This document shows positions 1 through 64,000 of a DNA stretch of 64,000 bases, in pieces. A program made the position numbers and the translations under genes. The notes below the pieces were generated by a model. That model worked only from the letters and a program-made list of their open reading frames with translations, was not told where the DNA came from and searched no databases. How positions within the stretch are numbered: position 1 is the stretch's first letter; every line of letters starts with the position of its first letter. The stretch lies in IMG/VR virus record IMGVR_UViG_2541047879_000001. One strand, given 5' to 3'. The stretch comes from a virus (lineage: Duplodnaviria > Heunggongvirae > Uroviricota > Caudoviricetes).

Positions 1-566
1 GCATTCGCCGCCCTGTTTACCGTTTCCCGTAAACCGACGTTATCGATAAAAGCCCCTTTATCCGGAATGTCTGCGCCGTTCTGCTCCCTGCGCAGGTAAC
101 GGTTATCACCTTCGCTTTTGCTGTAAACATCCAGATTATTACGGGCGGTTCCCTTATTCTCCAGGTCGGCGAGATTCTGATCCTTCGCCAGGGCATTAAC
201 GTCAGCGGGACCAAGACTGTTTTTTGTGGCAAGCGTCCCCAGACCAAGATAACCACGGGCCAGACGCTGGGCCTCCGCACCGGCATCAGCAATTTCTTTC
301 AGGTTATTTTTCCGGGAAAAGGCATTCGCAGCGATAATGGCTTTAATGGACAGCGTAAGCTGGTTTAACTGCGCCTTATCCGGCTGAATACTGGCTTCAG
401 CCAGAATATTCAGCAGTTCGGCCTGGAGAATATTCAGCCAGTCCTGACCAATCCAGCTGATACCTTTTTGTCCGTCACCTTCGGTAAACCAGGTGGTGGT
501 ATTACTCTGCGCCGGTGCCAGCGCAGGCATATTCGCCACGCCGGAATTATTATCAACATGAAACAT
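1..566 (-). CDS. Tail fibre protein, N-terminal part (Mu S-like); 3' end beyond window
   Basis: ATG at 566 (rc), translation MFHVDNNSGVANMPALAPAQSN..., open to position 1; lies immediately downstream of the baseplate genes. Not in ORF track because no stop occurs in window. Confidence 0.55.
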   Translation of the reverse strand, partial: MFHVDNNSGVANMPALAPAQSNTTTWFTEGDGQKGISWIGQDWLNILQAELLNILAEASIQPDKAQLNQLTLSIKAIIAANAFSRKNNLKEIADAGAEAQRLARGYLGLGTLATKNSLGPADVNALAKDQNLADLENKGTARNNLDVYSKSEGDNRYLRREQNGADIPDKGAFIDNVGLRETVNRAAN

Positions 567-1126
567 TAAATAGTCTCCTCTTCATGGCTGTTTGCATAAA
601 CGTAAATAAACGTCTGCCATGCAGGCTTATAACGGTTCAGAATACATTCCAGCGCACCGCCTTCATAAATACGCAGCGGCGTGAGAATATCATCCAGCAC
701 ATTCATATTCCGGTAGCCGGTTTCACTGTTAATCGTGACAATACTGACCCACTGCGAATCCGGTGAGGGCTGAATGTCAATCTGATAACCAAACTCCGCC
801 GCAAACCGGATATAAAATTCACGGTTCAGCGAGGGCTTCATCCGGTATTTATTTCCGGCATAACGCTGTCGCTCCGTGAGGGTGGCTCCGGCCATATCAC
901 ACTCGGGAAGCCCGAGATAACGCTCCCAGTCTTCCAGCAGCAGGCGCGACGTGTCAGGGAAACGCTCGGCAAGCAGCTGTTTACCCGTCCAGGATACACG
1001 CGCTGTCGAATGACTGAGGCCCAGACATAATGATGCCAGTACGGATGACGGACGCTTGTCCCATGCCAGCCCGTCAGGCAGTAACTGCAACAGGGCGCGC
1101 TGATGCGGGGTCAGGGTTACAGCCAT
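566..1126 (-). CDS. Tail/baseplate protein (Mu gp48-like)
   Basis: 186-aa ORF, 4-nt overlap with downstream tail fibre start, follows baseplate J-like gene. Confidence 0.55.
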   Translation of the reverse strand: MAVTLTPHQRALLQLLPDGLAWDKRPSSVLASLCLGLSHSTARVSWTGKQLLAERFPDTSRLLLEDWERYLGLPECDMAGATLTERQRYAGNKYRMKPSLNREFYIRFAAEFGYQIDIQPSPDSQWVSIVTINSETGYRNMNVLDDILTPLRIYEGGALECILNRYKPAWQTFIYVYANSHEEETI

Positions 1127-2199
1127 GTGATTTCTCCTACCGTCAGCAGCTCACTGTCTCCCGCCTGAACTGACGTCAGCGGACTGCGCACTTCAAAATC
1201 CTCCAGATTTTTCACCCCTGCCACCGCCCGCCAGAAAGACGACGGCAGAACCAGACCGCCGGGCCGGGATTCGTTATACAACAGGTCGGTCAGCGCCTGT
1301 TTTACGGCCGCCTGATTCTCCGGTGTTTTCGGGATGATCCTGATGCTGAAGGGCACCGGCTTATTGGTCAGTTTAAACACGGTCACCGTCGGCCCCAGAG
1401 GCTGTCCGACAGGCTGGCCGGTCGCCGGATCATCATGACTGCGGATATAATCCGCCACCCGCTGAACATCACCGTCACCGGGGAAAATATCCGGGTTATT
1501 ATCCTGAACAAACGTTACCCCCACGCTGCCCGCCTGCGGCCATTCCGGGCGGCACCATGCCCGCGTCACGCCCGGCACTTCACGCGCCCAGCGTTCAAAA
1601 TCATACTGCGTGCCGCCGGACGGTGGATTCTGCACCCGGAAAACCAGACGGGAAAGCAGCTCCGGCACGGTTTCCACATCCGCACCACCGGTGATCCCCG
1701 TTCCGGTCACCGTGGCCGTCTGGTTGATCCCCGCCTGCGGTGTGATAAATGTCAGTTTTGTCCCTGCCGGGGCATTCCCCGCACGACCGGCACTTTCGGC
1801 TTCCACACTGACATTCAGCGTACCGGCCTTACCGGTCAGGGAGGTGGTGATACGGTAAACCACGCCATCACTTCGCTGGAGAAGCACACCTTCCTTGATC
1901 CCCGCATCCGTGGTCAGCATCAGCTGAACCGGCCCGTCCCCCCGAGAGGCAGGCTTACGCATGACGCCCCAGAATGCACAGTGTTTCAGCAGTTCGGCTT
2001 CATCGGCTTCGGTCGGGATGATCTGACGCGCAATCCAGGCCAGATGCTCATGCTCCTGAGCAGATAACCCTGCCTGAGCGTAAGCAATGGCATTCAGGGT
2101 GGTTTCATTCACACCCGGCTGCGAGCCGGGCAGGCGCTGGCTGATATCCTGCTGTGTCTGCGTGATTAACTGTGCCAGCGGTAAAGGCTGATAAGGCAT
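1117..2199 (-). CDS. Baseplate J-like protein (Mu gp47-like)
   Basis: 360-aa ORF in conserved position; size and order typical of baseplate wedge protein J. Confidence 0.65.
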   Translation of the reverse strand: MPYQPLPLAQLITQTQQDISQRLPGSQPGVNETTLNAIAYAQAGLSAQEHEHLAWIARQIIPTEADEAELLKHCAFWGVMRKPASRGDGPVQLMLTTDAGIKEGVLLQRSDGVVYRITTSLTGKAGTLNVSVEAESAGRAGNAPAGTKLTFITPQAGINQTATVTGTGITGGADVETVPELLSRLVFRVQNPPSGGTQYDFERWAREVPGVTRAWCRPEWPQAGSVGVTFVQDNNPDIFPGDGDVQRVADYIRSHDDPATGQPVGQPLGPTVTVFKLTNKPVPFSIRIIPKTPENQAAVKQALTDLLYNESRPGGLVLPSSFWRAVAGVKNLEDFEVRSPLTSVQAGDSELLTVGEITWL

Positions 2200-2636
2200 T
2201 ACTCCCCCTTAAGATCAGCATAAAAAATCATGGGCCTCACTGAACCATCAGGCAGGGTTATGCGCACCGAAAGCGCCAGCCGCGCGTGTCCCACACGTTC
2301 TGCATGACAGACCACGGATGACGCCACGCCATCCTGACTGAGCCAGCCCAGCGCCTCATCCGCGTAAGCACGGGCACGGCTTATCACCGAGGCCAGCGTT
2401 TTTTCCCGGCTGAGAAGCCACAGACGGGAGCCAATGGGGCGCGGGCGAAAACTGTCTCCCCACCATCCCCGGCGGTCGCGCGTACCGTCAGGGATTTCAT
2501 CCGATGCCAGCGCCCGGCGGTCAGTAAACAGCGAAATCAGAACGGCCGTCAGCAGACTGTCATCCGTCAGCAGGTCGGCACCGTTCAGTTGCAGCGAACC
2601 GCATCCCTGATCCCACACAATTGCAATATCAGCCAT
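2199..2636 (-). CDS. Baseplate protein (GPW/gp25-like, Mu gp46-like)
   Basis: Start taken at internal ATG (MADIAIVWD...) overlapping upstream stop by 8 nt; the track ORF start at 2780 would overlap the upstream gene. Confidence 0.55.
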   Translation of the reverse strand: MADIAIVWDQGCGSLQLNGADLLTDDSLLTAVLISLFTDRRALASDEIPDGTRDRRGWWGDSFRPRPIGSRLWLLSREKTLASVISRARAYADEALGWLSQDGVASSVVCHAERVGHARLALSVRITLPDGSVRPMIFYADLKGE

Positions 2637-3243
2637 TCTCCGGCACTCCTGTCTTACTGCCTTCGCCGTTATCATGATGCACATGGCCGGAATACCGTAT
2701 CCCTGCAATAACGGCATCCGACATTGTGAACAGTCCCTGAGATTTCCCCGTACCCTCAAGCGCGAAATTACCCTTAACATGCAGGTTCTTATCCACCGTC
2801 ACATTGCCCGTAAAGGTGGCTTCCGGCGTATCCACCCGCATCCCCTCGTCGGCGTAAATCTCCAGCATTTTGCATGTCACAATAATGCGGCCATCCTTTG
2901 TTAACCGTATCCGGTGCCCCTCATGGTGATACACCCCCGTATCTCCGGCTGTGAGTCCGGTCGGGCGGCTGCGCCGGTCTTCCACCACAAGCACCACAGT
3001 CTGATCCCGCTGTCCGCCCAGACAGGCAAAAAAGGTTTCCGCACCCGGCAGGGGAACGCTGATCTGCCCGTACTGCTGGGGACGCTCCACATCATCAAAG
3101 GTTTCGCCGTCCATGCCGGTGAGCTGCACATTCTGCATTTTCAGTTCGTCATGTGTGCCGGTCAGAACGCCCCGGCCAAACAACAGGCGAATACCGCGCG
3201 TTACCGGGGCAATCAGGCGGCTGAACACTTCATCATTCATCAA
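2629..3243 (-). CDS. Baseplate spike/assembly protein V-like (Mu gp45-like)
   Basis: 204-aa ORF between tail protein P-like and gp46-like genes. Confidence 0.55.
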   Translation of the reverse strand: MMNDEVFSRLIAPVTRGIRLLFGRGVLTGTHDELKMQNVQLTGMDGETFDDVERPQQYGQISVPLPGAETFFACLGGQRDQTVVLVVEDRRSRPTGLTAGDTGVYHHEGHRIRLTKDGRIIVTCKMLEIYADEGMRVDTPEATFTGNVTVDKNLHVKGNFALEGTGKSQGLFTMSDAVIAGIRYSGHVHHDNGEGSKTGVPENG

Positions 3244-4357
3244 AGCTGATCCCCTGTTTTTTCATCTGCTGGCGAATAAAGGCATCAACATCGTCACCGG
3301 AACCACCCCGGCCCTTACTGTCCGGCTCTGCCGGAACGATAAAGCCGTCACGCGGTGCCAGTACCAGCCGGGTGACTTCCCCGTTATGCTCATCAAGTAA
3401 AAACTCCACCTGACAGACCAGCAGTTCAGTCTGTTCTATACCGAAACGCAGGGCTGAAACACCGGTCAGCAGATTGACATCCCATAACCGGCCATCATCC
3501 CGGAACCAGCCACGCACGGTGGCAGAAAACCGTTCTGAACGGGCAATCGCACGGCGCATTTCACGCAGGGCACGCTGCCGTGCACCGGTGATGCCTGTCT
3601 GTTGATCGGCGAGGATGATTTTCGGCCGGTAGCGGCCGATCTGCTCATCACTGATGACGCCCACAGGTGCTGCCAGACGGGCGGCGGATTCGCTGTCTCC
3701 CCGTTTGCCACCACCGCGCCCGTGTCCCCGGACACGGTATTCGCTGTATCGTCCTCGCCAGTCCGTGTTGTAATCGGCATCAAGCAGGTTATCTCCCAGC
3801 ACCAGTCTGTCCGTCTGCTGGCTTCCTGCCTGGGTGAACACCAGATCGCCGTCAGCATTACTGGTCACCAGCACCCCGCGATGCCGGGCAGCACGGGTCA
3901 GCGCATCCGCCACGGTTTCTGAGTTTTCCAGCGTAAAAGAGCTGAAGGGGCGTGCAGCCGTGTCGTCGTTAACCTGCCAGCGCACGGCTATCCCGAAGGG
4001 CGCACATAAATCTGCGGCAATCTGTGCCAGCGTCCGGTTGCGCCACTGGCTGCCGGGATGGATGGCGGCACAGTCCACCAGGTCGCCGGTTTTATCCCGA
4101 CCGCTGATGCTGATCTGATGACGGGTTGCACTGATCCGCTGACTGACCTGATCCAGCCAGCCACTGATGACCGTCTGCCCGTTAATTCTGAGCGTCAGGG
4201 ACTGACCGGTCCGCAGGGCTGAGGGGATGCGCTCACCGGGCAGCATCAGCCCCAGTTCAAACGACCCGGCCAGATGCTCCAGCGAGCGACGGACGCTGAC
4301 CGTCAGCCAGCCGGAAAAAATACTGCCGCCGATATACAGTTCAATCCTGCTGCTCAC
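3233..4357 (-). CDS. Tail protein P-like (Mu gp44-like, baseplate hub)
   Basis: 374-aa ORF, translationally coupled to neighbours, conserved order after the DNA circulation protein. Confidence 0.6.
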   Translation of the reverse strand: MSSRIELYIGGSIFSGWLTVSVRRSLEHLAGSFELGLMLPGERIPSALRTGQSLTLRINGQTVISGWLDQVSQRISATRHQISISGRDKTGDLVDCAAIHPGSQWRNRTLAQIAADLCAPFGIAVRWQVNDDTAARPFSSFTLENSETVADALTRAARHRGVLVTSNADGDLVFTQAGSQQTDRLVLGDNLLDADYNTDWRGRYSEYRVRGHGRGGGKRGDSESAARLAAPVGVISDEQIGRYRPKIILADQQTGITGARQRALREMRRAIARSERFSATVRGWFRDDGRLWDVNLLTGVSALRFGIEQTELLVCQVEFLLDEHNGEVTRLVLAPRDGFIVPAEPDSKGRGGSGDDVDAFIRQQMKKQGISFDE

Positions 4358-5699
4358 TGATCACCTCCACGCGGCGGCCACCCGGAACAAAAACCGGATC
4401 GGGGATATTGTTTCTGCGGACAAAATACTGCCAGCGGCGGCTGTTACCGGTGGCACGGTACAGCGTGACCAGTGCCGGTTCGGTGGTTCGCACCATGACC
4501 TGAAAAGCACCGGGAAGATGCACGCTCCGCGTGGTTAAATCTTCTGTCAGCGCAAGCCCTGCATCACGTAATGCAAGGGCGGTGCCGGTATGGCCCTGTG
4601 CGGACAGATCCAGCACCTGTTGTTCCATGGCATCGCTCAAATCCCGGTTGATACGCTGCACATCAGCAGAACTTTCCAGCCAGGCCAGTCCGCCCGCACG
4701 GTCAGTATCCTGAACGTGCGTCGTATTCTGCCGGATGACCTGATCCAGCAGTTTTCCGACCGTCTGCGCCTGCGACACCAGGGCTGCACTCTGCATGACG
4801 CTCCGCAGCAGACGGATATTGTTCTGTGCCGCAGGCGTCAGACCAATCAGGCGCTGCGGATCATCCTGTTCGCTGAGGGTGTAACGCAGGGAAGAAAGTG
4901 TGCGGTACAGCTGCGGCATGGCCTGCTCTGTCGTGCTGTCACGGTTTGTGGTCAGGCTGCCGGACGGCGTTCCGGCTTTTCCGGTCAGCGACAGGGAAGG
5001 ATCGCCGGGCAGCCCCGCCAGCACGGCAAACATTCCGGCCAGCGATTCAGCCATGCGACGGGGCGCATTAATCAGGGCGGCGGCATTCCCTTTCAGGGCA
5101 GTAAAACTGGCCGTAAAGGCACTGATATCCTGCACAATCCCCATCCCTGAAACGGCATTCTCCAGCGCATCAATTTTATCGCTGATGGTGTCGGTCATGG
5201 CCTGTACATCATGCAGACCGTCTGAAATCACCGTCCAGCCGTCTGAAAGTGTGTTAAACAGCTGATTCATTGCTGAGCCGCTTTTCTGCTCCAGCGCAGC
5301 TGCCGTATCTTCTGCCACCGAAGGGGCGGTATCGTCACTGGCGGGGATCACGTTGATCGTGAACTCAACCGTTCCCTGCTCGCTGGCGTTATAACGGCTT
5401 TCAAAGCTGTTTATCAGCACGTTTAACGTGCCGTAATCCGGGTGCATCAGTTCACCGGCACCGGGTGCACGCAGCGCATCACGCAGGCGGCTTCGCTGTG
5501 TCTGAAGATCGTCTCCGGTCACTAGAACCGTGAATGTGAACTCCGGGAGTTTTGGCCCCAGATCATCCGCACCGCCGCTTTCACGCAGTGGGTATTCACG
5601 GCGCACAATGTTACGTCCGCCCCGTTCCCGCTGCTCCTGATAAACCAGGAACGGTACGCCACGAAAGGAGCCACGCCCCGGCGTGTCAGTAGAGGCCAT
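4341..5699 (-). CDS. DNA circulation protein N-like (Mu gp43-like)
   Basis: 452-aa ORF directly downstream of tape measure gene. Confidence 0.6.
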   Translation of the reverse strand: MASTDTPGRGSFRGVPFLVYQEQRERGGRNIVRREYPLRESGGADDLGPKLPEFTFTVLVTGDDLQTQRSRLRDALRAPGAGELMHPDYGTLNVLINSFESRYNASEQGTVEFTINVIPASDDTAPSVAEDTAAALEQKSGSAMNQLFNTLSDGWTVISDGLHDVQAMTDTISDKIDALENAVSGMGIVQDISAFTASFTALKGNAAALINAPRRMAESLAGMFAVLAGLPGDPSLSLTGKAGTPSGSLTTNRDSTTEQAMPQLYRTLSSLRYTLSEQDDPQRLIGLTPAAQNNIRLLRSVMQSAALVSQAQTVGKLLDQVIRQNTTHVQDTDRAGGLAWLESSADVQRINRDLSDAMEQQVLDLSAQGHTGTALALRDAGLALTEDLTTRSVHLPGAFQVMVRTTEPALVTLYRATGNSRRWQYFVRRNNIPDPVFVPGGRRVEVISEQQD

Positions 5700-7743
5700 A
5701 GTTCCCTCCGTTCCAGACGTTCACATCCAGGCCATGCTGTGCGGTATCATCCACATCAATACTGCGCGCCCGCCAGCCTTCAGGGGCCACAAGCTCCACC
5801 CGTGCGGCGGTTTTCGCGGTGGCCTGTCCGCCGTTTTCGTCACTGCTGCCACGCAGTTTCTGCCAGGCCTGCGTCAGCCAGCCCCCCAGATAATCACCGA
5901 GATAGCTGCCCACCGTGGAACCAATGGCAACCCCGACCGGACCGGCAGCCGCCCCCAGCGCGCCACCGGCGATACTTCCGGCAAGAGAACCCACGGCACC
6001 GGCTTTATCGGCTGCACTGGCGCTGCTGTCCAGCAGTACAGGAGCCGCCATGGCACCGGCCCACAGGGCACCACCACCCAGCCGACCGGCACCACGGAAC
6101 AGCCCGGCAAAACGCCCCAGCCCCATGCGGTTTCCGGCCGCCGTTAGCAGACCACCGGCACGGCTCATCATACGACCGAAGAAGCCCTGTTTACCGGCAC
6201 TCTCCGCCAGTTGCTCACCGGCAGTCACGACGGTCGTGACACCCCGTCCACGTCCGGGGCCGCGTTTTTTACGGCCGCGCACGGTTTTGCCGTCACCGCT
6301 GACCACCACATCCCCGCCACCTGAGGCCAGGCCACCCGCAGGCCAGTTGGTGACCAGCACGGGCTGAACGGCAGCCGGATTTACCCCGGTAAGGAAATTC
6401 AGGAACCGGCCAGCGCGTCCGGGCTGCGTTCCCGGTACAGTGGTCTGCGGTTTGCGGAAGGGCGACGTCAGCACGGAGGTCATCGCCATGCCATAGCGTA
6501 AGGGGGTTGCGCCGAGACGTAATGCCCCCGTCCCCGCAAACCTGAGCACCTTCAGCGCACGGGAGGCGAGATACATATACATCAGGTACTTTGCGGCGGT
6601 CTGCGCACCCTGACCAATACGATCCAGCGCATCGCCATAACCGGCGTCGCGCAGTGCCTGAAGCGTTTCCCTGACTTTCTGAATGACCCGGTAAAAGCCG
6701 GTCGCAGCGTCTCTGGCATACTCAAATCCCTGATTCAGAGCTAAGGCCGTCTGTGTGGCCAGCTTATCCTGTAAGCCGCTTTTCTGTGCCGCATCGGCAT
6801 AATCCAGGAAGCCTTTCAGGCTCTTTTTCAGGCTATCAAACGGTCCCTTTGCCATCACCTCGCGGGCAAATCCGTCCCAGACATCGCCCATCATGGACGT
6901 CATTCCCGTCCAGGAATTCATGGCGTTTTTCTGGGCACCTTTTGCCTGTTCGGCCATCACCTGAAATAACAGGCGAATGCTGTCCGGCCCCAGTTTTCCT
7001 TTTTCGCCTTTCTCACGGATGATCTTCTGGTTTACGCCCAGCTTATCGGCCAGTAACTGGTAAACGTTAATCCCGTATCCGGTCAGAATATTGGCGTCCG
7101 CTGCCTGGATACTCTGGCGGGCAAACATCTGTTTGAGTTGCAGGGACGCACCCTGTGCATCTGACAGTGACCAGCCGTGATAGCCGCCCTGATCCTGAAG
7201 CATGGTAATAAAGCGACGGGCTTCCCTGTCACTCATGCCAAACCCGCGACTGGAGGCGTATTCCTGCATAACCCCCGCCAGCCCCCAGGTGGTGTCTTTG
7301 GCGTTCTGTACTGCCCAGGCTTTCACTGCTTCCGTTTTTGCCGTATCGCCATGATTAATGGCGTTGAGACGCAGAATATAGTTCTCCATCTCTGCGGCCG
7401 GGCGGATAAAGGCTTTATTAAAACCGTAGACCGCAGCCCCTCCCGCCAGCATCCCGTAAAGGTTGCTTATCCGCCCGATGGTGCCGGTAATGCTGCCCTG
7501 CAGGCGGTCAAAATCTGACGTTACCGTGCGGATGCTGCCACGAACACCGGCAAGCGTTCGCTGCATACGGGAGCCGACAAGTTCTGTTTCCTGACCGGCC
7601 CGGCGGGCTGCATTTCCAAGACCACCCAGGCCTGTCCTGCCGGAACGGGAGAACGCCCCCAGCTCCTGTGACCACTGGCGGGATTTGGCGGAAATATTGC
7701 CGAGTAAATCGACAATCAGGGAGGCTTTCAGGTTTTTTGCCAT
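5686..7743 (-). CDS. Tail tape measure protein
   Basis: 685-aa protein, Gly/Ala-rich with repeated GxxxG-like stretches, downstream of tail assembly chaperone. Confidence 0.7.
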   Translation of the reverse strand: MAKNLKASLIVDLLGNISAKSRQWSQELGAFSRSGRTGLGGLGNAARRAGQETELVGSRMQRTLAGVRGSIRTVTSDFDRLQGSITGTIGRISNLYGMLAGGAAVYGFNKAFIRPAAEMENYILRLNAINHGDTAKTEAVKAWAVQNAKDTTWGLAGVMQEYASSRGFGMSDREARRFITMLQDQGGYHGWSLSDAQGASLQLKQMFARQSIQAADANILTGYGINVYQLLADKLGVNQKIIREKGEKGKLGPDSIRLLFQVMAEQAKGAQKNAMNSWTGMTSMMGDVWDGFAREVMAKGPFDSLKKSLKGFLDYADAAQKSGLQDKLATQTALALNQGFEYARDAATGFYRVIQKVRETLQALRDAGYGDALDRIGQGAQTAAKYLMYMYLASRALKVLRFAGTGALRLGATPLRYGMAMTSVLTSPFRKPQTTVPGTQPGRAGRFLNFLTGVNPAAVQPVLVTNWPAGGLASGGGDVVVSGDGKTVRGRKKRGPGRGRGVTTVVTAGEQLAESAGKQGFFGRMMSRAGGLLTAAGNRMGLGRFAGLFRGAGRLGGGALWAGAMAAPVLLDSSASAADKAGAVGSLAGSIAGGALGAAAGPVGVAIGSTVGSYLGDYLGGWLTQAWQKLRGSSDENGGQATAKTAARVELVAPEGWRARSIDVDDTAQHGLDVNVWNGGNYGLY

Positions 7744-7870
7744 GGGTTACTGCTTCGTTCTGAGAATTTTTTCGGTCTGTCGGCAGTGCCGGTAAAGCTG
7801 CGATAAAGGGAGGTTAAGCGCCCACTCCGGGCCGCTTTTTGTCACCATCCCCAGCACAATTGCGGCTTCT

Positions 7871-8350
7871 TCAATCTGATCCCGGCACTGCATCTGGTCG
7901 CCCCCGTTCAGCGACCAGCTTTCCTGCCATCGCGGAATCAAGCAGGCTTACCGCCGCCATCAGACGGGAGAGATCGCGCTCGCTGAGCTGTCCGATCTGA
8001 CGCGGAGACAATGGCCCCTCAATCTGGCCAACAGCGGCAATCTGACGGCGCAGCAGTGCAATGCCGCGCAGTGCCGGCGAGGCTATCAGAACCGGGCCGC
8101 CATTTCGGGTTTCCATAAGACGCTCGGCCTCGGTTTCCGCGTCAATGCTGTCTTTCGCCGTCAGTTCGCGGAAGGTGACGCGGTATTCACGGGATTCCCC
8201 GAACGGCAGACCGTCGAGCAGATCCACATAGCCGTTCGCCAGCTGTTCAGCCAGCCCGGCGGTGCGGGGATCGCCGTCTTCAAGTACATCCCGGATAGCC
8301 TCCATCACGGCCTCGTCAGAAACCGCCGTTTTTTTCTTACGTGTGGTCAT
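7871..8350 (-). CDS. Tail assembly chaperone (Mu gp41-like); possible frameshift extension to 7747
   Basis: 159-aa ORF between tail tube and tape measure; an overlapping ORF in another frame (7747-7941) ends right at the tape measure start. Confidence 0.45.
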   Translation of the reverse strand: MTTRKKKTAVSDEAVMEAIRDVLEDGDPRTAGLAEQLANGYVDLLDGLPFGESREYRVTFRELTAKDSIDAETEAERLMETRNGGPVLIASPALRGIALLRRQIAAVGQIEGPLSPRQIGQLSERDLSRLMAAVSLLDSAMAGKLVAERGRPDAVPGSD

Positions 8351-8364
8351 TGCATTTTTCCTGA

Positions 8365-8730
8365 TTACTGGACACGGGTACTGGTGGCGCTGGCGAACTT
8401 CGCGGAGATATCACCGCCACCGTCAAGCGAGGCCGGTTCACTGCTCCAGGCCTTCGTCATCATATGGACTTCACCGGTATCGGCCACGAACTCAATCGTG
8501 ACCGCAGTCCAGGTGTTGATTTCATCGGCAGCCGGTGAACCTTCTCCGCCAGCCGGAAATTTACAGTCCAGCGTCGCCTCACGGGGTTTCTCACGATAGC
8601 CATAGACTTTCGCGCCTTTCACCACTTCACGCTCAAAGCCGGACGGGGAGAACGTGGCTCCCTCAAGGGTGGCGTACTCCTGTCCGTTCACACGGATGGT
8701 GGCCGTGCCCTGATGCTGTTTTCCGCTCAT
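8365..8730 (-). CDS. Tail tube protein (Mu M-like)
   Basis: 121-aa ORF immediately after sheath gene. Confidence 0.65.
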   Translation of the reverse strand: MSGKQHQGTATIRVNGQEYATLEGATFSPSGFEREVVKGAKVYGYREKPREATLDCKFPAGGEGSPAADEINTWTAVTIEFVADTGEVHMMTKAWSSEPASLDGGGDISAKFASATSTRVQ

Positions 8731-8738
8731 GCCTTACC

Positions 8739-10241
8739 TCACAAAATGAAACGGATCTGCGCGGCCATGAAGCGGAACTGGTTAACCAGATCCGGTGTAC
8801 ACATCACATCCAGACGGTTACGGTCTTTTGTGTTGCGCTCCACGAGCAGATTCTTTTTAAAGGTGTCCAGATTTTCGACCAGCCCGAGTTCCACCCATTC
8901 TTCCCCCAGTGCAATCAGCTGGAGCGTCATAATCTCCGGCGTCACGATATTCTGACCGGGCCGGACGGGAGTACCGTTATCGGCCAGTTTGTGGCGCGGG
9001 AAACGCTGCGTGATAAAGGTGCGCAGGGAATAACGCAGATATGACAGGGTGTAGATGGTTTCTACATCCAGATAGCTGGGATCGCTTTCGCCGTATGCAT
9101 TCTGACGGTACATCGTCACCTGACGTTCAATCTGCACCACATCAGCGGCCGCAACGGTCACCGTGGACATGCCGGTATAAAGCAGGCTGTTTCGCTCTTC
9201 CCGCGTCAGACGAGCCGGTGCTTCAGGTGCCATACGGGCAGGCAGCGCCAGTGTCTGTAATGGTCGGGCCGGATCCGTTGACAGGGAGGGCGCACAGACC
9301 GCACAAATGGAGGCCGCCCAGACATAATCCGGCTCTGGTGCTTTAGGAATAGAAGTGCAGGTAAACAGGAAGTCATTACGGGATTCACCAAAACTGGTTG
9401 CCGTACCGAAGGTGCCGGTATGCGCCATCCAGACCATACCGTCCGACATTTTTACCGGTCCCCAGCGTTTCAGCAGTTCATCCGCCAGAATTTTGAGATT
9501 TGCCGCATCCTTATAGGGCATGACGATGTAGTTGTACTGACGATTCCCCATCCCTGAGACGCTACGGGTGATATCGGGGTTTGTTGCCTTCTGTGTTGGC
9601 GCGACGAGCTCCAGCGTAAGACCGGCCGGTGTAGTTTCACCGTCATAATAGTTCACCCGTAAATCATGAGCTGAGCATTCACCGATAAAGCGGGCGTTAA
9701 CCCCCATGCTCCCTTTAAGTCCTTCAGCATTATCACCACTGACTTCAGCTGCGATAGCAGTGAATGGCGCATCAGTGTCAGCGTTAATGACCTTAGCCAG
9801 CTCTTCCACAAGCTCTTTACCTTTTTTCCCCTTACTGACGGGCAGGAGGTAACGGCGACCGCCGATGTAAACACTTAACACCCCGTCTGCCAATGCTGTT
9901 CCAATGATATTCATCACGCATGCCCTGGACTGACCTGTTCCAGCCCCCTGTGCAATGGCATATAACTCTGTGTCAGGGTTAATGGCGATAAATTCCTCTA
10001 CCATCAGTGCAATCATGGAACCTCGCCCCCAGAGTTCTCTTGCTTGTGAAGCTCGGGTAATACGTACTGGTACATCAAGCTGACCGCGCCCCTGAATGGT
10101 GGTGTCTTTCATTGCAGCCTGACCAAACAACAGTACCGCCTGACGCTGTGGTGGAGTGCCGGTCACGGCCATTGAATTATTGATTTCAATCTGTACCAGC
10201 GGAATGCGATTGTTATCGCCGATATAATCAAAGTTAATCAT
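8739..10241 (-). CDS. Contractile tail sheath protein (Mu L-like)
   Basis: 500-aa ORF; size and position typical of myovirus sheath. Confidence 0.8.
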   Translation of the reverse strand: MINFDYIGDNNRIPLVQIEINNSMAVTGTPPQRQAVLLFGQAAMKDTTIQGRGQLDVPVRITRASQARELWGRGSMIALMVEEFIAINPDTELYAIAQGAGTGQSRACVMNIIGTALADGVLSVYIGGRRYLLPVSKGKKGKELVEELAKVINADTDAPFTAIAAEVSGDNAEGLKGSMGVNARFIGECSAHDLRVNYYDGETTPAGLTLELVAPTQKATNPDITRSVSGMGNRQYNYIVMPYKDAANLKILADELLKRWGPVKMSDGMVWMAHTGTFGTATSFGESRNDFLFTCTSIPKAPEPDYVWAASICAVCAPSLSTDPARPLQTLALPARMAPEAPARLTREERNSLLYTGMSTVTVAAADVVQIERQVTMYRQNAYGESDPSYLDVETIYTLSYLRYSLRTFITQRFPRHKLADNGTPVRPGQNIVTPEIMTLQLIALGEEWVELGLVENLDTFKKNLLVERNTKDRNRLDVMCTPDLVNQFRFMAAQIRFIL

Positions 10242-10528
10242 CAGGACGTCCCCTTGTCTGATGCTGCGGGTTTTTCAGTCGCGGGTTTTTCAGTCGCAGG
10301 TTTTTCTGCTGCCGCTCCCGCGGGTTTTCCGGCGGCATCAGTCGTTGCAGACGCTGCTGCCGGTGCTGCTTCAGCCGCTTTTTCCACCACAATGACGTCC
10401 CCGTCATTAAGACGGCGGCACCAGAACGGGGTGAAGGGTTTTTCCTCTCCCTCCTGCGCCAGCGGTTTCATGGTGTCCGGATCGCGGATCAGGCATCCCG
10501 GCGCGGGTTTGATAAAAATGGTTGTCAT
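10241..10528 (-). CDS. Small Mu-like structural-region protein with EKPAT repeat tail
   Basis: 95-aa ORF; C-terminal low-complexity repeat EKPATEKPATEKPA encoded by a 15-bp tandem repeat. Confidence 0.5.
   Translation of the reverse strand: MTTIFIKPAPGCLIRDPDTMKPLAQEGEEKPFTPFWCRRLNDGDVIVVEKAAEAAPAAASATTDAAGKPAGAAAEKPATEKPATEKPAASDKGTS
10266..10310. repeat. 3 x 15-bp tandem repeat (gcgggtttttcagtc) inside CDS
   Basis: Direct reading of the sequence: two perfect and one diverged unit. Confidence 0.8.
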
Positions 10529-10531
10529 CTG

Positions 10532-11095
10532 TTATTCCTCTGACGGTCCGGCTTTTTCACCGGCGGCGGTTGCACCTGGCAGGCTGATGTGCGCCTTAAA
10601 TTCCGGTGTGCCTTCCGGTTCGGTGAAGGTTTCGTAATGGCGCAGGAAATCATCCAGCGAGCTGATATCCGTCAGCGGGTCGATCATTTCCTCGCATGAG
10701 AAATAAAGGGCGTACATCACGGCTCCGCTGTCGGCCTGCGTTTCGGTGTAACCGTTAACCGCCTTTTCAAAGTAAAGCGGTGAGGTTTTTTCGGTTCTGA
10801 AGCCGTTCAGTACGGCAATCAGGCGGGCCACAATCTGATAAAGTCCCGGACGGCTGACCTCACGGCCATTGAGCATGTCGCCGATGACGTAGAACACCCA
10901 GTGACTGACCAGACGCCCACGGGTACGCCCTTCACCGGCACCCAGCCAGGCAACATAGATAGCCGGGGCGTTAATCAGCATGGTGCGCAGCACGCTGTCG
11001 CTCCAGTCGCCGGGATGGGTGTCAACAGACACCAGTTCATTCCCGAAATACTCACGGATGCGGGCGATATATGCCTGTTCGGTTTCCGTAATCAT
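10532..11095 (-). CDS. Mu gp37-like head/tail joining protein
   Basis: 187-aa ORF in conserved position between head and sheath genes. Confidence 0.5.
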   Translation of the reverse strand: MITETEQAYIARIREYFGNELVSVDTHPGDWSDSVLRTMLINAPAIYVAWLGAGEGRTRGRLVSHWVFYVIGDMLNGREVSRPGLYQIVARLIAVLNGFRTEKTSPLYFEKAVNGYTETQADSGAVMYALYFSCEEMIDPLTDISSLDDFLRHYETFTEPEGTPEFKAHISLPGATAAGEKAGPSEE

Positions 11096-11511
11096 ATAAA
11101 GCCCTTCTGGTTGCGCCCGAACACCGCCGCATCAGACTGCACCTGCGGTAAATCCCCGGATTCAGGGGCCGCACCGTCGGTATCCACGCCGACCGGCACA
11201 TTGCCGTTCATGACGTCTTTCAGCCAGGCCAGCGCCTCACGGTAACGGTCACGCGCCTGATCGGATGCCCGCTGATCGCACAGGTAATAAAAGGCAATCG
11301 TGCAGCAGTGCTGAACAAGAACCGCCGGAACCACCGCCAGCGGCAGCGTGTAACGGGAAGACAGATAGCTGTCGATAAGGGCAGACGCGTCCGTCAGTGC
11401 CCGGTTCAGCTTGCGCGTGTCCGGTTCATCCGAACGGGGCACGGCCAGTAATGGCCTGAGCAAATCCTCGCGGTAACGTGCCCGCATATCGGTTTCGGTG
11501 GCGTAATTCAT
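11092..11511 (-). CDS. Mu gp36-like protein
   Basis: 139-aa ORF, translationally coupled. Confidence 0.5.
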   Translation of the reverse strand: MNYATETDMRARYREDLLRPLLAVPRSDEPDTRKLNRALTDASALIDSYLSSRYTLPLAVVPAVLVQHCCTIAFYYLCDQRASDQARDRYREALAWLKDVMNGNVPVGVDTDGAAPESGDLPQVQSDAAVFGRNQKGFI

Positions 11512-11867
11512 GCGCGCGCCTTTTTTGCCTGTCTGGCGTTATTGCCGGTCTTTTTCCGGGGAGCATCCTGTACGGTTTCGGCTTCGGCTAAATCTGCACC
11601 GGTCTCTGCATGAACCACACCCGCCACGGCTCCCGCATCATCACCAGGCGTCTGTAGTATTCGTACAGTGAGGCATGGCTCCGCTTCCAGTCGGGCAAGC
11701 TGCTCCGGGGTGACGTCAACCTGCTGGCGTCCCCGCATGAACAGGAACCCCGCACGACGAAAATGCGTACGACTGCAACGCACTTCTGCCAGTACCGTGA
11801 CAGGACTGTCACCACTGACCTGAAGGCCTGAATCATCTGTTGCTGCCACAGTGTGATGTTCATTCAT
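11508..11867 (-). CDS. Hypothetical head-completion region protein
   Basis: 119-aa ORF downstream of major head gene. Confidence 0.4.
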   Translation of the reverse strand: MNEHHTVAATDDSGLQVSGDSPVTVLAEVRCSRTHFRRAGFLFMRGRQQVDVTPEQLARLEAEPCLTVRILQTPGDDAGAVAGVVHAETGADLAEAETVQDAPRKKTGNNARQAKKARA

Positions 11868-11910
11868 ATTTGCCCTCCGCAGGGGCCGGGCCGTAAGCCC
11901 GGCTCACCGT

Positions 11911-12858
11911 TTACAGATAATCCGCGACAACCAGCTCCAGCTTGCCCTTCATCTCGTTAGAGACTGTGGCGTTACCGTCCGCGAACAGCTCGCGCTCCAG
12001 CAGCTGCACCGCCTGTTTTTCCAGCGAAGTGGGGACAACAATATGGGTGGGTTTGATGCCGAGTTTGCGGCCACCGTCAGCCTTAAAGTCACGCATGGCT
12101 GACCAGCCGTGCCACAGCGCATCCAGCGTCAGCGGTGACTGCATCATGTAGGCCATCTGCCAGAAGCCGTAGCCCACATTGCGACGGGCGGAAGCACCGA
12201 ACACAAACTCGTTATCAGTAAACGCACGGCCTTCATCGACTTTTGTCTGGGCAACCAGTTCGGCCTTGCGGCGATCCTGGTAAATCAGCGGTTTTACCGC
12301 GCGGGAGCAGTCGAGCAGATACCAGGCCGGGCCACTGTAATCCGCCTGTGCACCGACAGAGCCGGTTTTTGCCACAAACATATTGCTGACCATCTGTGCA
12401 TCCCCGGAGCCATCCACTTTGGGGTAAACCGGGTGTTCGGTATCAAAGAAGTTCTGGCCGTCATAGCAGGCCGCACTGATCCCGTCACGCAGTGCAGCAA
12501 AGACCAGTTCATCCGGTTGTGCCGCCGCAGCGCGCCCCATCTCCTGGAACAATGGGGAGTAGATGCCAAGATTGTCGTCTTCGAAGTCATCGCGGCTAAT
12601 GGCGACGGTGCCTTCGAAGGTTTTGTTCACGATGGCGTAGCCATAGGCTTTCATCTTCTCGATGACGCGGGAGCCGATCCACTCACGGAACTGCGGGAAC
12701 TGCCCAAGCCAGCCGTAGGTGTTGGATTTCGACGTGGACGGTACGGTCATCGCAATTTTCTGGTACTGCGACGGAGCCATGGACATCCCGGCCTGAAAAT
12801 CAGAACGGTAGCCCGTCATCAGGGCGGTGATCATCGCCGGTGTAATCGGGGTAGGCAT
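11911..12858 (-). CDS. Major head subunit (Mu T-like)
   Basis: 315-aa ORF directly after protease/scaffold gene, start overlapping its stop. Confidence 0.8.
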   Translation of the reverse strand: MPTPITPAMITALMTGYRSDFQAGMSMAPSQYQKIAMTVPSTSKSNTYGWLGQFPQFREWIGSRVIEKMKAYGYAIVNKTFEGTVAISRDDFEDDNLGIYSPLFQEMGRAAAAQPDELVFAALRDGISAACYDGQNFFDTEHPVYPKVDGSGDAQMVSNMFVAKTGSVGAQADYSGPAWYLLDCSRAVKPLIYQDRRKAELVAQTKVDEGRAFTDNEFVFGASARRNVGYGFWQMAYMMQSPLTLDALWHGWSAMRDFKADGGRKLGIKPTHIVVPTSLEKQAVQLLERELFADGNATVSNEMKGKLELVVADYL

Positions 12859-13982
12859 TATTGCATTTCCTCTTTCATTTTCAGGAACTCGGCTTCGGTT
12901 TTACCCAGCAGATGGGCGGCGGCGATATCTTCAGCCGACAGCACAGCAGTGGCGGTCTTTTTATCCGGCACGGTCACGGTGTCGGTCTGAAGAGTGGTCA
13001 GAGCCGCAACCGGCTGGCGGGCGTCAAGCTGTGCAGAAAGTGCTGTAACGCCAATCTGTTGTCCGAGTCCTTCCATGTATCCGCGTTCGCTTTTGAAAAT
13101 GCGTCCTTCGGACTCAGCCTTATCCAGCAACTGCTCCAGCGTGGTGCTGCCGTGCTGTGCCGACAGCGCGACATATTCGGTACGCAGGGCGTTATACGTC
13201 TCAACGGGCACGTATTTCGTCAGATCAATAGTGCCGCCAGTTGGTGTGCCTTTTGCGGTTTCCAGCTCTGCCGACAGGCTGGCAACCTGCGTTTTCAGGG
13301 TGTCGTGCGCATCCGCACGGGTTTTGATCCCGGTAAGGGCAGACAGCGCCGCCGTGCCCAGTTCCGGTGTAAATTCGTCACCGTCGGCCACGGTCAGACC
13401 GAGCGCCGTCAGCAACTGGCGTAATTGCTCATTCATGGAGGTGTCCTTTAAAGGAGGGTTTAAGGCGTTATAAAGGTCATCCGCCGACAGTGCGGCGACA
13501 GGATTCATGCCAGTCAGACCGGGGTCACCGGTAATAGCCAGCATCCGAAGCTCAACAGGTTCACCGGTGATTTCGTCATAACCAATCACCGGGGAAAACC
13601 AGGGAAATTCGTTATTGCGCAGGTGTTCAATGGCCGGAGGGTTCCACTTCGGACGCACTTCAAAACCCCGCTCTTCACTGAAACGGAAGTTCTCCGGCGA
13701 GGCCATGACAAAACCGGCAGCCGGTGCCGCATGCCCCTCAATCAGTGACTGGTGGTTATAGTCAATCTTCACCGGCTGATTGAGTGCCACGACCCCGGAT
13801 ACCATACGCTCAACGGCCGCATGGTTAATCAGCCAGCCTTCCTCCGGTTTTTCCGGGCGACCGTCACGGGCCTTTACCCGACCGGCTGGCATGATCTGAC
13901 ACCAGTCACCGTCCCCGTCTGCGGACAGGCTGATGGCATTCAGAATGGCATAAGCAAGTTTGGGCGTGTTTTTCGTCTTCAT
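12858..13982 (-). CDS. Head maturation protease/scaffold (Mu I-like)
   Basis: 374-aa ORF with Ala/Leu-rich coiled-coil C-terminal half typical of scaffold. Confidence 0.7.
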   Translation of the reverse strand: MKTKNTPKLAYAILNAISLSADGDGDWCQIMPAGRVKARDGRPEKPEEGWLINHAAVERMVSGVVALNQPVKIDYNHQSLIEGHAAPAAGFVMASPENFRFSEERGFEVRPKWNPPAIEHLRNNEFPWFSPVIGYDEITGEPVELRMLAITGDPGLTGMNPVAALSADDLYNALNPPLKDTSMNEQLRQLLTALGLTVADGDEFTPELGTAALSALTGIKTRADAHDTLKTQVASLSAELETAKGTPTGGTIDLTKYVPVETYNALRTEYVALSAQHGSTTLEQLLDKAESEGRIFKSERGYMEGLGQQIGVTALSAQLDARQPVAALTTLQTDTVTVPDKKTATAVLSAEDIAAAHLLGKTEAEFLKMKEEMQ

Positions 13983-14159
13983 TCCGGCAGCATAAGCCGG
14001 TGTTTTTCGGGGCAGGTTTTGCGGGACTTCAGAAAGTGCTGACAGGGGAAAAATGAGAAAGGCGCTTCACGCAGATTTTAAAGCCCGTTAAATACAGGTT
14101 AGAAAATCACGACACGCGCCTGAAGAGGGTAAGGTAATGCGTTTGTATACCTTAAACCA

Positions 14160-14633
14160 TTACGGCGTTTCTGTGGCCTTTTTAAAGCGTTTTCTGATTT
14201 CGTCCATGATCTCCTGTTCTGCCACCTGATCAAAGCCCATATACGGACGTGCGCCAATGGCCGCCGGTCCCGGTGGCATACCAGGCAGGCCCCCCCACTG
14301 ATGAATGGCTGCATAAGGTTCATTTGATCCAATCAGCGCCCAGGTATCGCCATAATCCGTGGTCAGGCGGCGGGCCAGATCGCCGTTCAGCGTCAGGATT
14401 TTGCCGGGCGTGTATCCCTTACGGGTACGCCACTCACGGTAAGGATCTGACCAGTCATGCCAGCGTTCACCATCCGGCTCTTTTTCCTGCTCAAATGCCA
14501 TTTCTGACGATGACAGAAGACTCTCCGCCACACTGCGTGCCAGGTCTTTTCCGCTTCCCACAAACTGAAGCCGGGCAAAGACCCGCTGGAGACGCGCAAC
14601 GTCCACCACGACCGCCGCATCAATGGATGACAT
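14160..14633 (-). CDS. Virion morphogenesis protein (Mu G-like)
   Basis: 157-aa ORF between F-like and I-like genes. Confidence 0.6.
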   Translation of the reverse strand: MSSIDAAVVVDVARLQRVFARLQFVGSGKDLARSVAESLLSSSEMAFEQEKEPDGERWHDWSDPYREWRTRKGYTPGKILTLNGDLARRLTTDYGDTWALIGSNEPYAAIHQWGGLPGMPPGPAAIGARPYMGFDQVAEQEIMDEIRKRFKKATETP

Positions 14634-14754
14634 ATTGCCTCCGCATAAAAGATGAATATAAAATAAACAGGCGGTCAGTGTACGCTTAACTGGTAAAGTC
14701 GGTGCCTGCCTCCGGGTGGATCATGTATGCGGGTTCGACCCCCGCCACTGACCG

Positions 14755-16086
14755 TTAATCAATTTGTCCTTCCAGCACCTCAAGCATTCCGCCCCGGATA
14801 TCCGATTTCAGCTTATCCATATTGATAACCCGGTAAGCATTCACAATCACATCCAGTTTGTCGGGCTGACGTTTCAGACTGTACGGTGCATTAACGGCAA
14901 TCTGCACACTGCCATCCTTATTTTCCACGATATACATCAGATTGTTGTGCCGTTTGTCCCACAGCACCGCTTTTGGCTTTGCCAGCATTGCCGGTAAGCG
15001 CCCGAAGTCCTCTGGCATCAGGGCGATGCCGTCATTCTGATGTTTCACACTGTCTGCATGGAGCACATTTTTACCGCTCATCGCCAGCAGGCGGGCCGGT
15101 GGCGTTCCCGTCCGGCTTTCCACTGCCTGCGCAATGCTTTCAGTCATAAAGCCCAGCGTGCGGATATCGTTACCACCTCGCCGGGTCTGCATGATGTTTT
15201 TTGCCCAGATGCGGAACGCCAGCTGCCGCTCCGGGCTGTTGTTCATCTCCTGAACCACCATTTCCCGTAACGCCGGGCTTTTCACCTCGATCAGTTTGCG
15301 GATCAGCGCCTGGTCTGTGCCGAACGCTGCCGAGCCGGGGTTATATGACCAGCCCACATCCGGTGTCATGGTTCTGGTGCCATCTGAATATGTGGTCACC
15401 GGCATTTCTCTGACTTCTCCGGTCTGTTTATCCACGCCAGCCTCAACATTGCGGGTGGAGAGATGATCCTCACCGGATGAAACGGATAACCCCATTGCAT
15501 CCAGACGGGCCTGAGACAATGGCCGCACACGGCAGCGACAGTTCCAGCCATTGGGCGGGTAGTGAGTATTCCAGAACGGATCATCATAGCGGAATACCAG
15601 CCCGTTAAGGGCGGAATGTGCCGGGCGGGTGCGGCTGTCCATCACCGCCACATACTGCCAGAACGGATGCGTGTCCGTGTTGTTCATCATCTGCGTGTAA
15701 CGCCCGGCATTGTAAGCCACACGGGTGTTCACGTTGTAAATCAGCGCCAGACGGCGGGGGCTGCCAAGCTGCACTTCTTCCGCGTTCCCTGCACTGTCCA
15801 CCACAATCTGCTTTCCCCACCATCCCAGCTTTTGCAGGCGGGGTGTCAGCGTGCGGATAAATGTTTTCTGTGAAATGCCCTCATCAACAGCACGCTGCAC
15901 TTCCGCCTGTAGTGTGGTCAGTACGTCCAGGCGTGCCACTTTTGCCGCCGTGAATGAACGGGCATGAACATCCGCGTCTGTTTCGAACCAGTTCCAGCTG
16001 ATATGCTCCCCTTTGGCGCGGAAGTATGCCACCGCCTCTTTTGAGGGAAGCGTGGCGGCATAACCTAAATCAATCCCCTGTGTCAT
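14755..16086 (-). CDS. Head morphogenesis protein (Mu F/gp30-like)
   Basis: 443-aa ORF directly downstream of portal. Confidence 0.75.
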   Translation of the reverse strand: MTQGIDLGYAATLPSKEAVAYFRAKGEHISWNWFETDADVHARSFTAAKVARLDVLTTLQAEVQRAVDEGISQKTFIRTLTPRLQKLGWWGKQIVVDSAGNAEEVQLGSPRRLALIYNVNTRVAYNAGRYTQMMNNTDTHPFWQYVAVMDSRTRPAHSALNGLVFRYDDPFWNTHYPPNGWNCRCRVRPLSQARLDAMGLSVSSGEDHLSTRNVEAGVDKQTGEVREMPVTTYSDGTRTMTPDVGWSYNPGSAAFGTDQALIRKLIEVKSPALREMVVQEMNNSPERQLAFRIWAKNIMQTRRGGNDIRTLGFMTESIAQAVESRTGTPPARLLAMSGKNVLHADSVKHQNDGIALMPEDFGRLPAMLAKPKAVLWDKRHNNLMYIVENKDGSVQIAVNAPYSLKRQPDKLDVIVNAYRVINMDKLKSDIRGGMLEVLEGQID

Positions 16087-17668
16087 CCAGCATCCCCTTC
16101 ATTTCCGCAGCGAACATGGCATCACTGAGCAGCGTCATCAGGCGGGAATCATCCATTTCACGATAAAGGGCAGGCAGGTCTGCCAGCGCATCCGCCAGCC
16201 CCCGCGTTCTGATGGCATCAATGACCGGCTCCAGTACCGGGTCGATGGCCTCCTGTAAGCGGCGGGCAGGCACCGCGTCCCCCATATCATCCAGTTCATC
16301 ACGCGGCGTGCTTTTCGCTTCCGGCAGTCTGGCTGACAGCGCCGTCTGCTCTGTTTTTTCCTGTTTTTCCGGTGGTGTTTCCCTGTCGGTCTGAGCCGGT
16401 TCATTGCCACTCTGACGGACACGGAATATGGCTTCACCGGGCGTGGGCTGCGGAATACCGGTCTGCTCCCGTATCCAGGGATCAGAAATATCCATCCCCG
16501 TACTGAGCTGCATCACCGCACTGGTGATTTTGGTGATATCACCTGGTTCTTTGGTCTGGAAGCAGATACGTGGCAGACGGCGGATATCAATAGTGTGCGT
16601 GGTGTTCAGGGCGTACAGCGGATACACCAGATCGCGGTTCAGGGTTGCAGCCAGCTGCCGTAAATCAGAATCCCTGATTTCCCGGCGCACCTCGTTATGC
16701 ACCTCACCCAGCGAGCGCGCGCCTTTGTCTCCGGCTTCCGTGGTCAGCGTGCCGCCGAGTATTGCTTTGGAGATGGAACGCTCCCCCCACGAAATCATGG
16801 TTTCAAATGGATCGGCCTGACCGTTTGCTGCCGCCTGAAATTCCAGCGACATCCCGGCCGGGATGATCCCGCCTGTACGTCGCCCGATATCCATCACCGC
16901 CCGCATCAGGGCGCTTTTCTGCTCCGGTGTTGCCCCGGACGGGTATTTCCCGACCTTCATCGGCAGTCCGTACACCTCCAGAAATTCGGCCAGATCGCGC
17001 ACGGAATAGTTTTTGAAAATGAACGGCCAGATAAGCGTCCTGACAAGCCCCGTTGCGCCACCGTAACCGGTCCGTGAACGTGACTGATGCACTATCCAGC
17101 CAAAAGGCTGAAACGCCACCCCGGCATGGCTGCCGTCACGCAGCCGCAGTTCGCTCAAATCATCCGGGTTAAGGCAGAAATGCCCGCTGTCACGCCAGCG
17201 GATGGCGCGGATGATGTGCATTTTACCGAGCATCCCGTGCTCAATTTCCATGCAGGAATAGCCCTTCAGGATGGCATCCGTGGCGTCAAACAGCATGGCA
17301 TCAAACCAGTCTGCGGAATGCAGATATTCGTCGAGCATTTCCGCGTCCTTTTTCTCATTCGCGCTGGCGTTCGGTGGCGGCTCAATACTCCATGGCACCC
17401 CCTGAATGGCAAGACGTCGCTTGCCCAGCTCCGCAAAAAGGTGGGTGTCCTTTTCTTCAATGTCAGCCGCCAGATCGGACTGGGCAATCAGGTCGCCACG
17501 TTCAGCCCCCCGAAGGCACTGCGCCGCCCGGTTCGGGGTGATACCCGAGGCGGGATGCTCAACATAACGGCTGGCAATCTGCGGAATATCCAGCGCGGTA
17601 CTCTGCATCTCCGGGTCAAAGGAGAGAGGTTTTCCGTCAAGATCAATTATGCGTCCCACTACCAGCAC
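16070..17668 (-). CDS. Portal protein (Mu gp29-like)
   Basis: 532-aa ORF overlapping terminase large subunit stop. Confidence 0.8.
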   Translation of the reverse strand: MLVVGRIIDLDGKPLSFDPEMQSTALDIPQIASRYVEHPASGITPNRAAQCLRGAERGDLIAQSDLAADIEEKDTHLFAELGKRRLAIQGVPWSIEPPPNASANEKKDAEMLDEYLHSADWFDAMLFDATDAILKGYSCMEIEHGMLGKMHIIRAIRWRDSGHFCLNPDDLSELRLRDGSHAGVAFQPFGWIVHQSRSRTGYGGATGLVRTLIWPFIFKNYSVRDLAEFLEVYGLPMKVGKYPSGATPEQKSALMRAVMDIGRRTGGIIPAGMSLEFQAAANGQADPFETMISWGERSISKAILGGTLTTEAGDKGARSLGEVHNEVRREIRDSDLRQLAATLNRDLVYPLYALNTTHTIDIRRLPRICFQTKEPGDITKITSAVMQLSTGMDISDPWIREQTGIPQPTPGEAIFRVRQSGNEPAQTDRETPPEKQEKTEQTALSARLPEAKSTPRDELDDMGDAVPARRLQEAIDPVLEPVIDAIRTRGLADALADLPALYREMDDSRLMTLLSDAMFAAEMKGMLDDTGD

Positions 17669-19323
17669 CCCCGTTCAAATTCATGATATGCCTCATCGTC
17701 ATCACGATAACCGCCCTCCATTGCCCGCGACCGCTCCGGCAGCGCCTGACAGGCTGATTCATCCAGGATGAATCCCTCCATGTATGACGCCCGGTTTGCC
17801 ATACAGAGTGCCACGGCAAAATCACCATGGCGGCGGGCGTTCGCAGCCGTTGCGTTCTGGTCCTTCGTGCGCCCCTTGTCGATTTGCGGGATACCATTCA
17901 CCACCTTCACATGGCGCAAATCATCAAGCGTGGTCTGATGGCGGGCGACGAGGATATTCTGATCTTCAAACTCGGCTTTCAGTTTTGGCATCCACTCGCC
18001 GTACCACTTCGGCGACAACATCACGCAGTCGATGATGTCCGGGCCAAAGGCCAGCAGTGCGGCTTCTGCCAGATAGCCGCCGTTACCGGTGGCGTCGAAC
18101 GCCGCACCGACCAGCGCCGGAACGCGGGTCAGGATGTACATCATCACCTGTTCCTGCTGGGCATACGGCAGGTTGCGCAGCTCCACGCGAAACACCTCGC
18201 GCTTTGCCAGGGATTCGGTGATTTCCAGCAGCACAAAGCAGGACAGGTCACCGGTGCGGGCAAAGTCTTCCCCGAAGCTGAAGCGGGAACGGGGATTTAA
18301 TTTCTCTAAAAGCGGTTTTAAATGTTCTTCACACCAGGTTAAAACTTCCGATTCACGCAGCCATGCGGCACGGCTGATGAAGTTGTCCGGGGCTTCAAAC
18401 GTCAGAATCGGGATGTCGCGGATCATCGCCATTTCAATAAGCGCGTGAGGAATATAGGCACCGCCGGATTTTTTCGGGATACAGCCGTATTCCTCGTCGG
18501 CATCCTCACGGGTCGGGGCGTTTTTGTAGAGATCATCACGCCATTTCTGCTCGCTTTCCGGTGACCATTCCTGATCGGTGACGTAACAGATACGACGGTA
18601 CAGCCCGTCCGCAATGGCATCATCCAGGGTTATGCGGTGGACGCTGTAATCCTTGCGCCCCTCGCGGGCTTCCTGAATGTACTGATTAAACAGATTATCG
18701 ACGCCGTTATGCGTGGAGATAATACGCACGCGCGCGCCCCACATAGTGAGCGCCATTGCCGCCTTGAGAAGCTCATCCAGTGACTCGTGGAACGCGGCTT
18801 CATCAATCACCACATCCCCCTGAAGGCCGCGCAGGTTTGACGGACGGGAAGACAGTGCCTGAATTTTGAATCCACTGTTCGGAAAGCGGATCATGTAGGT
18901 CAGAATTTCTTCTTTTTTATCCCGATCCCAGAAGGTCTGCTCATACACATCAGCATCCGCCAGCTGGTTAAAGGCGCGGGAGAACAGGGCGCAGGCAGAA
19001 ATATATTCCAGCGCCATCTCCTGCTTTGATCCCACATAAAACACATTGCGGCCACCACGACGCTTCGGTTTTGCAGCAGTAATGACGTTACGCCCGGCTT
19101 CCGCCCAGGTAAGACCGGTGCGGCGGGATTTTTCCGCAATGCAGACCTGACTTTCATCCTCAAACCAGCGGGCCTGATAATCCAGAAACACCGGCATATC
19201 ACCGGGCAAATCAAGTCTGTCCGGCACATCCACGCCCAGCAGGGCTTTTTCACCGGACAGATCAATTTTGCGGGGAGGCGTCATTTGTATCAGTGAAGGA
19301 GACGTTTCTTTGGCTTTGTTCAT
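17659..19323 (-). CDS. Terminase large subunit (Mu gp28-like)
   Basis: 554-aa ORF; acidic nuclease-type motifs (VVIDEAAF, DATGNGG); first gene of the head module. Confidence 0.85.
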   Translation of the reverse strand: MNKAKETSPSLIQMTPPRKIDLSGEKALLGVDVPDRLDLPGDMPVFLDYQARWFEDESQVCIAEKSRRTGLTWAEAGRNVITAAKPKRRGGRNVFYVGSKQEMALEYISACALFSRAFNQLADADVYEQTFWDRDKKEEILTYMIRFPNSGFKIQALSSRPSNLRGLQGDVVIDEAAFHESLDELLKAAMALTMWGARVRIISTHNGVDNLFNQYIQEAREGRKDYSVHRITLDDAIADGLYRRICYVTDQEWSPESEQKWRDDLYKNAPTREDADEEYGCIPKKSGGAYIPHALIEMAMIRDIPILTFEAPDNFISRAAWLRESEVLTWCEEHLKPLLEKLNPRSRFSFGEDFARTGDLSCFVLLEITESLAKREVFRVELRNLPYAQQEQVMMYILTRVPALVGAAFDATGNGGYLAEAALLAFGPDIIDCVMLSPKWYGEWMPKLKAEFEDQNILVARHQTTLDDLRHVKVVNGIPQIDKGRTKDQNATAANARRHGDFAVALCMANRASYMEGFILDESACQALPERSRAMEGGYRDDDEAYHEFERGCW

Positions 19324-19571
19324 CAGGCTTTACCTGTCAGAATGCTTTTGATTCGGAACTCAAGCTCTTCAGTCATCACGTCCACGCCACTCAACTCATC
19401 AGTGACAGCCTCTGCCAGCAGCGAATGCAGTTGTTCCAGGGATATTTCCCCGGCAATGCTGAGTTCAGTCAACTCACGACACGCTTTTATGGTTTCAGGA
19501 GGTAACTGTGTTGCAAGACTGAATGCCTTCTGATGAGCACTACTCATCAGTGAGCGGTTATCTGTTACCAC
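19323..19571 (-). CDS. Small ORF, diverged duplicate of the C-terminus of the upstream protein
   Basis: 82 aa; C-terminus AVTDELSGVDVMTEELEFRIKSILTGKA matches the 193-aa protein end AVTDELRGVDGMSEQIEFRIRQMLLGKA; DNA identity visible. Confidence 0.35.
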   Translation of the reverse strand: MVTDNRSLMSSAHQKAFSLATQLPPETIKACRELTELSIAGEISLEQLHSLLAEAVTDELSGVDVMTEELEFRIKSILTGKA

Positions 19572-19581
19572 GATTCACCTC

Positions 19582-20163
19582 CTACGCCTTACCAAGCAGC
19601 ATCTGCCTGATACGGAATTCTATCTGCTCGCTCATGCCATCCACGCCGCGCAACTCGTCGGTGACGGCGTTCGCCATCTCTTCAGCAAATGCGGCCCGGA
19701 TTTCTTTTTCACGCTTAATGCTGCGCTCGGCGGCACTTTCCGCACGCTGTGCCGACAGGAGGATGTCCTTAATAAGGCGCATATCCACATCGCTGTCGCT
19801 GTTCAGGGATTCGGTGGCAGCACGCAGACGGCGGTACATCAGGGCGCGGGACATTTCCAGAATCAGTGCCGTGGTTTCACCGGTCGGCTTGTCCCCCAGT
19901 TCGGCCATCATGGCTTTTGTCTGCTCGCGTAAATCACGCAGGTTACGGGCAATCAGCTCATTACGGGAGGCCTCCCGGCTGATGGCCGCCGGTGAAAGCT
20001 GCTGCTCTTCCGGCAGACCCGCCTCACGGATCAGGCGGTTGATTTCCTCGCGGATCTGGACCTGCGTCAGGCGTTTTTCACGCAGCATTTCCAGCAGCGG
20101 CTTACGGATGCTGTCGGGGAGCAAATCCACCTTGCGTACACGGCCACGCGTTGGCTTATCCAT
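19582..20163 (-). CDS. Putative terminase small subunit / DNA-binding packaging protein (Mu gp27-like)
   Basis: 193-aa basic, coiled-coil-rich protein immediately upstream of terminase large subunit. Confidence 0.5.
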   Translation of the reverse strand: MDKPTRGRVRKVDLLPDSIRKPLLEMLREKRLTQVQIREEINRLIREAGLPEEQQLSPAAISREASRNELIARNLRDLREQTKAMMAELGDKPTGETTALILEMSRALMYRRLRAATESLNSDSDVDMRLIKDILLSAQRAESAAERSIKREKEIRAAFAEEMANAVTDELRGVDGMSEQIEFRIRQMLLGKA

Positions 20164-20165
20164 CG

Positions 20166-20456
20166 TTACCCCCTTGCGCGTGGTTTCTTCACACCCGGAA
20201 CGGTGGCGCGGCCTTCCGCCACATCCTGACCCCGGCCGGTCAGTTCAACGATGAAATAACCGTTAACAAGCGTGCGCTTACGCACCAGTCCCTGCTCGGC
20301 AAGCCAGGCAATATGGGTATGCACGGTGTCGCGGGACACGCGGTGGCCGTAATCATCCAGGCAGTCCTGAAGCACGGATTCGCCCAGTTCGCCGTTGTAA
20401 TCCGCCAGCGACCGCAGAATGACAAGACGCTGATCTTCAGTAATGAAATCACTCAT
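20166..20456 (-). CDS. Hypothetical winged-helix-like protein
   Basis: 96-aa ORF in late leader region. Confidence 0.4.
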   Translation of the reverse strand: MSDFITEDQRLVILRSLADYNGELGESVLQDCLDDYGHRVSRDTVHTHIAWLAEQGLVRKRTLVNGYFIVELTGRGQDVAEGRATVPGVKKPRARG

Positions 20457-20760
20457 TGTGTTTTTTCCTTACAGCCTGCTCCAGCAGCAGTTCGTTCTGG
20501 TGGGAGACGGATTTCAGGGTGGCATTGGTGGCCTTAAGCTCACCGCGCAGGGTGGTGATTTCGATATTGAGTCTGTTCACCTCCTGCTGCGTGGGCAGGC
20601 CGGAAATCCGGCTCTCCACCCGCTCAACCCGGTCGGAGAGTTTTTCAAAGGCCTCGCGGGGGACAAAGGTTTTGCGCATCAGCGCCATAAAGATCCCCCC
20701 GGCCGTGGCCGTTGCCGACAGGATCGGCACGACATAATCTTTAACGATGCTGATCCACAT
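20449..20760 (-). CDS. Small membrane/coiled-coil protein (lysis-associated?)
   Basis: 103 aa, one N-terminal hydrophobic helix then coiled coil. Confidence 0.4.
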   Translation of the reverse strand: MWISIVKDYVVPILSATATAGGIFMALMRKTFVPREAFEKLSDRVERVESRISGLPTQQEVNRLNIEITTLRGELKATNATLKSVSHQNELLLEQAVRKKHNE

Positions 20761-21034
20761 GACCGGCCTCCATGATGCTCTGGCAGTTCACACAACGGAT
20801 GGCATCCGGCACGGCAACCAGACGGGCGGCCGGAATGTCACCCCCGCAGTCTGCGCATACACGCCTGCCCGGAGTATCCTCCACCCGGCACTTACGTGTC
20901 AGCCGGTCACAAAGGGCGCGTTCTGTTGCCCGCTCCATGACTGCCTGAGCACAATCTGAATCATCCATACCTTTTTCCTTACTTCGTCTTTCCTGCCGGA
21001 ACAGCAGACGTTCCGGCCATATCAGTAAATTCAT
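20741..21034 (-). CDS. TraR/DksA-family C4 zinc-finger protein
   Basis: CADCGGDIPAARL...IRCVNCQ four-Cys motif. Confidence 0.6.
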   Translation of the reverse strand: MNLLIWPERLLFRQERRSKEKGMDDSDCAQAVMERATERALCDRLTRKCRVEDTPGRRVCADCGGDIPAARLVAVPDAIRCVNCQSIMEAGHVDQHR

Positions 21035-21350
21035 GCTGTCGCCGTACCTCCAGACGGCGGATGCTGGCCTTGTCCACGTTGCAGTTCTTAATCACCGCCA
21101 GCAGTTGCAGGTTGTAAGTGACCGATGCGCCAAACGTGAACGGCTGCGGCACAGAAGGGACCAGACAGTCAGCCAGCCATTCAGCGGGGATCGGCACCGG
21201 CTTCACCGGCACGTATTTCACAGACGGCCCGCCGCACCCGGTCAGCCACATCATCAGGCACAGGAACAGCGGCCGCAGGCACCGTTGCCAGCGACCGGCG
21301 GACAATGCTCTGCTGTTCCTCGCTGTGCTGCATGTTCTGCTGTTTTTCAT
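20979..21350 (-). CDS. Candidate o-spanin (outer-membrane lipoprotein)
   Basis: Lipobox LTGC after a hydrophobic stretch, Pro-rich mature part, out-of-frame overlap with the i-spanin candidate; start uncertain. Confidence 0.35.
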   Translation of the reverse strand: MKNSRTCSTARNSRALSAGRWQRCLRPLFLCLMMWLTGCGGPSVKYVPVKPVPIPAEWLADCLVPSVPQPFTFGASVTYNLQLLAVIKNCNVDKASIRRLEVRRQHEFTDMAGTSAVPAGKTK

Positions 21351-21681
21351 TCGTGGCCGCCTTACTGATTTGTGAAATGAGTTGCAGGGTGCGTTGCTGG
21401 TTTGCCAGCACCAGACGGGCTTCGTCCCGTTCACGCACAAGCACATGATTATTGTCCTCAAGGCGCTGCGTCTTCTGGTGCATTCCCCATACCACGGCAG
21501 CCAGCACACTCATCACCCCCAGCGCCGCCATACAGCCTCCGGCAATCAGGGCTGGTAAGGGATTATTCACCGCAGCCACAGCACACCCCGCAGCACCACA
21601 ACAGCACACAGCAGCGCAATCATGAGCGGTCGCCAGAAACGGTTCAGACTTTCGGCAAGTCGTAACGACATAACCATTCAT
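21181..21681 (-). CDS. Candidate i-spanin (Rz-like)
   Basis: N-terminal TM helix (AALGVMSVLAAVVWG) then coiled coil; downstream of endolysin; start uncertain. Confidence 0.4.
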   Translation of the reverse strand: MNGYVVTTCRKSEPFLATAHDCAAVCCCGAAGCAVAAVNNPLPALIAGGCMAALGVMSVLAAVVWGMHQKTQRLEDNNHVLVRERDEARLVLANQQRTLQLISQISKAATNEKQQNMQHSEEQQSIVRRSLATVPAAAVPVPDDVADRVRRAVCEIRAGEAGADPR

Positions 21682-22144
21682 CCGCCGAACGGCGGGCCTC
21701 AAGACCGGGGAGTTTCACCCCCTTTGAATAAATCCAGCGGATATACTGCTTACAGGACGCGGGCATCTGCCCGGCATTGATAAGGCGCAGGAGCGTGGAG
21801 TTGCGAAAGTTCGTTTCACCGGCCCAGAAAATCCAGGAGGCCAACGCCACCGTCTGACCACGGGTAAGCGGCACCTGAACATGACGATCGATAGCCGCAA
21901 AGGCCCATTTCATGTCCTTTTCCAGCAGCTCCAGACACTCTTCATCAGTTTTTGTCATCCCCGGTTTCACATCCGGGCCGGTATGGCCGTAACAGATGGT
22001 GGGGGTGCCGGTGGGATCAATGTACGTGGTGTTTTCTTTCCCTTCCCAGTAGCCGGTGTAGTGCGTGGCAATGGTGAACGTCCCGGCTCCGGCCAGAACA
22101 AGGGCAATCAGCTTTTTACGCAGGGGTGCGGGGAGTTTTGGCAT
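21644..22144 (-). CDS. SAR-type endolysin (T4-lysozyme-like muramidase)
   Basis: N-terminal hydrophobic signal-anchor; catalytic E-x8-D-x5-T triad (EGKENTTYIDPTGTPT). Confidence 0.8.
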   Translation of the reverse strand: MPKLPAPLRKKLIALVLAGAGTFTIATHYTGYWEGKENTTYIDPTGTPTICYGHTGPDVKPGMTKTDEECLELLEKDMKWAFAAIDRHVQVPLTRGQTVALASWIFWAGETNFRNSTLLRLINAGQMPASCKQYIRWIYSKGVKLPGLEARRSADEWLCRYDLPKV

Positions 22145-22215
22145 TGTTACGCTGTCTCATGGTGTTCTCTGAGTCAGCGTAACCGTGGGAAAAAGTGGGC
22201 AGGATTTGCGGAATA

Positions 22216-22638
22216 TCAGAAAAGCCGGGGCTGCGTGCGTTCCTGATGCAGGCGGCGCTGGTTACGGATAACGGAGTAAATCTGCGTCTCTGACATCTGG
22301 TAGTGGCGGCGCAGGGTTTCAATTTTTTCGCCCTGGCTCCAGCGGGAAAAAATCTCATTATTGCGCAGTTCGGTGAAAAGGGATTCACCGACCGGGAGAT
22401 AATAACCACGCCCGCCCATGTACCCGGCCTGTGCGGCCGCAACTTTACGGGCAAGCATTCCCGCCTGAGCAGGTTCAATCCCCTGACGGTGCAGTTCAGC
22501 ACTGATCACATCAACCAGGTCCCGCAGCGTGCCGGGCCAGTTCTTTTTCAGCTCATCATCAGGAATATCATCCAGACGGTCAATCAGCGCGTGCAGCTGT
22601 TCGCTGTCACCAAACATGCTCATCTGTGTTTCAGCCAT
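22216..22638 (-). CDS. Mor/C-family transcriptional activator
   Basis: 140-aa protein with C-terminal HTH, between gemA-like gene and lysis genes; only one Mor/C homologue seen. Confidence 0.65.
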   Translation of the reverse strand: MAETQMSMFGDSEQLHALIDRLDDIPDDELKKNWPGTLRDLVDVISAELHRQGIEPAQAGMLARKVAAAQAGYMGGRGYYLPVGESLFTELRNNEIFSRWSQGEKIETLRRHYQMSETQIYSVIRNQRRLHQERTQPRLF

Positions 22639-22708
22639 ACCCGCCTCCGGTCATCATTACACAGGGCAAGTTTAAAATAAAAATCCCGCGCTGTGGCGGG
22701 ATTTGGAG

Positions 22709-23221
22709 TTAACGGGGGAATGATTTTTCATACAGCCTGCAAACGCGCTCATAACTTATCACTGTACGCGCTGACATCCCCAGCACATCCAGCATTTTGC
22801 GGCGGTGCCAGCGTTTGAGACGCTCCAGCACATCAGAGGCCAGTGCGGGGTGTTGCTCCAGCCACTGCCAGTTAGCCACACCTTCACCGCCGTTCTGCGC
22901 GGCCGTCTGCGATTTCACCCAGCGGTTAATGGCGTTTTCCCCGCCATCAGCGATAAAGCCCTGCCGGTGCATCACTTTCCAGATGGCGCGAATTTTGGCG
23001 GTCACCGTCCCCGGTTTTAAGGCCCGGTTAACCGGCTTCTGACGCACTTTAAAACCGCGTTTTTTGAAAACATCCAGCACGCGGGATAACTCATCCGGTG
23101 ACATATCCCGGCAACTGGGTTTGCCGGTGGCTGCCAGTAGTACGGATGTGTAGGTCTCATGGTCAAGCTGTAGATCGCGTTTTGCGACATGTATTAAGGT
23201 AATCAGGGAAGCGCGATTCAT
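22709..23221 (-). CDS. GemA-like protein (Mu gp16-like)
   Basis: 170-aa ORF in conserved position upstream of mor; family recalled from Mu-like prophages. Confidence 0.6.
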   Translation of the reverse strand: MNRASLITLIHVAKRDLQLDHETYTSVLLAATGKPSCRDMSPDELSRVLDVFKKRGFKVRQKPVNRALKPGTVTAKIRAIWKVMHRQGFIADGGENAINRWVKSQTAAQNGGEGVANWQWLEQHPALASDVLERLKRWHRRKMLDVLGMSARTVISYERVCRLYEKSFPR

Positions 23222-23285
23222 TATCGTGTCTCCGTAACAACAGGCGGCATGGCAACGCCGCCCGGATAAAACTAAAGGTATCGAT

Positions 23286-23696
23286 ATGAAAATAGATTAC
23301 GATGAAGTATTAAGTATTCTCACAACTTTTCAGGATGCTGAAACACCTTTCCTTACACTACAGGATCTGGGCATGGCTGAGGCAGAAGGAGAGGAAAAGG
23401 ATAAAAAAGTTTTTCATCTTATGCTTCTCGCTGATAATGGCTCAATTGTTAATGGTGATATGCAGTCAGAAACACCCAAATATATTGGTTTCTTTTTCCA
23501 TTCTCTGGGCGTTGGTTTCAGAAACACGCCCATTATGCTTACCCAGCAGGGGCATGATTTAGCTAACGCCCTGAGAAAAAAACCAATCCTTGAAAGAATC
23601 AAAAAGGAGTTTACAGACGCACCATTTGATCTAATTAAAGAAGTTACCAAATCAATGTTAACCAGGTTCGTCAAAGAACGTATTGGGATTGACTGA
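23286..23696 (+). CDS. Hypothetical protein, opposite-strand insert in the Mu-like early region
   Basis: 136-aa ORF with RBS (aaagg 8 nt upstream), AT-rich codon usage, only plus-strand gene inside the minus-strand early operon. Confidence 0.45.
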   Translation: MKIDYDEVLSILTTFQDAETPFLTLQDLGMAEAEGEEKDKKVFHLMLLADNGSIVNGDMQSETPKYIGFFFHSLGVGFRNTPIMLTQQGHDLANALRKKPILERIKKEFTDAPFDLIKEVTKSMLTRFVKERIGID

Positions 23697-23966
23697 ACAA
23701 CTTAATTCAGCCAGTAATCGCAGGGCGGCGACAGCCGCCTGCTTGTCACTTCTTTTAGCTATTTCCGCAAGAGTATGCACAATCCATAACGGACTTAACG
23801 CCACGGCTGAATCCAGAATCATGTCATCCATAATAATTTCTGGCATATCCCGCTTGTCACATTCTTTATCCATAAAAGAAACGAATTTCTCTGCATCTTC
23901 CGGTTTCATGCCTCCGGCGATAAGGATTTTGCGATATTCATAAGACGATCTTAATTCAATACTCAT
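23658..23966 (-). CDS. Hypothetical protein
   Basis: 102-aa ORF, 3' end overlaps the convergent plus-strand ORF by 39 nt. Confidence 0.4.
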   Translation of the reverse strand: MSIELRSSYEYRKILIAGGMKPEDAEKFVSFMDKECDKRDMPEIIMDDMILDSAVALSPLWIVHTLAEIAKRSDKQAAVAALRLLAELSCSVNPNTFFDEPG

Positions 23967-23981
23967 TATTCACCTGCCTGC

Positions 23982-24374
23982 TTAATCTGTTTCCAGTGCT
24001 TTGCTACGGGCTATAGCCTCACATTCAAAAAATACCGACTCCGGCACGCGCTCTTTTAATTCACGAACAAGGAAATCATTAACGCGTTCATGACGTCTTA
24101 TATTTCTTTCCTTTTCCTCCTGGCGCAATACAGCAAGGCGGTATTCAACAGCCCGGCGTTGTTTCTGAAAGACAGCCAGTGCTTTTCTGGCAGCATTACG
24201 CCATGCATCATCGCCACATGGTGCGTATTCAAGCTGAAATTTAATCTCTTCAATAGTTTCTTTGATTTTTGCCAGCAAGCTAAGACAGTCGCTTATTGTC
24301 TCCAGCTTTTCATTATCAATATAACTTCTCACGCATTCACCTCCCGTAATTCCGGTAAAGCCGAAATATGACAC
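23982..24374 (-). CDS. Hypothetical coiled-coil protein (start uncertain)
   Basis: 130-aa track ORF; real start probably downstream of 24374 to avoid overlap with the upstream gene. Confidence 0.35.
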   Translation of the reverse strand: MSYFGFTGITGGECVRSYIDNEKLETISDCLSLLAKIKETIEEIKFQLEYAPCGDDAWRNAARKALAVFQKQRRAVEYRLAVLRQEEKERNIRRHERVNDFLVRELKERVPESVFFECEAIARSKALETD

Positions 24375-24658
24375 CAGTGCGTCACCTGTCCGTCTTCATC
24401 TTCAAGGCAGGCTCCGGTTTCTTCATCAACAAAAAAGCCTTCATACCCCATATGGCCGATGCGCAGCTCCTGACGGTGACCATACTGAACAATCAGCACG
24501 ACAGCCTCCATATCAGGTGGGAAAGCATCATTCAGTGAATGCCAGGGATAACCGCGTAAATCCCCGAAATAAACACCGGTCAGCGTTCCGCCACAGAGCG
24601 GCATTCCGGCGGCACACACAAGAGGTTCATCTGATTCAACAAATAAGGTCGTTATCAT
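24329..24658 (-). CDS. Hypothetical protein
   Basis: 109-aa ORF, translationally coupled to upstream gene. Confidence 0.4.
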   Translation of the reverse strand: MITTLFVESDEPLVCAAGMPLCGGTLTGVYFGDLRGYPWHSLNDAFPPDMEAVVLIVQYGHRQELRIGHMGYEGFFVDEETGACLEDEDGQVTHWCHISALPELREVNA

Positions 24659-25206
24659 GGCGTTAACTCCCGTAATACAGCGTCCTCGGCAGTCCGGCGA
24701 CGGTAATAAACTGCGTGAGCAGAATGTTCAGATATTCCAAACTTTTCGCCAATTTCCCGGAATGACAGACGGCGTGGGTAATCGGAATCACGCAGCGCAC
24801 GTATAAGACGTACATCATCATCAGATATGCGCGTGCCGGGGCGTAACTCTCCGCACTTTGTTAATCCAGCACCAATCATTCCTGCCCGACATCTGACAGA
24901 ATCTTTATTACGTCCGAGATATTCTCCCATTTGCTGGCAGGTCATTGTTCTGGCATTTTTTCGAATAAACTTATCTTCATCAGGTGTAAATCTTGGGTGT
25001 TTATATTTCAGTAACTCCGGGTATGAACTGCGCAATACACCAGTCCGGTTATATACAGCCCAGACAGTTCTTTTTATTCTGGCAGCAATATCCTTAACCG
25101 GGGTGGATGAATAAAGCGCAATCAGTAGCGCATCTTCTTCAGGTGTCCACGCGCGGACATGAGCGGGTGTACGACCTTTTCGCCCCATGTGTTGTAAAAT
25201 CATCAT
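24655..25206 (-). CDS. Hypothetical protein with three HTH-like repeats
   Basis: Three repeats of a W/F-TP-(E/D)ED...(I/V)...G motif. Confidence 0.45.
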   Translation of the reverse strand: MMILQHMGRKGRTPAHVRAWTPEEDALLIALYSSTPVKDIAARIKRTVWAVYNRTGVLRSSYPELLKYKHPRFTPDEDKFIRKNARTMTCQQMGEYLGRNKDSVRCRAGMIGAGLTKCGELRPGTRISDDDVRLIRALRDSDYPRRLSFREIGEKFGISEHSAHAVYYRRRTAEDAVLRELTP

Positions 25207-25209
25207 ACA

Positions 25210-25725
25210 TCACCCCCTGACTCGCTTTTCGGCAGCATAAAACTCATCAGACAGAATTTCGGTCATTTTCCGTTTTGCGGAATCATCTTCGCACTGAAGA
25301 TAAATCACATTGTCAACGCAGAACCAGTTCACGGGACCATACAATATTGCTGAGAAGTCAATACCCAGCCAGAACAACAGGGCATCGGTTCTGGCATACG
25401 TGACGGGCGAATATTCACGCCACAGACTGTTCAGTTCATCAGAGGCAACACGCAGGGCTTTAGGGATACGTGATGTGCGCGGTGTGCAGCTCCAGCCATT
25501 CGACGCAGTCGGTTTTCGCCATAAGTCGCGATGAAAAGGATATTTGTCCTCCGTAAAACGCAGTCCCTTAAAACAAAAACCACTGATACTGAATTCAAAT
25601 ACCGACCGGCACGCAACATTCAGCACGGCCTCAAGGCGTTTCGCCTCATCTTTTACCGTCTGGCAGTCCTGCTGGTATTTTTGCCACGCAGCCAGCGCGG
25701 AAGGGTTTGATGTTTTAAAGAACAT
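25210..25725 (-). CDS. Hypothetical Mu-like early protein
   Basis: 171-aa ORF in semi-essential early region. Confidence 0.45.
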   Translation of the reverse strand: MFFKTSNPSALAAWQKYQQDCQTVKDEAKRLEAVLNVACRSVFEFSISGFCFKGLRFTEDKYPFHRDLWRKPTASNGWSCTPRTSRIPKALRVASDELNSLWREYSPVTYARTDALLFWLGIDFSAILYGPVNWFCVDNVIYLQCEDDSAKRKMTEILSDEFYAAEKRVRG

Positions 25726-26258
25726 TACGCCACCTCCGCAGATATCCCGGCAGGCGCTGCTGTCCGGTCAACAATCAGGTAGCGCAGAACACGCGCGGTG
25801 ATATTCCAGCCGCTTAAACCGCAGATGATGACACCCAGGCGAATGTCGATATACGCCATCACAAACTGGGGCACGCCTTCTTTCATGGCCTGCTCATCAA
25901 CTTCAGCCACCACATAAACGGTTTCACAGGTCAGAACGCCCTGAGCAAATTCCCACGCCATCGACGGAATATCATGCCCCTCAATCCATGGCAGGGATTT
26001 TCTGAAGCTGCACCACTGAACATCATCAGCCGCAGATTCCTGTCTGCATTTGCGACGAATCGGCTGCACCGGGCGGGGACGCGGAATATCATAAAAACCG
26101 TTACATTCCGTCAGCACCCCGGCATCAACCGCATCACGCAGAAAATAAACCATGGAGGATGGCGGCATATTCATTTTTTCAGCCAGTACGCCGCAGGTCA
26201 GACGCCCGTAAATACTCAGCCAGTTTTTAACCCCTTCAAGCACTTTTGCATCAATCAT
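25725..26258 (-). CDS. Hypothetical Mu-like early protein
   Basis: 177-aa ORF, start overlaps upstream stop. Confidence 0.45.
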   Translation of the reverse strand: MIDAKVLEGVKNWLSIYGRLTCGVLAEKMNMPPSSMVYFLRDAVDAGVLTECNGFYDIPRPRPVQPIRRKCRQESAADDVQWCSFRKSLPWIEGHDIPSMAWEFAQGVLTCETVYVVAEVDEQAMKEGVPQFVMAYIDIRLGVIICGLSGWNITARVLRYLIVDRTAAPAGISAEVA

Positions 26259-26261
26259 GAA

Positions 26262-26804
26262 TTATTCCTCCGTCAGCGCCACATATTCAGAATGTTTAAT
26301 TTCCTGGCATTCTTCAGGAATACATCCGTTTATTTCCCTGCCATAAGCGCCCACTTTAAACACCACGCACAGGGCATCACGGGAGAACGAAGGGGTCCAC
26401 CAGGAGTCCGTGTTAAACATGGAGGGGATTCTCATTACCCCCAGCTTTTCACAGAGCCAGACAAGGAAATCAGGACGCTTTCTTAACTCGCGTTCAGCGG
26501 CTTCAATCATTGCGGCAATCGCCGGTCCTTCAGGGCATGACTCATCAGGTCTGGCTATAAAGCACTGTCCGCCACCGATAAAAGCCACATCATCGCGCTT
26601 ACGCCAGCCCGCAGGCAGAGCACCGGCAAAATAAAACTCACTGATTCTGTCCATGGCGAACGGCTTTAAGCGCAATCCGGCAGCGCCTGTATTTTTCAGT
26701 AATGTCCGAAGAATACTGTTGCGTAGCGGTAAAACAGCCTGTTGATATTTGGTGAAATATTTATTTGTCTGCACACGGTCTAATTTGAAATAAAAATATG
26801 CCAT
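26262..26804 (-). CDS. Hypothetical Mu-like early protein
   Basis: 180-aa ORF downstream of gam. Confidence 0.45.
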   Translation of the reverse strand: MAYFYFKLDRVQTNKYFTKYQQAVLPLRNSILRTLLKNTGAAGLRLKPFAMDRISEFYFAGALPAGWRKRDDVAFIGGGQCFIARPDESCPEGPAIAAMIEAAERELRKRPDFLVWLCEKLGVMRIPSMFNTDSWWTPSFSRDALCVVFKVGAYGREINGCIPEECQEIKHSEYVALTEE

Positions 26805-26901
26805 ATTTCCGATTCCTTATTTTCAGCTTTCAGGCGCAAGCAGTCCCCTGACGCGAGCGCCATAATTAAAATGAAGTGATATTTAAATAATTAATGCGGT
26901 G

Positions 26902-27432
26902 TTATTTATTCAGTCCGGCATCCTGTTCAAAAGGCTCGACATAAAAACTTTCAGCGCCTTTATTCACCTTTATACCGGCAATGCCTTTCACCGCATCCGG
27001 CTCCGCCAGGACGGCTTCCTTGTTCACTTCCTCTTTCGTGCGGATGAATCGCTCAAGCCCCATACGGCGCAGCGTGTCAATCACACCTTCCACATCACGG
27101 CTGACGCTGCATGATGGCGTTCCCAGCCGCCATGACACCGTTCCGGTGGTCAGATTGGCAGTTTTGGTTTTGCCGCCGTTCGTCAGCTCATCACGGTTGG
27201 TTTTACACCAGTCCTGAATCCCTTTAAAAAGCACTTTGATTTGCTTTTTAAGATTTTCAATCTGCGGCGTATAACGGGCGGTGATTTCTGCCACTTCATC
27301 ATTCATCGCCGTTTCCAGGCGCAGCGCCTCTCGCTGAATATCGCCCAGGGTGCGGATATCGCGGCTGACTTCTTCGCGGGTCTGCGGTGCGGCCTCGGCT
27401 ACAGCCTTTAATTTTGTAACGCGTTTTGCCAT
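26902..27432 (-). CDS. gam: Host-nuclease inhibitor Gam (Mu Gam/Ku-like DNA end-binding protein)
   Basis: 176-aa protein with the Mu Gam sequence signature (MAKRVTKLK...), correct position in early operon. Confidence 0.85.
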   Translation of the reverse strand: MAKRVTKLKAVAEAAPQTREEVSRDIRTLGDIQREALRLETAMNDEVAEITARYTPQIENLKKQIKVLFKGIQDWCKTNRDELTNGGKTKTANLTTGTVSWRLGTPSCSVSRDVEGVIDTLRRMGLERFIRTKEEVNKEAVLAEPDAVKGIAGIKVNKGAESFYVEPFEQDAGLNK

Positions 27433-27443
27433 TTTGTTTTTCC

Positions 27444-27764
27444 TTATTGCAATGTATCTGGTGCGTTCTGCAAGGAGCGGCGCTCAATGCTGCTTTTCAC
27501 CCCCAGAGCCTGCATGGAACCCTGAAGTTCATCTGTCAGAAACTGAATAATTGTGGGGCTGTGATATTTAAGAATTTGCGCATAAACATCACATGGGCCT
27601 GTCGGTCTGTTCTCCGTATCACGTTCGATTTTTACAGTGGCAGTAACCCCCTCCGTGATTTCCTGACTATCATTACCGGCTGGCTTTACTTCATGCATTA
27701 CGTGGTTAAATTCAAAAATAACGCGTACTTTGCTCATGGAATTACCCCTGCTGATTAAATTCAT
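27444..27764 (-). CDS. Hypothetical protein, paralogue A
   Basis: N-terminus MSKVRVIFEFNHVMHEV parallels neighbour MSKVVHIIFEYKEHVIHK. Confidence 0.45.
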   Translation of the reverse strand: MNLISRGNSMSKVRVIFEFNHVMHEVKPAGNDSQEITEGVTATVKIERDTENRPTGPCDVYAQILKYHSPTIIQFLTDELQGSMQALGVKSSIERRSLQNAPDTLQ

Positions 27765-28014
27765 TACCGTTAATAACCCCGGAAGCCATGCCCCTGTCTT
27801 TCATGAATGCACTGGCTTTCATTGCCACAAGCTCTGCGAAGTTTCTGCTTTCCGCGAGCATAACCCCCCCAAAAATCATGGCGGGTCCATCACCTTTCTG
27901 CTTTATCCCGGTTGAACGTATGTCCAGACTTACCCCCATGCGCACTGTTCCATCAGCGTTTTTATGGATAACGTGCTCCTTATATTCGAAAATAATGTGT
28001 ACGACTTTACTCAT
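27742..28014 (-). CDS. Hypothetical protein, paralogue B
   Basis: 90-aa ORF, tandem paralogue of 27444-27764. Confidence 0.45.
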   Translation of the reverse strand: MSKVVHIIFEYKEHVIHKNADGTVRMGVSLDIRSTGIKQKGDGPAMIFGGVMLAESRNFAELVAMKASAFMKDRGMASGVINGNEFNQQG

Positions 28015-28292
28015 CCTCTGGTCCTCGTTCTGTTTGGATAACTGACCCGGCGTCTGACCTCACGGCAGAACCGAATCATGGCATTAAAGGCTTCTTCCTC
28101 CGTCACCGCTTCCGGTATCCCCGGAACCAGTAACTGCTCCTGTTCATCACGTCCATGACGCGCCATAACCTCAATCACATGCCGTACCGTGGCAGGCTTT
28201 CCGGCAACTATCGGCAATGCACCTTCCGGCAGGACGTAACCAAACTCAATAAGACCACTCGACCACGCCCATGCAATGAGATTTTTTTTCAC
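28011..28292 (-). CDS. Hypothetical protein
   Basis: 93-aa ORF, translationally coupled. Confidence 0.4.
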   Translation of the reverse strand: MKKNLIAWAWSSGLIEFGYVLPEGALPIVAGKPATVRHVIEVMARHGRDEQEQLLVPGIPEAVTEEEAFNAMIRFCREVRRRVSYPNRTRTRG

Positions 28293-28293
28293 C

Positions 28294-28560
28294 TCACACC
28301 TCCCAGTAAACCGTGCAGCCGCTGATGCGGGTGGCCTTCACACGGCGGCGCAGGCCGTTGGTCTGTATGGTGATTTCAATTTCACCGGTTCCCTGCACGT
28401 TGCCTACCGGCGGCGTGGTTTTCAGTGCAAAACGTTGCGGATAGCGCTTACTGCGTTCCAGTACCGCACCGGCAAGTTCGGTCAGACGGCGCGCGCTGTT
28501 CAGGGAGTCGAATAAATTCATTTTGTTACCGCAGGATTGCATATTCATATAACACCTCAT
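28294..28560 (-). CDS. Hypothetical protein
   Basis: 88-aa ORF. Confidence 0.35.
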   Translation of the reverse strand: MRCYMNMQSCGNKMNLFDSLNSARRLTELAGAVLERSKRYPQRFALKTTPPVGNVQGTGEIEITIQTNGLRRRVKATRISGCTVYWEV

Positions 28561-28788
28561 TTAGCTGACTTGTTTCGCACCAACAGAACGGCATATTCCG
28601 CTGTAAACTTCTGTCGCACCTTCGCGATCAAGTCCGGCAGATATCACCATTCGTGTGCGGTCATTAAATTCAAAAAGTAAATCGCCACATTCTTTATTTT
28701 CGGCCAGTGAAATCACCTTCACGTTATCGAAATTAACCAGGTAAAAGCGTCCGTAAATATCAGGAATATTAAATACCGCCATAATCAC
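28561..28788 (-). CDS. Hypothetical small protein in the kil position downstream of B
   Basis: 75-aa ORF immediately after the B-like gene; positional analogy only. Confidence 0.35.
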   Translation of the reverse strand: MIMAVFNIPDIYGRFYLVNFDNVKVISLAENKECGDLLFEFNDRTRMVISAGLDREGATEVYSGICRSVGAKQVS

Positions 28789-29726
28789 ACCTGTGAGAGT
28801 AATTCAGGGTTGGTATAAACCTCTTTAAAGGCCGCATTAATATGTTTTTCTGTCAGCGCCGCGCCTTCACCGCTGGCGGTGAGCCACGCCTGGTTAAGCG
28901 TATGTGTCAGAACGCGTAACGCTCCCGGCTTTTCAGCGATAGCCTGCATGACGGCCAGCTCGGCCTCACCACTGATCCCCCACGCCATGGCAATGGCCAG
29001 CACATCCGCCTTTTTGGCCTTGCGAAGTTGTTTTGTACGGGCAAGACGGCTGAACAGGCGCGATAAATCATCAAAGGCGCGGCGTCCACCTTTAAACAAT
29101 CCGCGCGGGTTACCAATAAGCACCATCCCGATCCCCGTGGCGTCCTGAATTGCCCGGAGTTGCTCCAGACCGTCAATACCAAGATGATCCGCCTCATCCA
29201 CAATCACCAGTCCACGCGTTCCCATCAGGCGACGGCGGATGGCGCGGGATAATGCCCCTTTGTTCGCGCGGGTGTAATCAATCCCCAGCGCATCGGCCAG
29301 CTCCAGCAGACACTCCGTGACGCTGGAGTGCGCGGGTGACAGGGTGATCATCCAGGTGTTTGGTTGCTCCTGGCAGTAATTACGGGCAGTGGCCGTTTTA
29401 CCCACACCCGGTACGCCCACAATAACGTTAATACAGCCCATCAGGCGAACCGCCTGAAACAGTGCGCGCAGCTCCTGGACTGTCTGAGTTTCCACAAACT
29501 GCGGCGGTTCCGGCAGTGCGCTTTGTTTATTCCAGTTCTCATACCAGGAGCGCAGGGAAGCAGCCACAGCAGCGTTATCGCCTTTATATTTTCCCTTACG
29601 GAAAGCCGATAATGTGCCGTCGGAAATTCCCGCCTCTCTGGCGATGGCATACTGCGTCAGTACGCCGCCATCAATAAGTTCATCAATGGTCTTGATTACA
29701 TCGTTAATATCGGTCATATTATTCAC
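28785..29726 (-). CDS. B: DNA transposition protein B (MuB-like AAA+ ATPase)
   Basis: Walker A GVPGVGKT, Walker B LVIVDEADHL, N-terminal HTH; directly downstream of transposase. Confidence 0.85.
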   Translation of the reverse strand: MNNMTDINDVIKTIDELIDGGVLTQYAIAREAGISDGTLSAFRKGKYKGDNAAVAASLRSWYENWNKQSALPEPPQFVETQTVQELRALFQAVRLMGCINVIVGVPGVGKTATARNYCQEQPNTWMITLSPAHSSVTECLLELADALGIDYTRANKGALSRAIRRRLMGTRGLVIVDEADHLGIDGLEQLRAIQDATGIGMVLIGNPRGLFKGGRRAFDDLSRLFSRLARTKQLRKAKKADVLAIAMAWGISGEAELAVMQAIAEKPGALRVLTHTLNQAWLTASGEGAALTEKHINAAFKEVYTNPELLSQV

Positions 29727-29799
29727 CTCGCTTGAGACAGCATTCTCCGAGACTGAAACCTCAAATAACCTGAGTCACCCCTCGGGTTATTTTTTTATT

Positions 29800-31890
29800 T
29801 CAGGCCAGCGGATCACTTTCTTTTAATTTCGCTTCGAGCAACTGCAATCCCCGCTGGAAATTACGCTCGTATTCTTCATCAGGTTCATCGTCAGCGACCG
29901 GTTGCTGAACGGTCACCGTATTACCCACAGGGCGGTATATGTTTTCCAGCCAGGGCTCCTGCGGCTTGTGCTCCAGCACGTTGACAACCTCATCCTCGGC
30001 ATCACGGATTTTTTCCTCTGCGCGTTTACGCATGCCTTTAAGGCGCTGCTGCTGTTTGTAGTATTCCGCGCTGACAGGGAAGGCTTCGCGTTTATTGCCG
30101 TCCCATACCGCCTCGCAAATCACGCTGCCATCCGGGCGGCGCACGGTAATTCGTTCGGCATCATGAATGTCATAGCTGATAAGTACCTTACGGCCATGCT
30201 CGTCACGCAGCTCGGGCGCGTAGTAAATATTATTCAGCCAGCGTATTTCACAGCGTCTTACAGGGCGCTCCACCATCGGCCGGAACATATCCCGCAGTTC
30301 AACATCGGACAGCCATTCAATTTCCGTGTCCTCTTCCGCCAGGCGTTTTTTTCTGAACTCCGCCGGGCTGTAATGTTTACCGTTCGGCTTCATGGGTAAT
30401 TCATCGTGCGGCCGGTTGTTGTACCACTCAACACCGTCACGAATGGCATCAATCAGTTCAGACCAGGACGGTAAATCACGCATCGCTGACTGCTGCCGGG
30501 CGTTCAGCCGTTTGCCCTGTTGCAGGGCACTGAATGCCGAGCGTAAATCGCGGTTGGTTTTACGTAACGTCTCGCGATCTGCTCCTTTCCCGAAATAGGT
30601 GCGGTATTTACGGGCTATGCGCATCGGTAATGTGCGGTTAAGCCGTTCGATAATGCCCCGTCCCTGCGGATTACCGGCAATCCCTGTCGGGTGATTAATC
30701 CCCAGTCGTGGCAGTATCCCCACAATCTCCTTATCCAGGACGTCGGCGGTTTCCCCGGAGCCATTATCCGAGTAATACAGAAACGGTTTGCCATGATGGC
30801 GAATACCGTGCTGTATGGCACCGGCTACGGCGAAAACATTTTCAGCCAGGTCAAGGCTCCAGCCCACCACAAAGCGCGTGCCACCGTCGATAACAAAGGT
30901 CACTTCCGGTGCGAATGGCCGCCCGTGAACCGGGTGCGCGCATTTCAGCTTCATGCCGTGACCGTCACCAATCCAGACATAATTCACCGGCATTCTGGAC
31001 CAGTCGCGGCGCGTGAATCCCTCAAGCTGACGGTATTCACTGCCAGTTACCCGGCCTTTTTGTTTCACCACTTCCGGCAGTTTCTTCATTGCGCGGCGAA
31101 TGGTGTCATAAGAGGGCATGATATCGAGCATATAAGGCTCATCAGCGTGCCGGTGCTGCCATTCAGCAACAAAATCCTCGTAAGCCTCGGTCATTGGTCG
31201 GCCGTTTGACTGGCGATACTGCGCCAGAAATTCGGGCAGCCAGTTAATATCTTCGGCTTTTATTTCCTGGCGTTTACCCGGTGCCAGTAAAAGCAGGCGT
31301 TCAGCGGCGTTCTGTGCCTTGTTAAAGGCCGCAATCCAGCGTTTCAGCGTGATTTCACTCAACGCGCGGCTGTTTCCCTTTTTGGCGTTCGCCGTCTCAA
31401 CCATTGCCACAATGCGCTCGTCCAGTTGTGATCGTGCCAGGCTGTTAACGAGGAACCGGATAGCCTTAGCGCAACTAAAGCCGGGTTGTTGCGCGATTTT
31501 CAGCACCTCGCTGACGATCGCTATTCGTGCCTCTGCCACTTTACGTTGGTTTTCAGTCAGGGCATTGAGGCGTTCGACCATCAGTTGGGGTGATCCGCGA
31601 TATGCCTCCACCGCATCAACCACGGCAGGTGAGCGTCTGGCCTTTGTCACCACCGGAGCCGGTGATTCATCGGCTTTTTGCGTCATCAGTTGCAGGGCGT
31701 AGCGTTCACGTAATGCCTGCTGCGTCACTTCAGGTAAACAGTCGATGCTGTATTCAGTTGCTTTAGAGCCTGAGCGACGACGGGAACAACAGCTTTTCCC
31801 TTGTACGTAACGTTGTAATGCCTGGCGAATACCTTTTGTTGTAGCAGGCATTCCGGGCGCGCCAATCAGTTCTTTTGCAATGACATACAT
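29800..31890 (-). CDS. A: DDE transposase A (MuA-like)
   Basis: 696-aa protein with clear similarity to MuA, downstream of ner. Confidence 0.9.
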   Translation of the reverse strand: MYVIAKELIGAPGMPATTKGIRQALQRYVQGKSCCSRRRSGSKATEYSIDCLPEVTQQALRERYALQLMTQKADESPAPVVTKARRSPAVVDAVEAYRGSPQLMVERLNALTENQRKVAEARIAIVSEVLKIAQQPGFSCAKAIRFLVNSLARSQLDERIVAMVETANAKKGNSRALSEITLKRWIAAFNKAQNAAERLLLLAPGKRQEIKAEDINWLPEFLAQYRQSNGRPMTEAYEDFVAEWQHRHADEPYMLDIMPSYDTIRRAMKKLPEVVKQKGRVTGSEYRQLEGFTRRDWSRMPVNYVWIGDGHGMKLKCAHPVHGRPFAPEVTFVIDGGTRFVVGWSLDLAENVFAVAGAIQHGIRHHGKPFLYYSDNGSGETADVLDKEIVGILPRLGINHPTGIAGNPQGRGIIERLNRTLPMRIARKYRTYFGKGADRETLRKTNRDLRSAFSALQQGKRLNARQQSAMRDLPSWSELIDAIRDGVEWYNNRPHDELPMKPNGKHYSPAEFRKKRLAEEDTEIEWLSDVELRDMFRPMVERPVRRCEIRWLNNIYYAPELRDEHGRKVLISYDIHDAERITVRRPDGSVICEAVWDGNKREAFPVSAEYYKQQQRLKGMRKRAEEKIRDAEDEVVNVLEHKPQEPWLENIYRPVGNTVTVQQPVADDEPDEEYERNFQRGLQLLEAKLKESDPLA

Positions 31891-31891
31891 A

Positions 31892-32140
31892 TCATGACGC
31901 CTTTCTCATATAGCTCTTAACCTGGTATCGACTGGGCCAGATTTCTTCAGGTGATACCCCAAGAGCATCAGCAATTATTTGCTGATACGGTCGGCAAGGA
32001 GTACGTAATACGCTTTTCAGCGAATCCCTGCTGTAACCAGCCTTTAAAGATAAAGAGCGCAGTGATAAGCCAGCCATGTGTAAGCGCGCCTTGATGATTT
32101 CAGGCGGCCAATCGTGATCTGAAACTTCTCTTCTACTCAT
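31892..32140 (-). CDS. ner: Ner-like DNA-binding regulator (Ner/Nlp family)
   Basis: 82-aa HTH protein (LSLRSLSLKAGYSRDSLKSVL) first in the early operon. Confidence 0.8.
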   Translation of the reverse strand: MSRREVSDHDWPPEIIKARLHMAGLSLRSLSLKAGYSRDSLKSVLRTPCRPYQQIIADALGVSPEEIWPSRYQVKSYMRKAS

Positions 32141-32331
32141 ACTTCCTCTATTCTAAAAAGTTACCCGCGCGGATATTCGTGCGGATATCTGTACGGGTAA
32201 ATAATGCATCACCAAAAATACCAAATCAAGGTATTTTTGGTATTTTTGGCTAATTTTTGCTTTTATCCTTATTTTTCAATTGGATAAATAGAAAGAAACC
32301 TTTCCTTAGAAAAGCACCAAGAGGTATCTTT
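32141..32331. promoter_or_regulatory. Divergent early/repressor promoter-operator region
   Basis: Intergenic between divergent ner and repressor genes; inverted repeat ccaaaaatacc / ggtatttttgg and tandem ggtatttttgg copies around 32212-32250. Confidence 0.5.
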
Positions 32332-32862
32332 ATGTCGCAGGGAAAAGAACCTGTTATTGAACGTATTGGAATGCTTACAAAGCGCTACCCTTCAAGAAGT
32401 GCAGCTGCCAGAGCGTGGGGAATCAATATCAACACATTAAACAGCTATTTCAAGGGAGGACAAACACAACCAGCCCCCAGAGAAAGTATCCTTATACGAA
32501 TTTCTGAAAGTGAAGGCGTTAGTCTTGAGTGGCTTAAAGAGGGCAAGGGTGAATTACCAAACGATATTGGTATTTATGGTAATTTTGGTTGTTCTGGTGA
32601 TAAGGGAGATCAGCTTACACAGATGCTTTCATTCCTTACGAAAGACGAACGAGAACAGTTAACCAATCTCCTTGCTCGCAAAGGTGTAGAGACGGTTCTG
32701 ACACTGCTGAATAAAGAAAACCAGGATTTATTACAACTAGAAGGCAGGAAGCGCCTGGCTGCGTTGATGATTGTAGATATGCCAGACGATTGCGTCAGAG
32801 AGATTTTGGAAAAAACCGAGACAAGTAGGCAATCAAATCCGGTAGAATCTAAAGCGGGTTAG
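32332..32862 (+). CDS. Putative prophage repressor (Mu c-type position)
   Basis: HTH SRSAAARAWGININTLNSYF; divergent from ner-A-B at the prophage end; start at internal ATG with RBS aagagg. Confidence 0.6.
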   Translation: MSQGKEPVIERIGMLTKRYPSRSAAARAWGININTLNSYFKGGQTQPAPRESILIRISESEGVSLEWLKEGKGELPNDIGIYGNFGCSGDKGDQLTQMLSFLTKDEREQLTNLLARKGVETVLTLLNKENQDLLQLEGRKRLAALMIVDMPDDCVREILEKTETSRQSNPVESKAG

Positions 32863-32869
32863 TTTGGCG

Positions 32870-33112
32870 AGGCTGGCCCGTATGTTAGTTGCCATATAGA
32901 TTTAATGAAGTTTTAAACGCTTTAAAAAGTTGAGATCGCAGTATCAAAAGTTTTGCCGATTTTAGAATAAACGATTAATTATTGCACAATCGATATCAAA
33001 TAGACTTTAAGCGCTCATCCAGACATCACCTGTTTTATTTCAGTATCTTACAGGTGATTTCACCTCCTTTCACTAAAACCCTCGTTGGTATCAAATGATT
33101 CACCTGGTTACA
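32870..33112. repeat. Mu-like left-end terminal region with putative transposase-binding repeats
   Basis: Repeated CACCTG/TCACCT motifs (33026, 33052, 33099) and terminus ...ggttaca at 33106-33112. Confidence 0.5.
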
Positions 33113-33620
33113 CGGTAGCGCCCGTGTACTGGTTGCTACTGATGTTGCTGCGCGTGGTCTGGATATTAAATCGCTTGAGCTGGTGGTGAACTTTGAGCTG
33201 GCGTGGGACCCTGAAGTTCATGTACATCGCATCGGTCGTACAGCTCGTGCAGGAAATAGCGGTCTGGCGATCAGTTTCTGTGCTCCGGAAGAAGCACAGC
33301 GGGCCAATATCATTTCTGACATGTTGCAGATAAAACTTAACTGGCAAACGCCGCCAGCTAATAGTTCCATTGTGCCGCTGGAAGCAGAAATGGCAACGTT
33401 GTGTATCGATGGCGGGAAAAAAGCCAAAATGCGCCCGGGTGATGTATTAGGTGCACTGACAGGAGATATCGGGCTTGATGGCGCAGATATTGGCAAAATC
33501 GCCGTGCATCCGGCGCATGTCTATGTCGCGGTCCGTCAGGCTGTTGCTCATAAAGCATGGAAACAGTTACAGGGCGGGAAGATTAAAGGAAAAACGTGCC
33601 GGGTGCGGTTATTAAAATAA
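33113..33620 (+). pseudogene. dbpA: 3' fragment of ATP-dependent RNA helicase gene dbpA, disrupted by the Mu-like insertion
   Basis: In-frame translation (G)[18 protein letters not shown]...[10 protein letters not shown]... through the C-terminal RNA-binding domain to stop at 33618-33620; no start codon or N-terminal helicase motifs. Confidence 0.8.
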
Positions 33621-33659
33621 TGAAATGTTGAATTGCCGGGTGCAAGAGTAAACATCTTA

Positions 33660-33742
33660 TTCGGGATTGCCGGATGCGACGCTGGCCGCGTCTTATCCGG
33701 CCTCCATAAGAGTAGCCCGATACGCTTGCGCATCGGGCGCTA
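33660..33742. repeat. REP (repetitive extragenic palindromic) elements
   Basis: gccggatgcgacgctggccgcgtcttatccggcctcc and gcccgatacgcttgcgcatcgggcgc palindromes between convergent dbpA and ttcA. Confidence 0.6.
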
Positions 33743-33748
33743 TCCTGG

Positions 33749-34684
33749 TTATTTCACTTCAACCACATTCAGTCGTAACTCATCCAACTGATTTTCATCT
33801 TCTTCTGGCTGCCAGCCCGCCGGTTGTAGTGGGATCTCTTCGCGATCAAACGCCAGATCACCCCCGTTAACCACTTCAGAACCGTGGGTAATGCCTTTAA
33901 AATCGAACAGGTTGGTATCGCACAGATGCGACGGCACCACATTCTGCATCGCGCTGAACATCGTCTCGATACGCCCTGGATAACGTTTATCCCAGTCACG
34001 CAACATGTCAGCAATCACCTGACGTTGCAGGTTAGGCTGTGAACCGCACAGGTTGCACGGAATAATCGGGAACGCTTTTGCATCGGCAAATCGCTGAATA
34101 TCTTTCTCGCGGCAGTAGGCCAGCGGACGAATAACGATATGTTTGCCATCATCGCTCATCAGTTTCGGAGGCATACCTTTCATCTTGCCGCCGTAGAACA
34201 TATTTAAGAACAACGTTTGCAGGATATCGTCACGATGGTGACCCAACGCGATCTTCGTCGCCCCCAGTTCCGTTGCGGTACGATAAAGGATACCGCGACG
34301 AAGGCGAGAACACAGTGAGCAAGTGGTTTTGCCCTCTGGAATCTTCTCTTTCACGATACCGTAAGTATTCTCTTCAACAATCTTGTACTCAACGCCCAGC
34401 TTTTCAAGATACTCGGGCAGAACGTGTTCCGGGAAGCCCGGTTGCTTTTGATCGAGGTTAACAGCCACCAGCGAAAAATTGATTGGCGCGCTTTGCTGCA
34501 AATTGCGCAGAATCTCCAGCATGGTATAGCTGTCTTTACCCCCGGAGAGGCAAACCATGATGCGATCGCCTTCTTCAATCATATTGAAGTCAGCAATGGC
34601 TTCGCCCACGTTACGACGCAGACGTTTTTGTAATTTGTTCAGGTTGTATTGTTCTTTCTTTGTAATTTGTTGATTTTCTTGCAT
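33749..34684 (-). CDS. ttcA: tRNA 2-thiocytidine biosynthesis protein TtcA
   Basis: 311-aa protein with PP-loop SGGKDS and Cys clusters. Confidence 0.9.
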
Positions 34685-34735
34685 TATTTCAGTTCTCTGG
34701 TACTAAATGGGGCAAATTGGGGGCAAACTTTGCAA

Positions 34736-35971
34736 CTACGATAACCGCGCATTCAACATGGCTATCTGTTCGTCGTTCATGTCATCAATCCACATACCGT
34801 AAATTTCATACACCATCTGCGCAGTTTCATGCCCCATTTGGCTGGCTATAAATGCCGGGTTCGCTCCTGCCGTCAACAGCCAGCAGGCAAAAGTATGCCG
34901 CGTATGGTACGGATTACGGCGGCGAATACCAGCACGTTTTACTGCTGCATTCCACCTTGCCCCCAAACTGCTTACCGAGTAATAAGGTTTTTGTTTTCCG
35001 TTACACACCCTGGGCATGAAAACAAAATGCAGTTTTTGCTTTTCGGTTCTGCCGTACTCCCGATGATAAAAGGTGATTTCGCTTTTGCGATGATGCCCGG
35101 TCAGTTTGTATTGCTCCTTCAGTGCTTCAAGAGCAGGCTGCAGTAGTGTTACTGTTCGGATCCCGGCATTTGTTTTTGGGGGACCGAACATATCAAGTAT
35201 CGTCAGGTTTCTTCTGACATTCACTATTCCCTTTTCGAGATCCACATCCTCCCACGCCAGAGCTGCCAGTTCCCCGTGACGAAGTCCTGAGTAAACGGCA
35301 AATTTCCACAAGTTCTGGCTCTGTCCTTTTTCACTTTCCATTAATGCATTGAATTCTGTTTTAGATAACGGATCAGGCTTTATTCTGTTTCGCTGTAATT
35401 TTTTTACTCCTTCAAATGGTTTGGTTGATATAAATCCCGACTGATACGCAAAACGCAACAGCGAACAGAGCAGGGCGATATAGTTATCAACTGTGCGCAC
35501 GGTTCTTCCTTTTTTGTTGGATCTTGGATTATCCAGGTAAAGCGTTTCTCCATGCAGCAGTTCATTCCGGTAGTTTAAGATATCGCTATAACGAATATGT
35601 GATATCGGGGTACTTTCACAAATTATTATTCTGAGTGTTTTTAATTGTGATTTCGTTTTCTTCATTGTGTTTGTTGTTAACTCTGTCTCTTTAATTTTTG
35701 TCCAGATATCACAAAGCTCTCCGAACGTTTTTATGACTCTCGTTGTCACCATTTTTGCCCCAGTGCTGGACTGGGGAAAACGTCTTAAATACTCAAATTC
35801 ACCGGAGTTTATTTCATGAACTATCAGCGCTCTTAAATTTCCGGCCTTTTTAATATTACTGTTTGTAATCTCCCAGCCTTTTAATGTTTCCCGACATCGT
35901 TTTCCTCGAAACATGAACCAGATGCGAATGTATCTACCTCTAATCTCGACACCTGTTGGTAATTTAGACAT
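34736..35971 (-). CDS. intR: Tyrosine integrase (IntR-like)
   Basis: 411-aa protein with R...HxxR...Y catalytic region (HTRHTFACWLL...YGMW), adjacent to ttcA. Confidence 0.9.
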   Translation of the reverse strand: MSKLPTGVEIRGRYIRIWFMFRGKRCRETLKGWEITNSNIKKAGNLRALIVHEINSGEFEYLRRFPQSSTGAKMVTTRVIKTFGELCDIWTKIKETELTTNTMKKTKSQLKTLRIIICESTPISHIRYSDILNYRNELLHGETLYLDNPRSNKKGRTVRTVDNYIALLCSLLRFAYQSGFISTKPFEGVKKLQRNRIKPDPLSKTEFNALMESEKGQSQNLWKFAVYSGLRHGELAALAWEDVDLEKGIVNVRRNLTILDMFGPPKTNAGIRTVTLLQPALEALKEQYKLTGHHRKSEITFYHREYGRTEKQKLHFVFMPRVCNGKQKPYYSVSSLGARWNAAVKRAGIRRRNPYHTRHTFACWLLTAGANPAFIASQMGHETAQMVYEIYGMWIDDMNDEQIAMLNARLS

Positions 35972-35972
35972 A

Positions 35973-36212
35973 TCATGAGTCTTTGATAAACTGATTTATC
36001 TTTGGATAGTTGTACCAGATAATCCCTCGTTTGCTGTCTGGCTTACCTAAAGGAGATACTCGTTTGAAGTGGAAGCCCTCCACCCAACAGTTCTGGCGGT
36101 ATGCTTCAATTTGTCTGGCCCCCAGACCAGTGCGAAGCATCAGGCCGTATTCAACCATCCACTCTTCATTAAAGATTACTTGTGCCATCGCATCACCTCT
36201 GGCAGGCGCCAA
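35973..36212 (-). CDS. Excisionase-like protein
   Basis: 79-aa basic ORF directly upstream of integrase. Confidence 0.55.
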
Positions 36213-36266
36213 TGTTAGACTGAAATTGACGCCCGATGTTGATTATTAATAATCAGCTATGAAGTT

Positions 36267-36488
36267 TTAATTTGAATACAATGCAATTCTCGAGGACTGA
36301 AGTTTCTCGCAATTAAAATTTATCAGTTTTACTTTCTGCTCTCTGGAAACGCCTGCTTCTTTTTTACCTGAGAGCATTTTTTCGTATTCTGATTTCGTTA
36401 GTTTAGATTTTGAATATCTTGTCCAGTTAGTAGGAGTGCCACCTTCCTTTTCAATAGTGGCGGTAATTTTATACATGAACACCTCCAT
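36267..36488 (-). CDS. ydaC: YdaC/RcbA-like small protein
   Basis: Small ORF in Rac order between xis and ralR; start chosen at internal Met. Confidence 0.45.
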   Translation of the reverse strand: MEVFMYKITATIEKEGGTPTNWTRYSKSKLTKSEYEKMLSGKKEAGVSREQKVKLINFNCEKLQSSRIALYSN

Positions 36489-36702
36489 TATTATTTCCAG
36501 TGGTTCGTTTATTCCATCTTTCGAGTGCTTCTTTTTCACTTCCACCATAACCGGTTCGGGATTCGCATCCGTTACACTTCGCTCGGTAATATCCTGAAAT
36601 GGCTTTCACCGTTACTGATGGACAACCACAAAATGGACATGGTTTAACATTGTCATATCTCATAATTTTTCTCATAAAAAATATTTCAAGTTGGCGGTGC
36701 AT
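36469..36702 (-). CDS. ralR: Restriction alleviation protein Lar/RalR
   Basis: 77-aa protein with CPFCG...CNGC zinc ribbon, immediately upstream of recT. Confidence 0.7.
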   Translation of the reverse strand: MHRQLEIFFMRKIMRYDNVKPCPFCGCPSVTVKAISGYYRAKCNGCESRTGYGGSEKEALERWNKRTTGNNNGGVHV

Positions 36703-36719
36703 TACACCGCCAGGCTGAA

Positions 36720-37529
36720 TTATTCCTCTGAATTATCGATTACACTGTATTCCCCGGTTAATACAGAGGAATCTGCAGGATCGATTGTCAGTGGTTCCTT
36801 TTCATCCATTGATACTGCACGCTGGATCTCAATTGATACGGGCAGATATTTGAACAGGCGACGAATAGCCGTTTTCTTTGCCATTTCTTCCCAGTGAGTT
36901 ACCCACGGCCCGTTATTACCAGCTTTACTCAGGCTGCGCACCAGCTCAATCTGTTTGCGCGTCATAACTTCAAACTGAGTACCTCCGTCTTTCAGTCTTG
37001 CGACAGCATAGACGTGGGTAACCGGGGCATCTTCGTTTTCTCCCGGGCGGTGTATTAACTTTTCATCAAGGCCAAATTCGAAGCTAAACTCGTCACCTTC
37101 ACGGACAACACGGGCTGACAGGCTGGCGATTTGACCAGAACGGCGAGCCAGATCAATCATGCCGCGATAGCCAATGATTAGCTGAACGTTCTTTTTACCG
37201 CTCTTTTCGTTTTTATTACCAAAAGGCAGTAAATATGCATGACCGAGGGCGCTACCTGGCTCAAGTCCGAGCTGTGAACACTGTACGATCGCACTGACAA
37301 AACTCATAGTGTCACAGTTTCCTAACGCCGGAACTTTACGAATTTCTGTGGTGGCGATACGGATCATACGTTCAGCCGTCATATGGCGTGGAAGAGCTGC
37401 TGCCAGTTGCTCTTTCATTGATGGCTGGTTAATAAAACTAATCACGTCGCTATTTTTAACTGCTGCTGGTGCACGGTTTCCCTGAGTTTTTTGCAGATCG
37501 GCTTTTGCGATTGGTGGTTGCTTAGTCAT
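36720..37529 (-). CDS. recT: Recombinase RecT (single-strand annealing protein)
   Basis: 269-aa product from internal start MTKQPPIAK... matching Rac RecT. Confidence 0.9.
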
Positions 37530-40122
37530 TTGCATATTCCTTAGCCCAGCGGGGCAGTGATAATGTCTTAATAGCTGGCCATTCATCGGTATTCAGGCAG
37601 TCAGACAGGGTTCGCAGATTGCGGTGATATTCCTGTTGACCTGCCAGTTTTGCTTCTTCGCCCATCATGAAAATTTCAACCGGATAACGTCCGCATTCAA
37701 TAGTTGTGCTGGCAACCAGAAAAACGAAAGTTGGCTGCACTCCAAACTGTGCTTCATAACCGTCACTGTAGAATGCATCCTGAACGTGATAGCGGTAGTC
37801 GTAATAAGCGGTTTTGAATCGTTGAATATCCGCCGTAGTTTTCACGTCCATGATCCAGTGAAATTCAGGGATAATTTTGTCCGGACGGCACCGACACAAA
37901 ATTCCTGTTTCAGGATCTTCCCAGTAAATTGATGATTCAGCGTGTCCGGCGCTTTCAACAAGCCATTGCCCCAGCGGCAAAGCCATAACGCTTTGATACA
38001 TGAGTTCAATTTTCCGGCCTTCTTCCGCAGTGATAACCGTTTTTCCTGTGCTTGCGCATTCCATCAGAAACGCTTTCTCTTCTTCTTTTCCGGCGTTTGT
38101 ACGGCGGTTAAATTCAGGTGCTACGATAAAGCGGTTACTGAATTCTTCCGGTTCAAGTACCCGGCAGTGGAAAGCAGTTCCTAAATCGAGCGTTTTTGTC
38201 TTTGTGGTGTCCACGGGGGCATTTTTACGCCACAAATATAGTGCCGGAGTATCAGCAATGTCATCGAGCTGAGACTTACTGATACCGGGACCCGCGTGGT
38301 AATTCTCATTCGAAATTCCGTAATAAATACCTGGCTCTATGTCTTCTACGATTACGGGATCTGCGACTTCGCCAGTTTCATCACTGCAATCGCGATGCGG
38401 ATCGCTGCCAGCATTCTCATTGTGCGGATGTTCAGCGCCTTCCATTTCCTCCGGATCATTTTCCTTAGCTTCAACCTGACTCTCTTCAGCGAATGTTTCC
38501 TGGTATGTTGCGTCGCCCATCACCGCACCACAGTCAGGGCAGTTATCCCCGCCAGTCTGGCCGCAGGCATTGCAGGCTATTTCCGGTTCCTGTTGCACTA
38601 CTGGCTCAGGTTGATTCATATCTGGGCTGGTTTTTTCCGTTTCTGGCTGGTTCTGGTACACACAATCGCGAGTCTGGATCCCCTTTACCCATTTCGGATC
38701 GTTCGGGTCGCTAATTCCGTCAACAAATTCACCACGTGATGCAGCAAGCAATTTATCGGCATCGACAGGATTTTTTGATGGAATGTTTTTCCGGGCTTCA
38801 TGGAGTTCTGCCCGCAGTTCCTGATATTTCGCATCAACAGAATTTACCTGTGACTGAGCATCCAGCGGCTGCGTGTCCTGATGATGTTCAGTTGCGTCCG
38901 GTTCCATTGTTTCAGCCTCTCCCTGTTCAACTGCCGTTGTTCCAGATGGTTGCGGTTTTTCTTCATCATCCTGTTTTCCTTCTTCTGTTACTCGCTGCGG
39001 CATCGGGGCAGAGGAGCGACCGCAGGCAATATCCACGATTTCCGGATCAGGGTTGGCATGATCGGTTTCAGTCAGTACTTTGTTCAGATATTCAGTGACG
39101 TGCGCGGGGATGACCTCGATCCCAATTGGTGCTTCTTTTACGGACGCAACCACGATGGCGCGGGAATAATCCAGCCCGCCAGGCATGGTGATGAATTTGT
39201 CGCGGAAAACAGAAAAGGGCGGTTTATTTTCAGCGATAATTTCCTCAATGCGTTTAGCGTGTGCCGGATGAAGGTTATAGATGTCCAGATCCATTGAACG
39301 GGCCAGTACGCCAGTGGCTACGTCGCGCGCCAGTGACGTCAGATCGTGTACGAAACTTTCGCCGCGATCGGTGAGGTTTCCGCCGCCAGCATTAGCACCG
39401 GAAGCCGTGCGAGTGATGTGTGAAACACGATTACCCTTCATCCACTCTTTTGTCAGCAGTCCTCGATCGGTGTAGTCAGCGTTCAGGTATGCTTCGAAAA
39501 AAGCAGTTATCAGTCCCAGGTTTGAATTACCAGGATTAGGGAAAACTTTGTCAGTGTCACGAACCAGTTTGTGGAGTTCGCGAATTTCCAGCGGGTCGAG
39601 CAGGCTGGTTTTGTGGGAAACAGCCAGGGCAGTAACAGCCGGTAGTTCTTCAGCCCGAGCAATGTGTAATGCCTGGAGTCCGTCGCGTGAAACGTGCGTT
39701 ACCGGTTTTTCGCTGCCGTGTTGAGCAAGCCAACGAATGGGCAGTTCCTGGCCAGAAATTGGGAGTAGCATATTCTCCTCAATCTCAGTCATGTCTTCGC
39801 CGTTGACGTTGGTATTGCCTTGATAGTGAGCGTTGTCTGGTGCTGCTCCCGGTTTTAGTTCCCATGTCATGGAGTCTTTGCTGAGTTGATAGCGTTCACT
39901 CCAGGTAAAATCGATCTCACCTTCAGCGGGCAGGTCATTAACGACAGGAAAATTCGTGGCAACAGCTTTAAAATAGCTGCTCAGTTTTTTACCTGACTTA
40001 ACGATCAGGTAGTCCAGAGTGGCACAGGTCGATTCAAAATCGTTGCTTGCCCACAGGACGACGTCAGGTTCACCGGATGATTTTTTCGCTTTCCGTAACA
40101 GGAAGAGTGGTTTTGTGCTCAT
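37522..40122 (-). CDS. recE: Exonuclease VIII RecE
   Basis: 866-aa ORF overlapping recT start. Confidence 0.9.
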
Positions 40123-40223
40123 TGTTTTTTAACCTCAACTCAGATTAAAATTCGTTTTGTTCAGTGAATGATCTTGCCGGATACACACTGTTCATAGCCT
40201 GCGCCATACGCAGGCTATTTCTT

Positions 40224-40499
40224 TCAGATTTCACCTTTTAATTTCATTGCAATTAGAGTTGCCAGAAATTCGGCTTTTTTTTCTGCGGGCAGATTCTTTC
40301 CGATATGCACCAGGCACATTTTTTTGACACCTTCATCAAGTGTTTTTACGTTGCCTGATGGACCATCGATATCAACCACAGTGAATGGGGTTTCTTTATT
40401 TTCTGTTTTAATTACGTAGCCAATGCGCTTTCCTTCCAGATTCACCTCGTGAACAATGTCATCGGTAGTTACAACAGTGGCTTCATAATTGGTAATCAT
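40224..40499 (-). CDS. racC: RacC-like protein
   Basis: 91-aa product from internal start MITNYEATVV..., upstream of recE. Confidence 0.6.
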   Translation of the reverse strand: MITNYEATVVTTDDIVHEVNLEGKRIGYVIKTENKETPFTVVDIDGPSGNVKTLDEGVKKMCLVHIGKNLPAEKKAEFLATLIAMKLKGEI

Positions 40500-40573
40500 G
40501 TTTTTCTCCTTAATTAAGGTTGAGCGAATACCTGCCATTTCTGGCATAAATTCAGTTTCGAATAGTCAATTAA

Positions 40574-40744
40574 TTAAAGTTCATGTGCCATCTGGTCTTT
40601 TTCGGCACAAGCTTCACTGCAATATTTTCTCGGTTCGTCTTTTGATAAAATCCCGTGCATGAAGTGAAGCATTCTTTCAATAGCTTTGCTTTCTTCAACG
40701 TCTTTTTTGCAAAGGTGGTAAGCACATTTTATTTTCTTAGTCAT
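40574..40744 (-). CDS. ydaE: YdaE-like small zinc-binding protein
   Basis: 56-aa [17 protein letters not shown]...CSEAC, ATGA overlap with kilR; below track cutoff, found by reading. Confidence 0.6.
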   Translation of the reverse strand: MTKKIKCAYHLCKKDVEESKAIERMLHFMHGILSKDEPRKYCSEACAEKDQMAHEL

Positions 40745-40965
40745 CACCATGACTCCGCCTTTACAGGTAAACCATCACGACCGAGGAAGACTTTAATCAT
40801 GCGGTCAGTAATGCATGTTTTTGTGGTCAGGTTACGAATATATAGTTTTCGCTTTTTAATATTGTTTGCCGAGGCAATATATGTCCGGCCTTCATGAAGA
40901 ACATAATCGCCAGGAGTCACACACTGACGTGGTATTTCATCAGTTCCGAAGTGATGTGCAATCAT
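40744..40965 (-). CDS. kilR: Killing protein KilR (FtsZ inhibitor)
   Basis: 73-aa product from [10 protein letters not shown]..., Rac order. Confidence 0.65.
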
Positions 40966-41406
40966 AATTATCTCCATTTTTACAAATGAACTTTGTTGAT
41001 GCGGTGCCTGGTGCCTCCAGGTGACTGCAACCAGTTAACAATTACAGTCGGCTTTCCCACCCAAACCAATAAGGACTAACATGACTTTTAACTGTGCCAC
41101 GTGCGCTTAGCCGCATTCACCGCATCACAAAATTCACTTTAAAAAGGGCGGACATCAGCCGAACTTCAAGAAAAAAACTGATGCCGCCAGGACTACACAC
41201 AGCAATGTCGTTATTTACAACCGGAGGCGCACTCCCACCATTTAAATTTAACAGACAAGACCGACTCTTTATGGATATCGGAAATGCGCCTTCGTGTTGT
41301 GCCCGGTTTTATTTCACCACCTCCGGGCTTCGGTGGTCTCGGCTATACCCCTACAGCGAGAGCTTGTGTTAACATTTCAATACCCTTACAGTTGAGAGTT
41401 ATTGAT

Positions 41407-41895
41407 ATGTTGGATGTATTTACTCCATTGTTGAAACTTTTTGCTAACGAGCCACTCGAAAGACTTATGTATACGATTATCATTTTTGGTCTCACTCTCT
41501 GGCTGATACCGAAAGAGTTTACTGTCGCATTCAATGCTTATACTGAAATACCTTGGCTCTTTCAGATTATCGTTTTTGCCTTTTCTTTCGTGGTCGCCAT
41601 TTCCTTCTCAAGATTGCGAGCACATATTCAAAAGCATTATTCATTACTACCAGAGCAACGAGTATTGCTTCGTTTATCTGAGAAAGAAATCGCTGTATTT
41701 AAAGATTTCCTTAAAACAGGAAATCTTATTATCACTTCTCCTTGCCGTAACCCGGTTATGAAAAAATTAGAACGGAAGGGCATCATTCAACATCAGAGTG
41801 ATAGCGCAAACTGTTCTTATTATCTCGTCACCGAAAAATACTCCCATTTTATGAAGTTATTCTGGAACAGCAGGAGTAGACGTTTTAATCGTTAG
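41407..41895 (+). CDS. sieB: Superinfection exclusion protein SieB
   Basis: 162-aa membrane protein from internal start MLDVFTPLLK..., convergent with ydaF. Confidence 0.8.
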   Translation: MLDVFTPLLKLFANEPLERLMYTIIIFGLTLWLIPKEFTVAFNAYTEIPWLFQIIVFAFSFVVAISFSRLRAHIQKHYSLLPEQRVLLRLSEKEIAVFKDFLKTGNLIITSPCRNPVMKKLERKGIIQHQSDSANCSYYLVTEKYSHFMKLFWNSRSRRFNR

Positions 41896-42047
41896 CTTAC
41901 TGTGTGCTTCTCCAACCATCGGCGCGCACCAGTTTCGGTTTTAAATGTTTTGCTTTTGGTATACGTCATGGCAGTGAACGTTCCATCCTGGTTGGGGAAC
42001 ACGCCGCACACCAGGGATTCGTTGTTGACGAGGTCGATTTTTTGCAT
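41892..42047 (-). CDS. ydaF: YdaF-like small protein
   Basis: 51-aa ORF MQKIDLVNNES... found by reading (below track cutoff). Confidence 0.5.
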   Translation of the reverse strand: MQKIDLVNNESLVCGVFPNQDGTFTAMTYTKSKTFKTETGARRWLEKHTVS

Positions 42048-42057
42048 TTTGCGAATC

Positions 42058-42192
42058 TCACATCTTGTAGCTACGTATAGCGACTTCTGCCTGCCAGAGA
42101 TCCCAGTCGTTGCTGCGTAAAGCCTGCACAGCCTGGTTGTAAGTGATACCGCAACAATCCATCAAATACTGAACTACTTCGTAATGCACCAT
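42058..42192 (-). CDS. ydaG: YdaG-like small protein
   Basis: 44-aa ORF MVHYEVVQYLMDCCG... found by reading. Confidence 0.5.
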   Translation of the reverse strand: MVHYEVVQYLMDCCGITYNQAVQALRSNDWDLWQAEVAIRSYKM

Positions 42193-42479
42193 CTTATCTA
42201 TCCCCTTAACGCCGGGTGGCGGAACTAACTGCTGCACTGCAAAATTTGAATCCCGCCGTCATGTTCATACGCCTCGGGCTGGCTACTTAACCCCTGACCA
42301 CTGCCTGGTAACTCGAAGTATTGCCCGGCGTTCTGTGGGGCGGGGTGGGTTGGTAGGTATATAATGTACTTTGTGTTCATCATTGTAAAGTACTTTAAGT
42401 ACCTTTTATGTATAAAAAAATGAGACGGGATAAAGTGAAGCACAAACCCGGAGGGGGACGCTACCGGATTTATGCTGGT

Positions 42480-42899
42480 TTAAGAGGCTTTTTGTTTTTT
42501 CTTTCGTGCTAACTCTTCGTAAATTGCATTGTACTTCTGTTTTTTCTCCTCAAGAGTTTTTAAAAGTTCATCTGTCTCACTGTCAGGGAGCTCGTCCAGA
42601 AGGTCAATGATGATTTTTTGTCTTGGATTTAACTCCTGATAGAAACGTATCTGTCCACTTTCTTCTGTATCCTCTCCCAAAAGATAGGTTGGTGTTGTTC
42701 CAATGAGTGTTGCTAATTCCCTTAATTTCTCTCGGCGAGGAATTGTTTCACCATTAAACCATTTGCTAACCGCTTTTGGTGTTAATTTCATTCGACGGGC
42801 AATTTCTGCCTGCCTTCCATGTTGTTCATAACCAGCGTTTTCACAGGCTAGCGCAAGCCTACTGGCGAACTCTTTACGCGCTTTATCTTCATGAACCAT
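42480..42899 (-). CDS. racR: Prophage repressor (RacR/cI-like HTH protein)
   Basis: 139-aa HTH protein divergent from cro-like gene. Confidence 0.7.
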   Translation of the reverse strand: MVHEDKARKEFASRLALACENAGYEQHGRQAEIARRMKLTPKAVSKWFNGETIPRREKLRELATLIGTTPTYLLGEDTEESGQIRFYQELNPRQKIIIDLLDELPDSETDELLKTLEEKKQKYNAIYEELARKKKQKAS

Positions 42900-42978
42900 A
42901 AGTTCAATGATATTCGCTCTTGAATGTACTGTCAGTTCTGTTATAGCATGTACTCAAAGTTCACATTGTGAGGATGAT
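42900..42978. promoter_or_regulatory. Divergent repressor/cro promoter-operator region
   Basis: Short intergenic region between divergent racR-like and cro-like genes; positional inference. Confidence 0.4.
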
Positions 42979-43233
42979 ATGAACCAGAAAACACTTGAAG
43001 ATGTAATCAAAACTGTTCGCGTTTCTGTTGTGGCCGACGTTTGTGGTGTCAGCCAAAGAGCAATCTACAAATGGATGGATAACGGAAAATTGCCTCGCAC
43101 AGAATATACCGGCGAAACAAATTACGCTGAAAAAATCGCTCATGCATCAAACGGATTATTTTCTGCCGATGCAATTTTAACTATTGGCAGAAATAAAACT
43201 ACTACGAAAAAGCTGATGGGAGTTGATTCATGA
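42979..43233 (+). CDS. Cro/YdaS-like HTH protein
   Basis: HTH DVCGVSQRAIYKWM; first gene of rightward early operon; start uncertain. Confidence 0.55.
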   Translation: MNQKTLEDVIKTVRVSVVADVCGVSQRAIYKWMDNGKLPRTEYTGETNYAEKIAHASNGLFSADAILTIGRNKTTTKKLMGVDS

Positions 43234-43652
43234 AAATCAAGCATGAGCACATCGAATCAGTGTTGTTAGCCCTGGCAGCCGAAAAAGGGCAGGCGTGGGT
43301 CGCTAACGCAATTACTGAAGAATATCTGCGCCAGGGGGGCGGCGAATTGCCCCTGGTACCAGGCAAGGACTGGAACAATCAGCAGAATATCTATCATCGT
43401 TGGTTGAAAGGTGAAACGAATGCGCAAAGGGAAAAAATTCAGAAACTGATCCCTGCGGTTCTGGCAATTCTTCCTCGCGAGCTGCGTCACCGACTCTGCA
43501 TCTTCGATACCCTGGAACGCCGTGCATTACTGGCGGCACAGGATGCACTGAGTACGGCAATTGATGCGCATGATGATGCAGTCCAGGCCGTTTACCGTAA
43601 AGCACATTTCAGCGGCGGCGGTTCTCCTAGCGATTCTGTCGTAGTGCATTGA
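43230..43652 (+). CDS. ydaT: YdaT-like protein
   Basis: 140-aa ORF translationally coupled to cro-like gene, Rac order. Confidence 0.6.
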   Translation: MKIKHEHIESVLLALAAEKGQAWVANAITEEYLRQGGGELPLVPGKDWNNQQNIYHRWLKGETNAQREKIQKLIPAVLAILPRELRHRLCIFDTLERRALLAAQDALSTAIDAHDDAVQAVYRKAHFSGGGSPSDSVVVH

Positions 43653-43729
43653 TTGAAATTAATCGTACCGAACTGTTTTGTTCGGTATCAGTTAAATGTA
43701 ACGCTGCGAGCGTTACAAGGTGAAAACAA

Positions 43730-44518
43730 ATGGCTTCAAACTGGATAAAGCTCGAAGTTATTACGCCGGATAAGCCGGAAATATTCAGGCTTGCTGAGAT
43801 TCTGAATATTGATCCAGATGCCGCATTAGGGAAAGTCATTCGCTTCTGGGCATGGGCGGATCAACAAATGATAGACGGTAACGCAGAGTGTAACGCTCGA
43901 GGCGTTACAAAAAGTGCAATAGACCGTATCACTTTTATGGCTGGTTTTGCTGATGCGTTAATTCAGGTTGGATGGCTGGTCGAAAGTGATGGAGTGCTTT
44001 CACTACCAAACTTTGAGCGTCATAACGGAAAAAGCTCGAAAAAACGGGCGGTTACAAACGAGAGAGTTACAAAAATACGCGAACTGAAGCGAAAAGGTAA
44101 CGCTGCCAGCGTTACACAAACGGATCAAAAAGCGTTACCAGAGGAAGAGGAAGAGGAAGATATAAATACTGATCTCCCCCTAAATCCCCCTCGGCAAAAA
44201 CGAGCGTCTAAACAATTCGAGCCGGAGGCCATTGCTCTGCCCGACTGGTTGCCAGAAACACTCTGGAATGAGTGGGTCCAGTTCAGGCAGGCATTGCGAA
44301 AACCGATTCGAACGGAGCAGGGCGCTAACGGGGCGATACGGGAACTGGAAAAATTCCGCCAGCAGGGTTTTACCCCTGAGCAGGTGATTCGACACAGCAT
44401 CGCCAATGAATACCAGGGCTTGTTCGCGCCGAAAAGTGTTCGGCCTGAGACGTTGCTCCGACAGGTTAACACTGTCTCGTTTCCGGACAGTGCGATCCCG
44501 CCAGGCTTCAGGGGGTAA
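43730..44518 (+). CDS. ydaU: Replication initiation protein (YdaU / O-like)
   Basis: 262-aa ORF directly upstream of DnaC-like gene. Confidence 0.6.
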   Translation: MASNWIKLEVITPDKPEIFRLAEILNIDPDAALGKVIRFWAWADQQMIDGNAECNARGVTKSAIDRITFMAGFADALIQVGWLVESDGVLSLPNFERHNGKSSKKRAVTNERVTKIRELKRKGNAASVTQTDQKALPEEEEEEDINTDLPLNPPRQKRASKQFEPEAIALPDWLPETLWNEWVQFRQALRKPIRTEQGANGAIRELEKFRQQGFTPEQVIRHSIANEYQGLFAPKSVRPETLLRQVNTVSFPDSAIPPGFRG

Positions 44519-44524
44519 CTGACC

Positions 44525-45271
44525 ATGAAAAATATTGCGACAGGCGGCGTTCTGGAACGTATCCGCAGACTGGCCCCGCCACATGTAACCGCGCCATTCA
44601 GGACGGTGGCGGAGTGGCGCGAGTGGCAACTTGCAGAAGGCCAGAAACGTTGCGAGGAGATCAATCGCCAGAATCGTCAGTTGCGGGTGGAAAAAATTCT
44701 GAATCGCTCCGGCATCCAGCCGTTGCACCGCAAATGCTCGTTTTCGAATTACCAGGTGCAGAACGACGGCCAGCGATACGCGTTGAGCCAGGCGAAATCC
44801 ATCGCCGATGAACTGATGGTCGGGTGTACAAATTTTGCGTTTAGCGGAAAACCTGGTACCGGAAAAAACCATCTGGCGGCGGCTATCGGGAATCGCCTGC
44901 TGAAAAACGGTCAGACAGTGATTGTGGTTACCGTGGCTGATGTTATGAGTGCTCTACACGCCAGCTATGACGACGGGCAATCAGGCGAAAAATTTTTGCG
45001 GGAACTGTGCGAAGTGGATCTGCTGGTTCTTGATGAAATTGGCATTCAGCGCGAGACAAAAAACGAGCAGGTGGTACTGCACCAGATTGTTGATCGCCGG
45101 ACAGCGTCGATCCGCAGCGTGGGGATGCTGACAAACCTGAACTATGAGGCCATGAAAACATTGCTCGGCGAGAGGATTATGGATCGGATGACCATGAACG
45201 GCGGGCGATGGGTGAATTTTAACTGGGAGAGCTGGCGCCCGAATGTTGGTCAGCCAGGAATTGAGAAGTAA
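44525..45271 (+). CDS. ydaV: DnaC-like helicase loader (IstB-like AAA+ ATPase)
   Basis: Walker A GKPGTGKNHLAAAI, Walker B LLVLDEIG. Confidence 0.8.
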   Translation: MKNIATGGVLERIRRLAPPHVTAPFRTVAEWREWQLAEGQKRCEEINRQNRQLRVEKILNRSGIQPLHRKCSFSNYQVQNDGQRYALSQAKSIADELMVGCTNFAFSGKPGTGKNHLAAAIGNRLLKNGQTVIVVTVADVMSALHASYDDGQSGEKFLRELCEVDLLVLDEIGIQRETKNEQVVLHQIVDRRTASIRSVGMLTNLNYEAMKTLLGERIMDRMTMNGGRWVNFNWESWRPNVGQPGIEK

Positions 45272-45293
45272 TTTTTACCGGGAGGAAATTTTA

Positions 45294-46019
45294 ATGGAGA
45301 CCGTTTTTGACGCACTGAAAGCAATGGGAAAAGCCTCTTCCCAGGAAGTGGCAGCACGTCTGGGAATGACCCGGGATGAGGCGATTAACGAGCTGTGGAA
45401 ACTGAAGCGTCGTGGGGAAGCTGATAACAAGGGCCCGATGTGGTGGTTGACTCAAACCGACGAAAACGCATCTGTAGCACAGGCTTCTAAAGTGACAGCG
45501 CAAATGCTGATCGAGGCGATTGAACAGCATGGCCCTAAAGCGGCTGATGAACTTGCACTGATATTCAGAATTACTTCCCGCAGGGTGAACTCATCGCTGG
45601 CTATGGCCATCAGCAAAGGTCGTCTGATTCGCGTAAATCAGAACGGTAAATTTCGTTACTGCCTGCCGGACGGTAATTTACCAGCAGAGCCGAAAGTTGT
45701 ATCGGTAGTGAAAACACCTGGTAAAGGCTTTCCTCAGCCAGCCGGTGTTGCGTTACCAGTACAGGAAGCGGCAACACAGGAAGAAATTAAAACAGATACT
45801 GTGGGGGACATTGTGCAGTCACTACCATCGTTCACTGAAACGCGAGCCAATGACCTGATTATACCATCGCTGCAAATGGCAAACCGCGAACTGCGCCGGG
45901 CGAAAAGTTATGTCCAGAAGTGGGAGCGAGTCTGCGCCGCGCTGCGTGAGCTGAACAAGCACCAGGATATTGTCCGTCAGATTGTCGATTCCTCCAGTCG
46001 TATTGTGTCGGAAAAGTGA
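45294..46019 (+). CDS. Hypothetical double winged-helix protein
   Basis: 241-aa product from METVFDALKA...; start at internal ATG. Confidence 0.45.
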   Translation: METVFDALKAMGKASSQEVAARLGMTRDEAINELWKLKRRGEADNKGPMWWLTQTDENASVAQASKVTAQMLIEAIEQHGPKAADELALIFRITSRRVNSSLAMAISKGRLIRVNQNGKFRYCLPDGNLPAEPKVVSVVKTPGKGFPQPAGVALPVQEAATQEEIKTDTVGDIVQSLPSFTETRANDLIIPSLQMANRELRRAKSYVQKWERVCAALRELNKHQDIVRQIVDSSSRIVSEK

Positions 46020-46036
46020 TTCCTGGGGAGGGCTTA

Positions 46037-46458
46037 TGGCAAAAGTATTTACACAGGAAGAGCGAGAAAAAATTAAAGGGCAGATTGTTGATCTTGTACG
46101 CCAGAGCGGGCGAGAGACGTTACGACAACTGGAAGCTAAAACGGGGGCGACAAGATATCTGATAAGCGCTCTTGCTAGGGAGTTGGTTGCGAATGGTGAT
46201 GTATACAACTCTGGCTATGGGTTATTTCCGTCTGAGCAGGCACGTCAAGACTGGCAAAACGCCCGCAAAAAACTATCGAGGGCAAAGGTGAAGAAACCAG
46301 TTGTGGTTGATCTGGACCTTATTTGGTCATTACCAGACGGAGAAATACGTCGCTACGACAGGCGTCTGAACATAATTTGCCGTGAGTGCCGGAAGAGTGA
46401 AGTTATGCAGCGTGTATTAGCATTCTATCAGGGAAATGTTCGGTATTTATTGAAGTGA
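46037..46458 (+). CDS. Hypothetical protein
   Basis: 140-aa product from MAKVFTQEER... Confidence 0.45.
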
Positions 46459-46667
46459 CGAGATTAAAGACCATTAATTCATATGTGAATTGACAGTTTC
46501 ATGGCACAGGATACGGCTAGCGTGGTTGTCTGTTTTGTGCCAGGGGCGGGCCTAACTAAGTTCACACAACATTGATTATTGAAGATTAGGTCAGAAATAA
46601 ATAGGTTATTTTGATAATTTAGTTACGTTAGAATGCCGCAGTGTACAAAGTAAAAATGAGGAATAAT

Positions 46668-48029
46668 ATGACTCGGAGTGAAATAAACGTCTGGGATAAG
46701 AGACGAGGCACCAATAGTCATCGTGTGGAGGAGATTCGATCTGAAGCTCAGCACGACCTTTCTCGACTGATTCACTCGTCTGCTTTCAGACGATTGCAAT
46801 CCAAAACACAGGTTCTTGGTCTGGGTGAAAGTGATTTCTACCGCACACGACTGACTCATTCTATGGAAGTCGCACAAATCGGTTCAGGTCTTCTTGCTAA
46901 GCTGAAAATAAAATATAAAGGTAAAGAGCAAGAGCAATTTTTACCAGATAACGATCTTATGCAGGCAGTATGTCTCGCACATGATATTGGACATCCTCCA
47001 TTTGGTCACGGCGGTGAGGTAGCTCTTAACTACTGTATGCAGGATTACGGTGGTTTTGAAGGAAACGGTCAGACACTTCGCATTCTCTCGAAACTAGATA
47101 AGTATACCGTTGAACACGGACTCGATCCTACACGCAGACTTCTGCTAGGCATACTGAAATATCCGGTTAAATACTCGGATCTAGTGGTTACAAAAGACAG
47201 AATCCCGGCCACTATCGGATCGCCGAACTGGCTCTTTAAGTCATCTGATTTTAAACCTCCAAAATGCTATCTAGATTCAGAATGCGATGTTGTAGAATTT
47301 GCTCTTTCACCATTTACTGAACAGGATCGGAGGCTTTTTACTTCCGTTGAAGATGGTCAAACTAAATCCGATCATAAAAAAGCTTCTTATAAAGCTCTCG
47401 ATACAACCATCATGGATCTTGCCGATGAAATTTCGTATTCGCTGCACGATTTGGAGGATGCTATTTCTCTCGGAATGGTGACACGAGAAATGTGGATGGA
47501 GCATTTCAGTGAATATGAAACCCTATTTACTAACTGCCATGGAGAAACATTTTCCGCAACATGTGAATCTGTCGCGGATAGCCTTTTTGGTGAAAGTTAC
47601 AAGAGAAAAGAGTGCATCGGGATGCTGGTTCACCTGATGATTACAAGCGTTGAGCTTATTACAAAGAATCCAGCATTCGAATGTGGCATGCTCAAATATA
47701 ATGCGGTCCTTCCGGAAGCGGTCGAAGCACTACGGTTGAAAATTTTCAAACTGGTCAAAAATAAAGTAATTAAGCATGAAAATGTACAGCAGCTTGAATT
47801 CAAGGGACAAAAGTTGATTGTTGAGCTTTTCGGTGTGCTGGCTAACGATCCGTGTCGGTTTCTACCGGCATCAACGAGGGAAATTTACGAGCGGCAGACT
47901 AGCTTGGACGAGAAGGCTGGTATGCGAGTCATTTGCGACTATGTTTCAGGGATGACTGATGACTATGCAACAAAGCTTTATGAGAAGATCCTTATTCCAC
48001 GCAAAGGGTCTATTTTTGACCATCTCTAA
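46668..48029 (+). CDS. Dgt-family dGTPase (HD-domain dNTP triphosphohydrolase); candidate anti-phage nucleotide-depletion enzyme
   Basis: Motifs shared with E. coli Dgt: FRRLQSKTQV, RTRLTHSMEVAQIG, HDIGHPPFGHGGE, EGNGQTLRIL, DLADEISYSLHDLEDA, YVSGMTDDYA; RBS gagga before ATG 46668; AT-rich island. Confidence 0.85.
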   Translation: MTRSEINVWDKRRGTNSHRVEEIRSEAQHDLSRLIHSSAFRRLQSKTQVLGLGESDFYRTRLTHSMEVAQIGSGLLAKLKIKYKGKEQEQFLPDNDLMQAVCLAHDIGHPPFGHGGEVALNYCMQDYGGFEGNGQTLRILSKLDKYTVEHGLDPTRRLLLGILKYPVKYSDLVVTKDRIPATIGSPNWLFKSSDFKPPKCYLDSECDVVEFALSPFTEQDRRLFTSVEDGQTKSDHKKASYKALDTTIMDLADEISYSLHDLEDAISLGMVTREMWMEHFSEYETLFTNCHGETFSATCESVADSLFGESYKRKECIGMLVHLMITSVELITKNPAFECGMLKYNAVLPEAVEALRLKIFKLVKNKVIKHENVQQLEFKGQKLIVELFGVLANDPCRFLPASTREIYERQTSLDEKAGMRVICDYVSGMTDDYATKLYEKILIPRKGSIFDHL

Positions 48030-48090
48030 TGCGGCAAGAATGATGCTCTGAGTTCAATTGACCTATAAACATTAACCAAGGCATCTACCA

Positions 48091-48110
48091 GGGGGATATC
48101 AAATCCCCCC
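48091..48110 (+). terminator. Hairpin downstream of dGTPase gene
   Basis: gggggat-atcaaa-atccccc stem-loop followed by a T-containing tract. Confidence 0.4.
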
Positions 48111-48439
48111 ATTCTGAATTTGTTCGTGCAGAATCGGTGAACGTTCTCATCTGAGCGTTAAACGCCAATAATCGTTGATCTACATTGATCATTAATACAC
48201 CTTAATACCATTAGCGTCTTACTCCGTTATGAGAACAAACGCGAACTGACCTGCCCCCAGTATTAGTGACCTTCAGCTACGGTAACTTGTCCGCTTCGTG
48301 CCAGAAGCGGACATCCATAGAGAAATAAGCGATCAGTTCTTAAATTTGTTGTGATTTTTTGATTTTTTTGTATTCGCAAAGGGATTTGTGTTGGTTGTAT
48401 AATTACCTAATATTCATACAGTTGAATGGGAGATGTGGG

Positions 48440-49333
48440 ATGAAGTTCTCGTACAGACATGGTTTTGATCCTGAGTATAATAAAAAGCCGATACGGGAAG
48501 ATGCTCCAGAGTGGCTTCGCTCTTTATTTTTTGTAACTGTCCTCGATAATTTTTTGTACATTGATGGTGATAGCCGCATTACGAATGATGAGAACAAGCC
48601 GTTGGGTATTAAGGCTTTGATCGAGCGACTTTGCGCAGAGAATGGTCAAGAAACAGATCATGAGGATTTCGATTCATGGTACTGCTATGATGCTTTGAAA
48701 GCGCGTTTGCAACATATGCGTTGGTTTCAATTTTATGATGCTGTTGAGATTATCGGAGATCTATTAAGAAAAAGAGATGTAGAAAGAGGCCATACTTGGG
48801 GTAAGAAGGCATTAGAAGACATTACTTTTACATCATATCGTCAGAAATTGAACGAGTTATTCGCATCTCGAAATATTGACTGGAAAATGAATTCTGCTGG
48901 TAGGTTAGAAACACCACTACCAAATGAATTAGAACAAAAAATCGATGAAACTAACAACTTATTGCAAGACCAGTTTGAACCTGCAAGGAGGCACTATGTG
49001 AAAGCCCGGGCTTTTGCATTAGGTGCGCATAAGGATCCAGAAAATTCCATAAAAGAATCAATAAGTGCAATAGAAAGCATGTGTCGGACTTATTATCCTT
49101 CAGCCTCAACCTTGGGCGATGTATTAAAACTGATGAGAAAAGAAAACACTATCTCACCTATGCTTTTAACGGTGATAGAGAAATTTTACGCTTATACAAA
49201 TGCAGAGCCAGCAGTAAGACATGGTAGCAACAAGGTTTCTTCTGTCTTGGAATACGATGCTGAATTCGTGTTGCATATATCAGCAGCATTTATTAGAACA
49301 ATAATACAAAGAAAAGCTGTTTTGGATAACTAA
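48440..49333 (+). CDS. Uncharacterised protein (297 aa), no family recognised
   Basis: ATG with RBS gggag; -10-like tataat about 40 nt upstream; AT-rich; convergent with MBL-fold gene. Confidence 0.5.
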   Translation: MKFSYRHGFDPEYNKKPIREDAPEWLRSLFFVTVLDNFLYIDGDSRITNDENKPLGIKALIERLCAENGQETDHEDFDSWYCYDALKARLQHMRWFQFYDAVEIIGDLLRKRDVERGHTWGKKALEDITFTSYRQKLNELFASRNIDWKMNSAGRLETPLPNELEQKIDETNNLLQDQFEPARRHYVKARAFALGAHKDPENSIKESISAIESMCRTYYPSASTLGDVLKLMRKENTISPMLLTVIEKFYAYTNAEPAVRHGSNKVSSVLEYDAEFVLHISAAFIRTIIQRKAVLDN

Positions 49334-49419
49334 GTCAGACTTACAGCCAACTGACTGTCTCTTATTATTCAAAACATAATAATGTTAGGTCCGCTTATCG
49401 CACATCAGGGACAACCATA

Positions 49420-49450
49420 CTCAAATCTCCCACATTGCAGGAGATTTGAG
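49420..49450. terminator. Perfect 11-bp inverted repeat between convergent genes
   Basis: ctcaaatctcc-cacattgca-ggagatttgag between stop of 48440-49333 and stop of 49574-50800. Confidence 0.4.
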
Positions 49451-49573
49451 TGTGAACACGTCACCGTGGAACAAAGACTGTATCATCGGTCAAAAAAGAC
49501 CTGGTTATCTAGCAAAAACTTTTAACATACCAACAAACTTAATTTATTTAAATGCTATTAATACAACTAATGT

Positions 49574-50800
49574 TTAAAATATATATTTTATATCAACCCA
49601 ATTTTTAGCATTATTGTCAACTAAAGTAACGCTATGTCCATGACTTGAATTTATAGCATCGATTACTGATTGTGATGGGTGTCCATGTGAATGACCATCC
49701 GACTGAGCTATAAACAAAACATTATCAAAATCCGCAATTATTTTTTGATTGAAATTTAATTCCGAACCATGATGAGGTAATGTCATCACCCTTACCGTTT
49801 TAATCACTTTTGAATAGAATTCAGCCCATTTATTATAATACAATGATGTATTAAGCTTTGAGTCACCTGTTAATAAAACAGATCTAATTCCTTTATCTCT
49901 ATCAAAGAGAAAATGTCGCTCAACCCGACTATTTCTAAAACTAAACCACTCACGAGAAGGCTCATTAACAATTTTCATCTCAGCTTCTTGATTATTAATA
50001 ATCAAGAGATTGATTGATATTACATTATGATCGCCAGCAAGTTTTAAATAACACTCGCGTAATTTCTTTCTTTCCCCCGTGCTAGTTAATATTTTAAGCA
50101 TTTTTTTCTTACTTAACTCAGTAAAACCATTTTCTATTAACTGCTGACTGAAAATTTCAATTTTCTTACGTGAACGGGGCGGTATCCAAGAAATAAATGA
50201 CATTAGTGTATCAGTTTTGTTTTCCCCAATCCTTTTAACCAACCAACGGTTACATTCAACATCTCCTTTGGAGTCAGATATTTTCATTGGTAAGCTTACA
50301 GCGCTATCCTTAATGTTTTCACTATTAAATATAGGAGGGTCAAAATTATCATCAATATCACAGGGGTAAAGCAAAGATATATCTGCCTCAGGCAACCTTG
50401 ATTTTATCCATTTGACAGGATCAATGAGAAATTCCATAAAAAGACCTGACGTAGAATTAGAGCATAGCTCCGATGCAATTAAGTAATAGCTATCATGGAT
50501 ATCTAGGTATGGTAATACAACCTTGCGTATTTTGTTATCTACAAGCTGACATAAATGGTCAAATCCATTTATATGGTCTGAATCCAAATGAGAGATGTAT
50601 ACCACATCAATATATTTCTCATCAATATTAAAGAGAGATTTAGCCACATCCATCTCCCTACGCAACGCATTTAATTGGTCACTTCCGCAGTCATACACAT
50701 AACTGTAAAGCAAACTACCATCCCTTCCCCTCAGTCCGCCTAAACTAAATCCACCCTGGCCAACGGGAAACAATCTTTTATGAAATACTTCTCCGCTCAT
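49574..50800 (-). CDS. Metallo-beta-lactamase-fold hydrolase, ComEC-type MBL signature (putative nuclease)
   Basis: HxHxDH-like motif YISHLDSDHINGFDH, later LPHHGS and DGHSHGHPS metal-ligand motifs; RBS aaggat before ATG; AT-rich. Confidence 0.7.
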   Translation of the reverse strand: MSGEVFHKRLFPVGQGGFSLGGLRGRDGSLLYSYVYDCGSDQLNALRREMDVAKSLFNIDEKYIDVVYISHLDSDHINGFDHLCQLVDNKIRKVVLPYLDIHDSYYLIASELCSNSTSGLFMEFLIDPVKWIKSRLPEADISLLYPCDIDDNFDPPIFNSENIKDSAVSLPMKISDSKGDVECNRWLVKRIGENKTDTLMSFISWIPPRSRKKIEIFSQQLIENGFTELSKKKMLKILTSTGERKKLRECYLKLAGDHNVISINLLIINNQEAEMKIVNEPSREWFSFRNSRVERHFLFDRDKGIRSVLLTGDSKLNTSLYYNKWAEFYSKVIKTVRVMTLPHHGSELNFNQKIIADFDNVLFIAQSDGHSHGHPSQSVIDAINSSHGHSVTLVDNNAKNWVDIKYIF

Positions 50801-51514
50801 ATATCCTTCTTACACCCTAACGTGATCATAAAATTGTCTTAAAGTTAAGTTTAAAGCTAAAAAGTCACAGCTCATTCCAACTCGTGAGCAATAGGAATGT
50901 ATATTCAATCAGTTAGAGGATCAACCCGATTTTCTCTAATGAGATTTCGCAACGCAGTACGAACAGCAGCTACTTCTGCCATCTCATTAACAACCACACT
51001 GGACTACAATCCCCTAAGTTCTACAGACTGTAACCATATCCTCTTCACAGAAATAATCTGATTAATGCTGAAGGTCATCTTTCTCGACGCGAATGTATGA
51101 CATAACAACCTCAGTTAATTATCTTTCGATAGAAAAATACCTTCACAAAAGGTTTAAGCAACCCATCACAAGACAACACGCTAAGCTTGCCTTGTAAGCG
51201 TCCTGCTTAACCGAACAGTTCGCTTTCAGAGGATCTCCGGAGAACAGCTCCGATGCCTTATAAGGCCAATGCTCGCTCCTCGCTCACTGCGGACCTAAGG
51301 TTTGGTCAGCTTGTTCGCACTCTGCCAAAAGCGGGAGTTACTCCCATTCGGTGTTAATCAATGTAGAGCAGATCAATCAACGACAAAGAAAATGAGAGGC
51401 ATATCACTACTCATATGAAAATTATTGTAGTAAAGTGAGCCGTAAGTTCATCATTTATAAATCATATAGCATATATGTTATATCAATTTTAATTTAAATG
51501 GCAGAATAATTACC

Positions 51515-52219
51515 ATGGAAAAAATTAAAACTCCTTGTCCATATTGTAAAGGTGAAAAAAATTGCCACATAATAGGCCATAAAAAAAGAGAATGGAGTGA
51601 GGATGATGGGGGCAACTATTTTTGGGCTGAAAGTGAATACAAATTATTAGAGTGTATGGGGTGCGACGGAATATTTACATATATTAAATCCCGTCACAGT
51701 GAAGATTACGACATTGAAAGAGATGAGTCAGGCTATGATTGTATGGTATATAACTATCATATATCAACATATCCCACTCAAGAGCAAGAAGAGATTAGAC
51801 CAACTTGGTTTGGTGAGACATTAAACAAAGATCGTCAGCTGTATGTAATAATGAACGAAATGTACATCGCATTTCAAAATAAATCATTCATTTTAGCGGC
51901 GATTGGACTTAGAACTATTTTTGACAGAACAGTTGAGGTTCTAAATATTCATCCAGGATATACATTAGGCCAGAAGGTTGACATTCTTAAAGAGGAAGGT
52001 TTTATTGGGGAAACAGAAAGGAGCCAACTTAAAATTGTAACCGAAGCTGGCAACTCAGCTGCACACAGGACATGGGCACCGAACGAAACTGAATTTAAAT
52101 CGCTTTTGGTAATTATAGAAAATTTTGTAATGCGAACAATACTAAAAAATGAGGATATATTTAAGATTACAGAAAAATTACCTGCGAAATATCCAAGACC
52201 TCCCAAAAAGCAAGAATAA
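51515..52219 (+). CDS. Zinc-ribbon plus DUF4145-like (HEPN-like?) protein; candidate abortive-infection effector
   Basis: N-terminal CPYC...(36 aa)...CMGC four-Cys ribbon; C-terminal AAIGLRTIFDRTVEVL...AGNSAAHRTW region recalled as DUF4145-like; weak RBS. Confidence 0.5.
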   Translation: MEKIKTPCPYCKGEKNCHIIGHKKREWSEDDGGNYFWAESEYKLLECMGCDGIFTYIKSRHSEDYDIERDESGYDCMVYNYHISTYPTQEQEEIRPTWFGETLNKDRQLYVIMNEMYIAFQNKSFILAAIGLRTIFDRTVEVLNIHPGYTLGQKVDILKEEGFIGETERSQLKIVTEAGNSAAHRTWAPNETEFKSLLVIIENFVMRTILKNEDIFKITEKLPAKYPRPPKKQE

Positions 52220-52657
52220 TGTACGTAAGTGTAAATAGAGCTAAGAGATTATATATTGACTCTGGTTATCTCTATTAGCACATGCTTTTTGTAATGCCTT
52301 AACTGATTATTTAAACTCCTGTCAGCTTTTCGCTCAAAGCGGACTAAAGTGTTGGCTTGTGACTGACTTAGCGCATTTAAGGAAGTGGTGGTGGTGACGG
52401 GGTGTTGTGTCCCATTTCCACAGAATAAATCAGAGAAACTATAGCGGCTGTAATGGCAATCTATGGTCTTGCTATTGCTCTTATGGATCACCTTTCTGAT
52501 TGATTTCATATTGGCGAGGTAACGGGAGTTAAGTAGAATAGCTGCGGGTGCTTGAGGCTGTCTGCCTCGGGCATGAACACCAAAGGCAGATAGAGAAAAG
52601 CCCCAGTTAACATTACGCGTCCGGCAAGACGCTTAACATTAATCTGAGGCCACATCT

Positions 52658-52906
52658 ATGCTTTGCATACGTAGATTAGCCTCTTACCGACCAAAAGGTC
52701 AAGGAGAAGCAGGCTATGAAGCAGCAAAAGGCGATGTTAATCACCCTGATCGTCATCTGTTTAACCGTTATAGTGACGGTACTGGTAACGAGGAAAGACC
52801 TCTGCGAGGTACGAATCCGAACCGACCAGACGGAGGTCGCTGTCTTCACAGCTTACGAACTTGGGGAGTAAGAGGACCAGCGGGGAGAAATCCCCGCAAC
52901 CTCTGA
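52658..52906 (+). CDS. Possible mok-like overlapping reading frame of the hok locus
   Basis: ORF starting 58 nt upstream of hok and overlapping it in another frame, as in hok/sok/mok loci; positional inference. Confidence 0.3.
   Translation: MLCIRRLASYRPKGQGEAGYEAAKGDVNHPDRHLFNRYSDGTGNEERPLRGTNPNRPDGGRCLHSLRTWGVRGPAGRNPRNL
52716..52871 (+). CDS. hok: Hok-family membrane toxin (HokD/RelF-like), type I toxin
   Basis: 51-aa ORF MKQQKAMLITLIVICLTVIVTVLVTRKDLCEVRIRTDQTEVAVFTAYELGE found by reading (below track cutoff). Confidence 0.8.
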   Translation: MKQQKAMLITLIVICLTVIVTVLVTRKDLCEVRIRTDQTEVAVFTAYELGE

Positions 52907-53334
52907 TGTATTATGCATCCTCAACGCAGCCACAGTTAACCTGATTGGCGGGTTTACTTCATCTGTAAATATTTTTATAAAAATAATGCCCACGCACAGC
53001 ATAAAACAAAAAGTATTACAGATAAAAAAGGAACGTAATGTACAGATTTGTTGTTTTCCATATTTACTCACCTTAATATGATTAACCCTGATAGGGCTGT
53101 TATTTCAGCGGTTTTCAAATGAGATATTATGGTGATCTGACAAATTTGCATAACATTAAAATTTAATTTGTTTAACCGCTTTTAATAATAAGCGTTGTTT
53201 GTATCCCAGCAATCTGTTGTTTGGTTTTTATTCCATTAAGGTGGGGGCTTTACACTGGAACCAGTTTATTTATACTTTATACGTCAGCCTGAACAACTGG
53301 CATCTGCTGCACTGCGCCATCGAGAGATTGAGAA

Positions 53335-53934
53335 ATGGCGCATATACAACTGGTCAAACAAACTTCTTCTGGTTTACTTCTCCCGGCGACGCCGGAGAGT
53401 TGCGATTTTCTGCATCAAATCAAAATAGGTGAGTGGATACACGCAGACTTTAAGCGTGTGCGTAACTACGCATTCCACAAGCGTTTTTTCAAACTCCTGC
53501 AACTGGGATTCGATTACTGGACTCCGGTCGGTGGGGCGATCACGCCTCGCGAACGAGAACTGCTGTCTGGTTTCGTTGATTACCTGTGCGAATCAGTTGG
53601 TCGGGAACACACGCCAGCCCTGAGTGATGCCGCAGAGCAATACCTTAACACCGTTGCGACTCGTAGAACCCGGGATACGGCGTTGCTAAAGTCGTTTGAG
53701 GCTTTCCGCGAGTGGGTAACCATTCAGGCCGGATTTTACACCGAGCATATTTATCCGGACGGTAGCCGTGGGCGTCGGGCAAAATCCATCGCTTTTGCGA
53801 ATATGGACGAAGTCGAGTTTCAGCAGGTTTATAAATCTGTACTGAATGTGCTGTGGAACTGGATTCTGTTCCGTAAATTCTCCTCTCAGGAGGAAGTTGA
53901 AAATGTGGCCGCACAACTACTGGAGTTTGCGTAA
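53335..53934 (+). CDS. Lambdoid nin-region protein (DUF1367-like)
   Basis: 199-aa ORF translationally coupled to the next two genes upstream of Q; family recalled. Confidence 0.5.
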   Translation: MAHIQLVKQTSSGLLLPATPESCDFLHQIKIGEWIHADFKRVRNYAFHKRFFKLLQLGFDYWTPVGGAITPRERELLSGFVDYLCESVGREHTPALSDAAEQYLNTVATRRTRDTALLKSFEAFREWVTIQAGFYTEHIYPDGSRGRRAKSIAFANMDEVEFQQVYKSVLNVLWNWILFRKFSSQEEVENVAAQLLEFA

Positions 53935-54224
53935 TGGTGAATTTACGTAAAGCGGCTAAAGGCCAGATGTGCCAGATCAGAATCCCTGGCTACTGCAATC
54001 ACAATCCCGAAACCTCTGTGCTGGCGCATTACAGGCTGGCGGGGACGTGCGGAACAGCGACAAAACCACACGATATGCAGGCGGCGATAGCCTGTAGCTC
54101 ATGCCACGATCTAATCGACGGGCGGGTAAAAACCAGCGATTACACCAAAGAAGAATTGCGCCTGATGCATGCTGAAGGGGTTTTTCGCACACAAGAAATC
54201 TGGAGAAAGAAAGGTCATTTATGA
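53934..54224 (+). CDS. Small Cys-rich nin-region protein (YbcO-like)
   Basis: 96 aa with CQIRIPGYCNH ... CSSCH cysteines; position just upstream of Q. Confidence 0.5.
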   Translation: MVNLRKAAKGQMCQIRIPGYCNHNPETSVLAHYRLAGTCGTATKPHDMQAAIACSSCHDLIDGRVKTSDYTKEELRLMHAEGVFRTQEIWRKKGHL

Positions 54225-54763
54225 TTTACCCAACGAATACAGGAAAAAGCGGAGAACACCTTCGCCTCACCACGCTGGAAAGTGTCTGGATTCAGGGAAA
54301 ACTACGTATGTGGGGGCGCTGGTCGTATATTGGCGGTGGCAGGTCAGGGAATATGTTCAATCAGTTGTTGGCATCCAAAAAACTGACGAAAACAGCCATT
54401 AATGAAGCCCTGCGCAGAATGAAAAAAGCGGGAATAGAGAAAGCTGAGCTGGAAGCGTTTTTGCGAGAGATGATCAACGGCAAGCAAAAGAGCTGGCTGG
54501 CGCATTGTACTGATGCAGAGGCGTTATGTATTGATCGAGTCATAAGTGAGGTGCTGGCAGAGCATCCAGGATTGATTTGCATTCTCCGGCAACGCTATGA
54601 AGGGCGGGGGATGACTAAGCGCAAAATGGCTGAATTGCTAAATGATGCACACCCAGAGTGGTGTTTTAGCACATGCGAAAAACGGATTGCTAATTGGTTA
54701 GCTGTTGCTGAGTATGCCCTATATATTCCCATGCGTGAATCATTTGCTGAGAAAATGGCTTGA
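54221..54763 (+). CDS. Late-gene antiterminator Q (phage 21/82 type)
   Basis: 180-aa protein immediately upstream of terminator hairpin and lysis cassette; C-terminal sigma-region-4-like HTH (LRQRYEGRGMTKRKMAELL). Confidence 0.6.
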   Translation: MIYPTNTGKSGEHLRLTTLESVWIQGKLRMWGRWSYIGGGRSGNMFNQLLASKKLTKTAINEALRRMKKAGIEKAELEAFLREMINGKQKSWLAHCTDAEALCIDRVISEVLAEHPGLICILRQRYEGRGMTKRKMAELLNDAHPEWCFSTCEKRIANWLAVAEYALYIPMRESFAEKMA

Positions 54764-54845
54764 TTTCTTACGTATAAACTGCTTCAATTTTGCTATGCTT
54801 CGCAAAGCTGTATCGCGAGGCGGATTGCAGACATGGACATCGTAA

Positions 54846-54870
54846 AAAAACCGCTTAATGCGGTTTTTTT
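54846..54870 (+). terminator. Intrinsic terminator hairpin (tR'-like), potentially bidirectional
   Basis: aaaaaccgc-ttaat-gcggttttttt; A-run on one side and T-run on the other. Confidence 0.55.
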
Positions 54871-55807
54871 ACGTCAGGAAAGCAGGGGAGAATGCTGCTA
54901 GTTGGGCAACTGGTCTTTCTGCTCCAAATTATAACAGAGACCAGTTATAGTTTCGGTGCTGTGTTTTTTTTACAATATTGTGATAACACATTGCTGGCGG
55001 GAGTTTTGATATTTCTTGGCAGGGGCTGATGATGCGTTATCCTGATGTCGTCAACTCATATAAAATGAGATGAGAGATCATTGCAGGGTGGTTTGTAATT
55101 CGCTGTTTAGCGGGACAATATGTTGTCTGATACAAGACACCCGACGCCTCAGATTACTATAATAAAGACGAAGCATCCTTTGTATTGACCAACCGCCTGT
55201 TTAGGCGGTTCTTTTTGGGCTGGTTTATTGTATGCCAAATGATTATTAAAAAGGTTGTGTTAATAACAAAACCCGAAATAATATGCCTGCATATTTTTAT
55301 CTTGCTTATATTCTGCATATTGTGCATAGCAGGCTCATCCCTGCAATCAAAACTGTATGATGAGTATTTTTTGTTTTCCTTTTTTCCAGTCATCTGATGA
55401 TGACCTGCTTCTTTTTAATCCGGATCGACATCAGTTTTTTAAGATAATTCCTGCGAGTTATATGCATAAATACCACAAACTCCGCATTTTATGTGGTTGG
55501 GAGTTGCCGGGCGCGCAGTGAGTTTGCTAAGAAAACTCCTGCATGGTGAATCCCCCTGTGCGGTGGGGTGATACCATTAACCTTTTCTGTCGCCGACAGG
55601 TATCACGAACATTTTGTTCACCGGGAGGCACCCGGCACCATGCACTTCAATAGATTCTCTCCACATTATGGATATTCTTTCAGAATATCCCACGCAGACT
55701 TTGTGTAAATGTTAACAAATGTGCGTTTTATTTGATCTGATTCGCTGTTTGAGCGTCCAAAACAACGGTATATATAATCCTTTACTATATGACATATGTG
55801 AGGAAAA

Positions 55808-56236
55808 ATGGGTTTTCGTAGCGCATCAATTCTTACGTTGATTATTAGTGGGATTATTATCGGGTGCACTGATGCTGTATCGACAAATTATCATGACCGT
55901 ACATCATATTACTCCGATAAAGCAATAGAGACACAGTATGTGAGTTCATCTGAACGTACTTCTGATGTTAGTGAGGATATCCGTCTGTATGCCCATCAAA
56001 TCAAGAGCGCCATCGAAAAACAGTTCGGGGATGCGAGTAAGTATTCAGGAAAAGAGTGTACACTGAGAATGCATATGGCCCCGAATGGCCTTCTACTGGA
56101 GGTTAAAAGAGAAAGTGGAGACCTCGATTTATGTCGTGAAGCGATGAATGCGATAAAGAATGCTGATATACCTGCCCCCCCTTCGCCGGAAGTATATAAA
56201 GTATTTCAAAATGGGGTGCTGGATTTTAAACCCTGA
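55808..56236 (+). CDS. Lipoprotein with TolA C-terminal (domain III)-like fold
   Basis: Lipobox IIGC; C-terminal YAHQIKSAIEKQFGDASKYSGKECTLRMHMAPNGLLLEVKRESGDLDLCREAMNAIKNADIPAPPSPEVYKVFQNGVLDFKP aligns with E. coli TolA domain III. Confidence 0.7.
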   Translation: MGFRSASILTLIISGIIIGCTDAVSTNYHDRTSYYSDKAIETQYVSSSERTSDVSEDIRLYAHQIKSAIEKQFGDASKYSGKECTLRMHMAPNGLLLEVKRESGDLDLCREAMNAIKNADIPAPPSPEVYKVFQNGVLDFKP

Positions 56237-56386
56237 TATTTATTGTTTTGTAATAAACGGTTTCGGCTTAGGTTTGTTCTGACACAGCTACGGCACTGAG
56301 CTAAATTTAGCGGATAGTCAGCTCTGAGCCAGTGGCGGACGTAACAACTACTATTGCTGAGATTTTAATGGATTGAGGAGCAAGAA

Positions 56387-56782
56387 GTGGGATTAAAGAA
56401 AATCGTTATGTTGACTTTTTGGGTCGGTTTTGTTGCGGGATGCACACCTTTACACCCTTCAGATTGCCACAAAACTACTGCTACAGGTAGTTGCAGTTCA
56501 GGACGCTGGGATGATCAGGATGAATGGGGGGCGCAAGCGCGGGGAATCAGAGCTGCAATTAATGCCAAACTTGATGAGCCGCATAACTGGAAAGGGAAAA
56601 AATGCAGGTTGCATATGGAATTCTCTCAGGATGGCACGGCGTTAAAAATATCTACCAGTAACGGTGATAAAGCCTATTGCGAAGCGATAAAGTCCGCAGC
56701 TCATAAAGCCAAATTTCCGGCCTTCAACAATCCGGAAGTCTACAGAGATTTTCAGAAATCTGGCTTTGACATGCGAGGTTAG
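56387..56782 (+). CDS. Second TolA-domain-III-like lipoprotein (diverged paralogue)
   Basis: Lipobox VAGC; same GK.C.L.M....G..L......GD...C.A...A..KA.FP....PEVY..FQ pattern. Confidence 0.6.
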   Translation: MGLKKIVMLTFWVGFVAGCTPLHPSDCHKTTATGSCSSGRWDDQDEWGAQARGIRAAINAKLDEPHNWKGKKCRLHMEFSQDGTALKISTSNGDKAYCEAIKSAAHKAKFPAFNNPEVYRDFQKSGFDMRG

Positions 56783-57033
56783 CTCTTCAATTACTATATC
56801 TCATTCATAGCAAACTGACAGATTTGATGATGTTCTATATACGAAACCTGTGATGTCAAGTCTGAGCTAATACAAATAAACATAATATCAGAGAAATACA
56901 TTTTATTAGCTCGCTACGGCGAGCTTTTTATATTGCATCGTCTCCAGCATATATATCAATTAAGGCTCTGATTGATGTGTCTGAAAGCCTACACATAATA
57001 ACTATGCCATCCGTTCCGTGCGGAGGTGAGGCT

Positions 57034-57249
57034 ATGAAATCCATGGACAAAATTTCAACAGGCATTGCCTACGGCACCTCCGCAGGCAGTGCTGGCTACT
57101 GGTTTTTACAGTTGCTCGATAGAGTAACTCCGTCACAGTGGGCTGCAATCGGTGTGCTGGGTAGTCTGGTATTTGGCCTGCTGACGTACCTGACAAACCT
57201 TTATTTCAAGATTAAAGAAGATAAGCGCAAGGCTGCGAGAGGTGAATAA
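57034..57249 (+). CDS. Holin, phage-21 S-type pinholin with dual-start motif
   Basis: [26 protein letters not shown]... 71 aa; two in-frame starts (57034 and 57043); RBS ggaggtgag. Confidence 0.8.
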
Positions 57250-57746
57250 TGCCTCCATCATTACGAAAAGTCGTTGCTGCTGCTATTGGTGGCGGAGCAA
57301 TTGCTATAGCATCAGTGTTAATCACTGGCCCAAGTGGTAACGATGGTCTGGAAGGTGTCAGCTACATACCATACAAAGATATTGTTGGTGTATGGACTGT
57401 ATGTCACGGGCATACAGGAAAAGACATCATGCTCGGTAAAACGTATACCAAAGCAGAATGCAAAACACTCTTGAATAAAGACCTTGCCACGGTCGCCAGA
57501 CAAATTAACCCGTACATCAAAGTCGATATACCGGAAACAACGCGCGGCGCTCTTTACTCATTCGTTTACAACGTGGGTGCTGGCAATTTCAGAACATCGA
57601 CGCTTCTTCGCAAAATAAACCAGGGCGATATCAAAGGCGCATGTGATCAGCTACGTCGCTGGACATATGCTGGCGGTAAGCAATGGAAAGGTCTCATGAC
57701 TCGTCGTGAGATTGAGCGTGAAATCTGTTTGTGGGGTCAGCAATGA
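57249..57746 (+). CDS. SAR endolysin (phage-21 R-type lysozyme)
   Basis: N-terminal signal-anchor [17 protein letters not shown] then lysozyme domain; TAATG overlap with holin stop. Confidence 0.85.
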
Positions 57747-58207
57747 ACAGAGTAACCGCGATTATCTCCGCTCTGGTTATCTGCATCGTCGTCTGCCTGT
57801 CATGGGGTGTTAATCATTACCGTGATAACGCCATCGCCTACAAAGAACAGCGCGACAAAAATGCCAGAGAACTGAAGCTGGCGAACGCGGCAATTACTGA
57901 CATGCAGATGCGTCAGCGTGATGTTGCTGCGCTCGATGCAAAATACACGAAGGAGTTAGCTGATGCGAAAGCTGAAAATGATGTTCTGCGTGATGATGTT
58001 GCCGCTGGTCGTCGTCGGTTGCACATCAAAGCAGTCTGTCAGTCAGTGCGTGAAGCCACCACCGCCTCCGGCGTGGATAATGCAGCCTCCCCCCGACTGG
58101 CAGACACCGCTGAACGGGATTATTTCACCCTCCGGGAACGACTGGTAATGATGCAGGCCCAACTTGAAGGTGCTCAGCAATACATAACCGAGCAGTGTTT
58201 AAAGTAA
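57743..58207 (+). CDS. i-spanin Rz
   Basis: N-terminal TM helix then coiled coil; ATGA overlap with endolysin. Confidence 0.8.
57963..58148 (+). CDS. o-spanin Rz1 (embedded in Rz, +1 frame)
   Basis: 61-aa lipoprotein, lipobox VVGC, proline-rich mature part, fully nested within Rz. Confidence 0.8.
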
Positions 58208-58344
58208 AATCTTAACTACAATATGATTCATTTTGATGATTGTTTCATAAGGAACAGTGAAGTAAGATCTAAGAGGAGTTAAATTTTATACAGTATAATC
58301 ATAATATTGCAGCAAGGTGGTTATAATTGAAAGAATATTTAGAT

Positions 58345-59802
58345 ATGAATACATCTCATGTAAGAGTTGTTACTCATATGTGTGGGTTCCTGGTTTGGCT
58401 CTATAGTCTTTCAATGTTGCCACCAATGGTTGTAGCATTGTTTTATAAAGAAAAAAGCCTGTTCGTTTTCTTTATAACTTTCGTTATATTTTTTTGCATT
58501 GGTGGCGGAGCGTGGTATACAACTAAGAAATCTGGCATTCAATTACGTACCCGTGATGGGTTTATTATAATTGTAATGTTTTGGATTTTGTTTTCTGTTA
58601 TTAGTGCATTCCCTTTATGGATTGACTCAGAACTTAATTTAACGTTCATTGATGCTCTGTTTGAAGGGGTTTCTGGAATAACAACAACAGGAGCAACTGT
58701 AATTGATGATGTTAGTTCATTACCTCGGGCATATTTGTACTATCGGTCACAGTTAAATTTTATAGGTGGTTTAGGAGTTATTGTTCTGGCGGTTGCTGTA
58801 TTGCCATTATTGGGTATTGGTGGTGCAAAGCTTTATCAGTCAGAAATGCCGGGGCCATTTAAGGATGACAAACTCACTCCCCGCCTGGCCGATACGTCAC
58901 GGACACTGTGGATAACTTATTCTTTATTAGGTATTGCTTGTATTGTCTGTTATAGACTTGCAGGAATGCCTTTGTTTGATGCTATTTGTCACGGGATTTC
59001 CACAGTTTCGCTTGGTGGTTTCTCAACTCATAGCGAGAGTATCGGATATTTTAATAACTATTTGGTTGAGCTGGTGGCTGGTTCTTTTTCCCTGCTATCG
59101 GCTTTCAACTTCACTCTTTGGTATATTGTTATTAGCAGGAAAACGATAAAACCTTTAATCAGAGATATTGAACTTCGTTTCTTTCTGTTAATAGCCTTAG
59201 GGGTGATCATTGTTACCTCTTTCCAGGTCTGGCATATAGGTATGTATGACTTGCATGGAAGTTTTATTCATTCGTTTTTTCTTGCCAGCTCCATGCTCAC
59301 TGATAATGGTTTAGCTACGCAGGATTATGCAAGTTGGCCCACGCACACGATAGTGTTTTTGCTGTTGTCAAGTTTCTTTGGGGGATGTATAGGTTCAACT
59401 TGTGGTGGAATTAAGTCACTTCGATTTCTTATACTTTTCAAACAAAGCAAACACGAGATAAATCAGCTTTCTCATCCCAGAGCGTTGTTGAGTGTAAATG
59501 TAGGAGGGAAGATAGTTACAGATCGTGTAATGAGGTCTGTATGGAGTTTCTTTTTTCTTTATACTCTCTTCACGGTGTTTTTTATACTGGTGTTAAATGG
59601 TATGGGATATGATTTTCTTACATCATTTGCAACAGTGGCTGCATGTATTAATAATATGGGATTAGGTTTTGGGGCTACTGCATCGTCATTCGGAGTGCTT
59701 AATGACATTGCAAAATGTTTAATGTGCATAGCTATGATTCTTGGTCGCCTTGAAATTTATCCTGTTATTATATTGTTTTCAGGTTTTTTTTGGCGCTCCT
59801 AA
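58345..59802 (+). CDS. trkG: Potassium uptake protein TrkG (TrkH family)
   Basis: Polytopic membrane protein with repeated GGxGG-type selectivity-filter-like segments; AT-rich; Rac location. Confidence 0.85.
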   Translation: MNTSHVRVVTHMCGFLVWLYSLSMLPPMVVALFYKEKSLFVFFITFVIFFCIGGGAWYTTKKSGIQLRTRDGFIIIVMFWILFSVISAFPLWIDSELNLTFIDALFEGVSGITTTGATVIDDVSSLPRAYLYYRSQLNFIGGLGVIVLAVAVLPLLGIGGAKLYQSEMPGPFKDDKLTPRLADTSRTLWITYSLLGIACIVCYRLAGMPLFDAICHGISTVSLGGFSTHSESIGYFNNYLVELVAGSFSLLSAFNFTLWYIVISRKTIKPLIRDIELRFFLLIALGVIIVTSFQVWHIGMYDLHGSFIHSFFLASSMLTDNGLATQDYASWPTHTIVFLLLSSFFGGCIGSTCGGIKSLRFLILFKQSKHEINQLSHPRALLSVNVGGKIVTDRVMRSVWSFFFLYTLFTVFFILVLNGMGYDFLTSFATVAACINNMGLGFGATASSFGVLNDIAKCLMCIAMILGRLEIYPVIILFSGFFWRS

Positions 59803-59939
59803 TATATGGCTGATTTATAATTGTGAGTTTAATATTATGTTGACTCACTCATTGATCCAATACCTAACTTTACCAGCAACCCCTCCGTCCCCAGTAGCAC
59901 TGGCTGCTGGGGTGCGTTTTATTCATAAAGCAAGGCTGT

Positions 59940-60731
59940 ATGAGCGAGAAATTAAAGATAGTCTATCGCCCATTACAAGAATTGTCACCGTATGCGCACA
60001 ACGCCAGGACGCACAGCCCTGAGCAGGTGGCACAACTGGTAGAAAGTATTAAGCAATTCGGCTGGACTAATCCGGTGCTGATTGACGAAAAGGGCGAAAT
60101 TATTGCGGGTCACGGTCGTGTTATGGCGGCTGAAATGCTCAAAATGGATTCTGTTCCGGTCATTGTTCTGTCTGGCCTGACGGATGAGCAGAAAAAGGCG
60201 TACCGCCTGGCAGATAATCGCCTGCCGATGAATGCTGGCTGGGATGAAGATCTGTTGCGGATGGAGCTGTCGGACCTAATCAATGCTGATTTTGATGTCT
60301 CCCTGACAGGCTTCATCCCGACAGAAATTGATGAACTGTTGACGGATGTTTTGCCCGGTACAGGAAATGAGGAGGAGCCGTATACGACGAAAATTGATAC
60401 GCCTGTTTATGAGCCGTCGGGCGGTAAACCGGATATCAGTGAACTGTACGACGATACGAAAACTCAGGAGCTGATCAGCCGGATACGTTCGGCGTCCCTT
60501 GAGCCTGATATTGAGAAATTCCTCCTGTGTGCGGCAGAACGTCACACGGTGTTTAATTTCAGCAGAATTGCGGACTATTACGCTCACGCCCCCTCTGAAA
60601 TTCAGTGTTTTTTCGAGGAGTCGGCGCTGGTGATCATTGATTATCAGCAGGCTATTGAAAATGGATTTGTCCGGATGACGCAGCGCATGGTGGAGATCAT
60701 GCATGGTGGTGAGGAGGAGGAATATGCGTGA
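59940..60731 (+). CDS. ynaK: ParB-like nuclease domain protein (YnaK-like)
   Basis: N-terminal ParB/Srx-type motif (LIDEKGEIIAGHGRVMAA), acidic C-terminus. Confidence 0.6.
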   Translation: MSEKLKIVYRPLQELSPYAHNARTHSPEQVAQLVESIKQFGWTNPVLIDEKGEIIAGHGRVMAAEMLKMDSVPVIVLSGLTDEQKKAYRLADNRLPMNAGWDEDLLRMELSDLINADFDVSLTGFIPTEIDELLTDVLPGTGNEEEPYTTKIDTPVYEPSGGKPDISELYDDTKTQELISRIRSASLEPDIEKFLLCAAERHTVFNFSRIADYYAHAPSEIQCFFEESALVIIDYQQAIENGFVRMTQRMVEIMHGGEEEEYA

Positions 60732-61656
60732 TGATTTTTGCGCCTTTATTCTGACTCACGGGCGACCGGACAAAGTTCTGACTTACCGGACGTTGCGTCG
60801 TGCTGGCTATACCGGGAAAATTTTTATCGTTGTTGATGATGAAGATAAGACACGGAATCAGTACATGGCTGAATTTGGTGAACAGGTGCTGGTGTTTTCC
60901 AAAGCCGATATCGCCAGTCGTTTTGACGAAGCCGATAATTTCTGTGACCGCCGCTCAATTTTTTACGCCCGTAATGCCTGTTTCGACCTGGCAAAACTGG
61001 TCGGGTGTAAATACTTCATTCAGCTCGATGATGATTATCACGAGTTCCAGTTTCGGGTGGATCGCAACTATGACCAGGCCTATTTTCCGATAAGGAAACT
61101 GGATGCGATCCTTTCTGAAATGCTGGCGTACTACGAATCAATACCTGCTCTTTCCATCGCTATGTCGCAGGGCGGGGATTTTCTTGGTGACAATGGCGGC
61201 CATGCTTCGTGGGTGAAACGCAAGGCAATGAACAGCTTTATCTGTTCGGTTGATCGACCGTTCTCATTCATGGGGCGCATTAACGAGGATGTGAATACGT
61301 ACACGAATCTCGGTCGCTGTGGTGAATTGTTTATGACGATCGGTGCTGTCCAGTTAGGGCAGAAACAGACGCAGAAAAACAGCGGCGGAATGACCGAGCT
61401 GTATCTGGATTCCGGAACCTACGTTAAAAGTTTTTACTCCGTCATGTATGCGCCGTCGTGCGTAAAAATCTCACTGATGGGTGCCAGCCATAAACGCATT
61501 CACCATCAGGTCACCTGGAACAACGCTGCAGTAAAAATCCTTCACGAAAAATACAGGAAGAAGACACCCTGCATATCAATGGGGGTGACAAATGATTCCG
61601 TATTCGAAAGTCGAGTCTCTGGCAGCGTGCCGGATGACTGCACAACAAATCGCTGA
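60724..61656 (+). CDS. Hypothetical protein (YdaY-like region), overlaps ynaK-like gene by 8 nt
   Basis: 310-aa product from MRDDFCAFILTHG...; function not recognised. Confidence 0.45.
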   Translation: MRDDFCAFILTHGRPDKVLTYRTLRRAGYTGKIFIVVDDEDKTRNQYMAEFGEQVLVFSKADIASRFDEADNFCDRRSIFYARNACFDLAKLVGCKYFIQLDDDYHEFQFRVDRNYDQAYFPIRKLDAILSEMLAYYESIPALSIAMSQGGDFLGDNGGHASWVKRKAMNSFICSVDRPFSFMGRINEDVNTYTNLGRCGELFMTIGAVQLGQKQTQKNSGGMTELYLDSGTYVKSFYSVMYAPSCVKISLMGASHKRIHHQVTWNNAAVKILHEKYRKKTPCISMGVTNDSVFESRVSGSVPDDCTTNR

Positions 61657-61843
61657 CGTTCTGGATGTTGATCTGAACCGACTGAAAGAAAATCGGGAAG
61701 CAATGACAGATTTTTATGCGGCCATCCGTAAGGGCAGAGCGAAAGGTGAAGCCGAGTTACGAGCGGCATTGTTTAAGCTTGCCAGAAAAGGGGATGCCTT
61801 TGCTCTGCGCGAACTACTCAGGGTGGATAAAAATCAGGACTAA
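61634..61843 (+). CDS. Small HTH protein upstream of terminase genes
   Basis: MTAQQIADVLDVDLNRL helix-turn-helix; start uncertain. Confidence 0.35.
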   Translation: MTAQQIADVLDVDLNRLKENREAMTDFYAAIRKGRAKGEAELRAALFKLARKGDAFALRELLRVDKNQD

Positions 61844-61846
61844 CTG

Positions 61847-62941
61847 ATGAGCAGACCGGACTGGGGGGCGTTGCAGCAGGAGTATATTGCTGAATACACC
61901 CGCTCCGGTATATCTCCGGTGGCATGGTGTGAAGCAAGGGGACTGAATTACGCAACAGCCCGTCGTTACATCAAAAAAACTCCGAAAAATGCGCAGACAG
62001 AAATGTGCAAAACTGCGCAAAAAAGTGCGCAGAAAAAATCTGCGCAGACTGCACAAAAGCGGAACGAAAAATCTCAGGAAAAAAAGCCAGTATTCGATGC
62101 GGGCCTGAATGAGGGCGACGCGGAGGAATTTTCGTTCTGTCCCGATGAATTCGGCATTTCTGACCAGCAGGCTAAGTTTGCGATGCTTGTTGCTCAGGGT
62201 AAAAAGCCGACAGAGGCGTACCGACTAGCCGGTTATGAGGGGCAAGGTGCGACAGCTAACAGCAACGCCAGTCGTATGCTTAGAAATGCCAGGGTTTTTC
62301 GCGCTATCAGCTACTTCCGCAATCAGTACCAGAAACGCTATACCGCAGACCTGGATTTACTAGTGAGTCAGTTGATGGCTATTGTCCTGGCCGACCCCAA
62401 TCAGCTTGCACAATTTCGCCGTGTTAACTGCCGTTATTGCTGGGGCGAGAATCATCTCTACCAGTGGCGCGATATAGCAGAATTCGACAAGGCAGCGGCG
62501 CAGGCTTCCAGAGATGGCAAACCCGAACCGGAATATGGAGGCCTCGGCTTTGTTGATAACGCCATACCCAATCCGGACTGCCCGAAGTGCTGCGGTGAGG
62601 GAACGGGACAGCTTTATATGGCTGATACCACTCTGCTTGATGGGGATGCGCGGCAATTATATGCAGGGGCAAAATTCGGAAAATTCGGCGTTGAGATCCT
62701 GCTGGAGGATAAGGCTGCCGCCCGGCGTGAATTGTTGCGTTTGTTTTCTGCTGGCGGGGCTTTATGTGCAGATAAACGGCTACAGGAACTGGAAATTGAA
62801 CGGCGCAGAATGGAAAACCAGAAGCTGCGCAAAGAGATCGAAACGGTGGAAGATAATGAACATCCCCAGCCTGTGGCGATCAATATTAATGTGGTTGATG
62901 CCAGAGTAAGGAGTGATGAAGATGATCTCTCCGACGCTTAA
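61847..62941 (+). CDS. Putative terminase small subunit
   Basis: 364-aa ORF with N-terminal HTH (GLNYATARRYIKK), directly upstream of and overlapping terminase large subunit. Confidence 0.5.
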   Translation: MSRPDWGALQQEYIAEYTRSGISPVAWCEARGLNYATARRYIKKTPKNAQTEMCKTAQKSAQKKSAQTAQKRNEKSQEKKPVFDAGLNEGDAEEFSFCPDEFGISDQQAKFAMLVAQGKKPTEAYRLAGYEGQGATANSNASRMLRNARVFRAISYFRNQYQKRYTADLDLLVSQLMAIVLADPNQLAQFRRVNCRYCWGENHLYQWRDIAEFDKAAAQASRDGKPEPEYGGLGFVDNAIPNPDCPKCCGEGTGQLYMADTTLLDGDARQLYAGAKFGKFGVEILLEDKAAARRELLRLFSAGGALCADKRLQELEIERRRMENQKLRKEIETVEDNEHPQPVAININVVDARVRSDEDDLSDA

Positions 62942-64000
62942 TGTGCCTCAGGCGCGATTTCTTTCAATGCCCCATAAATTTAAAGCCTATATTGCTGGTT
63001 TTGGCTCGGGCAAAACATGGGTTGGGTGTGGCGGCATATGCAAGGGGATTTGGGAGCATCCAGGTATAAATCAGGGATATTTTGCGCCAACGTATCCCCA
63101 AATTCGCGATATTTTTTACCCTACAGTGGAAGAAGTTGCTGCTGACTGGGGATTGAACGTAAAAATTAATGAGGGAAATAAAGAGGTTCACTTTTATTAC
63201 GGACGCCAGTATCGGGGAACCACTATCTGCAGATCGATGGAGAAGCCACAAACGATCGTCGGTTTCAAAATTGGTAATGCGTTGGTGGATGAACTGGACA
63301 TTTTGCCGAAGGAAAAAGCCAGAACGGCGTGGCGCAAGATAATTGCACGTATGCGTTATAAGATTGATGGACTTCGCAACGGTATTGACGTTACAACCAC
63401 GCCGGAAGGATTCAAATTTGTCTACGAGCAGTTTGTTAAAGCCGTGCGTGAAAAAACAGAGCTGGCCTCACTGTATGGTCTGGTGCAGGCATCTACTTTC
63501 GATAATGAAAAGAACCTGCCAGCAGATTACATTCCTTCGCTTCTTGAATCATACCCTCCAGAGCTGATTAAAGCCTATCTTCGAGGACAGTTTACTAACC
63601 TGACAAGTGGTACTGTTTACCATCAGTTTGACCGGAAACTGAATAATTGCGAAGAAGTGGAGCAGCCAGGGGAGCCGATTTATATTGGGATGGATTTTAA
63701 CGTTGGAAAGATGGCGGGAATCGTCCATGTGCTGCGTTTGGGGCTTCCATGTGCGGTAACTGAAATCATCAATGCCTACGATACGCCGGATATGATCCGC
63801 ATCATTAAAGAACGCTTCTGGCTGTATGATGGGAATGATTACCGGAAAGTGAGGGAAATTTATATTTATCCAGATGCTTCCGGGGATTCCAGAAAATCAA
63901 GTAACGCAAGTACGACGGATATAGCCCAGCTTAAGCAGGCTGGTTTTAACGTTGTGGTGAACAGCTCGAACCCGCCAGTAAAAGATCGCGTTAACTCAAT
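62922..64000 (+). CDS. Terminase large subunit, N-terminal part (3' end beyond window)
   Basis: Walker A AGFGSGKT, later IYIGMDFN and DASGDS acidic motifs; RBS taaggag; open to window end. Confidence 0.8.
   Translation, partial: MISPTLNVPQARFLSMPHKFKAYIAGFGSGKTWVGCGGICKGIWEHPGINQGYFAPTYPQIRDIFYPTVEEVAADWGLNVKINEGNKEVHFYYGRQYRGTTICRSMEKPQTIVGFKIGNALVDELDILPKEKARTAWRKIIARMRYKIDGLRNGIDVTTTPEGFKFVYEQFVKAVREKTELASLYGLVQASTFDNEKNLPADYIPSLLESYPPELIKAYLRGQFTNLTSGTVYHQFDRKLNNCEEVEQPGEPIYIGMDFNVGKMAGIVHVLRLGLPCAVTEIINAYDTPDMIRIIKERFWLYDGNDYRKVREIYIYPDASGDSRKSSNASTTDIAQLKQAGFNVVVNSSNPPVKDRVNS

Follow-up and report, generated by a model that had tools for sequence, protein, structure and literature searches.

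A DUF2513 gene opposed to the early operon of an Escherichia coli Mu-like prophage and its possible role as a lysogeny-strand accessory gene

The single plus-strand gene found within the minus-strand early operon of this E. coli Mu-like prophage encodes a protein of the DUF2513 family and, judging from its conservation, it is a genuine gene under purifying selection. The best explanation that we can offer, with a probability of roughly 0.45, is that it is a moron-like accessory gene, located on the lysogeny strand and silenced by convergent early transcription. The gene is already known as a RefSeq annotation, since an identical CDS is recorded as WP_000687317.1 ('DUF2513 domain-containing protein'). 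As matters stand, it can be regarded as an ordinary prophage accessory gene, and the value of the analysis is that the ORF is explained and the idea of a toxin-antitoxin pair is removed. The window mentioned below is the whole stretch of DNA analyzed (64,000 nt), and the coordinates of the relevant features are summarized in Table 1.

Table 1. Location of the features of the window considered in this work
Feature	Position	Strand	Remarks
mor	22216-22638	-	
gemA (gp16 family)	22709-23221	-	Pfam GemA, E 6e-28
Segment replaced with respect to Sp18-like E. coli Mu-like prophages (swapped module)	23195-23721		527 bp, from blastn breakpoints
GC-rich hairpin, GGCGGC-N8-GCCGCC	23241-23265	-	between the gemA ribosome-binding site and the DUF2513 start
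DUF2513 / phrog_585 gene	23286-23696	+	136 aa, ATG start, from the ORF listing
Convergent 3′ overlap of the DUF2513 gene and p102	23658-23696		39 nt
phrog_1988 gene (p102)	23658-23966	-	102 aa, early-operon member, convergent with the DUF2513 gene
phrog_6158 gene	23982-24332	-	E 1e-54, residues 15-130 of the long ORF
gam	26902-27432	-	
MuB	28785-29726	-	
MuA	29800-31890	-	
ner	31892-32140	-	
Repressor-like gene	32257-32862	+	

Position, family and predicted fold of the plus-strand gene

The early-operon genes ner, MuA, MuB, gam, a gp11-like gene, gemA and mor run on the minus strand. The first-pass annotation had pointed to one 136-aa ORF, provided with a ribosome-binding site, as the only plus-strand gene among them, and this is borne out by the coordinates and strands of Table 1 and by the presence of a Shine-Dalgarno-like AAAGG at 23274-23278, 7 nt 5′ of the ATG. 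The orientation of the gene is the same as that of the prophage repressor, both here and in L051 and L053 (L numbers designate the loci compared). Its GC content is 0.387, with a GC3 of 0.346, versus 0.523 in 8 kb of flanking sequence, and in 32 of 32 distinct loci the GC content of the gene was lower than that of the flanks. The earlier description of an AT-rich insert is thus correct for the gene, but the low-GC zone also covers the neighbours, which are conserved in relatives, up to position ~24450, so the AT-richness is not confined to the supposed insert.

The DUF2513 gene is divergent from gemA, with 64 nt between them (in other lineages just 30 nt separate the start codons), and any promoter of its own must sit in or beside the gemA 5′ end. 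No sigma-70-like promoter with at least 8 of 12 matches was detected in the 260 nt upstream, consensus scans of this kind being insensitive and activator-dependent promoters lying outside their scope, and no plus-strand terminator was detected with either standard or relaxed scan criteria. A Mor-dependent promoter was considered and dropped; the mor-lysozyme intergenic region, compared by eye, displayed no shared motif. An Rfam scan of positions 22000-25500 returned no RNA family, and neither direct nor inverted repeats, as marks of IS-like or site-specific insertion, were found flanking the module.

Concerning the encoded protein, it matches phrog_585 end to end (E 7.1e-18, residues 1-134 on profile positions 1-126 of 128). 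By itself it matches Pfam DUF2513 (PF10711) on profile positions 1-96 of 100 with E 6.6e-5, although the score of 23.6 bits is below the gathering threshold of 29.6 bits. Membership of the family is reached through intermediate sequences: with the profile of this protein, 91 of the 119 full-length homologues match DUF2513 at E ≤ 0.01, the best of them at E 9e-15. YjcQ (PF09639) is a related family, which is also matched by one DUF2513 relative. Among 1.84 billion representatives, the homologues of the 136-aa protein make up 251 clusters, within which they are recognisable down to ~30% identity. The dN/dS ratio of the gene is ~0.1-0.3, and pN is much smaller than pS in every informative pair between lineages. 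The start codon and the N-terminus are conserved, with M1 kept in 99% of the relatives.

The AlphaFold model of the protein (pLDDT 97) displays a compact winged helix plus three C-terminal helices, and the order of its predicted elements, helix-strand-helix-helix-wing, is that of solved wHTH proteins. The protein has no enzymatic domain and, by its fold, it may bind DNA. Compared to the winged-helix proteins of the PadR, MarR and TubR types, however, the identity is only 12-19%, the wing is larger, with four strands, and, in what concerns TubR, the locus contains no TubZ-like partner. Neither PadR nor MarR was matched in Pfam, and a conserved basic DNA-contact surface, as in PadR and MarR, was not found. 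The protein is acidic (pI 5.2, the family median being 5.3), the conserved residues of the presumed recognition helix (35-50) are hydrophobic or His, with few conserved basic ones, and Arg84 of the wing, present in 96% of the relatives, is replaced by Met in this allele. The acidic family, the hydrophobic recognition helix and the Met84 allele are observations that go against the DNA-binding part of the explanation offered above.

The DUF2513 protein did not match any characterised protein. Profile searches of solved structures, run with both its family and that of the convergent neighbour p102, gave nothing significant: TUT4 at E 0.11 was taken as noise, and so was the weak, non-significant likeness of p102 to RuvA domain III at E 0.25. 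Foldseek found nothing among the viral structures of BFVD at E ≤ 0.001, and the longer DUF2513 relatives contain no informative extra domain as a fusion partner. Literature searches for DUF2513 or PF10711 yielded no paper mentioning them, so membership of this family is silent on mechanism; those on Sp18 and Mu-like prophages yielded nothing specific except the analogy with phage Fc02 considered below.

The convergent neighbour, the overlap and the replaced segment

The product of p102 is an acidic, helical protein that matches phrog_1988 with E 1.3e-38 and is under purifying selection as estimated from pN versus pS. No Pfam or PADLOC family was found for p102 and 16 relatives. The 39-nt overlap between the 3′ ends of both genes, reported in the first-pass annotation, is confirmed. 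Each protein takes its final 12 residues from this overlap, the codons of the two frames being in exactly antiparallel phase, and p102 stops at the antisense of the TTA codon of DUF2513 Leu125. The core of the p102 family stops at ...ELS, and the 12-aa tail is restricted to the lineages having an overlap. In other lineages the overlap lengths are 30, 18, 15, 0, -2 and -3 nt, and in all the overlapping cases the phase is identical and the partner stops opposite a Leu codon, either TTA or CTA. The overlap can be explained because the phrog_1988 frame runs beyond its ancestral end to the first antisense TTA or CTA in DUF2513, the source of the p102 tail being the antisense of the Leu-rich C-terminal helix of DUF2513. 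The possibility of a selected feature was rejected on account of the variation in length and the antisense derivation of the tail. From the comparison of the loci, the overlap is incidental, a by-product of tight packing with no special role.

The slot occupied by the DUF2513 gene, between the phrog_1988 gene and gemA, had been proposed to be variable, and so it is: Sp18-like relatives contain two small minus-strand genes in it, and others contain different genes or none. The blastn breakpoints are located at 23194/23722 versus L002 and L003, where 584 nt with those two small genes take the place of the module. So, what the first-pass annotation called an insert does differ among relatives, but with respect to the Sp18-like ones it is a replaced segment and not a simple insertion. 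The module spans ~9 codons at the start of gemA, the hairpin of the gemA-DUF2513 spacer, the entire DUF2513 gene and ~20 codons at the end of p102. It is 100% identical in five of the six E. coli genomes that have it complete, and 99.8% identical in the sixth. In strain 102651, one of these genomes, the surrounding 3.1 kb are only 94.5% identical.

The hairpin of the module looks like a minus-strand terminator or attenuator placed just upstream of gemA. By folding, its stem changes are compensatory in L005, L018 and L024, with one pair being G-U on the minus strand only, and in these three loci it is followed on the minus strand by T6-T8, while the T-run of this window is degenerate (TGTTGTTAC). 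The hairpin is missing in the DUF2513-less Sp18-like relatives and in the lineages with a 30-nt intergenic region, and it is retained in the deletion variant L061. Being palindromic, it is also a candidate, though only that, for a binding site of the DUF2513 protein.

As to the phrog_6158 gene, its start in RefSeq is 24332, where it overlaps the stop of the upstream gene by 4 nt. The region had been extended up to 24374 by taking an over-extended start for this gene, since both RefSeq and the PHROG alignment give 24332. The gene is 92-95% identical in L002-L004. Relatives keep it whether they have DUF2513 or not, and nothing ties it to the DUF2513 module.

Distribution among relatives and genomic contexts

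The DUF2513 gene was found in 6-7 of 5426 E. coli genomes, versus 232 genomes with this prophage region. About 97% of the related E. coli prophages are without the module, and p102 alone occurs in ~226 of the 232 genomes. L061, a near-identical relative, displays a clean 365-nt deletion of the DUF2513 ORF, and two DUF2513 variants are frameshifted at A-tracts, which together indicate that the gene is accessory. The loss of the ORF in a close relative with unchanged flanks had been proposed as an outcome contrary to a functional insert. It does occur in L061, and it is better interpreted as the behaviour of a dispensable gene than as that of a non-gene. Judging from these comparisons and from base composition, the gene is mobile and can be dispensed with, and it is richer in AT than the sequence around it.

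On the other hand, the suggestion of a lineage-specific insertion did not stand, as the arrangement with minus-strand gemA, plus-strand DUF2513 and convergent minus-strand phrog_1988 is old and widespread. It is also found in loci of Citrobacter, Edwardsiella, Pantoea and others whose DUF2513 is 45-54% identical. The alleles of DUF2513 and p102 have been exchanged independently, as seen by comparing L007 with L021 and L021 with L023. DUF2513 occurs without p102 in L030-32, L014, Vibrio loci and a TrfA plasmid, and phrog_1988 occurs without DUF2513 in L061, L107-114, Sp18-like prophages and Yersinia.

The convergent DUF2513-phrog_1988 pair was found in at least four contexts, i.e., upstream of gemA, in the gemA-mor gap, in baseplate operons and beside Arc-like genes, and DUF2513 was opposed to the lytic operon, either early or baseplate, in every such case. 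A phrog_1988 gene was beside DUF2513 in 16 of the 21 DUF2513 clusters sampled, a proportion that is inflated because the loci were sampled through close homologues and are biased to the subfamily near this protein. In L031, DUF2513 is co-directional with, and 76 nt downstream of, a CI-like repressor (HTH_3 plus Peptidase_S24). Arc-like genes precede it in L030 and L044, and in L044 phrog_1988 stands alone amid plus-strand genes. Distant DUF2513 relatives occupy classic moron positions, e.g., after P2/HP1-like tail-fibre genes. The rule emerging from the comparison is that, in unrelated phages, DUF2513 is repeatedly placed head-on to lytic operons and abutting the 3′ end of phrog_1988. This recurrent pairing hints at a two-gene function, which a single-gene model like the moron one leaves unexplained.

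Possible roles of the gene

From sequence considerations, we infer a moron-like behaviour with expression from the repressed prophage. The DUF2513 gene would be expressed in lysogeny, when the early operon is repressed, and on induction the convergent transcription would silence it, since the early/gemA-mor transcript would read antisense over the entire gene. Indirect support for such expression comes from the repressor-strand orientation of the gene and, in other phages, from its location after CI-like or Arc-like genes. The product would bind nucleic acid or protein, and its most plausible roles would be superinfection exclusion, immunity or regulation. Both the deviant base composition of the gene and its presence or absence among otherwise related phages are as in morons. 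In phage lambda, rexAB are exclusion genes of the lysogeny operon placed downstream of cI. In the Pseudomonas Mu-like phage Fc02, superinfection exclusion is due to repressor-strand genes that the lysogen transcribes (olg1/gene 10), and these overlap a lytic-strand gene (PMC9936078). Like rexAB or olg1, the DUF2513 gene is accessory, of deviant composition, variably present and on the repressor strand, opposed to and overlapping a lytic-strand gene, and the position of the L031 homologue just after a CI-like repressor resembles that of rexAB. However, DUF2513 has no sequence similarity to the rexAB or Fc02 genes, it is surrounded by early-operon genes and placed outside the immunity region, and no promoter or terminator of its own was found, which are differences with those systems. 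The negative result of the promoter and terminator scans is, besides, a point against the preferred explanation.

Another explanation is that the DUF2513 gene, in lysogeny, and phrog_1988, in the lytic phase, form an antagonistic pair, either an exclusion or defence factor and its antidote or a repressor and its anti-repressor, with convergent transcription reinforcing their mutually exclusive expression and orphan phrog_1988 genes being retained antidotes. The same convergent pair, ranging from the 39-nt overlap to a 3-nt gap, recurs in the contexts described above, and the partner is present in most of the sampled clusters, subject to the inflation already indicated. Moreover, in three of the four contexts (not in L044) phrog_1988 runs in the direction of the lytic operon, DUF2513 is always opposed to it, and phrog_1988 often outlasts the loss of DUF2513, the reverse occurring mainly in distant subfamilies. 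Against this, the alleles are swapped independently, there are DUF2513 relatives without phrog_1988 on other phages and plasmids, and in L014/L087, one prophage, DUF2513 is kept with a truncated partner. Also, a partner encoded in baseplate operons would be a late product, and both proteins are acidic. On balance, we consider an antagonistic pair unlikely, but far from negligible. Its wider version would also be unlikely, namely that a mobile two-gene cassette inserts into lytic operons of diverse temperate phages, supplying a lysogeny factor and a lytic-only phrog_1988 antidote, with head-on transcription enforcing the switch and orphan phrog_1988 genes acting as counter-measures. The logic would be that of BstA with aba, a prophage defence with built-in self-immunity, in which a prophage-made factor is neutralised, when the phage itself grows lytically, by an element that this phage also carries. 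BstA has no homology to DUF2513 or phrog_1988, and its antidote is a DNA element, whereas that of the cassette would be a protein. Were the pairing functional, it would represent a new cassette of antagonists of the lysogeny and lytic phases and the first functional handle on both families.

The DUF2513 protein could also act in cis on its own phage, and not on the host or on competitors, with the module and its minus-strand hairpin and T-run tuning the read-through of the early operon into gemA-mor, the timing of late genes or their leakiness. In Mu-like loci the module is always just upstream of gemA or mor, the hairpin has compensatory changes and a T-run in L005, L018 and L024, and a winged-helix gene that points away from its putative target is a layout typical of autoregulators. 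But the same pair is found in baseplate operons or beside repressor genes of phages without gemA or mor nearby, the hairpin is missing where the intergenic region is 30 nt and in this window is followed by a degenerate T-run, and the great majority of the related E. coli prophages do without the module. A regulator of this kind seems rather improbable. The idea of toxin-antitoxin or defence cargo, put forward in the first-pass annotation, is largely refuted, and it is now very improbable that the two genes form a type II toxin-antitoxin pair or belong to a known system of defence or anti-defence. It is true that, as in type II modules, a mobile element has two small genes side by side, with an HTH-type fold in one of the products, and that the pair co-occurs at many loci. 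Type II modules are operonic, however, while these genes are convergent and not co-transcribed, each of them is alone in many genomes, with shuffled alleles and no co-inheritance, so that neither is obligatory, and no toxin fold was recognised. The profile searches proposed for both proteins gave no toxin, antitoxin or PADLOC match: in PADLOC-DB 2.0 there was no hit for the DUF2513 protein and only one at E 0.068, to PDC-S72, for p102, and neither toxin or antitoxin Pfam families nor PADLOC families were found for the 119 DUF2513 relatives, where five scattered PADLOC hits at E 0.001 or weaker are at chance level. Finally, a spurious ORF, open by chance on the antisense strand of a non-coding spacer within the early operon, would agree with the failure to detect a promoter and with the deletion or frameshift of the ORF in some close relatives. 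It is refuted by its conservation to ~30% identity in 251 clusters, strong purifying selection, a confident compact fold and the almost invariant M1, which leave it a negligible probability.

Returning to the moron-like accessory gene that we prefer, one more observation concerns exclusion. A single genome contains two copies of the DUF2513-bearing prophage, which goes against that explanation in so far as it sits awkwardly with a strong exclusion of the same phage.

The plus-strand gene and its product

The region is identical to E. coli strain JKHS016 over the 3.1 kb compared (100% identity), and its features are collected in the table. The first-pass annotation had singled out an AT-rich plus-strand ORF lying in a minus-strand early operon and overlapping the 3′ end of a convergent gene by 39 nt. 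This was borne out by the ORF positions, by the GC content (GC 0.387 and GC3 0.346, with flanks at 0.523) and by RefSeq, where the identical CDS is entered as 'DUF2513 domain-containing protein'. The ORF has a Shine-Dalgarno motif, AAAGG, 7 nt 5′ of its start. The range given there needs correcting, since the end at 24374 belongs to a third gene, of the phrog_6158 family, the start of which is more likely the GTG at 24332: this start overlaps by 4 nt the stop of the upstream gene and is also the one in RefSeq, and the PHROG alignment of the 130-aa ORF begins only at residue 15.

Features of the Mu-like early region (window coordinates)
Feature	Position	Strand	Remarks
Early operon of the Mu-like prophage	32140 to 22216	minus	ner, MuA, MuB, gam, gp11-like gene, gemA, mor
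Repressor-like gene	32257-32862	plus	
DUF2513 ORF, 136 aa	23286-23696	plus	sole plus-strand gene within the early operon
phrog_1988 ORF, 102 aa	23658-23966	minus	39-nt overlap with the DUF2513 ORF
phrog_6158 gene, first listed as a 130-aa ORF	23982-24374		probable GTG start at 24332, giving 116 aa
Segment non-homologous to the Sp18-like form	23195-23721		first ~9 gemA codons, intergenic region, DUF2513 gene, final ~20 codons of the phrog_1988 ORF
GC hairpin of the window's lineage	~23241-23265		between gemA RBS and DUF2513 start
Strong intrinsic-terminator-like hairpin	22681-22704	minus	AAATCCCGC-N6-GCGGGATTT then TTATTTT; between gemA stop and mor start

The ORF is a real gene. It matched phrog_585 end to end (E 7e-18), and 251 relatives of its product, nearly all of 130–150 aa, came up when its profile was run against 1.84 billion cluster representatives. 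The match of the window's own ORF to Pfam DUF2513 was weak (23.6 bits, not reaching the cut-off of 29.6 bits); that family was matched by 91 of 119 aligned relatives. Between lineages, pN was far below pS (e.g. 0.16 versus 0.69), with dN/dS around 0.1–0.3.

With the 119-sequence alignment as input, AlphaFold gave a winged-helix model with a pLDDT of 97; profile and structure searches found no closer solved or characterised protein, and a literature search found no paper on the DUF2513 family. Family members are acidic, with a median pI of 5.3, and the putative recognition helix is mainly hydrophobic. The most conserved basic residue of the family, Arg84 in the wing, present in 96% of the 119 members, is replaced in the window's protein by Met (codon at 23535-23537), an allele of E. 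coli/Shigella in which activity may be altered or lost. Given these three traits, it is the modelled fold that points to possible DNA binding.

Distribution and mosaicism

The prophage region occurs in 232 of 5426 complete E. coli genomes, and the segment bearing the DUF2513 gene in only six of these, plus one fragment. In the common Sp18-like form its place is taken by a pair of short genes on the minus strand, of 98 and 65 aa; in other relatives the slot holds different genes or is empty. The segment is 100% identical in five of the six genomes and 99.8% identical in the sixth. One of these genomes, strain 102651, is nevertheless only 94.5% identical to the window over the surrounding 3.1 kb, while in an O157-type relative the left flank is 84% and the right flank 97% identical. 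Such a pattern is ordinary phage mosaicism. Two DUF2513-bearing copies of the prophage region occur within a single genome (NZ_AP022815.1, JE86-ST05, at ~714.8 kb and ~1436 kb; also NZ_AP022811.1), which implies that a phage of this type has recently transposed or formed a double lysogen.

In L061, a near-identical metagenomic relative (3180-3480, aligned with window 23150-23800), the DUF2513 gene is removed by a clean 365-nt deletion between short CTTTA(A/G)T repeats, with the tail of the 102-aa gene, the hairpin and gemA all retained. Two independent frameshift variants were found at A-tracts, one in locus L015 (A7 to A6) and the other in variant P0004 at another tract (window positions 23575-23581 and ~23403-23408); sequencing error, decay or a slippage-prone switch could each account for them. 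The phage can dispense with the gene. In L088 (3523-3789, minus strand of the locus), from a Mu-like lineage lacking DUF2513, the phrog_1988/gemA slot holds a 100-aa sense-strand gene, together with a candidate ORF of 88 aa that is counter-oriented but of a different kind.

Within E. coli the gene looks like a lineage-specific insertion, but not outside it: the order gemA(−), DUF2513(+), phrog_1988(−) recurs in loci whose DUF2513 proteins are only 45–54% identical, from Citrobacter, Edwardsiella, Pantoea and other isolates, and in many of these MuA, MuB and gam are present as well. In Citrobacter, Kluyvera and Klebsiella the convergent pair stands between gemA and mor; Providencia, Erwinia and others have it in baseplate operons, with spike/hub genes on one side and sheath-initiator/baseplate-J genes on the other; and in a further setting it adjoins two Arc-like genes. 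In a sample of 21 DUF2513 clusters (90% identity), biased to close homologues of the window's protein, 16 were directly adjoined by a convergent phrog_1988 homologue. The DUF2513 gene was AT-richer than its flanks in all 32 distinct loci, and always ran against the surrounding lytic operon.

Where phrog_1988 is missing, close relatives directly follow, in the same orientation, either a CI-like HTH + S24 repressor gene or an Arc-like gene. More distant ones follow P2/HP1-type tail-fibre genes, adjoin ParB/methylase genes or lie on a TrfA plasmid, so the family is not confined to phages; on that small TrfA-replicon plasmid (L120-L122) the gene adjoins a TacA/GNAT (TacT-like) toxin-antitoxin pair. 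In a Providencia phage with the pair in its baseplate operon (L123/L124), a 'Microcin' gene (PF03526; 1841-2191, minus) is also counter-oriented in the tail-gene cluster, where backwards accessory genes are recurrent.

Overlap and transcription signals

The core of the phrog_1988 family terminates at ...AAVAAL..L.ELS, and in lineages without overlap the protein stops there, 0–3 nt from the DUF2513 stop. In the others, its frame runs on into the antisense of the C-terminal helix of DUF2513, the codons of the two genes being exactly antiparallel in phase, up to the first DUF2513 Leu codon reading TAA or TAG on the opposite strand, which gives overlaps of 15, 18, 30 or 39 nt. The seeming conservation of the phrog_1988 tail (F.E.G) reflects that of the DUF2513 helix. 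The antisense-derived tail is still present in the deletion derivatives (L061, L107-114), which shows the direction of events. The overlap results from tight packing and speaks neither for antisense control nor for a design of the toxin-antitoxin type.

The signal scan found for the DUF2513 gene no sigma-70-like promoter, even at 8 of 12 matches, and no plus-strand terminator; around the region there was no Rfam family and there were no flanking repeats. In several lineages the gemA and DUF2513 starts are just 30 nt apart, so that any DUF2513 promoter must lie within gemA and each gemA-mor transcript must cross the entire DUF2513 gene in antisense. The GC hairpin in front of gemA travels with the module. 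Its stem varies in a compensatory way across the intergenic regions of L005, L018 and L024; in relatives one pair can form only as G-U on minus-strand RNA, and a T6-T8 run, degenerate in the window, follows on the minus strand. For these reasons it resembles a terminator or attenuator. The hairpin between gemA and mor suggests a partial uncoupling of mor from early transcription.

Role of the DUF2513 gene

On the best-supported reading the gene is a moron-like accessory one, carried by the lysogeny strand, as it is mobile, compositionally deviant, dispensable and on the repressor strand, and lies downstream of the repressor in other phages. Convergent lytic transcription should silence it. There is a precedent in the Pseudomonas Mu-like phage Fc02: its lysogen transcribes genes of the repressor strand that bring about superinfection exclusion and overlap a gene of the lytic strand (PMC9936078). 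The protein may act by binding and so serve in exclusion, immunity or regulation, though confidence in this is moderate at most.

The first-pass annotation had thought of toxin/antitoxin or defence cargo. As a toxin-antitoxin pair or a known defence system, the reading is contradicted by the gene orientation, by the lack of a match to any toxin, antitoxin or PADLOC family, by the free occurrence of DUF2513 and phrog_1988 each without the other, and by their independent allele exchange: loci L007 and L021 have phrog_1988 in common (pS 0.06) and very different DUF2513 genes (pS 0.69), for L021 and L023 it is the other way round, and in all three the recombination junction falls between the two genes. 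The same shuffling makes it rather unlikely that both genes form a joint functional unit, as do the DUF2513 relatives without phrog_1988 and the sampling bias, even though the pair turns up in several operons unrelated to one another, which suggests joint travel, phage mobility units are often functional units, and phrog_1988 often survives DUF2513 loss in the manner of orphan antidotes.

The plus-strand gene of the window is a correctly observed accessory gene, with its annotation already in RefSeq, and it belongs with the moron-like genes of prophages and, by its product, with the winged-helix proteins. The comparative rule, the pairing of DUF2513 with phrog_1988 against lytic operons, is modestly interesting and worth experiment.

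A separate observation concerns the late genes. In Mu, the late activator C is placed between mor and the lysozyme gene; here mor is directly followed by the lysozyme gene (window 22145-22215), with no C-like activator between them, and Mor may itself drive the late genes in this phage group.

Follow-up and report, generated by a model that had tools for sequence, protein, structure and literature searches.

The closest described relatives of the phage analysed here are Sp18 of E. coli O157:H7 Sakai, Phi804-3 of strain FRIK804 and the Mu_JNE phages carried in Stx phages (LC727881 and LC727895). Sp18 does not respond to induction with mitomycin C. It is efficiently packaged but not circularised (PMC2669165); the literature portrays it as a Mu-like phage that is intact and packaged and whose insertion sites vary from strain to strain and often lie in other mobile elements (PMC2669165, PMC7430833, PMC10132054). 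Bacteriophage Mu, with D108 and SfMu, is a transposable myovirus with an early region ordered c-ner-A-B-kil-gam...mor, MuA/MuB-type transposition proteins, Mu-type head and tail modules, com/mom, an invertible host-range segment and essentially random integration sites flanked by a short duplication. In canonical Mu, this duplication is 5 bp and both phage ends carry CA; replicative Mu transposition also causes deletions, inversions and replicon fusions. A third relevant system is Rac, the cryptic prophage of E. coli K-12, which has its att core in the 5' end of ttcA and the gene order intR-xisR-ralR-recT-recE-racC-kilR-sieB...trkG.

The stretch of DNA analysed here, 64,000 nucleotides in all and called the window below, holds parts of both kinds of prophage on either side of a truncated dbpA gene (Table 1). 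Aligned to uninterrupted E. coli loci, the window shows dbpA-ttcA-intR homology beginning abruptly at 33112/33113. On the phage side of the break, the sequence ends in ...GGTTACA at 33112, preceded by ...CACCTGGTTACA; from 33113 onward it is E. coli dbpA starting at nt 867 (codon G290), so that the junction reads GGTTACA followed by CGGTAGCG, and the dbpA frame restarts at 33114 in codon G290. The alignment thus bears out a sequence-only reading of this locus, which had placed a Mu-like prophage in dbpA and had the gene resume midway directly after ...ggttaca. To the right of the break follow the dbpA remnant, two REP palindromes, ttcA and the Rac-type prophage. The remnant lacks its own start codon at the break, is 100% identical to dbpA in many E. 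coli genomes and encodes the C-terminal piece of Helicase_C together with the DbpA RNA-binding domain. A test for full-length dbpA (DEAD, Helicase_C and DbpA RNA-binding domains) failed, as the window holds codons 290-457 only, and the window also lacks the 6 kb, from abgR into the 5' part of dbpA, that precede the break point in the reference. The cut falls within the second RecA-like domain and leaves motifs V and VI with the RNA-binding domain on the 3' piece; judged from this division, neither piece would make a functional helicase. Deletion of dbpA, which encodes a 23S rRNA-dependent DEAD-box helicase, is reported to be neutral. The remnant contains a 145-aa ORF with a GTG at 33183 and the RNA-binding domain; a look-up of this ORF returned GCA_000193935.2 only, in which an IS3-family element interrupts dbpA, a different event.

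Table 1. Coordinates of the features in the window
Feature	Position	Strand	Remarks
Sp18-type Mu-like prophage, partial (33,112 of 39,483 bp)	1..33112	-	total length from KE701494.1
MuB-type AAA+ target-capture ATPase, 310 aa	28785..29717	-	PF09077 Phage-MuB_C on the identical L036 gene
MuA-type DDE transposase, 696 aa	29800..31890	-	PF09299 Mu-transpos_C, E = 2.1e-17; PF02316 HTH_Tnp_Mu_1, E = 2.2e-6
Ner-like HTH protein	31892..32140	-	PF13693 HTH_35, E = 2.5e-19
Repressor (c-like), 176 aa	32332..32862	+	divergent from ner-A-B; start agrees with relatives' annotation
Left (c/attL) phage terminus	33053..33112	-	reads inward TGTAACCAGGTGAATCATTTGATACC...; shared motif TTTGATACC at 33087-33095
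Right-hand copy of 4-bp target-site duplication CGGT (dbpA nt 867-870)	33113..33116		far and near junctions compared
dbpA 3' remnant	33113..33620	+	nt 867-1374; codons G290-457 from 33114
Two REP-type palindromes, dbpA-ttcA intergenic	33669-33701 and 33715-33738		inverted repeats GCCGGATGCGACGC/GCGTCTTATCCGGC and GCCCGATACGC/GCGCATCGGGC
ttcA, intact (311 aa)	33749..34684	-	PP-loop family match; annotated ttcA in thousands of genomes
Rac-type att core TTGTTCAGGTTGTATTGTTCTTTCTT in first codons of ttcA	34635..34660		single exact match, 0 expected by chance
Rac-type lambdoid prophage, partial	34635..64000		runs past window end
intR	34736..35971	-	Arm-DNA-bind_2 + Phage_integrase

The element to the left of the break is a Mu-like prophage, as had been recognised from the letters: genes for MuA, MuB, Ner, the repressor, Gam and Mor are all present, as are Mu-type morphogenesis genes. 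The early region has the Mu order of divergent repressor, ner, A, B, kil, gam ... gemA and mor, with matches in sequence to HTH_35, Kil_protein, Phage_Mu_Gam, GemA and Mor; the repressor gave no Pfam match. The MuB gene lies directly downstream of the transposase and is 100% identical to that of the AF39 copy, against which all 46 genes compared proved full-length and without stops. The morphogenesis module comprises the DUF935 portal, gpT capsid, Gp36/37/45/46/48, sheath and tube, with the Pfam matches scored on the genes of L018, an assembly 100% identical to window 1-14357. Position 1 of the window falls within a tail-fibre gene, placing the mom/com/invertase end ~6.4 kb further left; the continuation in L018 and L019 encodes Resolvase, Zn_ribbon_Com and Mom, and window 1-54 has an inverted match 1.2 kb further out, marking an invertible segment. 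The prophage is a complete-looking, intact-looking Sp18-type element of 39.5 kb, and on its gene content the copy in the window may well be active. An ARAGORN scan of the window gave no tRNA; PGAP places a 'tRNA-OTHER' in relatives.

The phage in the window is 97-98% identical to prophages of other E. coli genomes and shares its gene order with Sp18 and relatives, at ~92-98% nucleotide identity over a shared 25 kb. Common to all of them are a length of ~39 kb, identical termini, 4-bp duplications, variable insertion sites and, at the far end, mom/com with an invertible tail-fibre segment that carries a Gin-like recombinase. They differ in insertion site, which is dbpA here, sorM in Sakai and prpD/prpE in FRIK804 (PMC7430833), and in the repressor allele, with 176 aa here versus 194 aa in some Sp18 relatives (43% identity). 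An accessory ORF of 180 aa at 26262-26804 is likewise variable between the phage in the window and the Sp18 relatives. Likeness to Mu at the DNA level is only patchy, ~72% over roughly 570 bp.

On the right, the exact att core coincides with the annotated start of K-12 Rac, 50 bp inside ttcA, and delimits the second prophage on the left. With intR adjacent and the Rac gene set following, the neighbour is indeed the Rac-type prophage at ttcA that had been proposed. It contains intR, xisR, ralR, recT, recE, racC, kilR, sieB, a cargo island, lysis genes, trkG and terminase, with xisR through sieB and trkG identified from the annotation of L001 and L025, which are 99.4-99.85% identical. The prophage is 99.4% identical to Rac-like genes of O26 strain 11368 and 99.85% identical over 30.9 kb to its counterpart in WGI31CT, which there continues into capsid and tail genes. 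No second att core occurs in the window, and the Rac-type prophage therefore runs off the window end. Compared with K-12 Rac, this copy is much larger, with terminase, capsid and tail genes kept in the corresponding WGI31CT copy; another difference from K-12 Rac is the cargo island, which encodes an anti-phage dGTPase, an MBL-fold hydrolase and a DUF4145 protein.

Because the att core sits at 34635, within ttcA, the host DNA between the two prophages spans 33113-34634, or 1,522 bp. The ~640 bp given previously must be corrected, since 636 bp reaches only as far as the ttcA stop codon; for annotation, the Rac boundary belongs inside ttcA and not at intR. Of the compact pile-up described by the sequence-only reading, the adjacency of two prophages stands at this larger distance, and their closeness appears coincidental: in WGI31CT, the same Rac-like prophage lies beside an intact dbpA, that is, an empty site. 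The Mu insertion would therefore be later and unrelated, and the Mu-like element is probably the younger of the two.

One could suppose instead that the closeness is functional or targeted, with the phage preferring resident prophages or with dbpA-ttcA acting as a hotspot. Among CC119 STEC, 6 of 10 Sp18-like phages lie inside mobile elements (PMC10132054), three copies in our comparison (L010, L011 and L015) and those of the two Stx phages sit in lambdoid or Rac-like DNA, and L015 represents an independent insertion ~5.7 kb from ttcA. Purifying selection acting on random insertions would, however, also enrich for dispensable DNA, and the copies examined in other genomes have 14 different flanks, mostly ordinary chromosomal genes. 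Moreover, the dbpA site was found in one lineage only, with the near junction found in 0 of 5,426 complete RefSeq E. coli genomes, and the Rac-like prophage is unchanged where it borders intact dbpA. We thus regard targeting as improbable. Rather, the Rac-type prophage would be the older occupant of its usual ttcA att site, and proximity would reflect the coincidence of random Mu-type target choice.

The counterpart of the junction was found in the scaffold KE701494.1. Two stretches, 24.4 kb in total, were compared with the window (1-14357 and 25800-35890 in window coordinates), and both are 100% identical. In this scaffold, the two junctions stand 39,483 bp from each other: dbpA...AACGGT is followed by TATAGCG..., and at the other end GGTTACA is followed by CGGTAGCG. 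Here, the 5' 870 nt of dbpA are parted from the 3' piece by the 39.5-kb phage. The 5' part of the gene had been predicted to lie beyond the right (mom) end of the phage, outside the window and 37-40 kb to the left; in KE701494.1 it does so at 39.5 kb, ~6.4 kb past the window edge. The far junction was also read in L018, L019 and L020 as ...GCTAACGGT followed by TATAGCG, and a predicted 326-aa DbpA(1-290) fusion ORF is the same as the gene called at this junction. Among complete genomes, CP056613.1 carries the near junction and CP056902.1 the far junction, with coordinates consistent with simple insertion. As the far junction was read from assemblies identical or near-identical to the window rather than from the window, it is extrapolated to the window's own genome, in which the mom end ...CGCCGCGCTATA (minus strand) is in all likelihood joined to dbpA nt 1-870 ending in AACGGT.

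Junctions at the dbpA site occur in at least four assemblies, closed genomes among them, and the insertion must therefore be inherited within a lineage. GTDB species-representative genomes gave 0 matches to the predicted far junction and 0 to the junction in the window; the lack of the near junction from the RefSeq set indicates that the lineage is uncommon.

Taken together, we are confident that an Sp18-type Mu-like phage inserted in dbpA by simple transposition, with duplication of CGGT. In the mechanism that we propose, the 39.5-kb phage would have integrated by DDE transposition of the MuA/MuB type into dbpA, a non-essential DEAD-box helicase gene, after nt 870 (codon G290), duplicating the 4 bp CGGT; the window would represent the left (repressor) end of the phage and the dbpA 3' remnant, with the mom end and the dbpA 5' part ~6.4 kb to the left, and the insertion would subsequently have been passed on in a lineage. 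With one junction only visible in the window, and with internally deleted phage copies existing elsewhere (L009, L014 and L030), the break might alternatively be one edge of a rearrangement mediated by Mu (deletion, inversion or replicon fusion), the dbpA 5' part being lost or located elsewhere. This we consider very improbable: in KE701494.1, the 5' part of dbpA directly adjoins the mom end and bears the matching CGGT, at a distance of precisely one phage length (39,483 bp) from the near junction, and the coordinates of the near junction in CP056613.1 and the far junction in CP056902.1 fit simple insertion. Mu-like prophages occupy up to five places per genome and such repeats can mislead assemblers, yet a chimera joining a prophage end to dbpA is hardly credible for a break that coincides exactly with the conserved end of the phage, whose reciprocal junction bears the matching 4-bp duplication and which recurs with it in at least four independent assemblies, closed genomes included.

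The phage termini ...GGTTACA and TATAGCG... are identical at the 14 different flanks in other genomes, and in the independent insertions examined the host flanks diverge straight after ...GGTTACA; the same termini at unrelated flanks point to transposition and not site-specific integration. At the mom end, the motif TTTGATACC stands in the same register. In each of seven independent insertions of this phage, two of them annotated by the depositors in GenBank, 4 bp of target are duplicated. A 5-bp duplication had been anticipated; duplicated bases are indeed found at both ends of the phage, but their number is four. Reading the terminal A as host DNA gives a 5-bp duplication ACGGT that fits the dbpA insertion, L004 and L005, but fails in L003 (T versus A), L014 (C versus A) and L023 (T versus A), and a fifth base on the other side mismatches everywhere except in L014. 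Of six cases, the fifth base is thus mismatched in three on one side and in five on the opposite side; since it fails on both sides and the depositors' annotation agrees with four, 4 bp is preferred.

The canonical signature of Mu is accordingly not found: the duplication is 4 bp versus 5 bp, and the c end has TG/CA but the mom end has TA where Mu has CA (the values for Mu being established knowledge). These observations lead us to favour, with some reservation, the view that the geometry of the Sp18-type MuA homologue departs from the Mu paradigm in a 4-bp stagger and TA at the mom end. In the literature surveyed, this geometry is recorded solely as feature lines of two GenBank entries. If true, the Sp18 family would provide a natural variant for the stagger length of the DDE transpososome and its tolerance of non-CA ends; the dbpA insertion itself would still be ordinary.

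The insertion is an event of an ordinary and already documented kind, as publications already cover this family of phages, the variability of their sites and their landing in or near other prophages, and the importance of the insertion outside annotation is slight. It nevertheless supplies a clean lineage marker (dbpA::Mu-like with CGGT duplication) and what would be a natural dbpA knockout, as well as a worked example of how transposable prophages come to lie near other prophages through chance and tolerance, not design. In delimiting Sp18-type Mu-like prophages, duplications of 4 bp and not 5 bp should be expected. The repressor gene is transcribed toward the dbpA junction, and a terminator scan from this gene to the dbpA remnant yielded one weak candidate only, at 32854-32881.

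The window carries a known Sp18-type Mu-like prophage beside a Rac-type prophage, an ordinary feature that the sequence-only reading rightly recognised; dbpA is a new yet unremarkable site for this already known prophage. That the break in dbpA is real and sharp, as had been proposed, follows from a database search, an alignment and the domains of the remnant. In a megablast search, 5,393 of 5,426 complete E. coli genomes match window 32870-34736, the match beginning no earlier than query base 243 (window 33112) and running over dbpA, ttcA and intR; none of the 5,426 contiguously covers the first 242 query bases. Alignment to the uninterrupted dbpA-ttcA locus of O26:H11 strain 11368 (L001), a comparison that the earlier reading had called for, likewise places the junction at window 33112: L001 6001-13625 corresponds to window 33112-40737 as a single block (99.4%), and the 6 kb upstream of the break in L001 (abgR, smrA, dgcM, zntB, ynaL and the dbpA 5' part) occurs nowhere within the window. 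Translation of 33114-33620 yields the 46 C-terminal residues of Helicase_C together with the DbpA RNA-binding domain, dbpA being broken directly after codon G290.

The prophage end inside the window is the left (c) end, as the gene order from the junction (repressor, Ner, transposase, MuB, Kil, Gam) establishes. GemA, Mor, lysis genes and a Mu-type head, tail and baseplate set also lie further from the junction, with Pfam matches for the MuB-to-baseplate genes read on loci 99.97-100% identical to the window, and window position 1 falls within a tail-fibre gene. The window covers 46 genes of the AF39 copy, and here each of them has a full-length counterpart free of stops. Prophages at unrelated chromosomal positions in 272 of the 5,426 complete genomes are 92-98% identical to window 8200-33111, as are the 'inserted Mu-like phage' regions in two Stx-phage records. 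The literature calls this family Sp18-like, with strain-specific integration sites (PMC2669165, PMC7430833, PMC10132054); Sp18 itself is predicted to be intact and is efficiently packaged without circularisation (PMC2669165), and in one STEC lineage 6 of 10 copies lie within other mobile elements (PMC10132054).

Genes of the Mu-like prophage nearest the junction
Feature	Window coordinates	Strand	Remark
Repressor, 176 aa	32332-32862	+	divergent from early genes
Ner-like protein	31892-32140	-	HTH_35
696-aa protein	29800-31890	-	Mu-transpos_C and Mu DNA-binding domain

Several parts of the element vary among relatives. Two repressor (immunity) types, neither with a Pfam match, share 43% identity: 176 aa (window, L002 and the FRIK2069 copy L004) and 194 aa (AF39, O111:H8). 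A 180-aa ORF without a Pfam match (26262-26804, minus strand), between gam and a Gp11-like gene, occurs in L004, L011, L013 and L028 and is missing in the closest relatives, L002 and L003 (AF39), and is therefore a variable accessory module. PGAP annotates a 'tRNA-OTHER' in relatives between the virion-morphogenesis and minor-head genes (L003 24517-24596; window ~14640-14757); ARAGORN found no tRNA genes anywhere within the window. Window 1-54, inside the tail-fibre gene, has an inverted copy (91%) ~1.2 kb further out, adjoining a serine recombinase gene in assembly GCA_041338255.1 (L018, reverse complement, 5471-5523). The two probably serve as crossover sites for inverting a G-segment-like host-range switch; this inverted-repeat region differs by 55 bp between L018 and scaffold KE701494.1 (L019).

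Complete, cleanly inserted copies define the termini. In L003 (in dcyD), L004 (dcuC), L005 (O111:H8, caiB-caiC spacer) and L014 (a further site), the right (mom) end begins TATAGCGCGGCG... and the c end closes ...CACCTGGTTACA, directly flanked by the 4-bp repeats TGTA, TAAT, TTGG and CAGT, respectively. Empty dcyD sites align up to the base preceding TATAGCG, and other phage copies align from there on; the motif TTTGATACC, at positions 18-26 from each terminus and hence in equal register, supports these end points. Depositors annotate GATG and AGAG as a 4-bp 'duplication due to insertion of Mu' in LC727881 and LC727895. A 5-bp duplication, as the sequence-only reading expected, was rejected: on neither side does a fifth base match consistently, and the duplication is 4 bp in seven of seven insertions. 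On these grounds the Sp18-type family makes 4-bp duplications; its c end (window 33106-33112) has TG/CA and its mom end closes in TA (L018 reverse complement, position 343), unlike canonical Mu, which differs in duplication length and has CA at the mom end. As far as we found, these traits are on record only as the LC727881/LC727895 feature lines. The CAGT-flanked site is common to several assemblies (L009, L014, L030, L033); some copies have large internal deletions, such as the one in L030 that joins a truncated MuB to the baseplate region, and such losses show decay of resident prophages.

A scan of the species-representative genome collection returned neither the near nor the far junction; assemblies with them were reached by exact-protein look-ups with the window's repressor, a baseplate protein and MuA. 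The repressor led to CP056613.1, with the same junction and 99.97% identity to window 22330-42862. The baseplate protein led to L018, L019 and CP056902.1 (L020), which match window 1-14357 at 100%, 100% and 99.87% and continue leftward through an invertase, a DUF6645 protein, com and mom to the far junction, ...GTACGTTTTGCTAACGGT|TATAGCGCGG, with dbpA up to L001 position 6005. In these assemblies the 5' part thus lies beyond the right end, outside the window, where it had been placed. MuA led to a second locus on KE701494.1, 100% identical to window 25800-35890, with the near junction GGTTACA|CGGTAGCG. On that scaffold the phage spans 714693-754175 (39,483 bp); the 5' fragment and the duplication sought at the other end are both present, with CGGT (dbpA nt 867-870) on both sides. 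The 5' fragment runs on into the phage end as a 326-aa ORF, the gene called there.

The insertion in dbpA is simple: MuA/MuB-type strand transfer with a 4-bp stagger would have been followed by vertical inheritance. The dbpA insertion was read directly in at least four assemblies, with up to 19 further places similar. Targeting near prophages is not needed, given 14 different flanks in other genomes and a dbpA site confined to one lineage, and selection alone predicts enrichment in dispensable DNA. Rearrangement is contradicted by the spacing of the two junctions, a single phage length, in a scaffold that matches the window without a difference over both compared stretches, and an assembly artefact by the presence of the junctions in at least four independent assemblies, closed genomes included.

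Because domain 1 is cut off from helicase motifs V and VI as well as from the RNA-binding domain, DbpA activity should be lost, which would be tolerated since dbpA is dispensable. Read-through from the repressor gene, which is oriented into the remnant and followed by only a weak terminator-like site, is possible but unsupported. In GCA_000193935.2 (L006 7751-10438, L007) an IS3-family element independently broke dbpA, a second natural knockout; the gene call for the 5' fragment gives 303 aa, which puts the break close to codon 290, and the same 145-aa C-terminal ORF is left.

The neighbour is indeed Rac-like at ttcA: the annotated start of K-12 'cryptic prophage Rac', 50 bp inside ttcA, maps to window 34635 (TTGTTCAGGTTGTATTGTTCTTTCTT, found once within the window, 34635-34660). 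The host DNA between the prophages is thus 33113-34634, or 1,522 bp, rather than the ~640 bp first estimated; what lies 636 bp away is the stop codon of ttcA. Within this interval are the 508-bp dbpA remnant, a spacer holding a pair of REP palindromes and, of ttcA, most of the gene instead of the whole. Rightward follow, in Rac order, intR, xisR, ralR, recT, recE, racC, ydaE, kilR and sieB, then a replication module, cargo island, lysis genes, trkG and the large terminase gene, in which the window ends. A 99.85% identical copy in strain WGI31CT, which goes on into capsid and tail genes, lies beside an intact dbpA; the Rac-type prophage was therefore resident earlier and the Mu-type phage landed beside it later. 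By the annotation of that copy, the cargo island (~46668-52219) encodes an anti-phage deoxyguanosine triphosphatase, an MBL-fold hydrolase, a DUF4145 protein and a Hok/Gef toxin, none of which K-12 Rac is known to carry. The same phage also inserted independently in the Rac-like region of CP151349.1 (L015, position 10781), ~5.7 kb from ttcA and with dbpA intact, giving a Mu-like and Rac-like juxtaposition of separate origin.

Follow-up and report, generated by a model that had tools for sequence, protein, structure and literature searches.

A lygF–hok interval of a Rac-like Escherichia coli prophage probably holds four single-gene cassettes of a defence hotspot

Conserved phage genes surround a strain-variable slot in the hotspots of P2 and P4 (Rousset et al. 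[quoted passage not shown] Among single systems, the closest described counterparts of the cargo analysed here are the anti-phage dGTPases (PMC12265719, PMC13519002), the AbiJ family (Anantharaman et al. 2013, PMC3710099), the protease-gated MBL nucleases HamM, Avs1a and CanC of defence systems (PMC12799240, bioRxiv 10.1101/2025.09.03.673762, PMC12642450), and RAZR (PD-T7-4), a ring-activated zinc-finger RNase (PMC13017515). No description of the lygF–hok interval as a hotspot was found in the literature searched. Here we analyse a stretch of 64,000 nucleotides (the window) from the virus record IMGVR_UViG_2541047879_000001, and conclude that its positions 46537-52438 are probably the cargo of a prophage defence hotspot, with four independent single-gene modules of the abortive-infection type.

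The variable segment is ~5.9 kb long and lies within a Rac-like E. coli prophage. Its borders were set by comparison with other Rac-like prophages, a check proposed in the original prediction: the flanks are shared, the cargo differs, and homology stops at 46437-46557 and restarts at 52439-52537. The island had been predicted at 46460-52900; its position holds, while the homology breakpoints replace its borders. All of the ORFs named in that prediction exist where they were placed.

The GC content of the segment is 0.383 (0.390 for the interval originally predicted), compared with 0.505 for the replication genes of the left flank, 0.491 for the right flank (DUF1367 to Q) and 0.457 for the remaining prophage, which bears out the predicted shift toward AT relative to flanks of ~0.50. 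When every 5.9-kb stretch across the 64 kb is considered, only 0.7% are as GC-poor as the island, and the lowest value, 0.381, belongs to the one starting at 46401. The GC content drops stepwise over the four cassettes (0.42, 0.38, 0.36 and 0.35). Other AT-rich stretches of the prophage lie at 40-43 kb, 55-56 kb and 58-60 kb, all with 0.34-0.42 GC; as a mark of the block, the shift is thus the minimum of the 64 kb but is not unique. About 29% of the island is non-coding, and the long spacers that had been claimed are therefore real. Promoter-like and terminator-like sites are no commoner in the island than in shuffled sequence.

Table 1. Coordinates of the lygF–hok interval, its cargo and its flanks in the window
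Feature	Position	Strand	Basis or remark
lygF / DUF977 gene, conserved left flank	45970..46458	+	Pfam DUF977 4.3e-30
lygF annotated start	46036		
Cassette A, anti-phage dGTPase	46537..48247	+	PADLOC, NCBIfam, PDB matches
dGTPase CDS	46668-48029		Longest ORF from GTG at 46641
Cassette B, AbiJ-NTD4 protein, 297 aa	48248..49386	+	PADLOC candidate PDC-S32
AbiJ-NTD4 CDS	48440-49333		
Tyrosine-recombinase gene scar, 115 nt	49387..49501	+	90-92% identity to integrase gene start
Cassette C, ComEC-type MBL-fold putative nuclease, 408 aa	49502..51296	-	Pfam Lactamase_B, model
MBL CDS	49574-50800	-	
MBL upstream leader, ~490 nt	50801-51296		Moves with gene
Cassette D, zinc-ribbon + DUF4145/HEPN protein, 234 aa	51317..52344	+	RAZR-like architecture
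Zinc-ribbon/DUF4145 CDS	51515-52219	+	
hok/mok/sok type I toxin-antitoxin locus, conserved right flank	52439..52955	+	HOK_GEF, Rfam sok
hok CDS	52716-52871		Pfam HOK_GEF 5.3e-21, 74 bits
sok match	52546-52721		Rfam RF01794, 105 bits vs gathering score 59
DUF1367, YbcO (DUF1364), DUF1133/Q antiterminator genes	53335..54763	+	Pfam: DUF1367 6.4e-98, YbcO 5.1e-45, DUF1133 2.5e-107

Both flanks recur at other loci. Specifically, the lygF/DUF977 protein is 84-91% identical at five loci (L002-L005 and L012), always directly left of variable cargo, and hok/mok/sok is 90-99% identical at the same position of six (L002, L003, L004, L005, L007 and L012). Both the Hok toxin ORF and the sok antisense RNA were found (Pfam, Rfam), and the GC content of the locus is 0.487. 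The hok toxin had been predicted to be part of the cargo; because homology to other Rac-like prophages resumes at 52439-52537, left of hok, the hok/mok/sok locus is instead a conserved flank. Nor does the island replace most of the nin region, as had been supposed: this prophage still has its DUF1367, YbcO and Q genes, as do all Rac-like prophages compared.

The lygF and hok flanks are widespread and enclose at least ten different cargo sets among E. coli genomes. PADLOC models identify Menshen NsnABC (E down to 3.5e-123) and PD-T7-1 (7e-157) between these flanks in other genomes; by annotation only, the cargo elsewhere comprises SIR2 with an amidohydrolase, an ATP-dependent nuclease with Dcm, a zeta toxin, a RelA/SpoT protein and DUF262 proteins. 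Validated types of defence system among the occupants of the slot include the dGTPase here, and Menshen NsnABC and PD-T7-1 in other genomes. The original prediction of accessory or defence cargo at this position of lambdoid prophages is upheld for the variable slot and the dGTPase, whereas for the AbiJ-NTD4, MBL and zinc-ribbon/DUF4145 genes we infer the defence function.

Judged by its sequence, the gene of cassette A is an anti-phage dGTPase, a known defence. It matches the PADLOC dGTPase model (8.7e-145) and passes NCBIfam antiphage_dGTPase (NF041026) with 560 bits against a cut-off of 400, in agreement with the Dgt-type dGTPase originally predicted. The protein carries HD and HD_assoc domains (Pfam), and it matches PDB 9p8w (9.5e-152). 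An anti-phage dGTPase was reportedly described by Tal et al. in 2022; by the mechanism established for the family, the enzyme would deplete dGTP during infection. Within the cassette, ~130 nt lie upstream of the CDS and 218 nt follow it. A 97% identical copy of this 1.71-kb cassette is found in a different genomic island of E. coli 1303, where it adjoins type I RM and DarTG.

The protein of cassette B is, on sequence grounds, an AbiJ-NTD4 protein. In the PADLOC search suggested in the original prediction, its residues 1-291 match the candidate PDC-S32 (1.6e-33), and the Pfam AbiJ_NTD4 model scores 34.4 bits against a cut-off of 34. PDC-S32 is a computational candidate only, and no mention of it was found in the literature searched. 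The protein has 128 homologues of ~293 aa, some of which are carried by a Dickeya conjugative element or by a small islet of the Klebsiella chromosome. No significant Pfam match to Abi_C (C-terminal HEPN) is found in the protein itself, and among the matches listed PF14355 stands in the precomputed Pfam column of 4 of 120 homologues. R183/H185 and R260/H261 are conserved in the family, the Rx4-6H spacing not being established among them. From the family architecture, the N-terminal domain would recognise some component of the phage and thereby set free an RNase of HEPN type in the C-terminal part.

The scar that follows cassette B corresponds to the start of a 603-bp ‘site-specific integrase’ gene: it comprises 65 nt of upstream sequence and the opening 50 nt of the ORF, and contains a 15-nt inverted repeat (49416-49454). 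Pfam Phage_integrase matches the full 200-aa integrase protein. The full gene lies inside the same hotspot at locus L012; at locus L006 it immediately precedes the dGTPase cassette. Among the matches listed, the scar segment is the sole match in ~790 of the 800 genomes that match the island query. The single AT-rich island originally predicted is an accessory block, as claimed, but it is composed of four cassettes, each mobile on its own, and an integrase scar.

The AlphaFold model of the cassette C protein (pLDDT 85, pTM 0.89) shows a ComEC-type MBL fold with metal-site motifs. Its best PDB match is the beta-lactamase-like domain of ComEC (9ic4, E 6e-10, probability 1.0), followed by RNase Z and CPSF73. 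The motifs SHLD-DH, DHN, GD, LPHHGS and HP are invariant or nearly so across 44 homologues, with H71, D75, H76, D313, H343, H344 and H374 invariant. The leader is 75-88% identical across five unrelated insertion contexts, and the downstream flank is mostly unrelated between contexts, including all comparisons with the window. The lone cassette is found after tail-fibre genes at a prophage end beside umuDC in Enterobacter, 3' of Q in Proteus, twice adjoining P2 ogr, and once in a CP4-like island.

Distant MBL homologues lie in defence islands, and subsets of them lie beside SMC/LmuB-like proteins, PDC-S11 or a 663-aa AAA-type ATPase; LmuB or SMC_N models match only 4-6 of 145 neighbours. The island contains no protease or ATPase partner of the MBL gene, no protease was found beside its Enterobacterales homologues, and the trypsin family is absent from the 25 commonest Pfam families among the 145 neighbours. 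The protein matches no named system: Avs1a (31 bits against a cut-off of 420) and 6A-MBL (23.7 bits against 220) were rejected, as was the Lamassu LmuA effector, since no LmuB/SMC-like ATPase adjoins the gene in the island. The protein would be a metal-dependent nuclease with ~140 extra residues relative to the ComEC core, presumably a DNase, whose activity would probably be gated and stay latent until infection provides a trigger.

Cassette D encodes a protein with the two-domain architecture of RAZR, and the zinc-ribbon/DUF4145-like protein of the original prediction is confirmed by both its Cys4 ribbon and its C-terminal DUF4145/HEPN fold. Across 103 members, C47 never varies, and 101-102 of them have C8, C11 and C50; the N-terminal part is beta-rich in the model. 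H184 and R133 are invariant and R185 nearly so, while the position 8 residues before H184 holds T, I, V, A or L in every one of the 103 members. Because the canonical HEPN arginine is absent from the family, RNase activity is not assured. By analogy with RAZR, binding of a phage protein assembly to the zinc ribbon would activate the HEPN RNase, which would halt translation. No homology to RAZR was detected at the sequence level: the protein itself has no PADLOC match at E <= 10, none of the 103 members matches any PADLOC model below E 0.001 (there are two weak matches, to unrelated models), and a profile search of PDB sequences gave no match. PADLOC holds PD-T7-1 and PD-T7-5 models, and we assume that it holds one of PD-T7-4. 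On its own, the cassette is found in prophages, P2-like ones among them, as well as in an ICE and on a plasmid. In a P2-like prophage, the gene lies between the tail-fibre assembly and sheath genes, a position that we take to be the P2 Z/fun hotspot. Neither this gene nor the MBL gene was found in 50,697 phage records (tblastn, E <= 1e-3).

Three other readings of the segment were weighed. That the cargo genes are conserved core genes of the phage lineage with ordinary composition, a scenario that the original prediction had raised against itself, has their position between phage genes as its sole support and is ruled out by rarity, by the Rac comparison and by GC3; we give it practically no chance. 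Specifically, the complete island is present in 9 of 5,426 complete E. coli genomes, compared with 4,942 genomes that match the query including the flanking phage genes; the same interval of the reference Rac (MN652886) is ~1.5 kb long and holds five small hypothetical genes unrelated to the cargo; and the codon-usage check, likewise proposed at the outset, gives a GC3 of 0.28-0.39 for the four cargo genes and 0.43-0.62 for the flanking phage genes. It also seems very unlikely that the cargo genes form one cooperating system, for example with the MBL protein as the effector of a zinc-ribbon/HEPN sensor or of the AbiJ-like protein. The four genes do occur together at 99.8-99.9% identity in the nine island-bearing genomes, the MBL and zinc-ribbon/DUF4145 genes are divergent around a 714-nt spacer, and distant MBL homologues pair with ATPases; a Rhizobium plasmid (locus L036) carries an MBL homologue and, directly after it, an ORF with a C-terminal zinc-ribbon/DUF4145 homologue (29% identity, 1e-21). 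However, the dGTPase, MBL and zinc-ribbon/DUF4145 genes each occur alone with their own flanks in unrelated elements, AbiJ-like homologues occur without the other three genes, none of the neighbouring genes recurs at more than 6 of 38 MBL loci, and the integrase scar separates cassettes B and C. The ‘unknown/MBL pair’ of the original prediction does not survive either, as the MBL gene lacks the AbiJ-like gene at every locus examined other than the island itself.

Low GC content is typical of H-NS-silenced DNA, and the 0.35-0.38 of the cargo would suit an uncharacterised cargo with a role other than anti-phage defence, for example silenced and decaying acquired DNA, an Apyc1-like counter-defence in which an MBL phosphodiesterase breaks down immune signals of the host, or prophage-stabilising toxins. 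This reading, which we consider unlikely, is favoured as well by the adjoining hok/sok addiction module, by the cyclic-nucleotide phosphodiesterases among MBL folds, by the few MBL homologues with a precomputed PF23023 match, and by IS3-mediated deletions that are eroding the island in two genomes. Yet none of the four ORFs is disrupted, and even widely diverged homologues still carry the catalytic motifs; codon positions 1+2 of the MBL gene are conserved at 0.89-0.97, compared with 0.77-0.94 for position 3. The MBL protein finds its best structural matches among nucleases that act on nucleic acids, defence-system components are many among the neighbours of its distant homologues (a count without background control), and the same hotspot holds known defence systems in other genomes.

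We thus favour a defence hotspot of Rac-like and other lambdoid prophages, which would be bordered by lygF, a gene of the replication module, on one side and by the hok/sok addiction locus on the other. Its four single-gene cassettes would have been gained independently, each bringing along non-coding flanks and a low GC content of its own, and the likeliest role of each is to shield the lysogen against other phages. Cargo would be exchanged most likely via homologous recombination in the conserved flanks together with illegitimate events, of which the integrase scar and the IS3-mediated deletions would be traces. Because a search for att-like repeats at the cassette junctions found none, we infer this exchange mechanism only. 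Next to the known defence in cassette A, the other three are nuclease-type genes that resemble anti-phage defences, of which the MBL gene and the RAZR-like gene make sensible candidates for a defence role.

Compared with known systems, the dGTPase shares the HD and HD-associated domains and the curated-cut-off score of the anti-phage family and is closely related to solved dGTPase-like structures, with no notable difference apparent. The AbiJ-NTD4 N-terminal domain is common to the AbiJ family and the cassette B protein, which, like AbiJ and PDC-S32, is a single-gene module on mobile elements; some of its homologues match the Abi_C/AbiJ HEPN model, to which the protein itself has no significant match. 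The MBL protein resembles HamM, Avs1a and CanC in its ComEC-like nuclease fold, in its insertions relative to the ComEC core and in the defence contexts of its relatives, and it has weak local matches to Avs1a, LmuA and RT-associated MBL models. Unlike these nucleases, it stands alone with a conserved 490-nt leader, with no trypsin- or caspase-like protease near it, here or in its Enterobacterales relatives.

The cassette D protein shares with RAZR a single chain in which a Cys4 zinc ribbon at the N-terminus precedes a C-terminal DUF4145/HEPN domain, the location on mobile elements, and a similar size (234 aa here; RAZR residue numbering reaches at least 184). RAZR R146 and H154 are eight residues apart, whereas all 103 members here lack arginine at the matching position, and the beta-rich N-terminal part here is longer, at ~85 residues. 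The lygF–hok slot and the hotspots of temperate phages are alike in their conserved surrounding phage genes, in the validated defence systems among their content, and in their AT-rich, self-contained cassettes. Unlike the P2/P4 and Gifsy-1 slots, the slot described here is flanked by lygF/DUF977 and hok/sok of Rac-like phages and has four modules stacked within it.

In the window, a stretch of E. coli chromosome (ycjS to ttcA) leads into a Rac-like prophage, and the chromosome of strain WGI31CT is 99.9% identical to the window. Homology with other Rac-like prophages stops at 46437–46557 and restarts at 52439–52537 (blastn). The replication module (ydaU-like, ydaV/DnaC-like, ydaW/DUF1627 and lygF/DUF977) borders this segment on one side, and the DUF1367, YbcO and Q genes border it on the other. 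The cargo in between is a real, rare and compositionally foreign block at a genuine prophage hotspot. Specifically, it consists of four separately mobile single-gene modules (cassettes A–D), namely one established defence gene, one listed candidate and two unlisted genes.

Coordinates of the lygF–hok cargo and associated features in the window
Feature	Position	Strand	Description
Prophage start (intR)	34736–35971		Prophage extends beyond the terminase genes
Cassette A	46537–48247		Anti-phage dGTPase
Cassette B	48248–49386		AbiJ-NTD4 protein, 297 aa; matches PADLOC candidate PDC-S32
Integrase scar	49387–49501		115 nt, start of a tyrosine-recombinase gene
15-nt inverted repeat	49416–49454		Within the integrase scar
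Cassette C	49502–51296	minus	MBL-fold protein, 408 aa
MBL leader	50801–51296	minus	About 490 nt, non-coding
Cassette D	51317–52344		234-aa protein, N-terminal zinc ribbon, C-terminal DUF4145 domain
sok	52546–52721		Rfam match, 105 bits
hok CDS	52716–52871		Part of the hok/mok/sok locus

The original prediction had proposed a shift toward AT between the replication genes and Q. The shift is confirmed, with a GC content of 0.383 over 46537–52438 and 0.390 over the originally proposed interval (46460–52900), compared with 0.505 for the replication genes, 0.491 for the DUF1367-to-Q genes and 0.457 for the remaining prophage. GC3 of the four cargo genes (0.28–0.39) is below that of the flanks (0.43–0.62), and the island is the lowest-GC 5.9-kb stretch of the 64-kb window (minimum 0.381, starting at 46401). 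Because the same prophage has further AT-rich patches, composition alone is insufficient to single out the island, but the comparative data do single it out. The complete cargo is present in 9 of 5,426 complete E. coli genomes, with IS3-truncated versions in two further genomes; a larger query that includes the flanking phage genes finds a match in 4,942 genomes. The scenario in which these would be conserved core genes of ordinary composition thus fails on both rarity and GC3. The hok gene, initially counted as cargo, is reassigned to the flank, because the hok/mok/sok locus has the same position in every relative examined.

A 379-nt AT-rich spacer (52956–53334; GC 0.335) separates hok from the DUF1367 gene. 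The antirepressor gene rem occupies this place in the reference Rac and other lambdoid prophages and is absent from the window. Downstream of Q are two small proteins annotated with a TolA C-terminal domain (55808–56236 and 56387–56782), followed by lysis genes and trkG (58115–59572). The two proteins look like more cargo of the prophage and may mimic TolA, with an effect on the entry of phages or colicins.

The reference Rac lygF–hok interval contains small phage ORFs only. Elsewhere, the same interval carries Menshen NsnABC (PADLOC E-values down to 3.5e-123), PD-T7-1 (7e-157) with a 200-aa tyrosine recombinase and genes without assigned function, DUF262 and TPR proteins, a YejK-like nucleoid-associated protein with a partner without assigned function, SIR2 with an amidohydrolase, an ATP-dependent nuclease with Dcm, a zeta toxin, a RelA/SpoT protein, or QueH. 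The expectation of defence cargo at this position of lambdoid prophages is therefore supported by the dGTPase here and by Menshen and PD-T7-1 in other genomes; the site, in Rac-like and other lambdoid prophages, already houses these three validated systems. In the literature searched, we found no description of the lygF–hok interval as such. In E. coli isolate 362 (L004:3669–6132), the hotspot contains the YejK-like protein (NA37), an overlapping 477-aa partner and an additional Q-like gene; a YejK nucleoid-associated domain has recently been reported among validated defence domains (PMC13092281). QueH, an epoxyqueuosine reductase, recurs as lygF–hok cargo in other E. coli prophages (H133, H137 and H153), and a short QueH pseudogene fragment is annotated at 16923–17015 in the chromosomal part of the window.

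Cassette A belongs to an established defence family, with matches to the PADLOC dGTPase model (8.7e-145), the NCBIfam model (560 bits, cut-off 400) and PDB 9p8w (9.5e-152). We infer a defence function for the other three genes. E. coli 1303 has a 97% identical copy of cassette A in an unrelated genomic island, with DarTG, a type I RM system and a short integrase gene as neighbours. The AbiJ-like family of cassette B (about 293 aa) is common in gamma-proteobacteria; relatives in Dickeya belong to a conjugative element, and those in Klebsiella to a small islet. A few family members carry PF14355, which we take to be the Abi_C/AbiJ HEPN model, in their precomputed Pfam column. In the proposal of Anantharaman et al., N-terminal domains of this kind detect components of the phage and thereby regulate the HEPN RNase (PMC3710099).

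The integrase scar between cassettes B and C may mark how the cargo entered the site. Its parent is a 603-bp ORF, found beside PD-T7-1 inside the lygF–hok hotspot of another genome (L012); in E. coli 1303 (L006), this ORF immediately precedes the dGTPase cassette. Among the matches listed, the scar segment is the sole match to the island query in about 790 of 800 matching genomes. The small integrase was rejected as an active cassette recombinase, as it has only the catalytic domain and just 115 nt are left in the window. By manual translation, its reading frame appears to be open upstream of the GTG start, which would fit a 3' remnant of a longer integrase. Eight cassette junctions were searched, 60 nt to either side, for att-like repeats (direct or inverted) and for 9-mers in common; this gave chance-level matches only, and counts of promoters and terminators in the island equal those in shuffled sequence.

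For the AlphaFold model of the MBL protein (pLDDT 85, pTM 0.89), the top structural match is the ComEC nuclease domain (9ic4, E-value 6e-10), followed by RNase Z and CPSF73. The motif residues SHLD-DH, DHN, GD, LPHHGS and HP are kept in 44 homologues with identity down to 24%. Membership in Avs1a, 6A-MBL or LmuA was rejected, with scores far under the cut-offs. Close relatives are stand-alone genes in positions typical of morons. Enterobacter has one at the end of a prophage, after the tail-fibre genes and next to umuDC, and umuDC is again the neighbour on a short metagenome contig; a Proteus prophage carries one downstream of Q, P2-like prophages have one adjoining ogr (two cases), and a CP4-like island has one in its cargo region. 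Distant relatives, mostly from alpha-proteobacteria, sit amid RM, MADS, PDC-S11 and integrase genes, and subsets of them adjoin SMC/LmuB-like proteins or a 663-aa AAA-type ATPase. Neither the MBL gene nor the zinc-ribbon gene was found in 50,697 phage records (tblastn, E ≤ 1e-3).

The window, L075, L077, L069 and L070 are unrelated insertion contexts, and in all five the about 490-nt leader accompanies the MBL gene. Identity of the leader (0.75–0.96) is about equal to third-codon-position identity, its RNAalifold covariation term is about zero, and an Rfam search gave no match. A structured RNA or small ORF was thus rejected, the only shared small ORF being broken by one-nucleotide indels. Conservation of the leader is rejected as evidence of function; its co-transfer with the MBL gene alone stands. 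The leader may serve as a promoter, as a regulator or as a long 5' UTR.

Cassette D is also found between the tail-fibre assembly and sheath genes of a P2-like prophage; a second prophage has it next to pinE, and further copies belong to an ICE and a Yersinia plasmid. An exhaustive profile search defines a family of 2,722 cluster representatives, most listed ones being about 230 aa. The protein has the same architecture as RAZR (PD-T7-4), which cleaves RNA once it has assembled on ring proteins of the phage (PMC13017515). The PADLOC models gave no significant match for the protein or 102 relatives, and a PDB profile search was empty. None of the 103 proteins has the arginine 8 residues ahead of the catalytic histidine; R133 is invariant in them and R185 nearly so. 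Because of these mismatches, we call the design of the protein RAZR-like and do not place it in the RAZR family.

The cargo genes could cooperate instead of acting independently, a reading to which we assign a low probability. The original prediction had described the AbiJ-like gene (then of unknown function) and the MBL gene as a pair; a tblastn search over 72 loci finds both together only in the island itself, ruling out an obligate pair. Likewise, clustering of neighbours over 38 loci yields no conserved MBL partner, with any one neighbour common to at most 6. The cooperative reading is kept alive by a Rhizobium beringeri plasmid (L036:7482–10778), in which the MBL homologue directly precedes a 408-aa ORF whose C-terminal 225 residues are a zinc-ribbon/DUF4145 homologue (29% identity, 1e-21); outside the island, the two families were seen side by side in no other locus. 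In Gilliamella (L013:1143–4148 and L072:5312–8305), MBL homologues with 33% identity follow a 562-aa protein for which Pfam and PADLOC gave no match; the coding regions abut, and this may be a two-gene variant of the module.

It is possible, at somewhat short of an even chance, that the MBL gene and its 490-nt leader form an undescribed, self-contained anti-phage nuclease and, separately, that the zinc-ribbon/DUF4145 family (about 2,700 cluster representatives) represents a second RAZR-like lineage with a non-canonical HEPN site (R133, H184 and R185). Both genes are cheap, well-defined candidates for plaque assays; if both fail to protect against phage, the cargo is an ordinary example of prophage cargo. 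Prophage hotspots are a productive source of new bacterial immune systems, and this one owes its value to the two unlisted genes and to the prospect of further finds at the site. With a RAZR-like protein that has no canonical HEPN arginine, one could test how general activation by assembly on a phage ring is. In related MBL nucleases of defence systems, a partner protease opens the proenzyme (PMC12799240). The island has no protease, and a stand-alone ComEC-like MBL nuclease would raise the question of what keeps a DNase silent when it lacks the protease gate recently shown for its relatives. Known defence MBL nucleases use a protease or ATPase partner; as a self-contained nuclease, the island MBL protein would need neither. 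If these readings of the two genes hold, the lygF–hok interval of lambdoid prophages would be useful for discovery in the way of the P2/P4 hotspots, which are the established precedent for such sites (PMC9122126).

Follow-up and report, generated by a model that had tools for sequence, protein, structure and literature searches.

A gene of the anti-phage dGTPase family in a Rac-like prophage travels as a 1.7-kb cassette among Enterobacterales and probably serves defence

In summary, the analysis described here leads us to conclude that a gene lying in a Rac-like prophage of Escherichia coli is, judged by its sequence, a member of the described family of anti-phage dGTPases; that this gene, carried as a prophage moron, very probably codes for a dGTP triphosphohydrolase of the Sp-dGTPase family that stands alone and serves defence; and that it travels as a single-gene cassette of about 1.7 kb between prophages, satellite-like islands and restriction-modification (R-M) islands of Enterobacterales. 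The gene was studied within a 64,000-nucleotide stretch of DNA from a Caudoviricetes record (IMG/VR record IMGVR_UViG_2541047879_000001), and by the window we mean that whole stretch. The family assignment was on record before: in RefSeq/PGAP the identical protein, WP_021554374.1, bears the name "anti-phage deoxyguanosine triphosphatase". The original prediction had preferred a defensive to a metabolic role for this gene, and that preference is supported by the match to the anti-phage family model and the failure to reach the housekeeping one, by PADLOC, by 55% identity to a proven defender, by an accessory distribution and by neighbours from defence systems.

The open reading frame that had been proposed, with a ribosome-binding site of its own, is real. 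In the ORF listing the longest frame (46641..48029, plus strand) begins at a GTG and would give 462 aa; an in-frame ATG at 46668 (MTRSEINVW...) gives a product of 453 aa. This ATG is the start used by RefSeq and agrees with the N-terminus of Sp-dGTPase (PDB 9P8W), and a GAGGA ribosome-binding site, read from the sequence at 46658..46662, precedes it with a spacer of 5 nt. The 453-aa protein contains the Pfam domains HD (31.6 bits) and HD_assoc (68.9 bits). Its family E-values in NCBIfam and PADLOC profile searches run from 1e-144 to 1e-168, and chance can be excluded as the source of the gene itself. The features of the window that are discussed below are collected in Table 1.

Table 1. Features of the window, with positions counted from its first letter
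Feature	Position	Strand	Remarks
Mu-like transposable prophage	1..33111		GC 0.55-0.60
MuB-like ATPase of the Mu-like prophage	28785..29726	-	
MuA-like transposase of the Mu-like prophage	29800..31890	-	
Low-GC accessory block in the lygF-hokD slot	46459..52500		dGTPase and three defence-like genes; from GC, PADLOC and Pfam
Cassette leader	46537..46667	+	131 nt, with GAGGA ribosome-binding site; conserved with the R-M island copy
Anti-phage dGTPase coding sequence	46668..48029	+	453 aa plus stop; HD-domain dGTP triphosphohydrolase by family models and alignment
Cassette 3' flank	48030..48247	+	conserved, to the limit of homology; contains the hairpin 48091..48109
AbiJ_NTD4 / PDC-S32 protein	48440..49333	+	297 aa, directly 3' of the dGTPase; Pfam 34 bits (at cut-off), PADLOC PDC-S32 116 bits
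MBL-fold protein	49574..50800	-	408 aa, GC 0.34; weak C-terminal PADLOC matches to LmuA, RT-associated MBL, Avs1a and PDC-M48B
DUF4145 protein	51515..52219	+	234 aa; HEPN-like GNxxAH motif, zinc-ribbon-like N-terminus (CxxC...CxxC)
hok/sok type I toxin-antitoxin	52546..52871		hokD ORF 52716..52871; Rfam sok 105 bits (52546..52721); right edge of the accessory block
Two tandem TolA C-terminal-domain proteins	55808..56236 and 56387..56782	+	142 and 131 aa; 83 and 55 bits; just 5' of the lysis genes

The family models place the protein with the defenders. On the NCBIfam model for anti-phage deoxyguanosine triphosphatase (NF041026) it scores 560.1 bits against a cut-off of 400, and on the model for housekeeping Dgt (NF003429 / PRK04926) it scores 149.3 bits, below the cut-off of 405. 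As controls for the discrimination between the two models, Sp-dGTPase, which is a proven defender, and E. coli Dgt were scored on both: the former gave 575 bits on NF041026 and 156 bits on NF003429, and the latter 195 and 895 bits. The PADLOC dGTPase model PDLC02374 also matches the protein, at 478 bits. The metal ligands H64, H105, D106 and D253 and the catalytic pair H114/E117 are kept in all nine of the sequences that we aligned; they correspond to H69, H117, D118, D268 and H126/E129 of E. coli Dgt, and the metal-binding and catalytic residues are identical in Sp-dGTPase. A neighbour-joining tree of the nine sequences groups the window protein with Sp-dGTPase and with E. coli enzymes like that of strain G177, and sets Dgt far outside. 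Placement within housekeeping Dgt had been named beforehand as the result that would count against defence; in both this tree and the Dgt model, the protein falls outside that group.

The motif blocks that had been recognized as common to this protein and E. coli Dgt do exist, six in number (RRLQxKTQV, RTRLTHSMEV, HDIGxPPFGHxGE, FEGNxQ, ADxISYxxxDLEDA and DYxSGMTDxYA), but overall identity to Dgt (b0160) is only 26% (139/540, with 27% gaps). Such blocks, together with the common fold and catalytic residues, are what might be cited for a Dgt paralogue, a second metabolic or housekeeping dGTPase that trims dGTP for replication fidelity and has merely been captured by a prophage. It has also been suggested that homologues with less than about 45% identity to Sp-dGTPase are possibly housekeeping enzymes (10.1101/2021.04.26.441389). 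The window protein, however, lies above that line, and its low identity to Dgt and its score on the Dgt equivalog model both argue against a paralogue. So does distribution: dgt is present in 5,425 of 5,426 complete E. coli genomes, all but one, whereas the prophage gene occurs in 0.3% of them, and its copies always lie on mobile or defence islands. On these comparisons a housekeeping paralogue is exceedingly improbable and is effectively refuted already.

The relationship to Sp-dGTPase is much closer. The best match among solved structures, at 509 bits, is PDB 9P8W, the dGTPase of Shewanella putrefaciens (PMC12265719). BLASTP aligns residues 10-453 of the query with residues 5-462 of Sp-dGTPase, over 98% of the length, and 254 of 459 positions (55%) are identical. 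Sp-dGTPase, from S. putrefaciens CN-32, depletes dGTP by converting it to deoxyguanosine, and the substitution D101A abolishes its defence (10.1101/2021.04.26.441389). In the same study, Tal et al. delimited a defence-associated subset by at least 45% identity to Sp-dGTPase and at least 90% overlap; homologues at or above that identity mostly adjoin known defence genes (58/110), whereas more distant ones do not (10.1101/2021.04.26.441389). With its 55% identity over 98% of the length, the window protein clears this line.

The gene had been assigned to a prophage island, and this setting was confirmed: the host element is a Rac-like lambdoid prophage at ttcA, and the dGTPase gene stands between its replication genes and hokD with the Q-like late region. 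The gene order reads intR, xisR, recET, kilR, sieB, cI/cro, ydaT, replication genes (ydaV-like), DUF1627, DUF977/lygF and then the dGTPase; the order continues with the AbiJ_NTD4 protein, the MBL-fold protein, the DUF4145 protein, hokD, DUF1367, the Q-like antiterminator, the lysis genes and the terminase. Over 2.4 kb around the dGTPase gene the window is 100% identical to several complete E. coli genomes. The slot between lygF and hokD holds other genes in other phages, namely ead-type small genes and an IS1 in Rac-SA53 and one unrelated 444-aa gene in Tritos. In the window it is filled by an accessory block with a GC content of 0.38, in which the dGTPase gene itself has 0.43; the prophage backbone has about 0.50-0.53.

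The neighbours of the dGTPase within this block differ in how well they are kept. RefSeq names the AbiJ_NTD4 protein hypothetical, and its gene is intact in all eight of the prophage carriers inspected. For the DUF4145 gene RefSeq has only a shorter, 158-aa version that starts at 51742, and PADLOC gave no match to the 234-aa protein. Some carriers have lost the MBL and DUF4145 genes or have them interrupted by IS elements, and the dGTPase gene is intact there; carriers with a disrupted or lost MBL gene are those at our loci L017 and L018.

Other parts of the window deserve a brief description. At its left end a Mu-like prophage has inserted inside dbpA, and homology to the uninterrupted E. coli dbpA/ttcA region resumes at 33112. 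The idea that the window is colinear with strains S40 and RM9513 was rejected upstream of 33112, where the Mu-like prophage stands instead; both strains carry the same dGTPase prophage and lack the Mu-like prophage at this site. Further to the right, the segment with the two TolA-domain proteins sets the window apart from the RM9513 prophage, which lacks it but is otherwise similar. These proteins may be decoys against TolA-dependent phages or colicins.

The gene is not confined to this prophage. The copy in E. coli 1303 and C311 is homologous to the window over exactly 46537..48247, from 131 nt 5' to 218 nt 3' of the coding sequence, at 97.1% identity, and in both strains this cassette adjoins a type I R-M operon with an embedded DarTG. 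The protein encoded there differs from the window protein at 11 residues, none of them catalytic. The same 1.7-kb cassette thus moves between lambdoid prophage and R-M defence islands. A search for flanking repeats and att-like sites at the cassette edges returned only short repeats, at chance level. The cluster of proteins at 90% identity extends to Klebsiella, Salmonella, Enterobacter, Citrobacter, Raoultella, Proteus and Providencia (Enterobacteriaceae and Morganellaceae), and its members were seen in four settings: beside a type I R-M system and GmrSD at an smpB island; at the end of the tail module of a siphophage (prophage); in a P4-like island; and in an island with AbiJ_NTD4, Peptidase_U49 and WYL genes.

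Within E. coli the gene is rare. At 95% nucleotide identity or above it was found in 17 of 5,426 complete genomes, and relatives at about 66% nucleotide identity occur in 74 further genomes of that set, 64 of 92 places being plasmid-borne. The plasmids that carry these relatives are about 70-115 kb long; the single one inspected is a P1-like phage-plasmid, in which the relative lies next to ssb. A close relative was present in one of 50,697 deposited phage genomes, that of an induced P1-like phage, and IMG/VR holds one identical copy. The exact protein is encoded on more than 1,000 contigs.

What drives expression of the gene in the prophage bears on two further explanations. The gene follows directly on the replication genes and is read in the same sense as the early-right operon, and its expression might come only after prophage induction. 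A sigma-70 scan found no promoter in 46459..46667, upstream of the gene. By eye, a good -10-like TAGAAT can be seen upstream without a usable -35, and it is not kept in the R-M island, whose copy reads TAGAAC; the perfect TTGACA at 46491 lies beyond the cassette edge and is not followed by a -10. In a search of Rfam at E <= 1 for regulatory RNAs near the dGTPase, such as an AvcI-like antitoxin RNA, none was found, the only hit being sok at 52546..52721.

The downstream hairpin to which the original prediction had pointed is indeed present at 48091..48109 (GGGGGAT-atcaa-ATCCCCC), 62 nt past the stop codon, with a GC-rich stem of 7 bp. It is weak, however, and adds nothing to the case: it lacks a U tract, and the 104-nt region that contains it is predicted to fold no more stably than its shuffles (z -1.37). 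We therefore rejected it as a terminator, on these two grounds and on the silence of the terminator scan, which did not call it. A second hairpin, of 10 bp at about 48290..48316, is beyond the cassette and, like the first, without a U tract.

The first of these explanations holds that the protein is a nucleotide-pool enzyme that serves the phage, made from the early-right operon in lytic growth, and not a host defence expressed in the lysogen. Such an enzyme might, for example, skew dNTP pools, slow the replication of the host or a competitor, or exclude co-infecting phages only during induction. The orientation of the gene with the replication genes, directly 3' of them, would fit, as would the failure of the sigma-70 scan to find a promoter of its own and the occurrence of relatives next to ssb on P1-like phage-plasmids and in one induced P1-like phage. 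But the cassette, with its 131-nt leader, also stands outside prophages beside R-M, DarTG and GmrSD, where a role of this kind would be senseless; a close relative was found in only one of the deposited phage genomes; and a phage that depletes dGTP would impair the synthesis of its own DNA. We regard a phage-serving enzyme as very unlikely.

The second explanation is that the gene is a silent passenger, with an intact frame that in this prophage is either silent or without activity and that is carried along by recombination. Scans and folding demonstrate neither a promoter nor a terminator, and in some carriers IS elements are eroding the neighbouring accessory genes. Against this, the reading frame is unbroken and keeps every catalytic residue, more than 1,000 contigs carry it in identical form, and it has stayed intact where its neighbours are disrupted; moreover, none of the 11 differences that separate the R-M island copy falls on a catalytic residue. 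A passenger without function is, in our judgement, a remote prospect.

The preferred reading is thus a stand-alone defensive enzyme, and homology suggests how it would work. The HD metal centre formed by H64, H105, D106 and D253, with H114 and E117, would convert dGTP to deoxyguanosine and inorganic triphosphate. The protein is probably a hexamer of antiparallel dimers, after the 55%-identical Sp-dGTPase, whose crystal shows that assembly and which in purified form is active alone in vitro (PMC12265719). From its homologues and genomic context, we infer that the dGTP pool of the lysogen would collapse when a superinfecting phage replicates, so that phage DNA synthesis stalls. Host and resident prophage would both be protected, as expected of a moron. 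For Sp-dGTPase, mutations by which T7 escapes defence map to gp5.7 and gp0.7, modifiers of the host RNA polymerase, and because of this, tampering with host transcription was proposed as what is sensed (10.1101/2021.04.26.441389).

A caveat to the defensive reading is that the dGTPase should also hinder the replication of its own prophage, and a mechanism of self-protection is not visible. Because the carrier is an inducible lambdoid prophage and the gene belongs to its early-right operon, we considered that the prophage may escape its own dGTPase at induction, by means of an encoded inhibitor or of a switch, transcriptional or allosteric, that depends on the lysogenic state. We think this unlikely; were it so, the locus would offer a natural route to an anti-dGTPase factor, or to the signal that activates stand-alone dGTPases.

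In a weaker variant of this escape reading, the dGTPase works with the adjacent AbiJ_NTD4 protein. Functional coupling to the AbiJ-like neighbour was considered and found unsupported, since the cassette stands without an AbiJ-like gene in the R-M island, and since the AbiJ_NTD4 protein of the window has essentially no sequence kinship with the one beside the Klebsiella/Salmonella copy. As to the latter, the gene that flanks the 95%-identical dGTPase in the Klebsiella/Salmonella island is a very divergent AbiJ_NTD4 gene (loci L025-L028, 6357..7271, minus strand). In addition, a 111-nt stretch 3' of the window's AbiJ-like gene (49390..49500) recurs 5' of the R-M island cassette (locus L008, 8309..8419). 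The divergent AbiJ_NTD4 flank and the recurring stretch hint at a common recombination history.

How close the tested enzymes come to this gene can be judged from the founding study. Of six dGTPases cloned by Tal et al., four were protective, those of E. coli G177, Mesorhizobium, Pseudoalteromonas and Shewanella (10.1101/2021.04.26.441389). The window protein shares 67-68% identity with the G177-like genes of E. coli chromosomes and P1-like plasmids; the chromosomal relatives are 98% identical to the protective G177 construct over its first 133 aa, the sole stretch available. The nearest tested construct is that of Enterobacter sp. ODB01, which is 92.5% identical to the window protein over the 133 aa printed. 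It starts MQAVCLAHDIG, at the equivalent of M98, and hence without H64, the first metal-binding histidine (Table S5, 10.1101/2021.04.26.441389). By elimination, it would be one of the two non-protective constructs of the six, and the N-terminal truncation would plausibly explain its absence from the four protective ones. Because the ODB01 construct is truncated and appears to be non-protective, the positive full-length tests of that study lie outside the subclade of the window protein.

This last point is the practical one: the subclade is widespread, with the exact protein on more than 1,000 contigs and the 90% cluster in both Enterobacteriaceae and Morganellaceae, and the one related construct of the founding study was truncated. 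Otherwise, the defensive reading brings little beyond correct annotation: one more temperate phage whose moron, a single gene, would provide defence by nucleotide depletion.

Finally, the gene can be compared with the known systems of this superfamily. Other anti-phage dGTPases with the HD fold are CloA/CloB of Clover (PMC12265719) and the octameric Vdg of Vibrio (PMC13519002). Identity with Clover CloA was rejected: the CloA chains 9P8S-V score only about 76-83 bits against the window protein, compared with 509 for Sp-dGTPase, and the flanking genes, DUF977 and AbiJ_NTD4, include no adjacent Pol-beta nucleotidyltransferase of the CloB type. The 402-aa chains 9VWA and 9VWC, deposited as a Dgt-like protein and presumably the Vibrio Vdg, score about 145-149 bits, and an enzyme of the octameric Vdg type was rejected on that score. 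Housekeeping Dgt (b0160; PDB 4X9E/6OIY; NCBIfam NF003429) belongs to the same superfamily of HD-domain triphosphohydrolases and has the same H...HD...D metal site and H/E pair, but it is a protein of 505 aa with extra insertions, in contrast to the 453 aa of the window protein, and its gene is a core gene at a fixed locus beside mtn, whereas the gene of the window is accessory and lies inside a prophage.

The relatives of the G177 dGTPase share family and species with the window gene and are annotated as anti-phage dGTPases; the window gene, at about 66% nucleotide identity, represents a distinct subclade. The carriers differ as well: the window copy lies in a lambdoid prophage, whereas the G177-like copies lie in an island at yjcB (loci L004/L005, 3211..9279) with genes for a 7-cyano-7-deazaguanine synthase (QueC-like), a PfkB kinase, a nitroreductase/dehydrogenase, an 8-oxoguanine DNA glycosylase and a Dam-like DNA adenine methylase. 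Its deazaguanine flavour makes this an unusual neighbourhood for an enzyme that would degrade dGTP. Sp-dGTPase is likewise among the closest known systems. It and the window gene differ in host and carrier, the window gene belonging to an E. coli Rac-like lambdoid prophage, and 45% of their residues differ; both are single genes for proteins of about 455 aa with HD and HD_assoc domains, both pass NF041026, and both are associated with defence islands.
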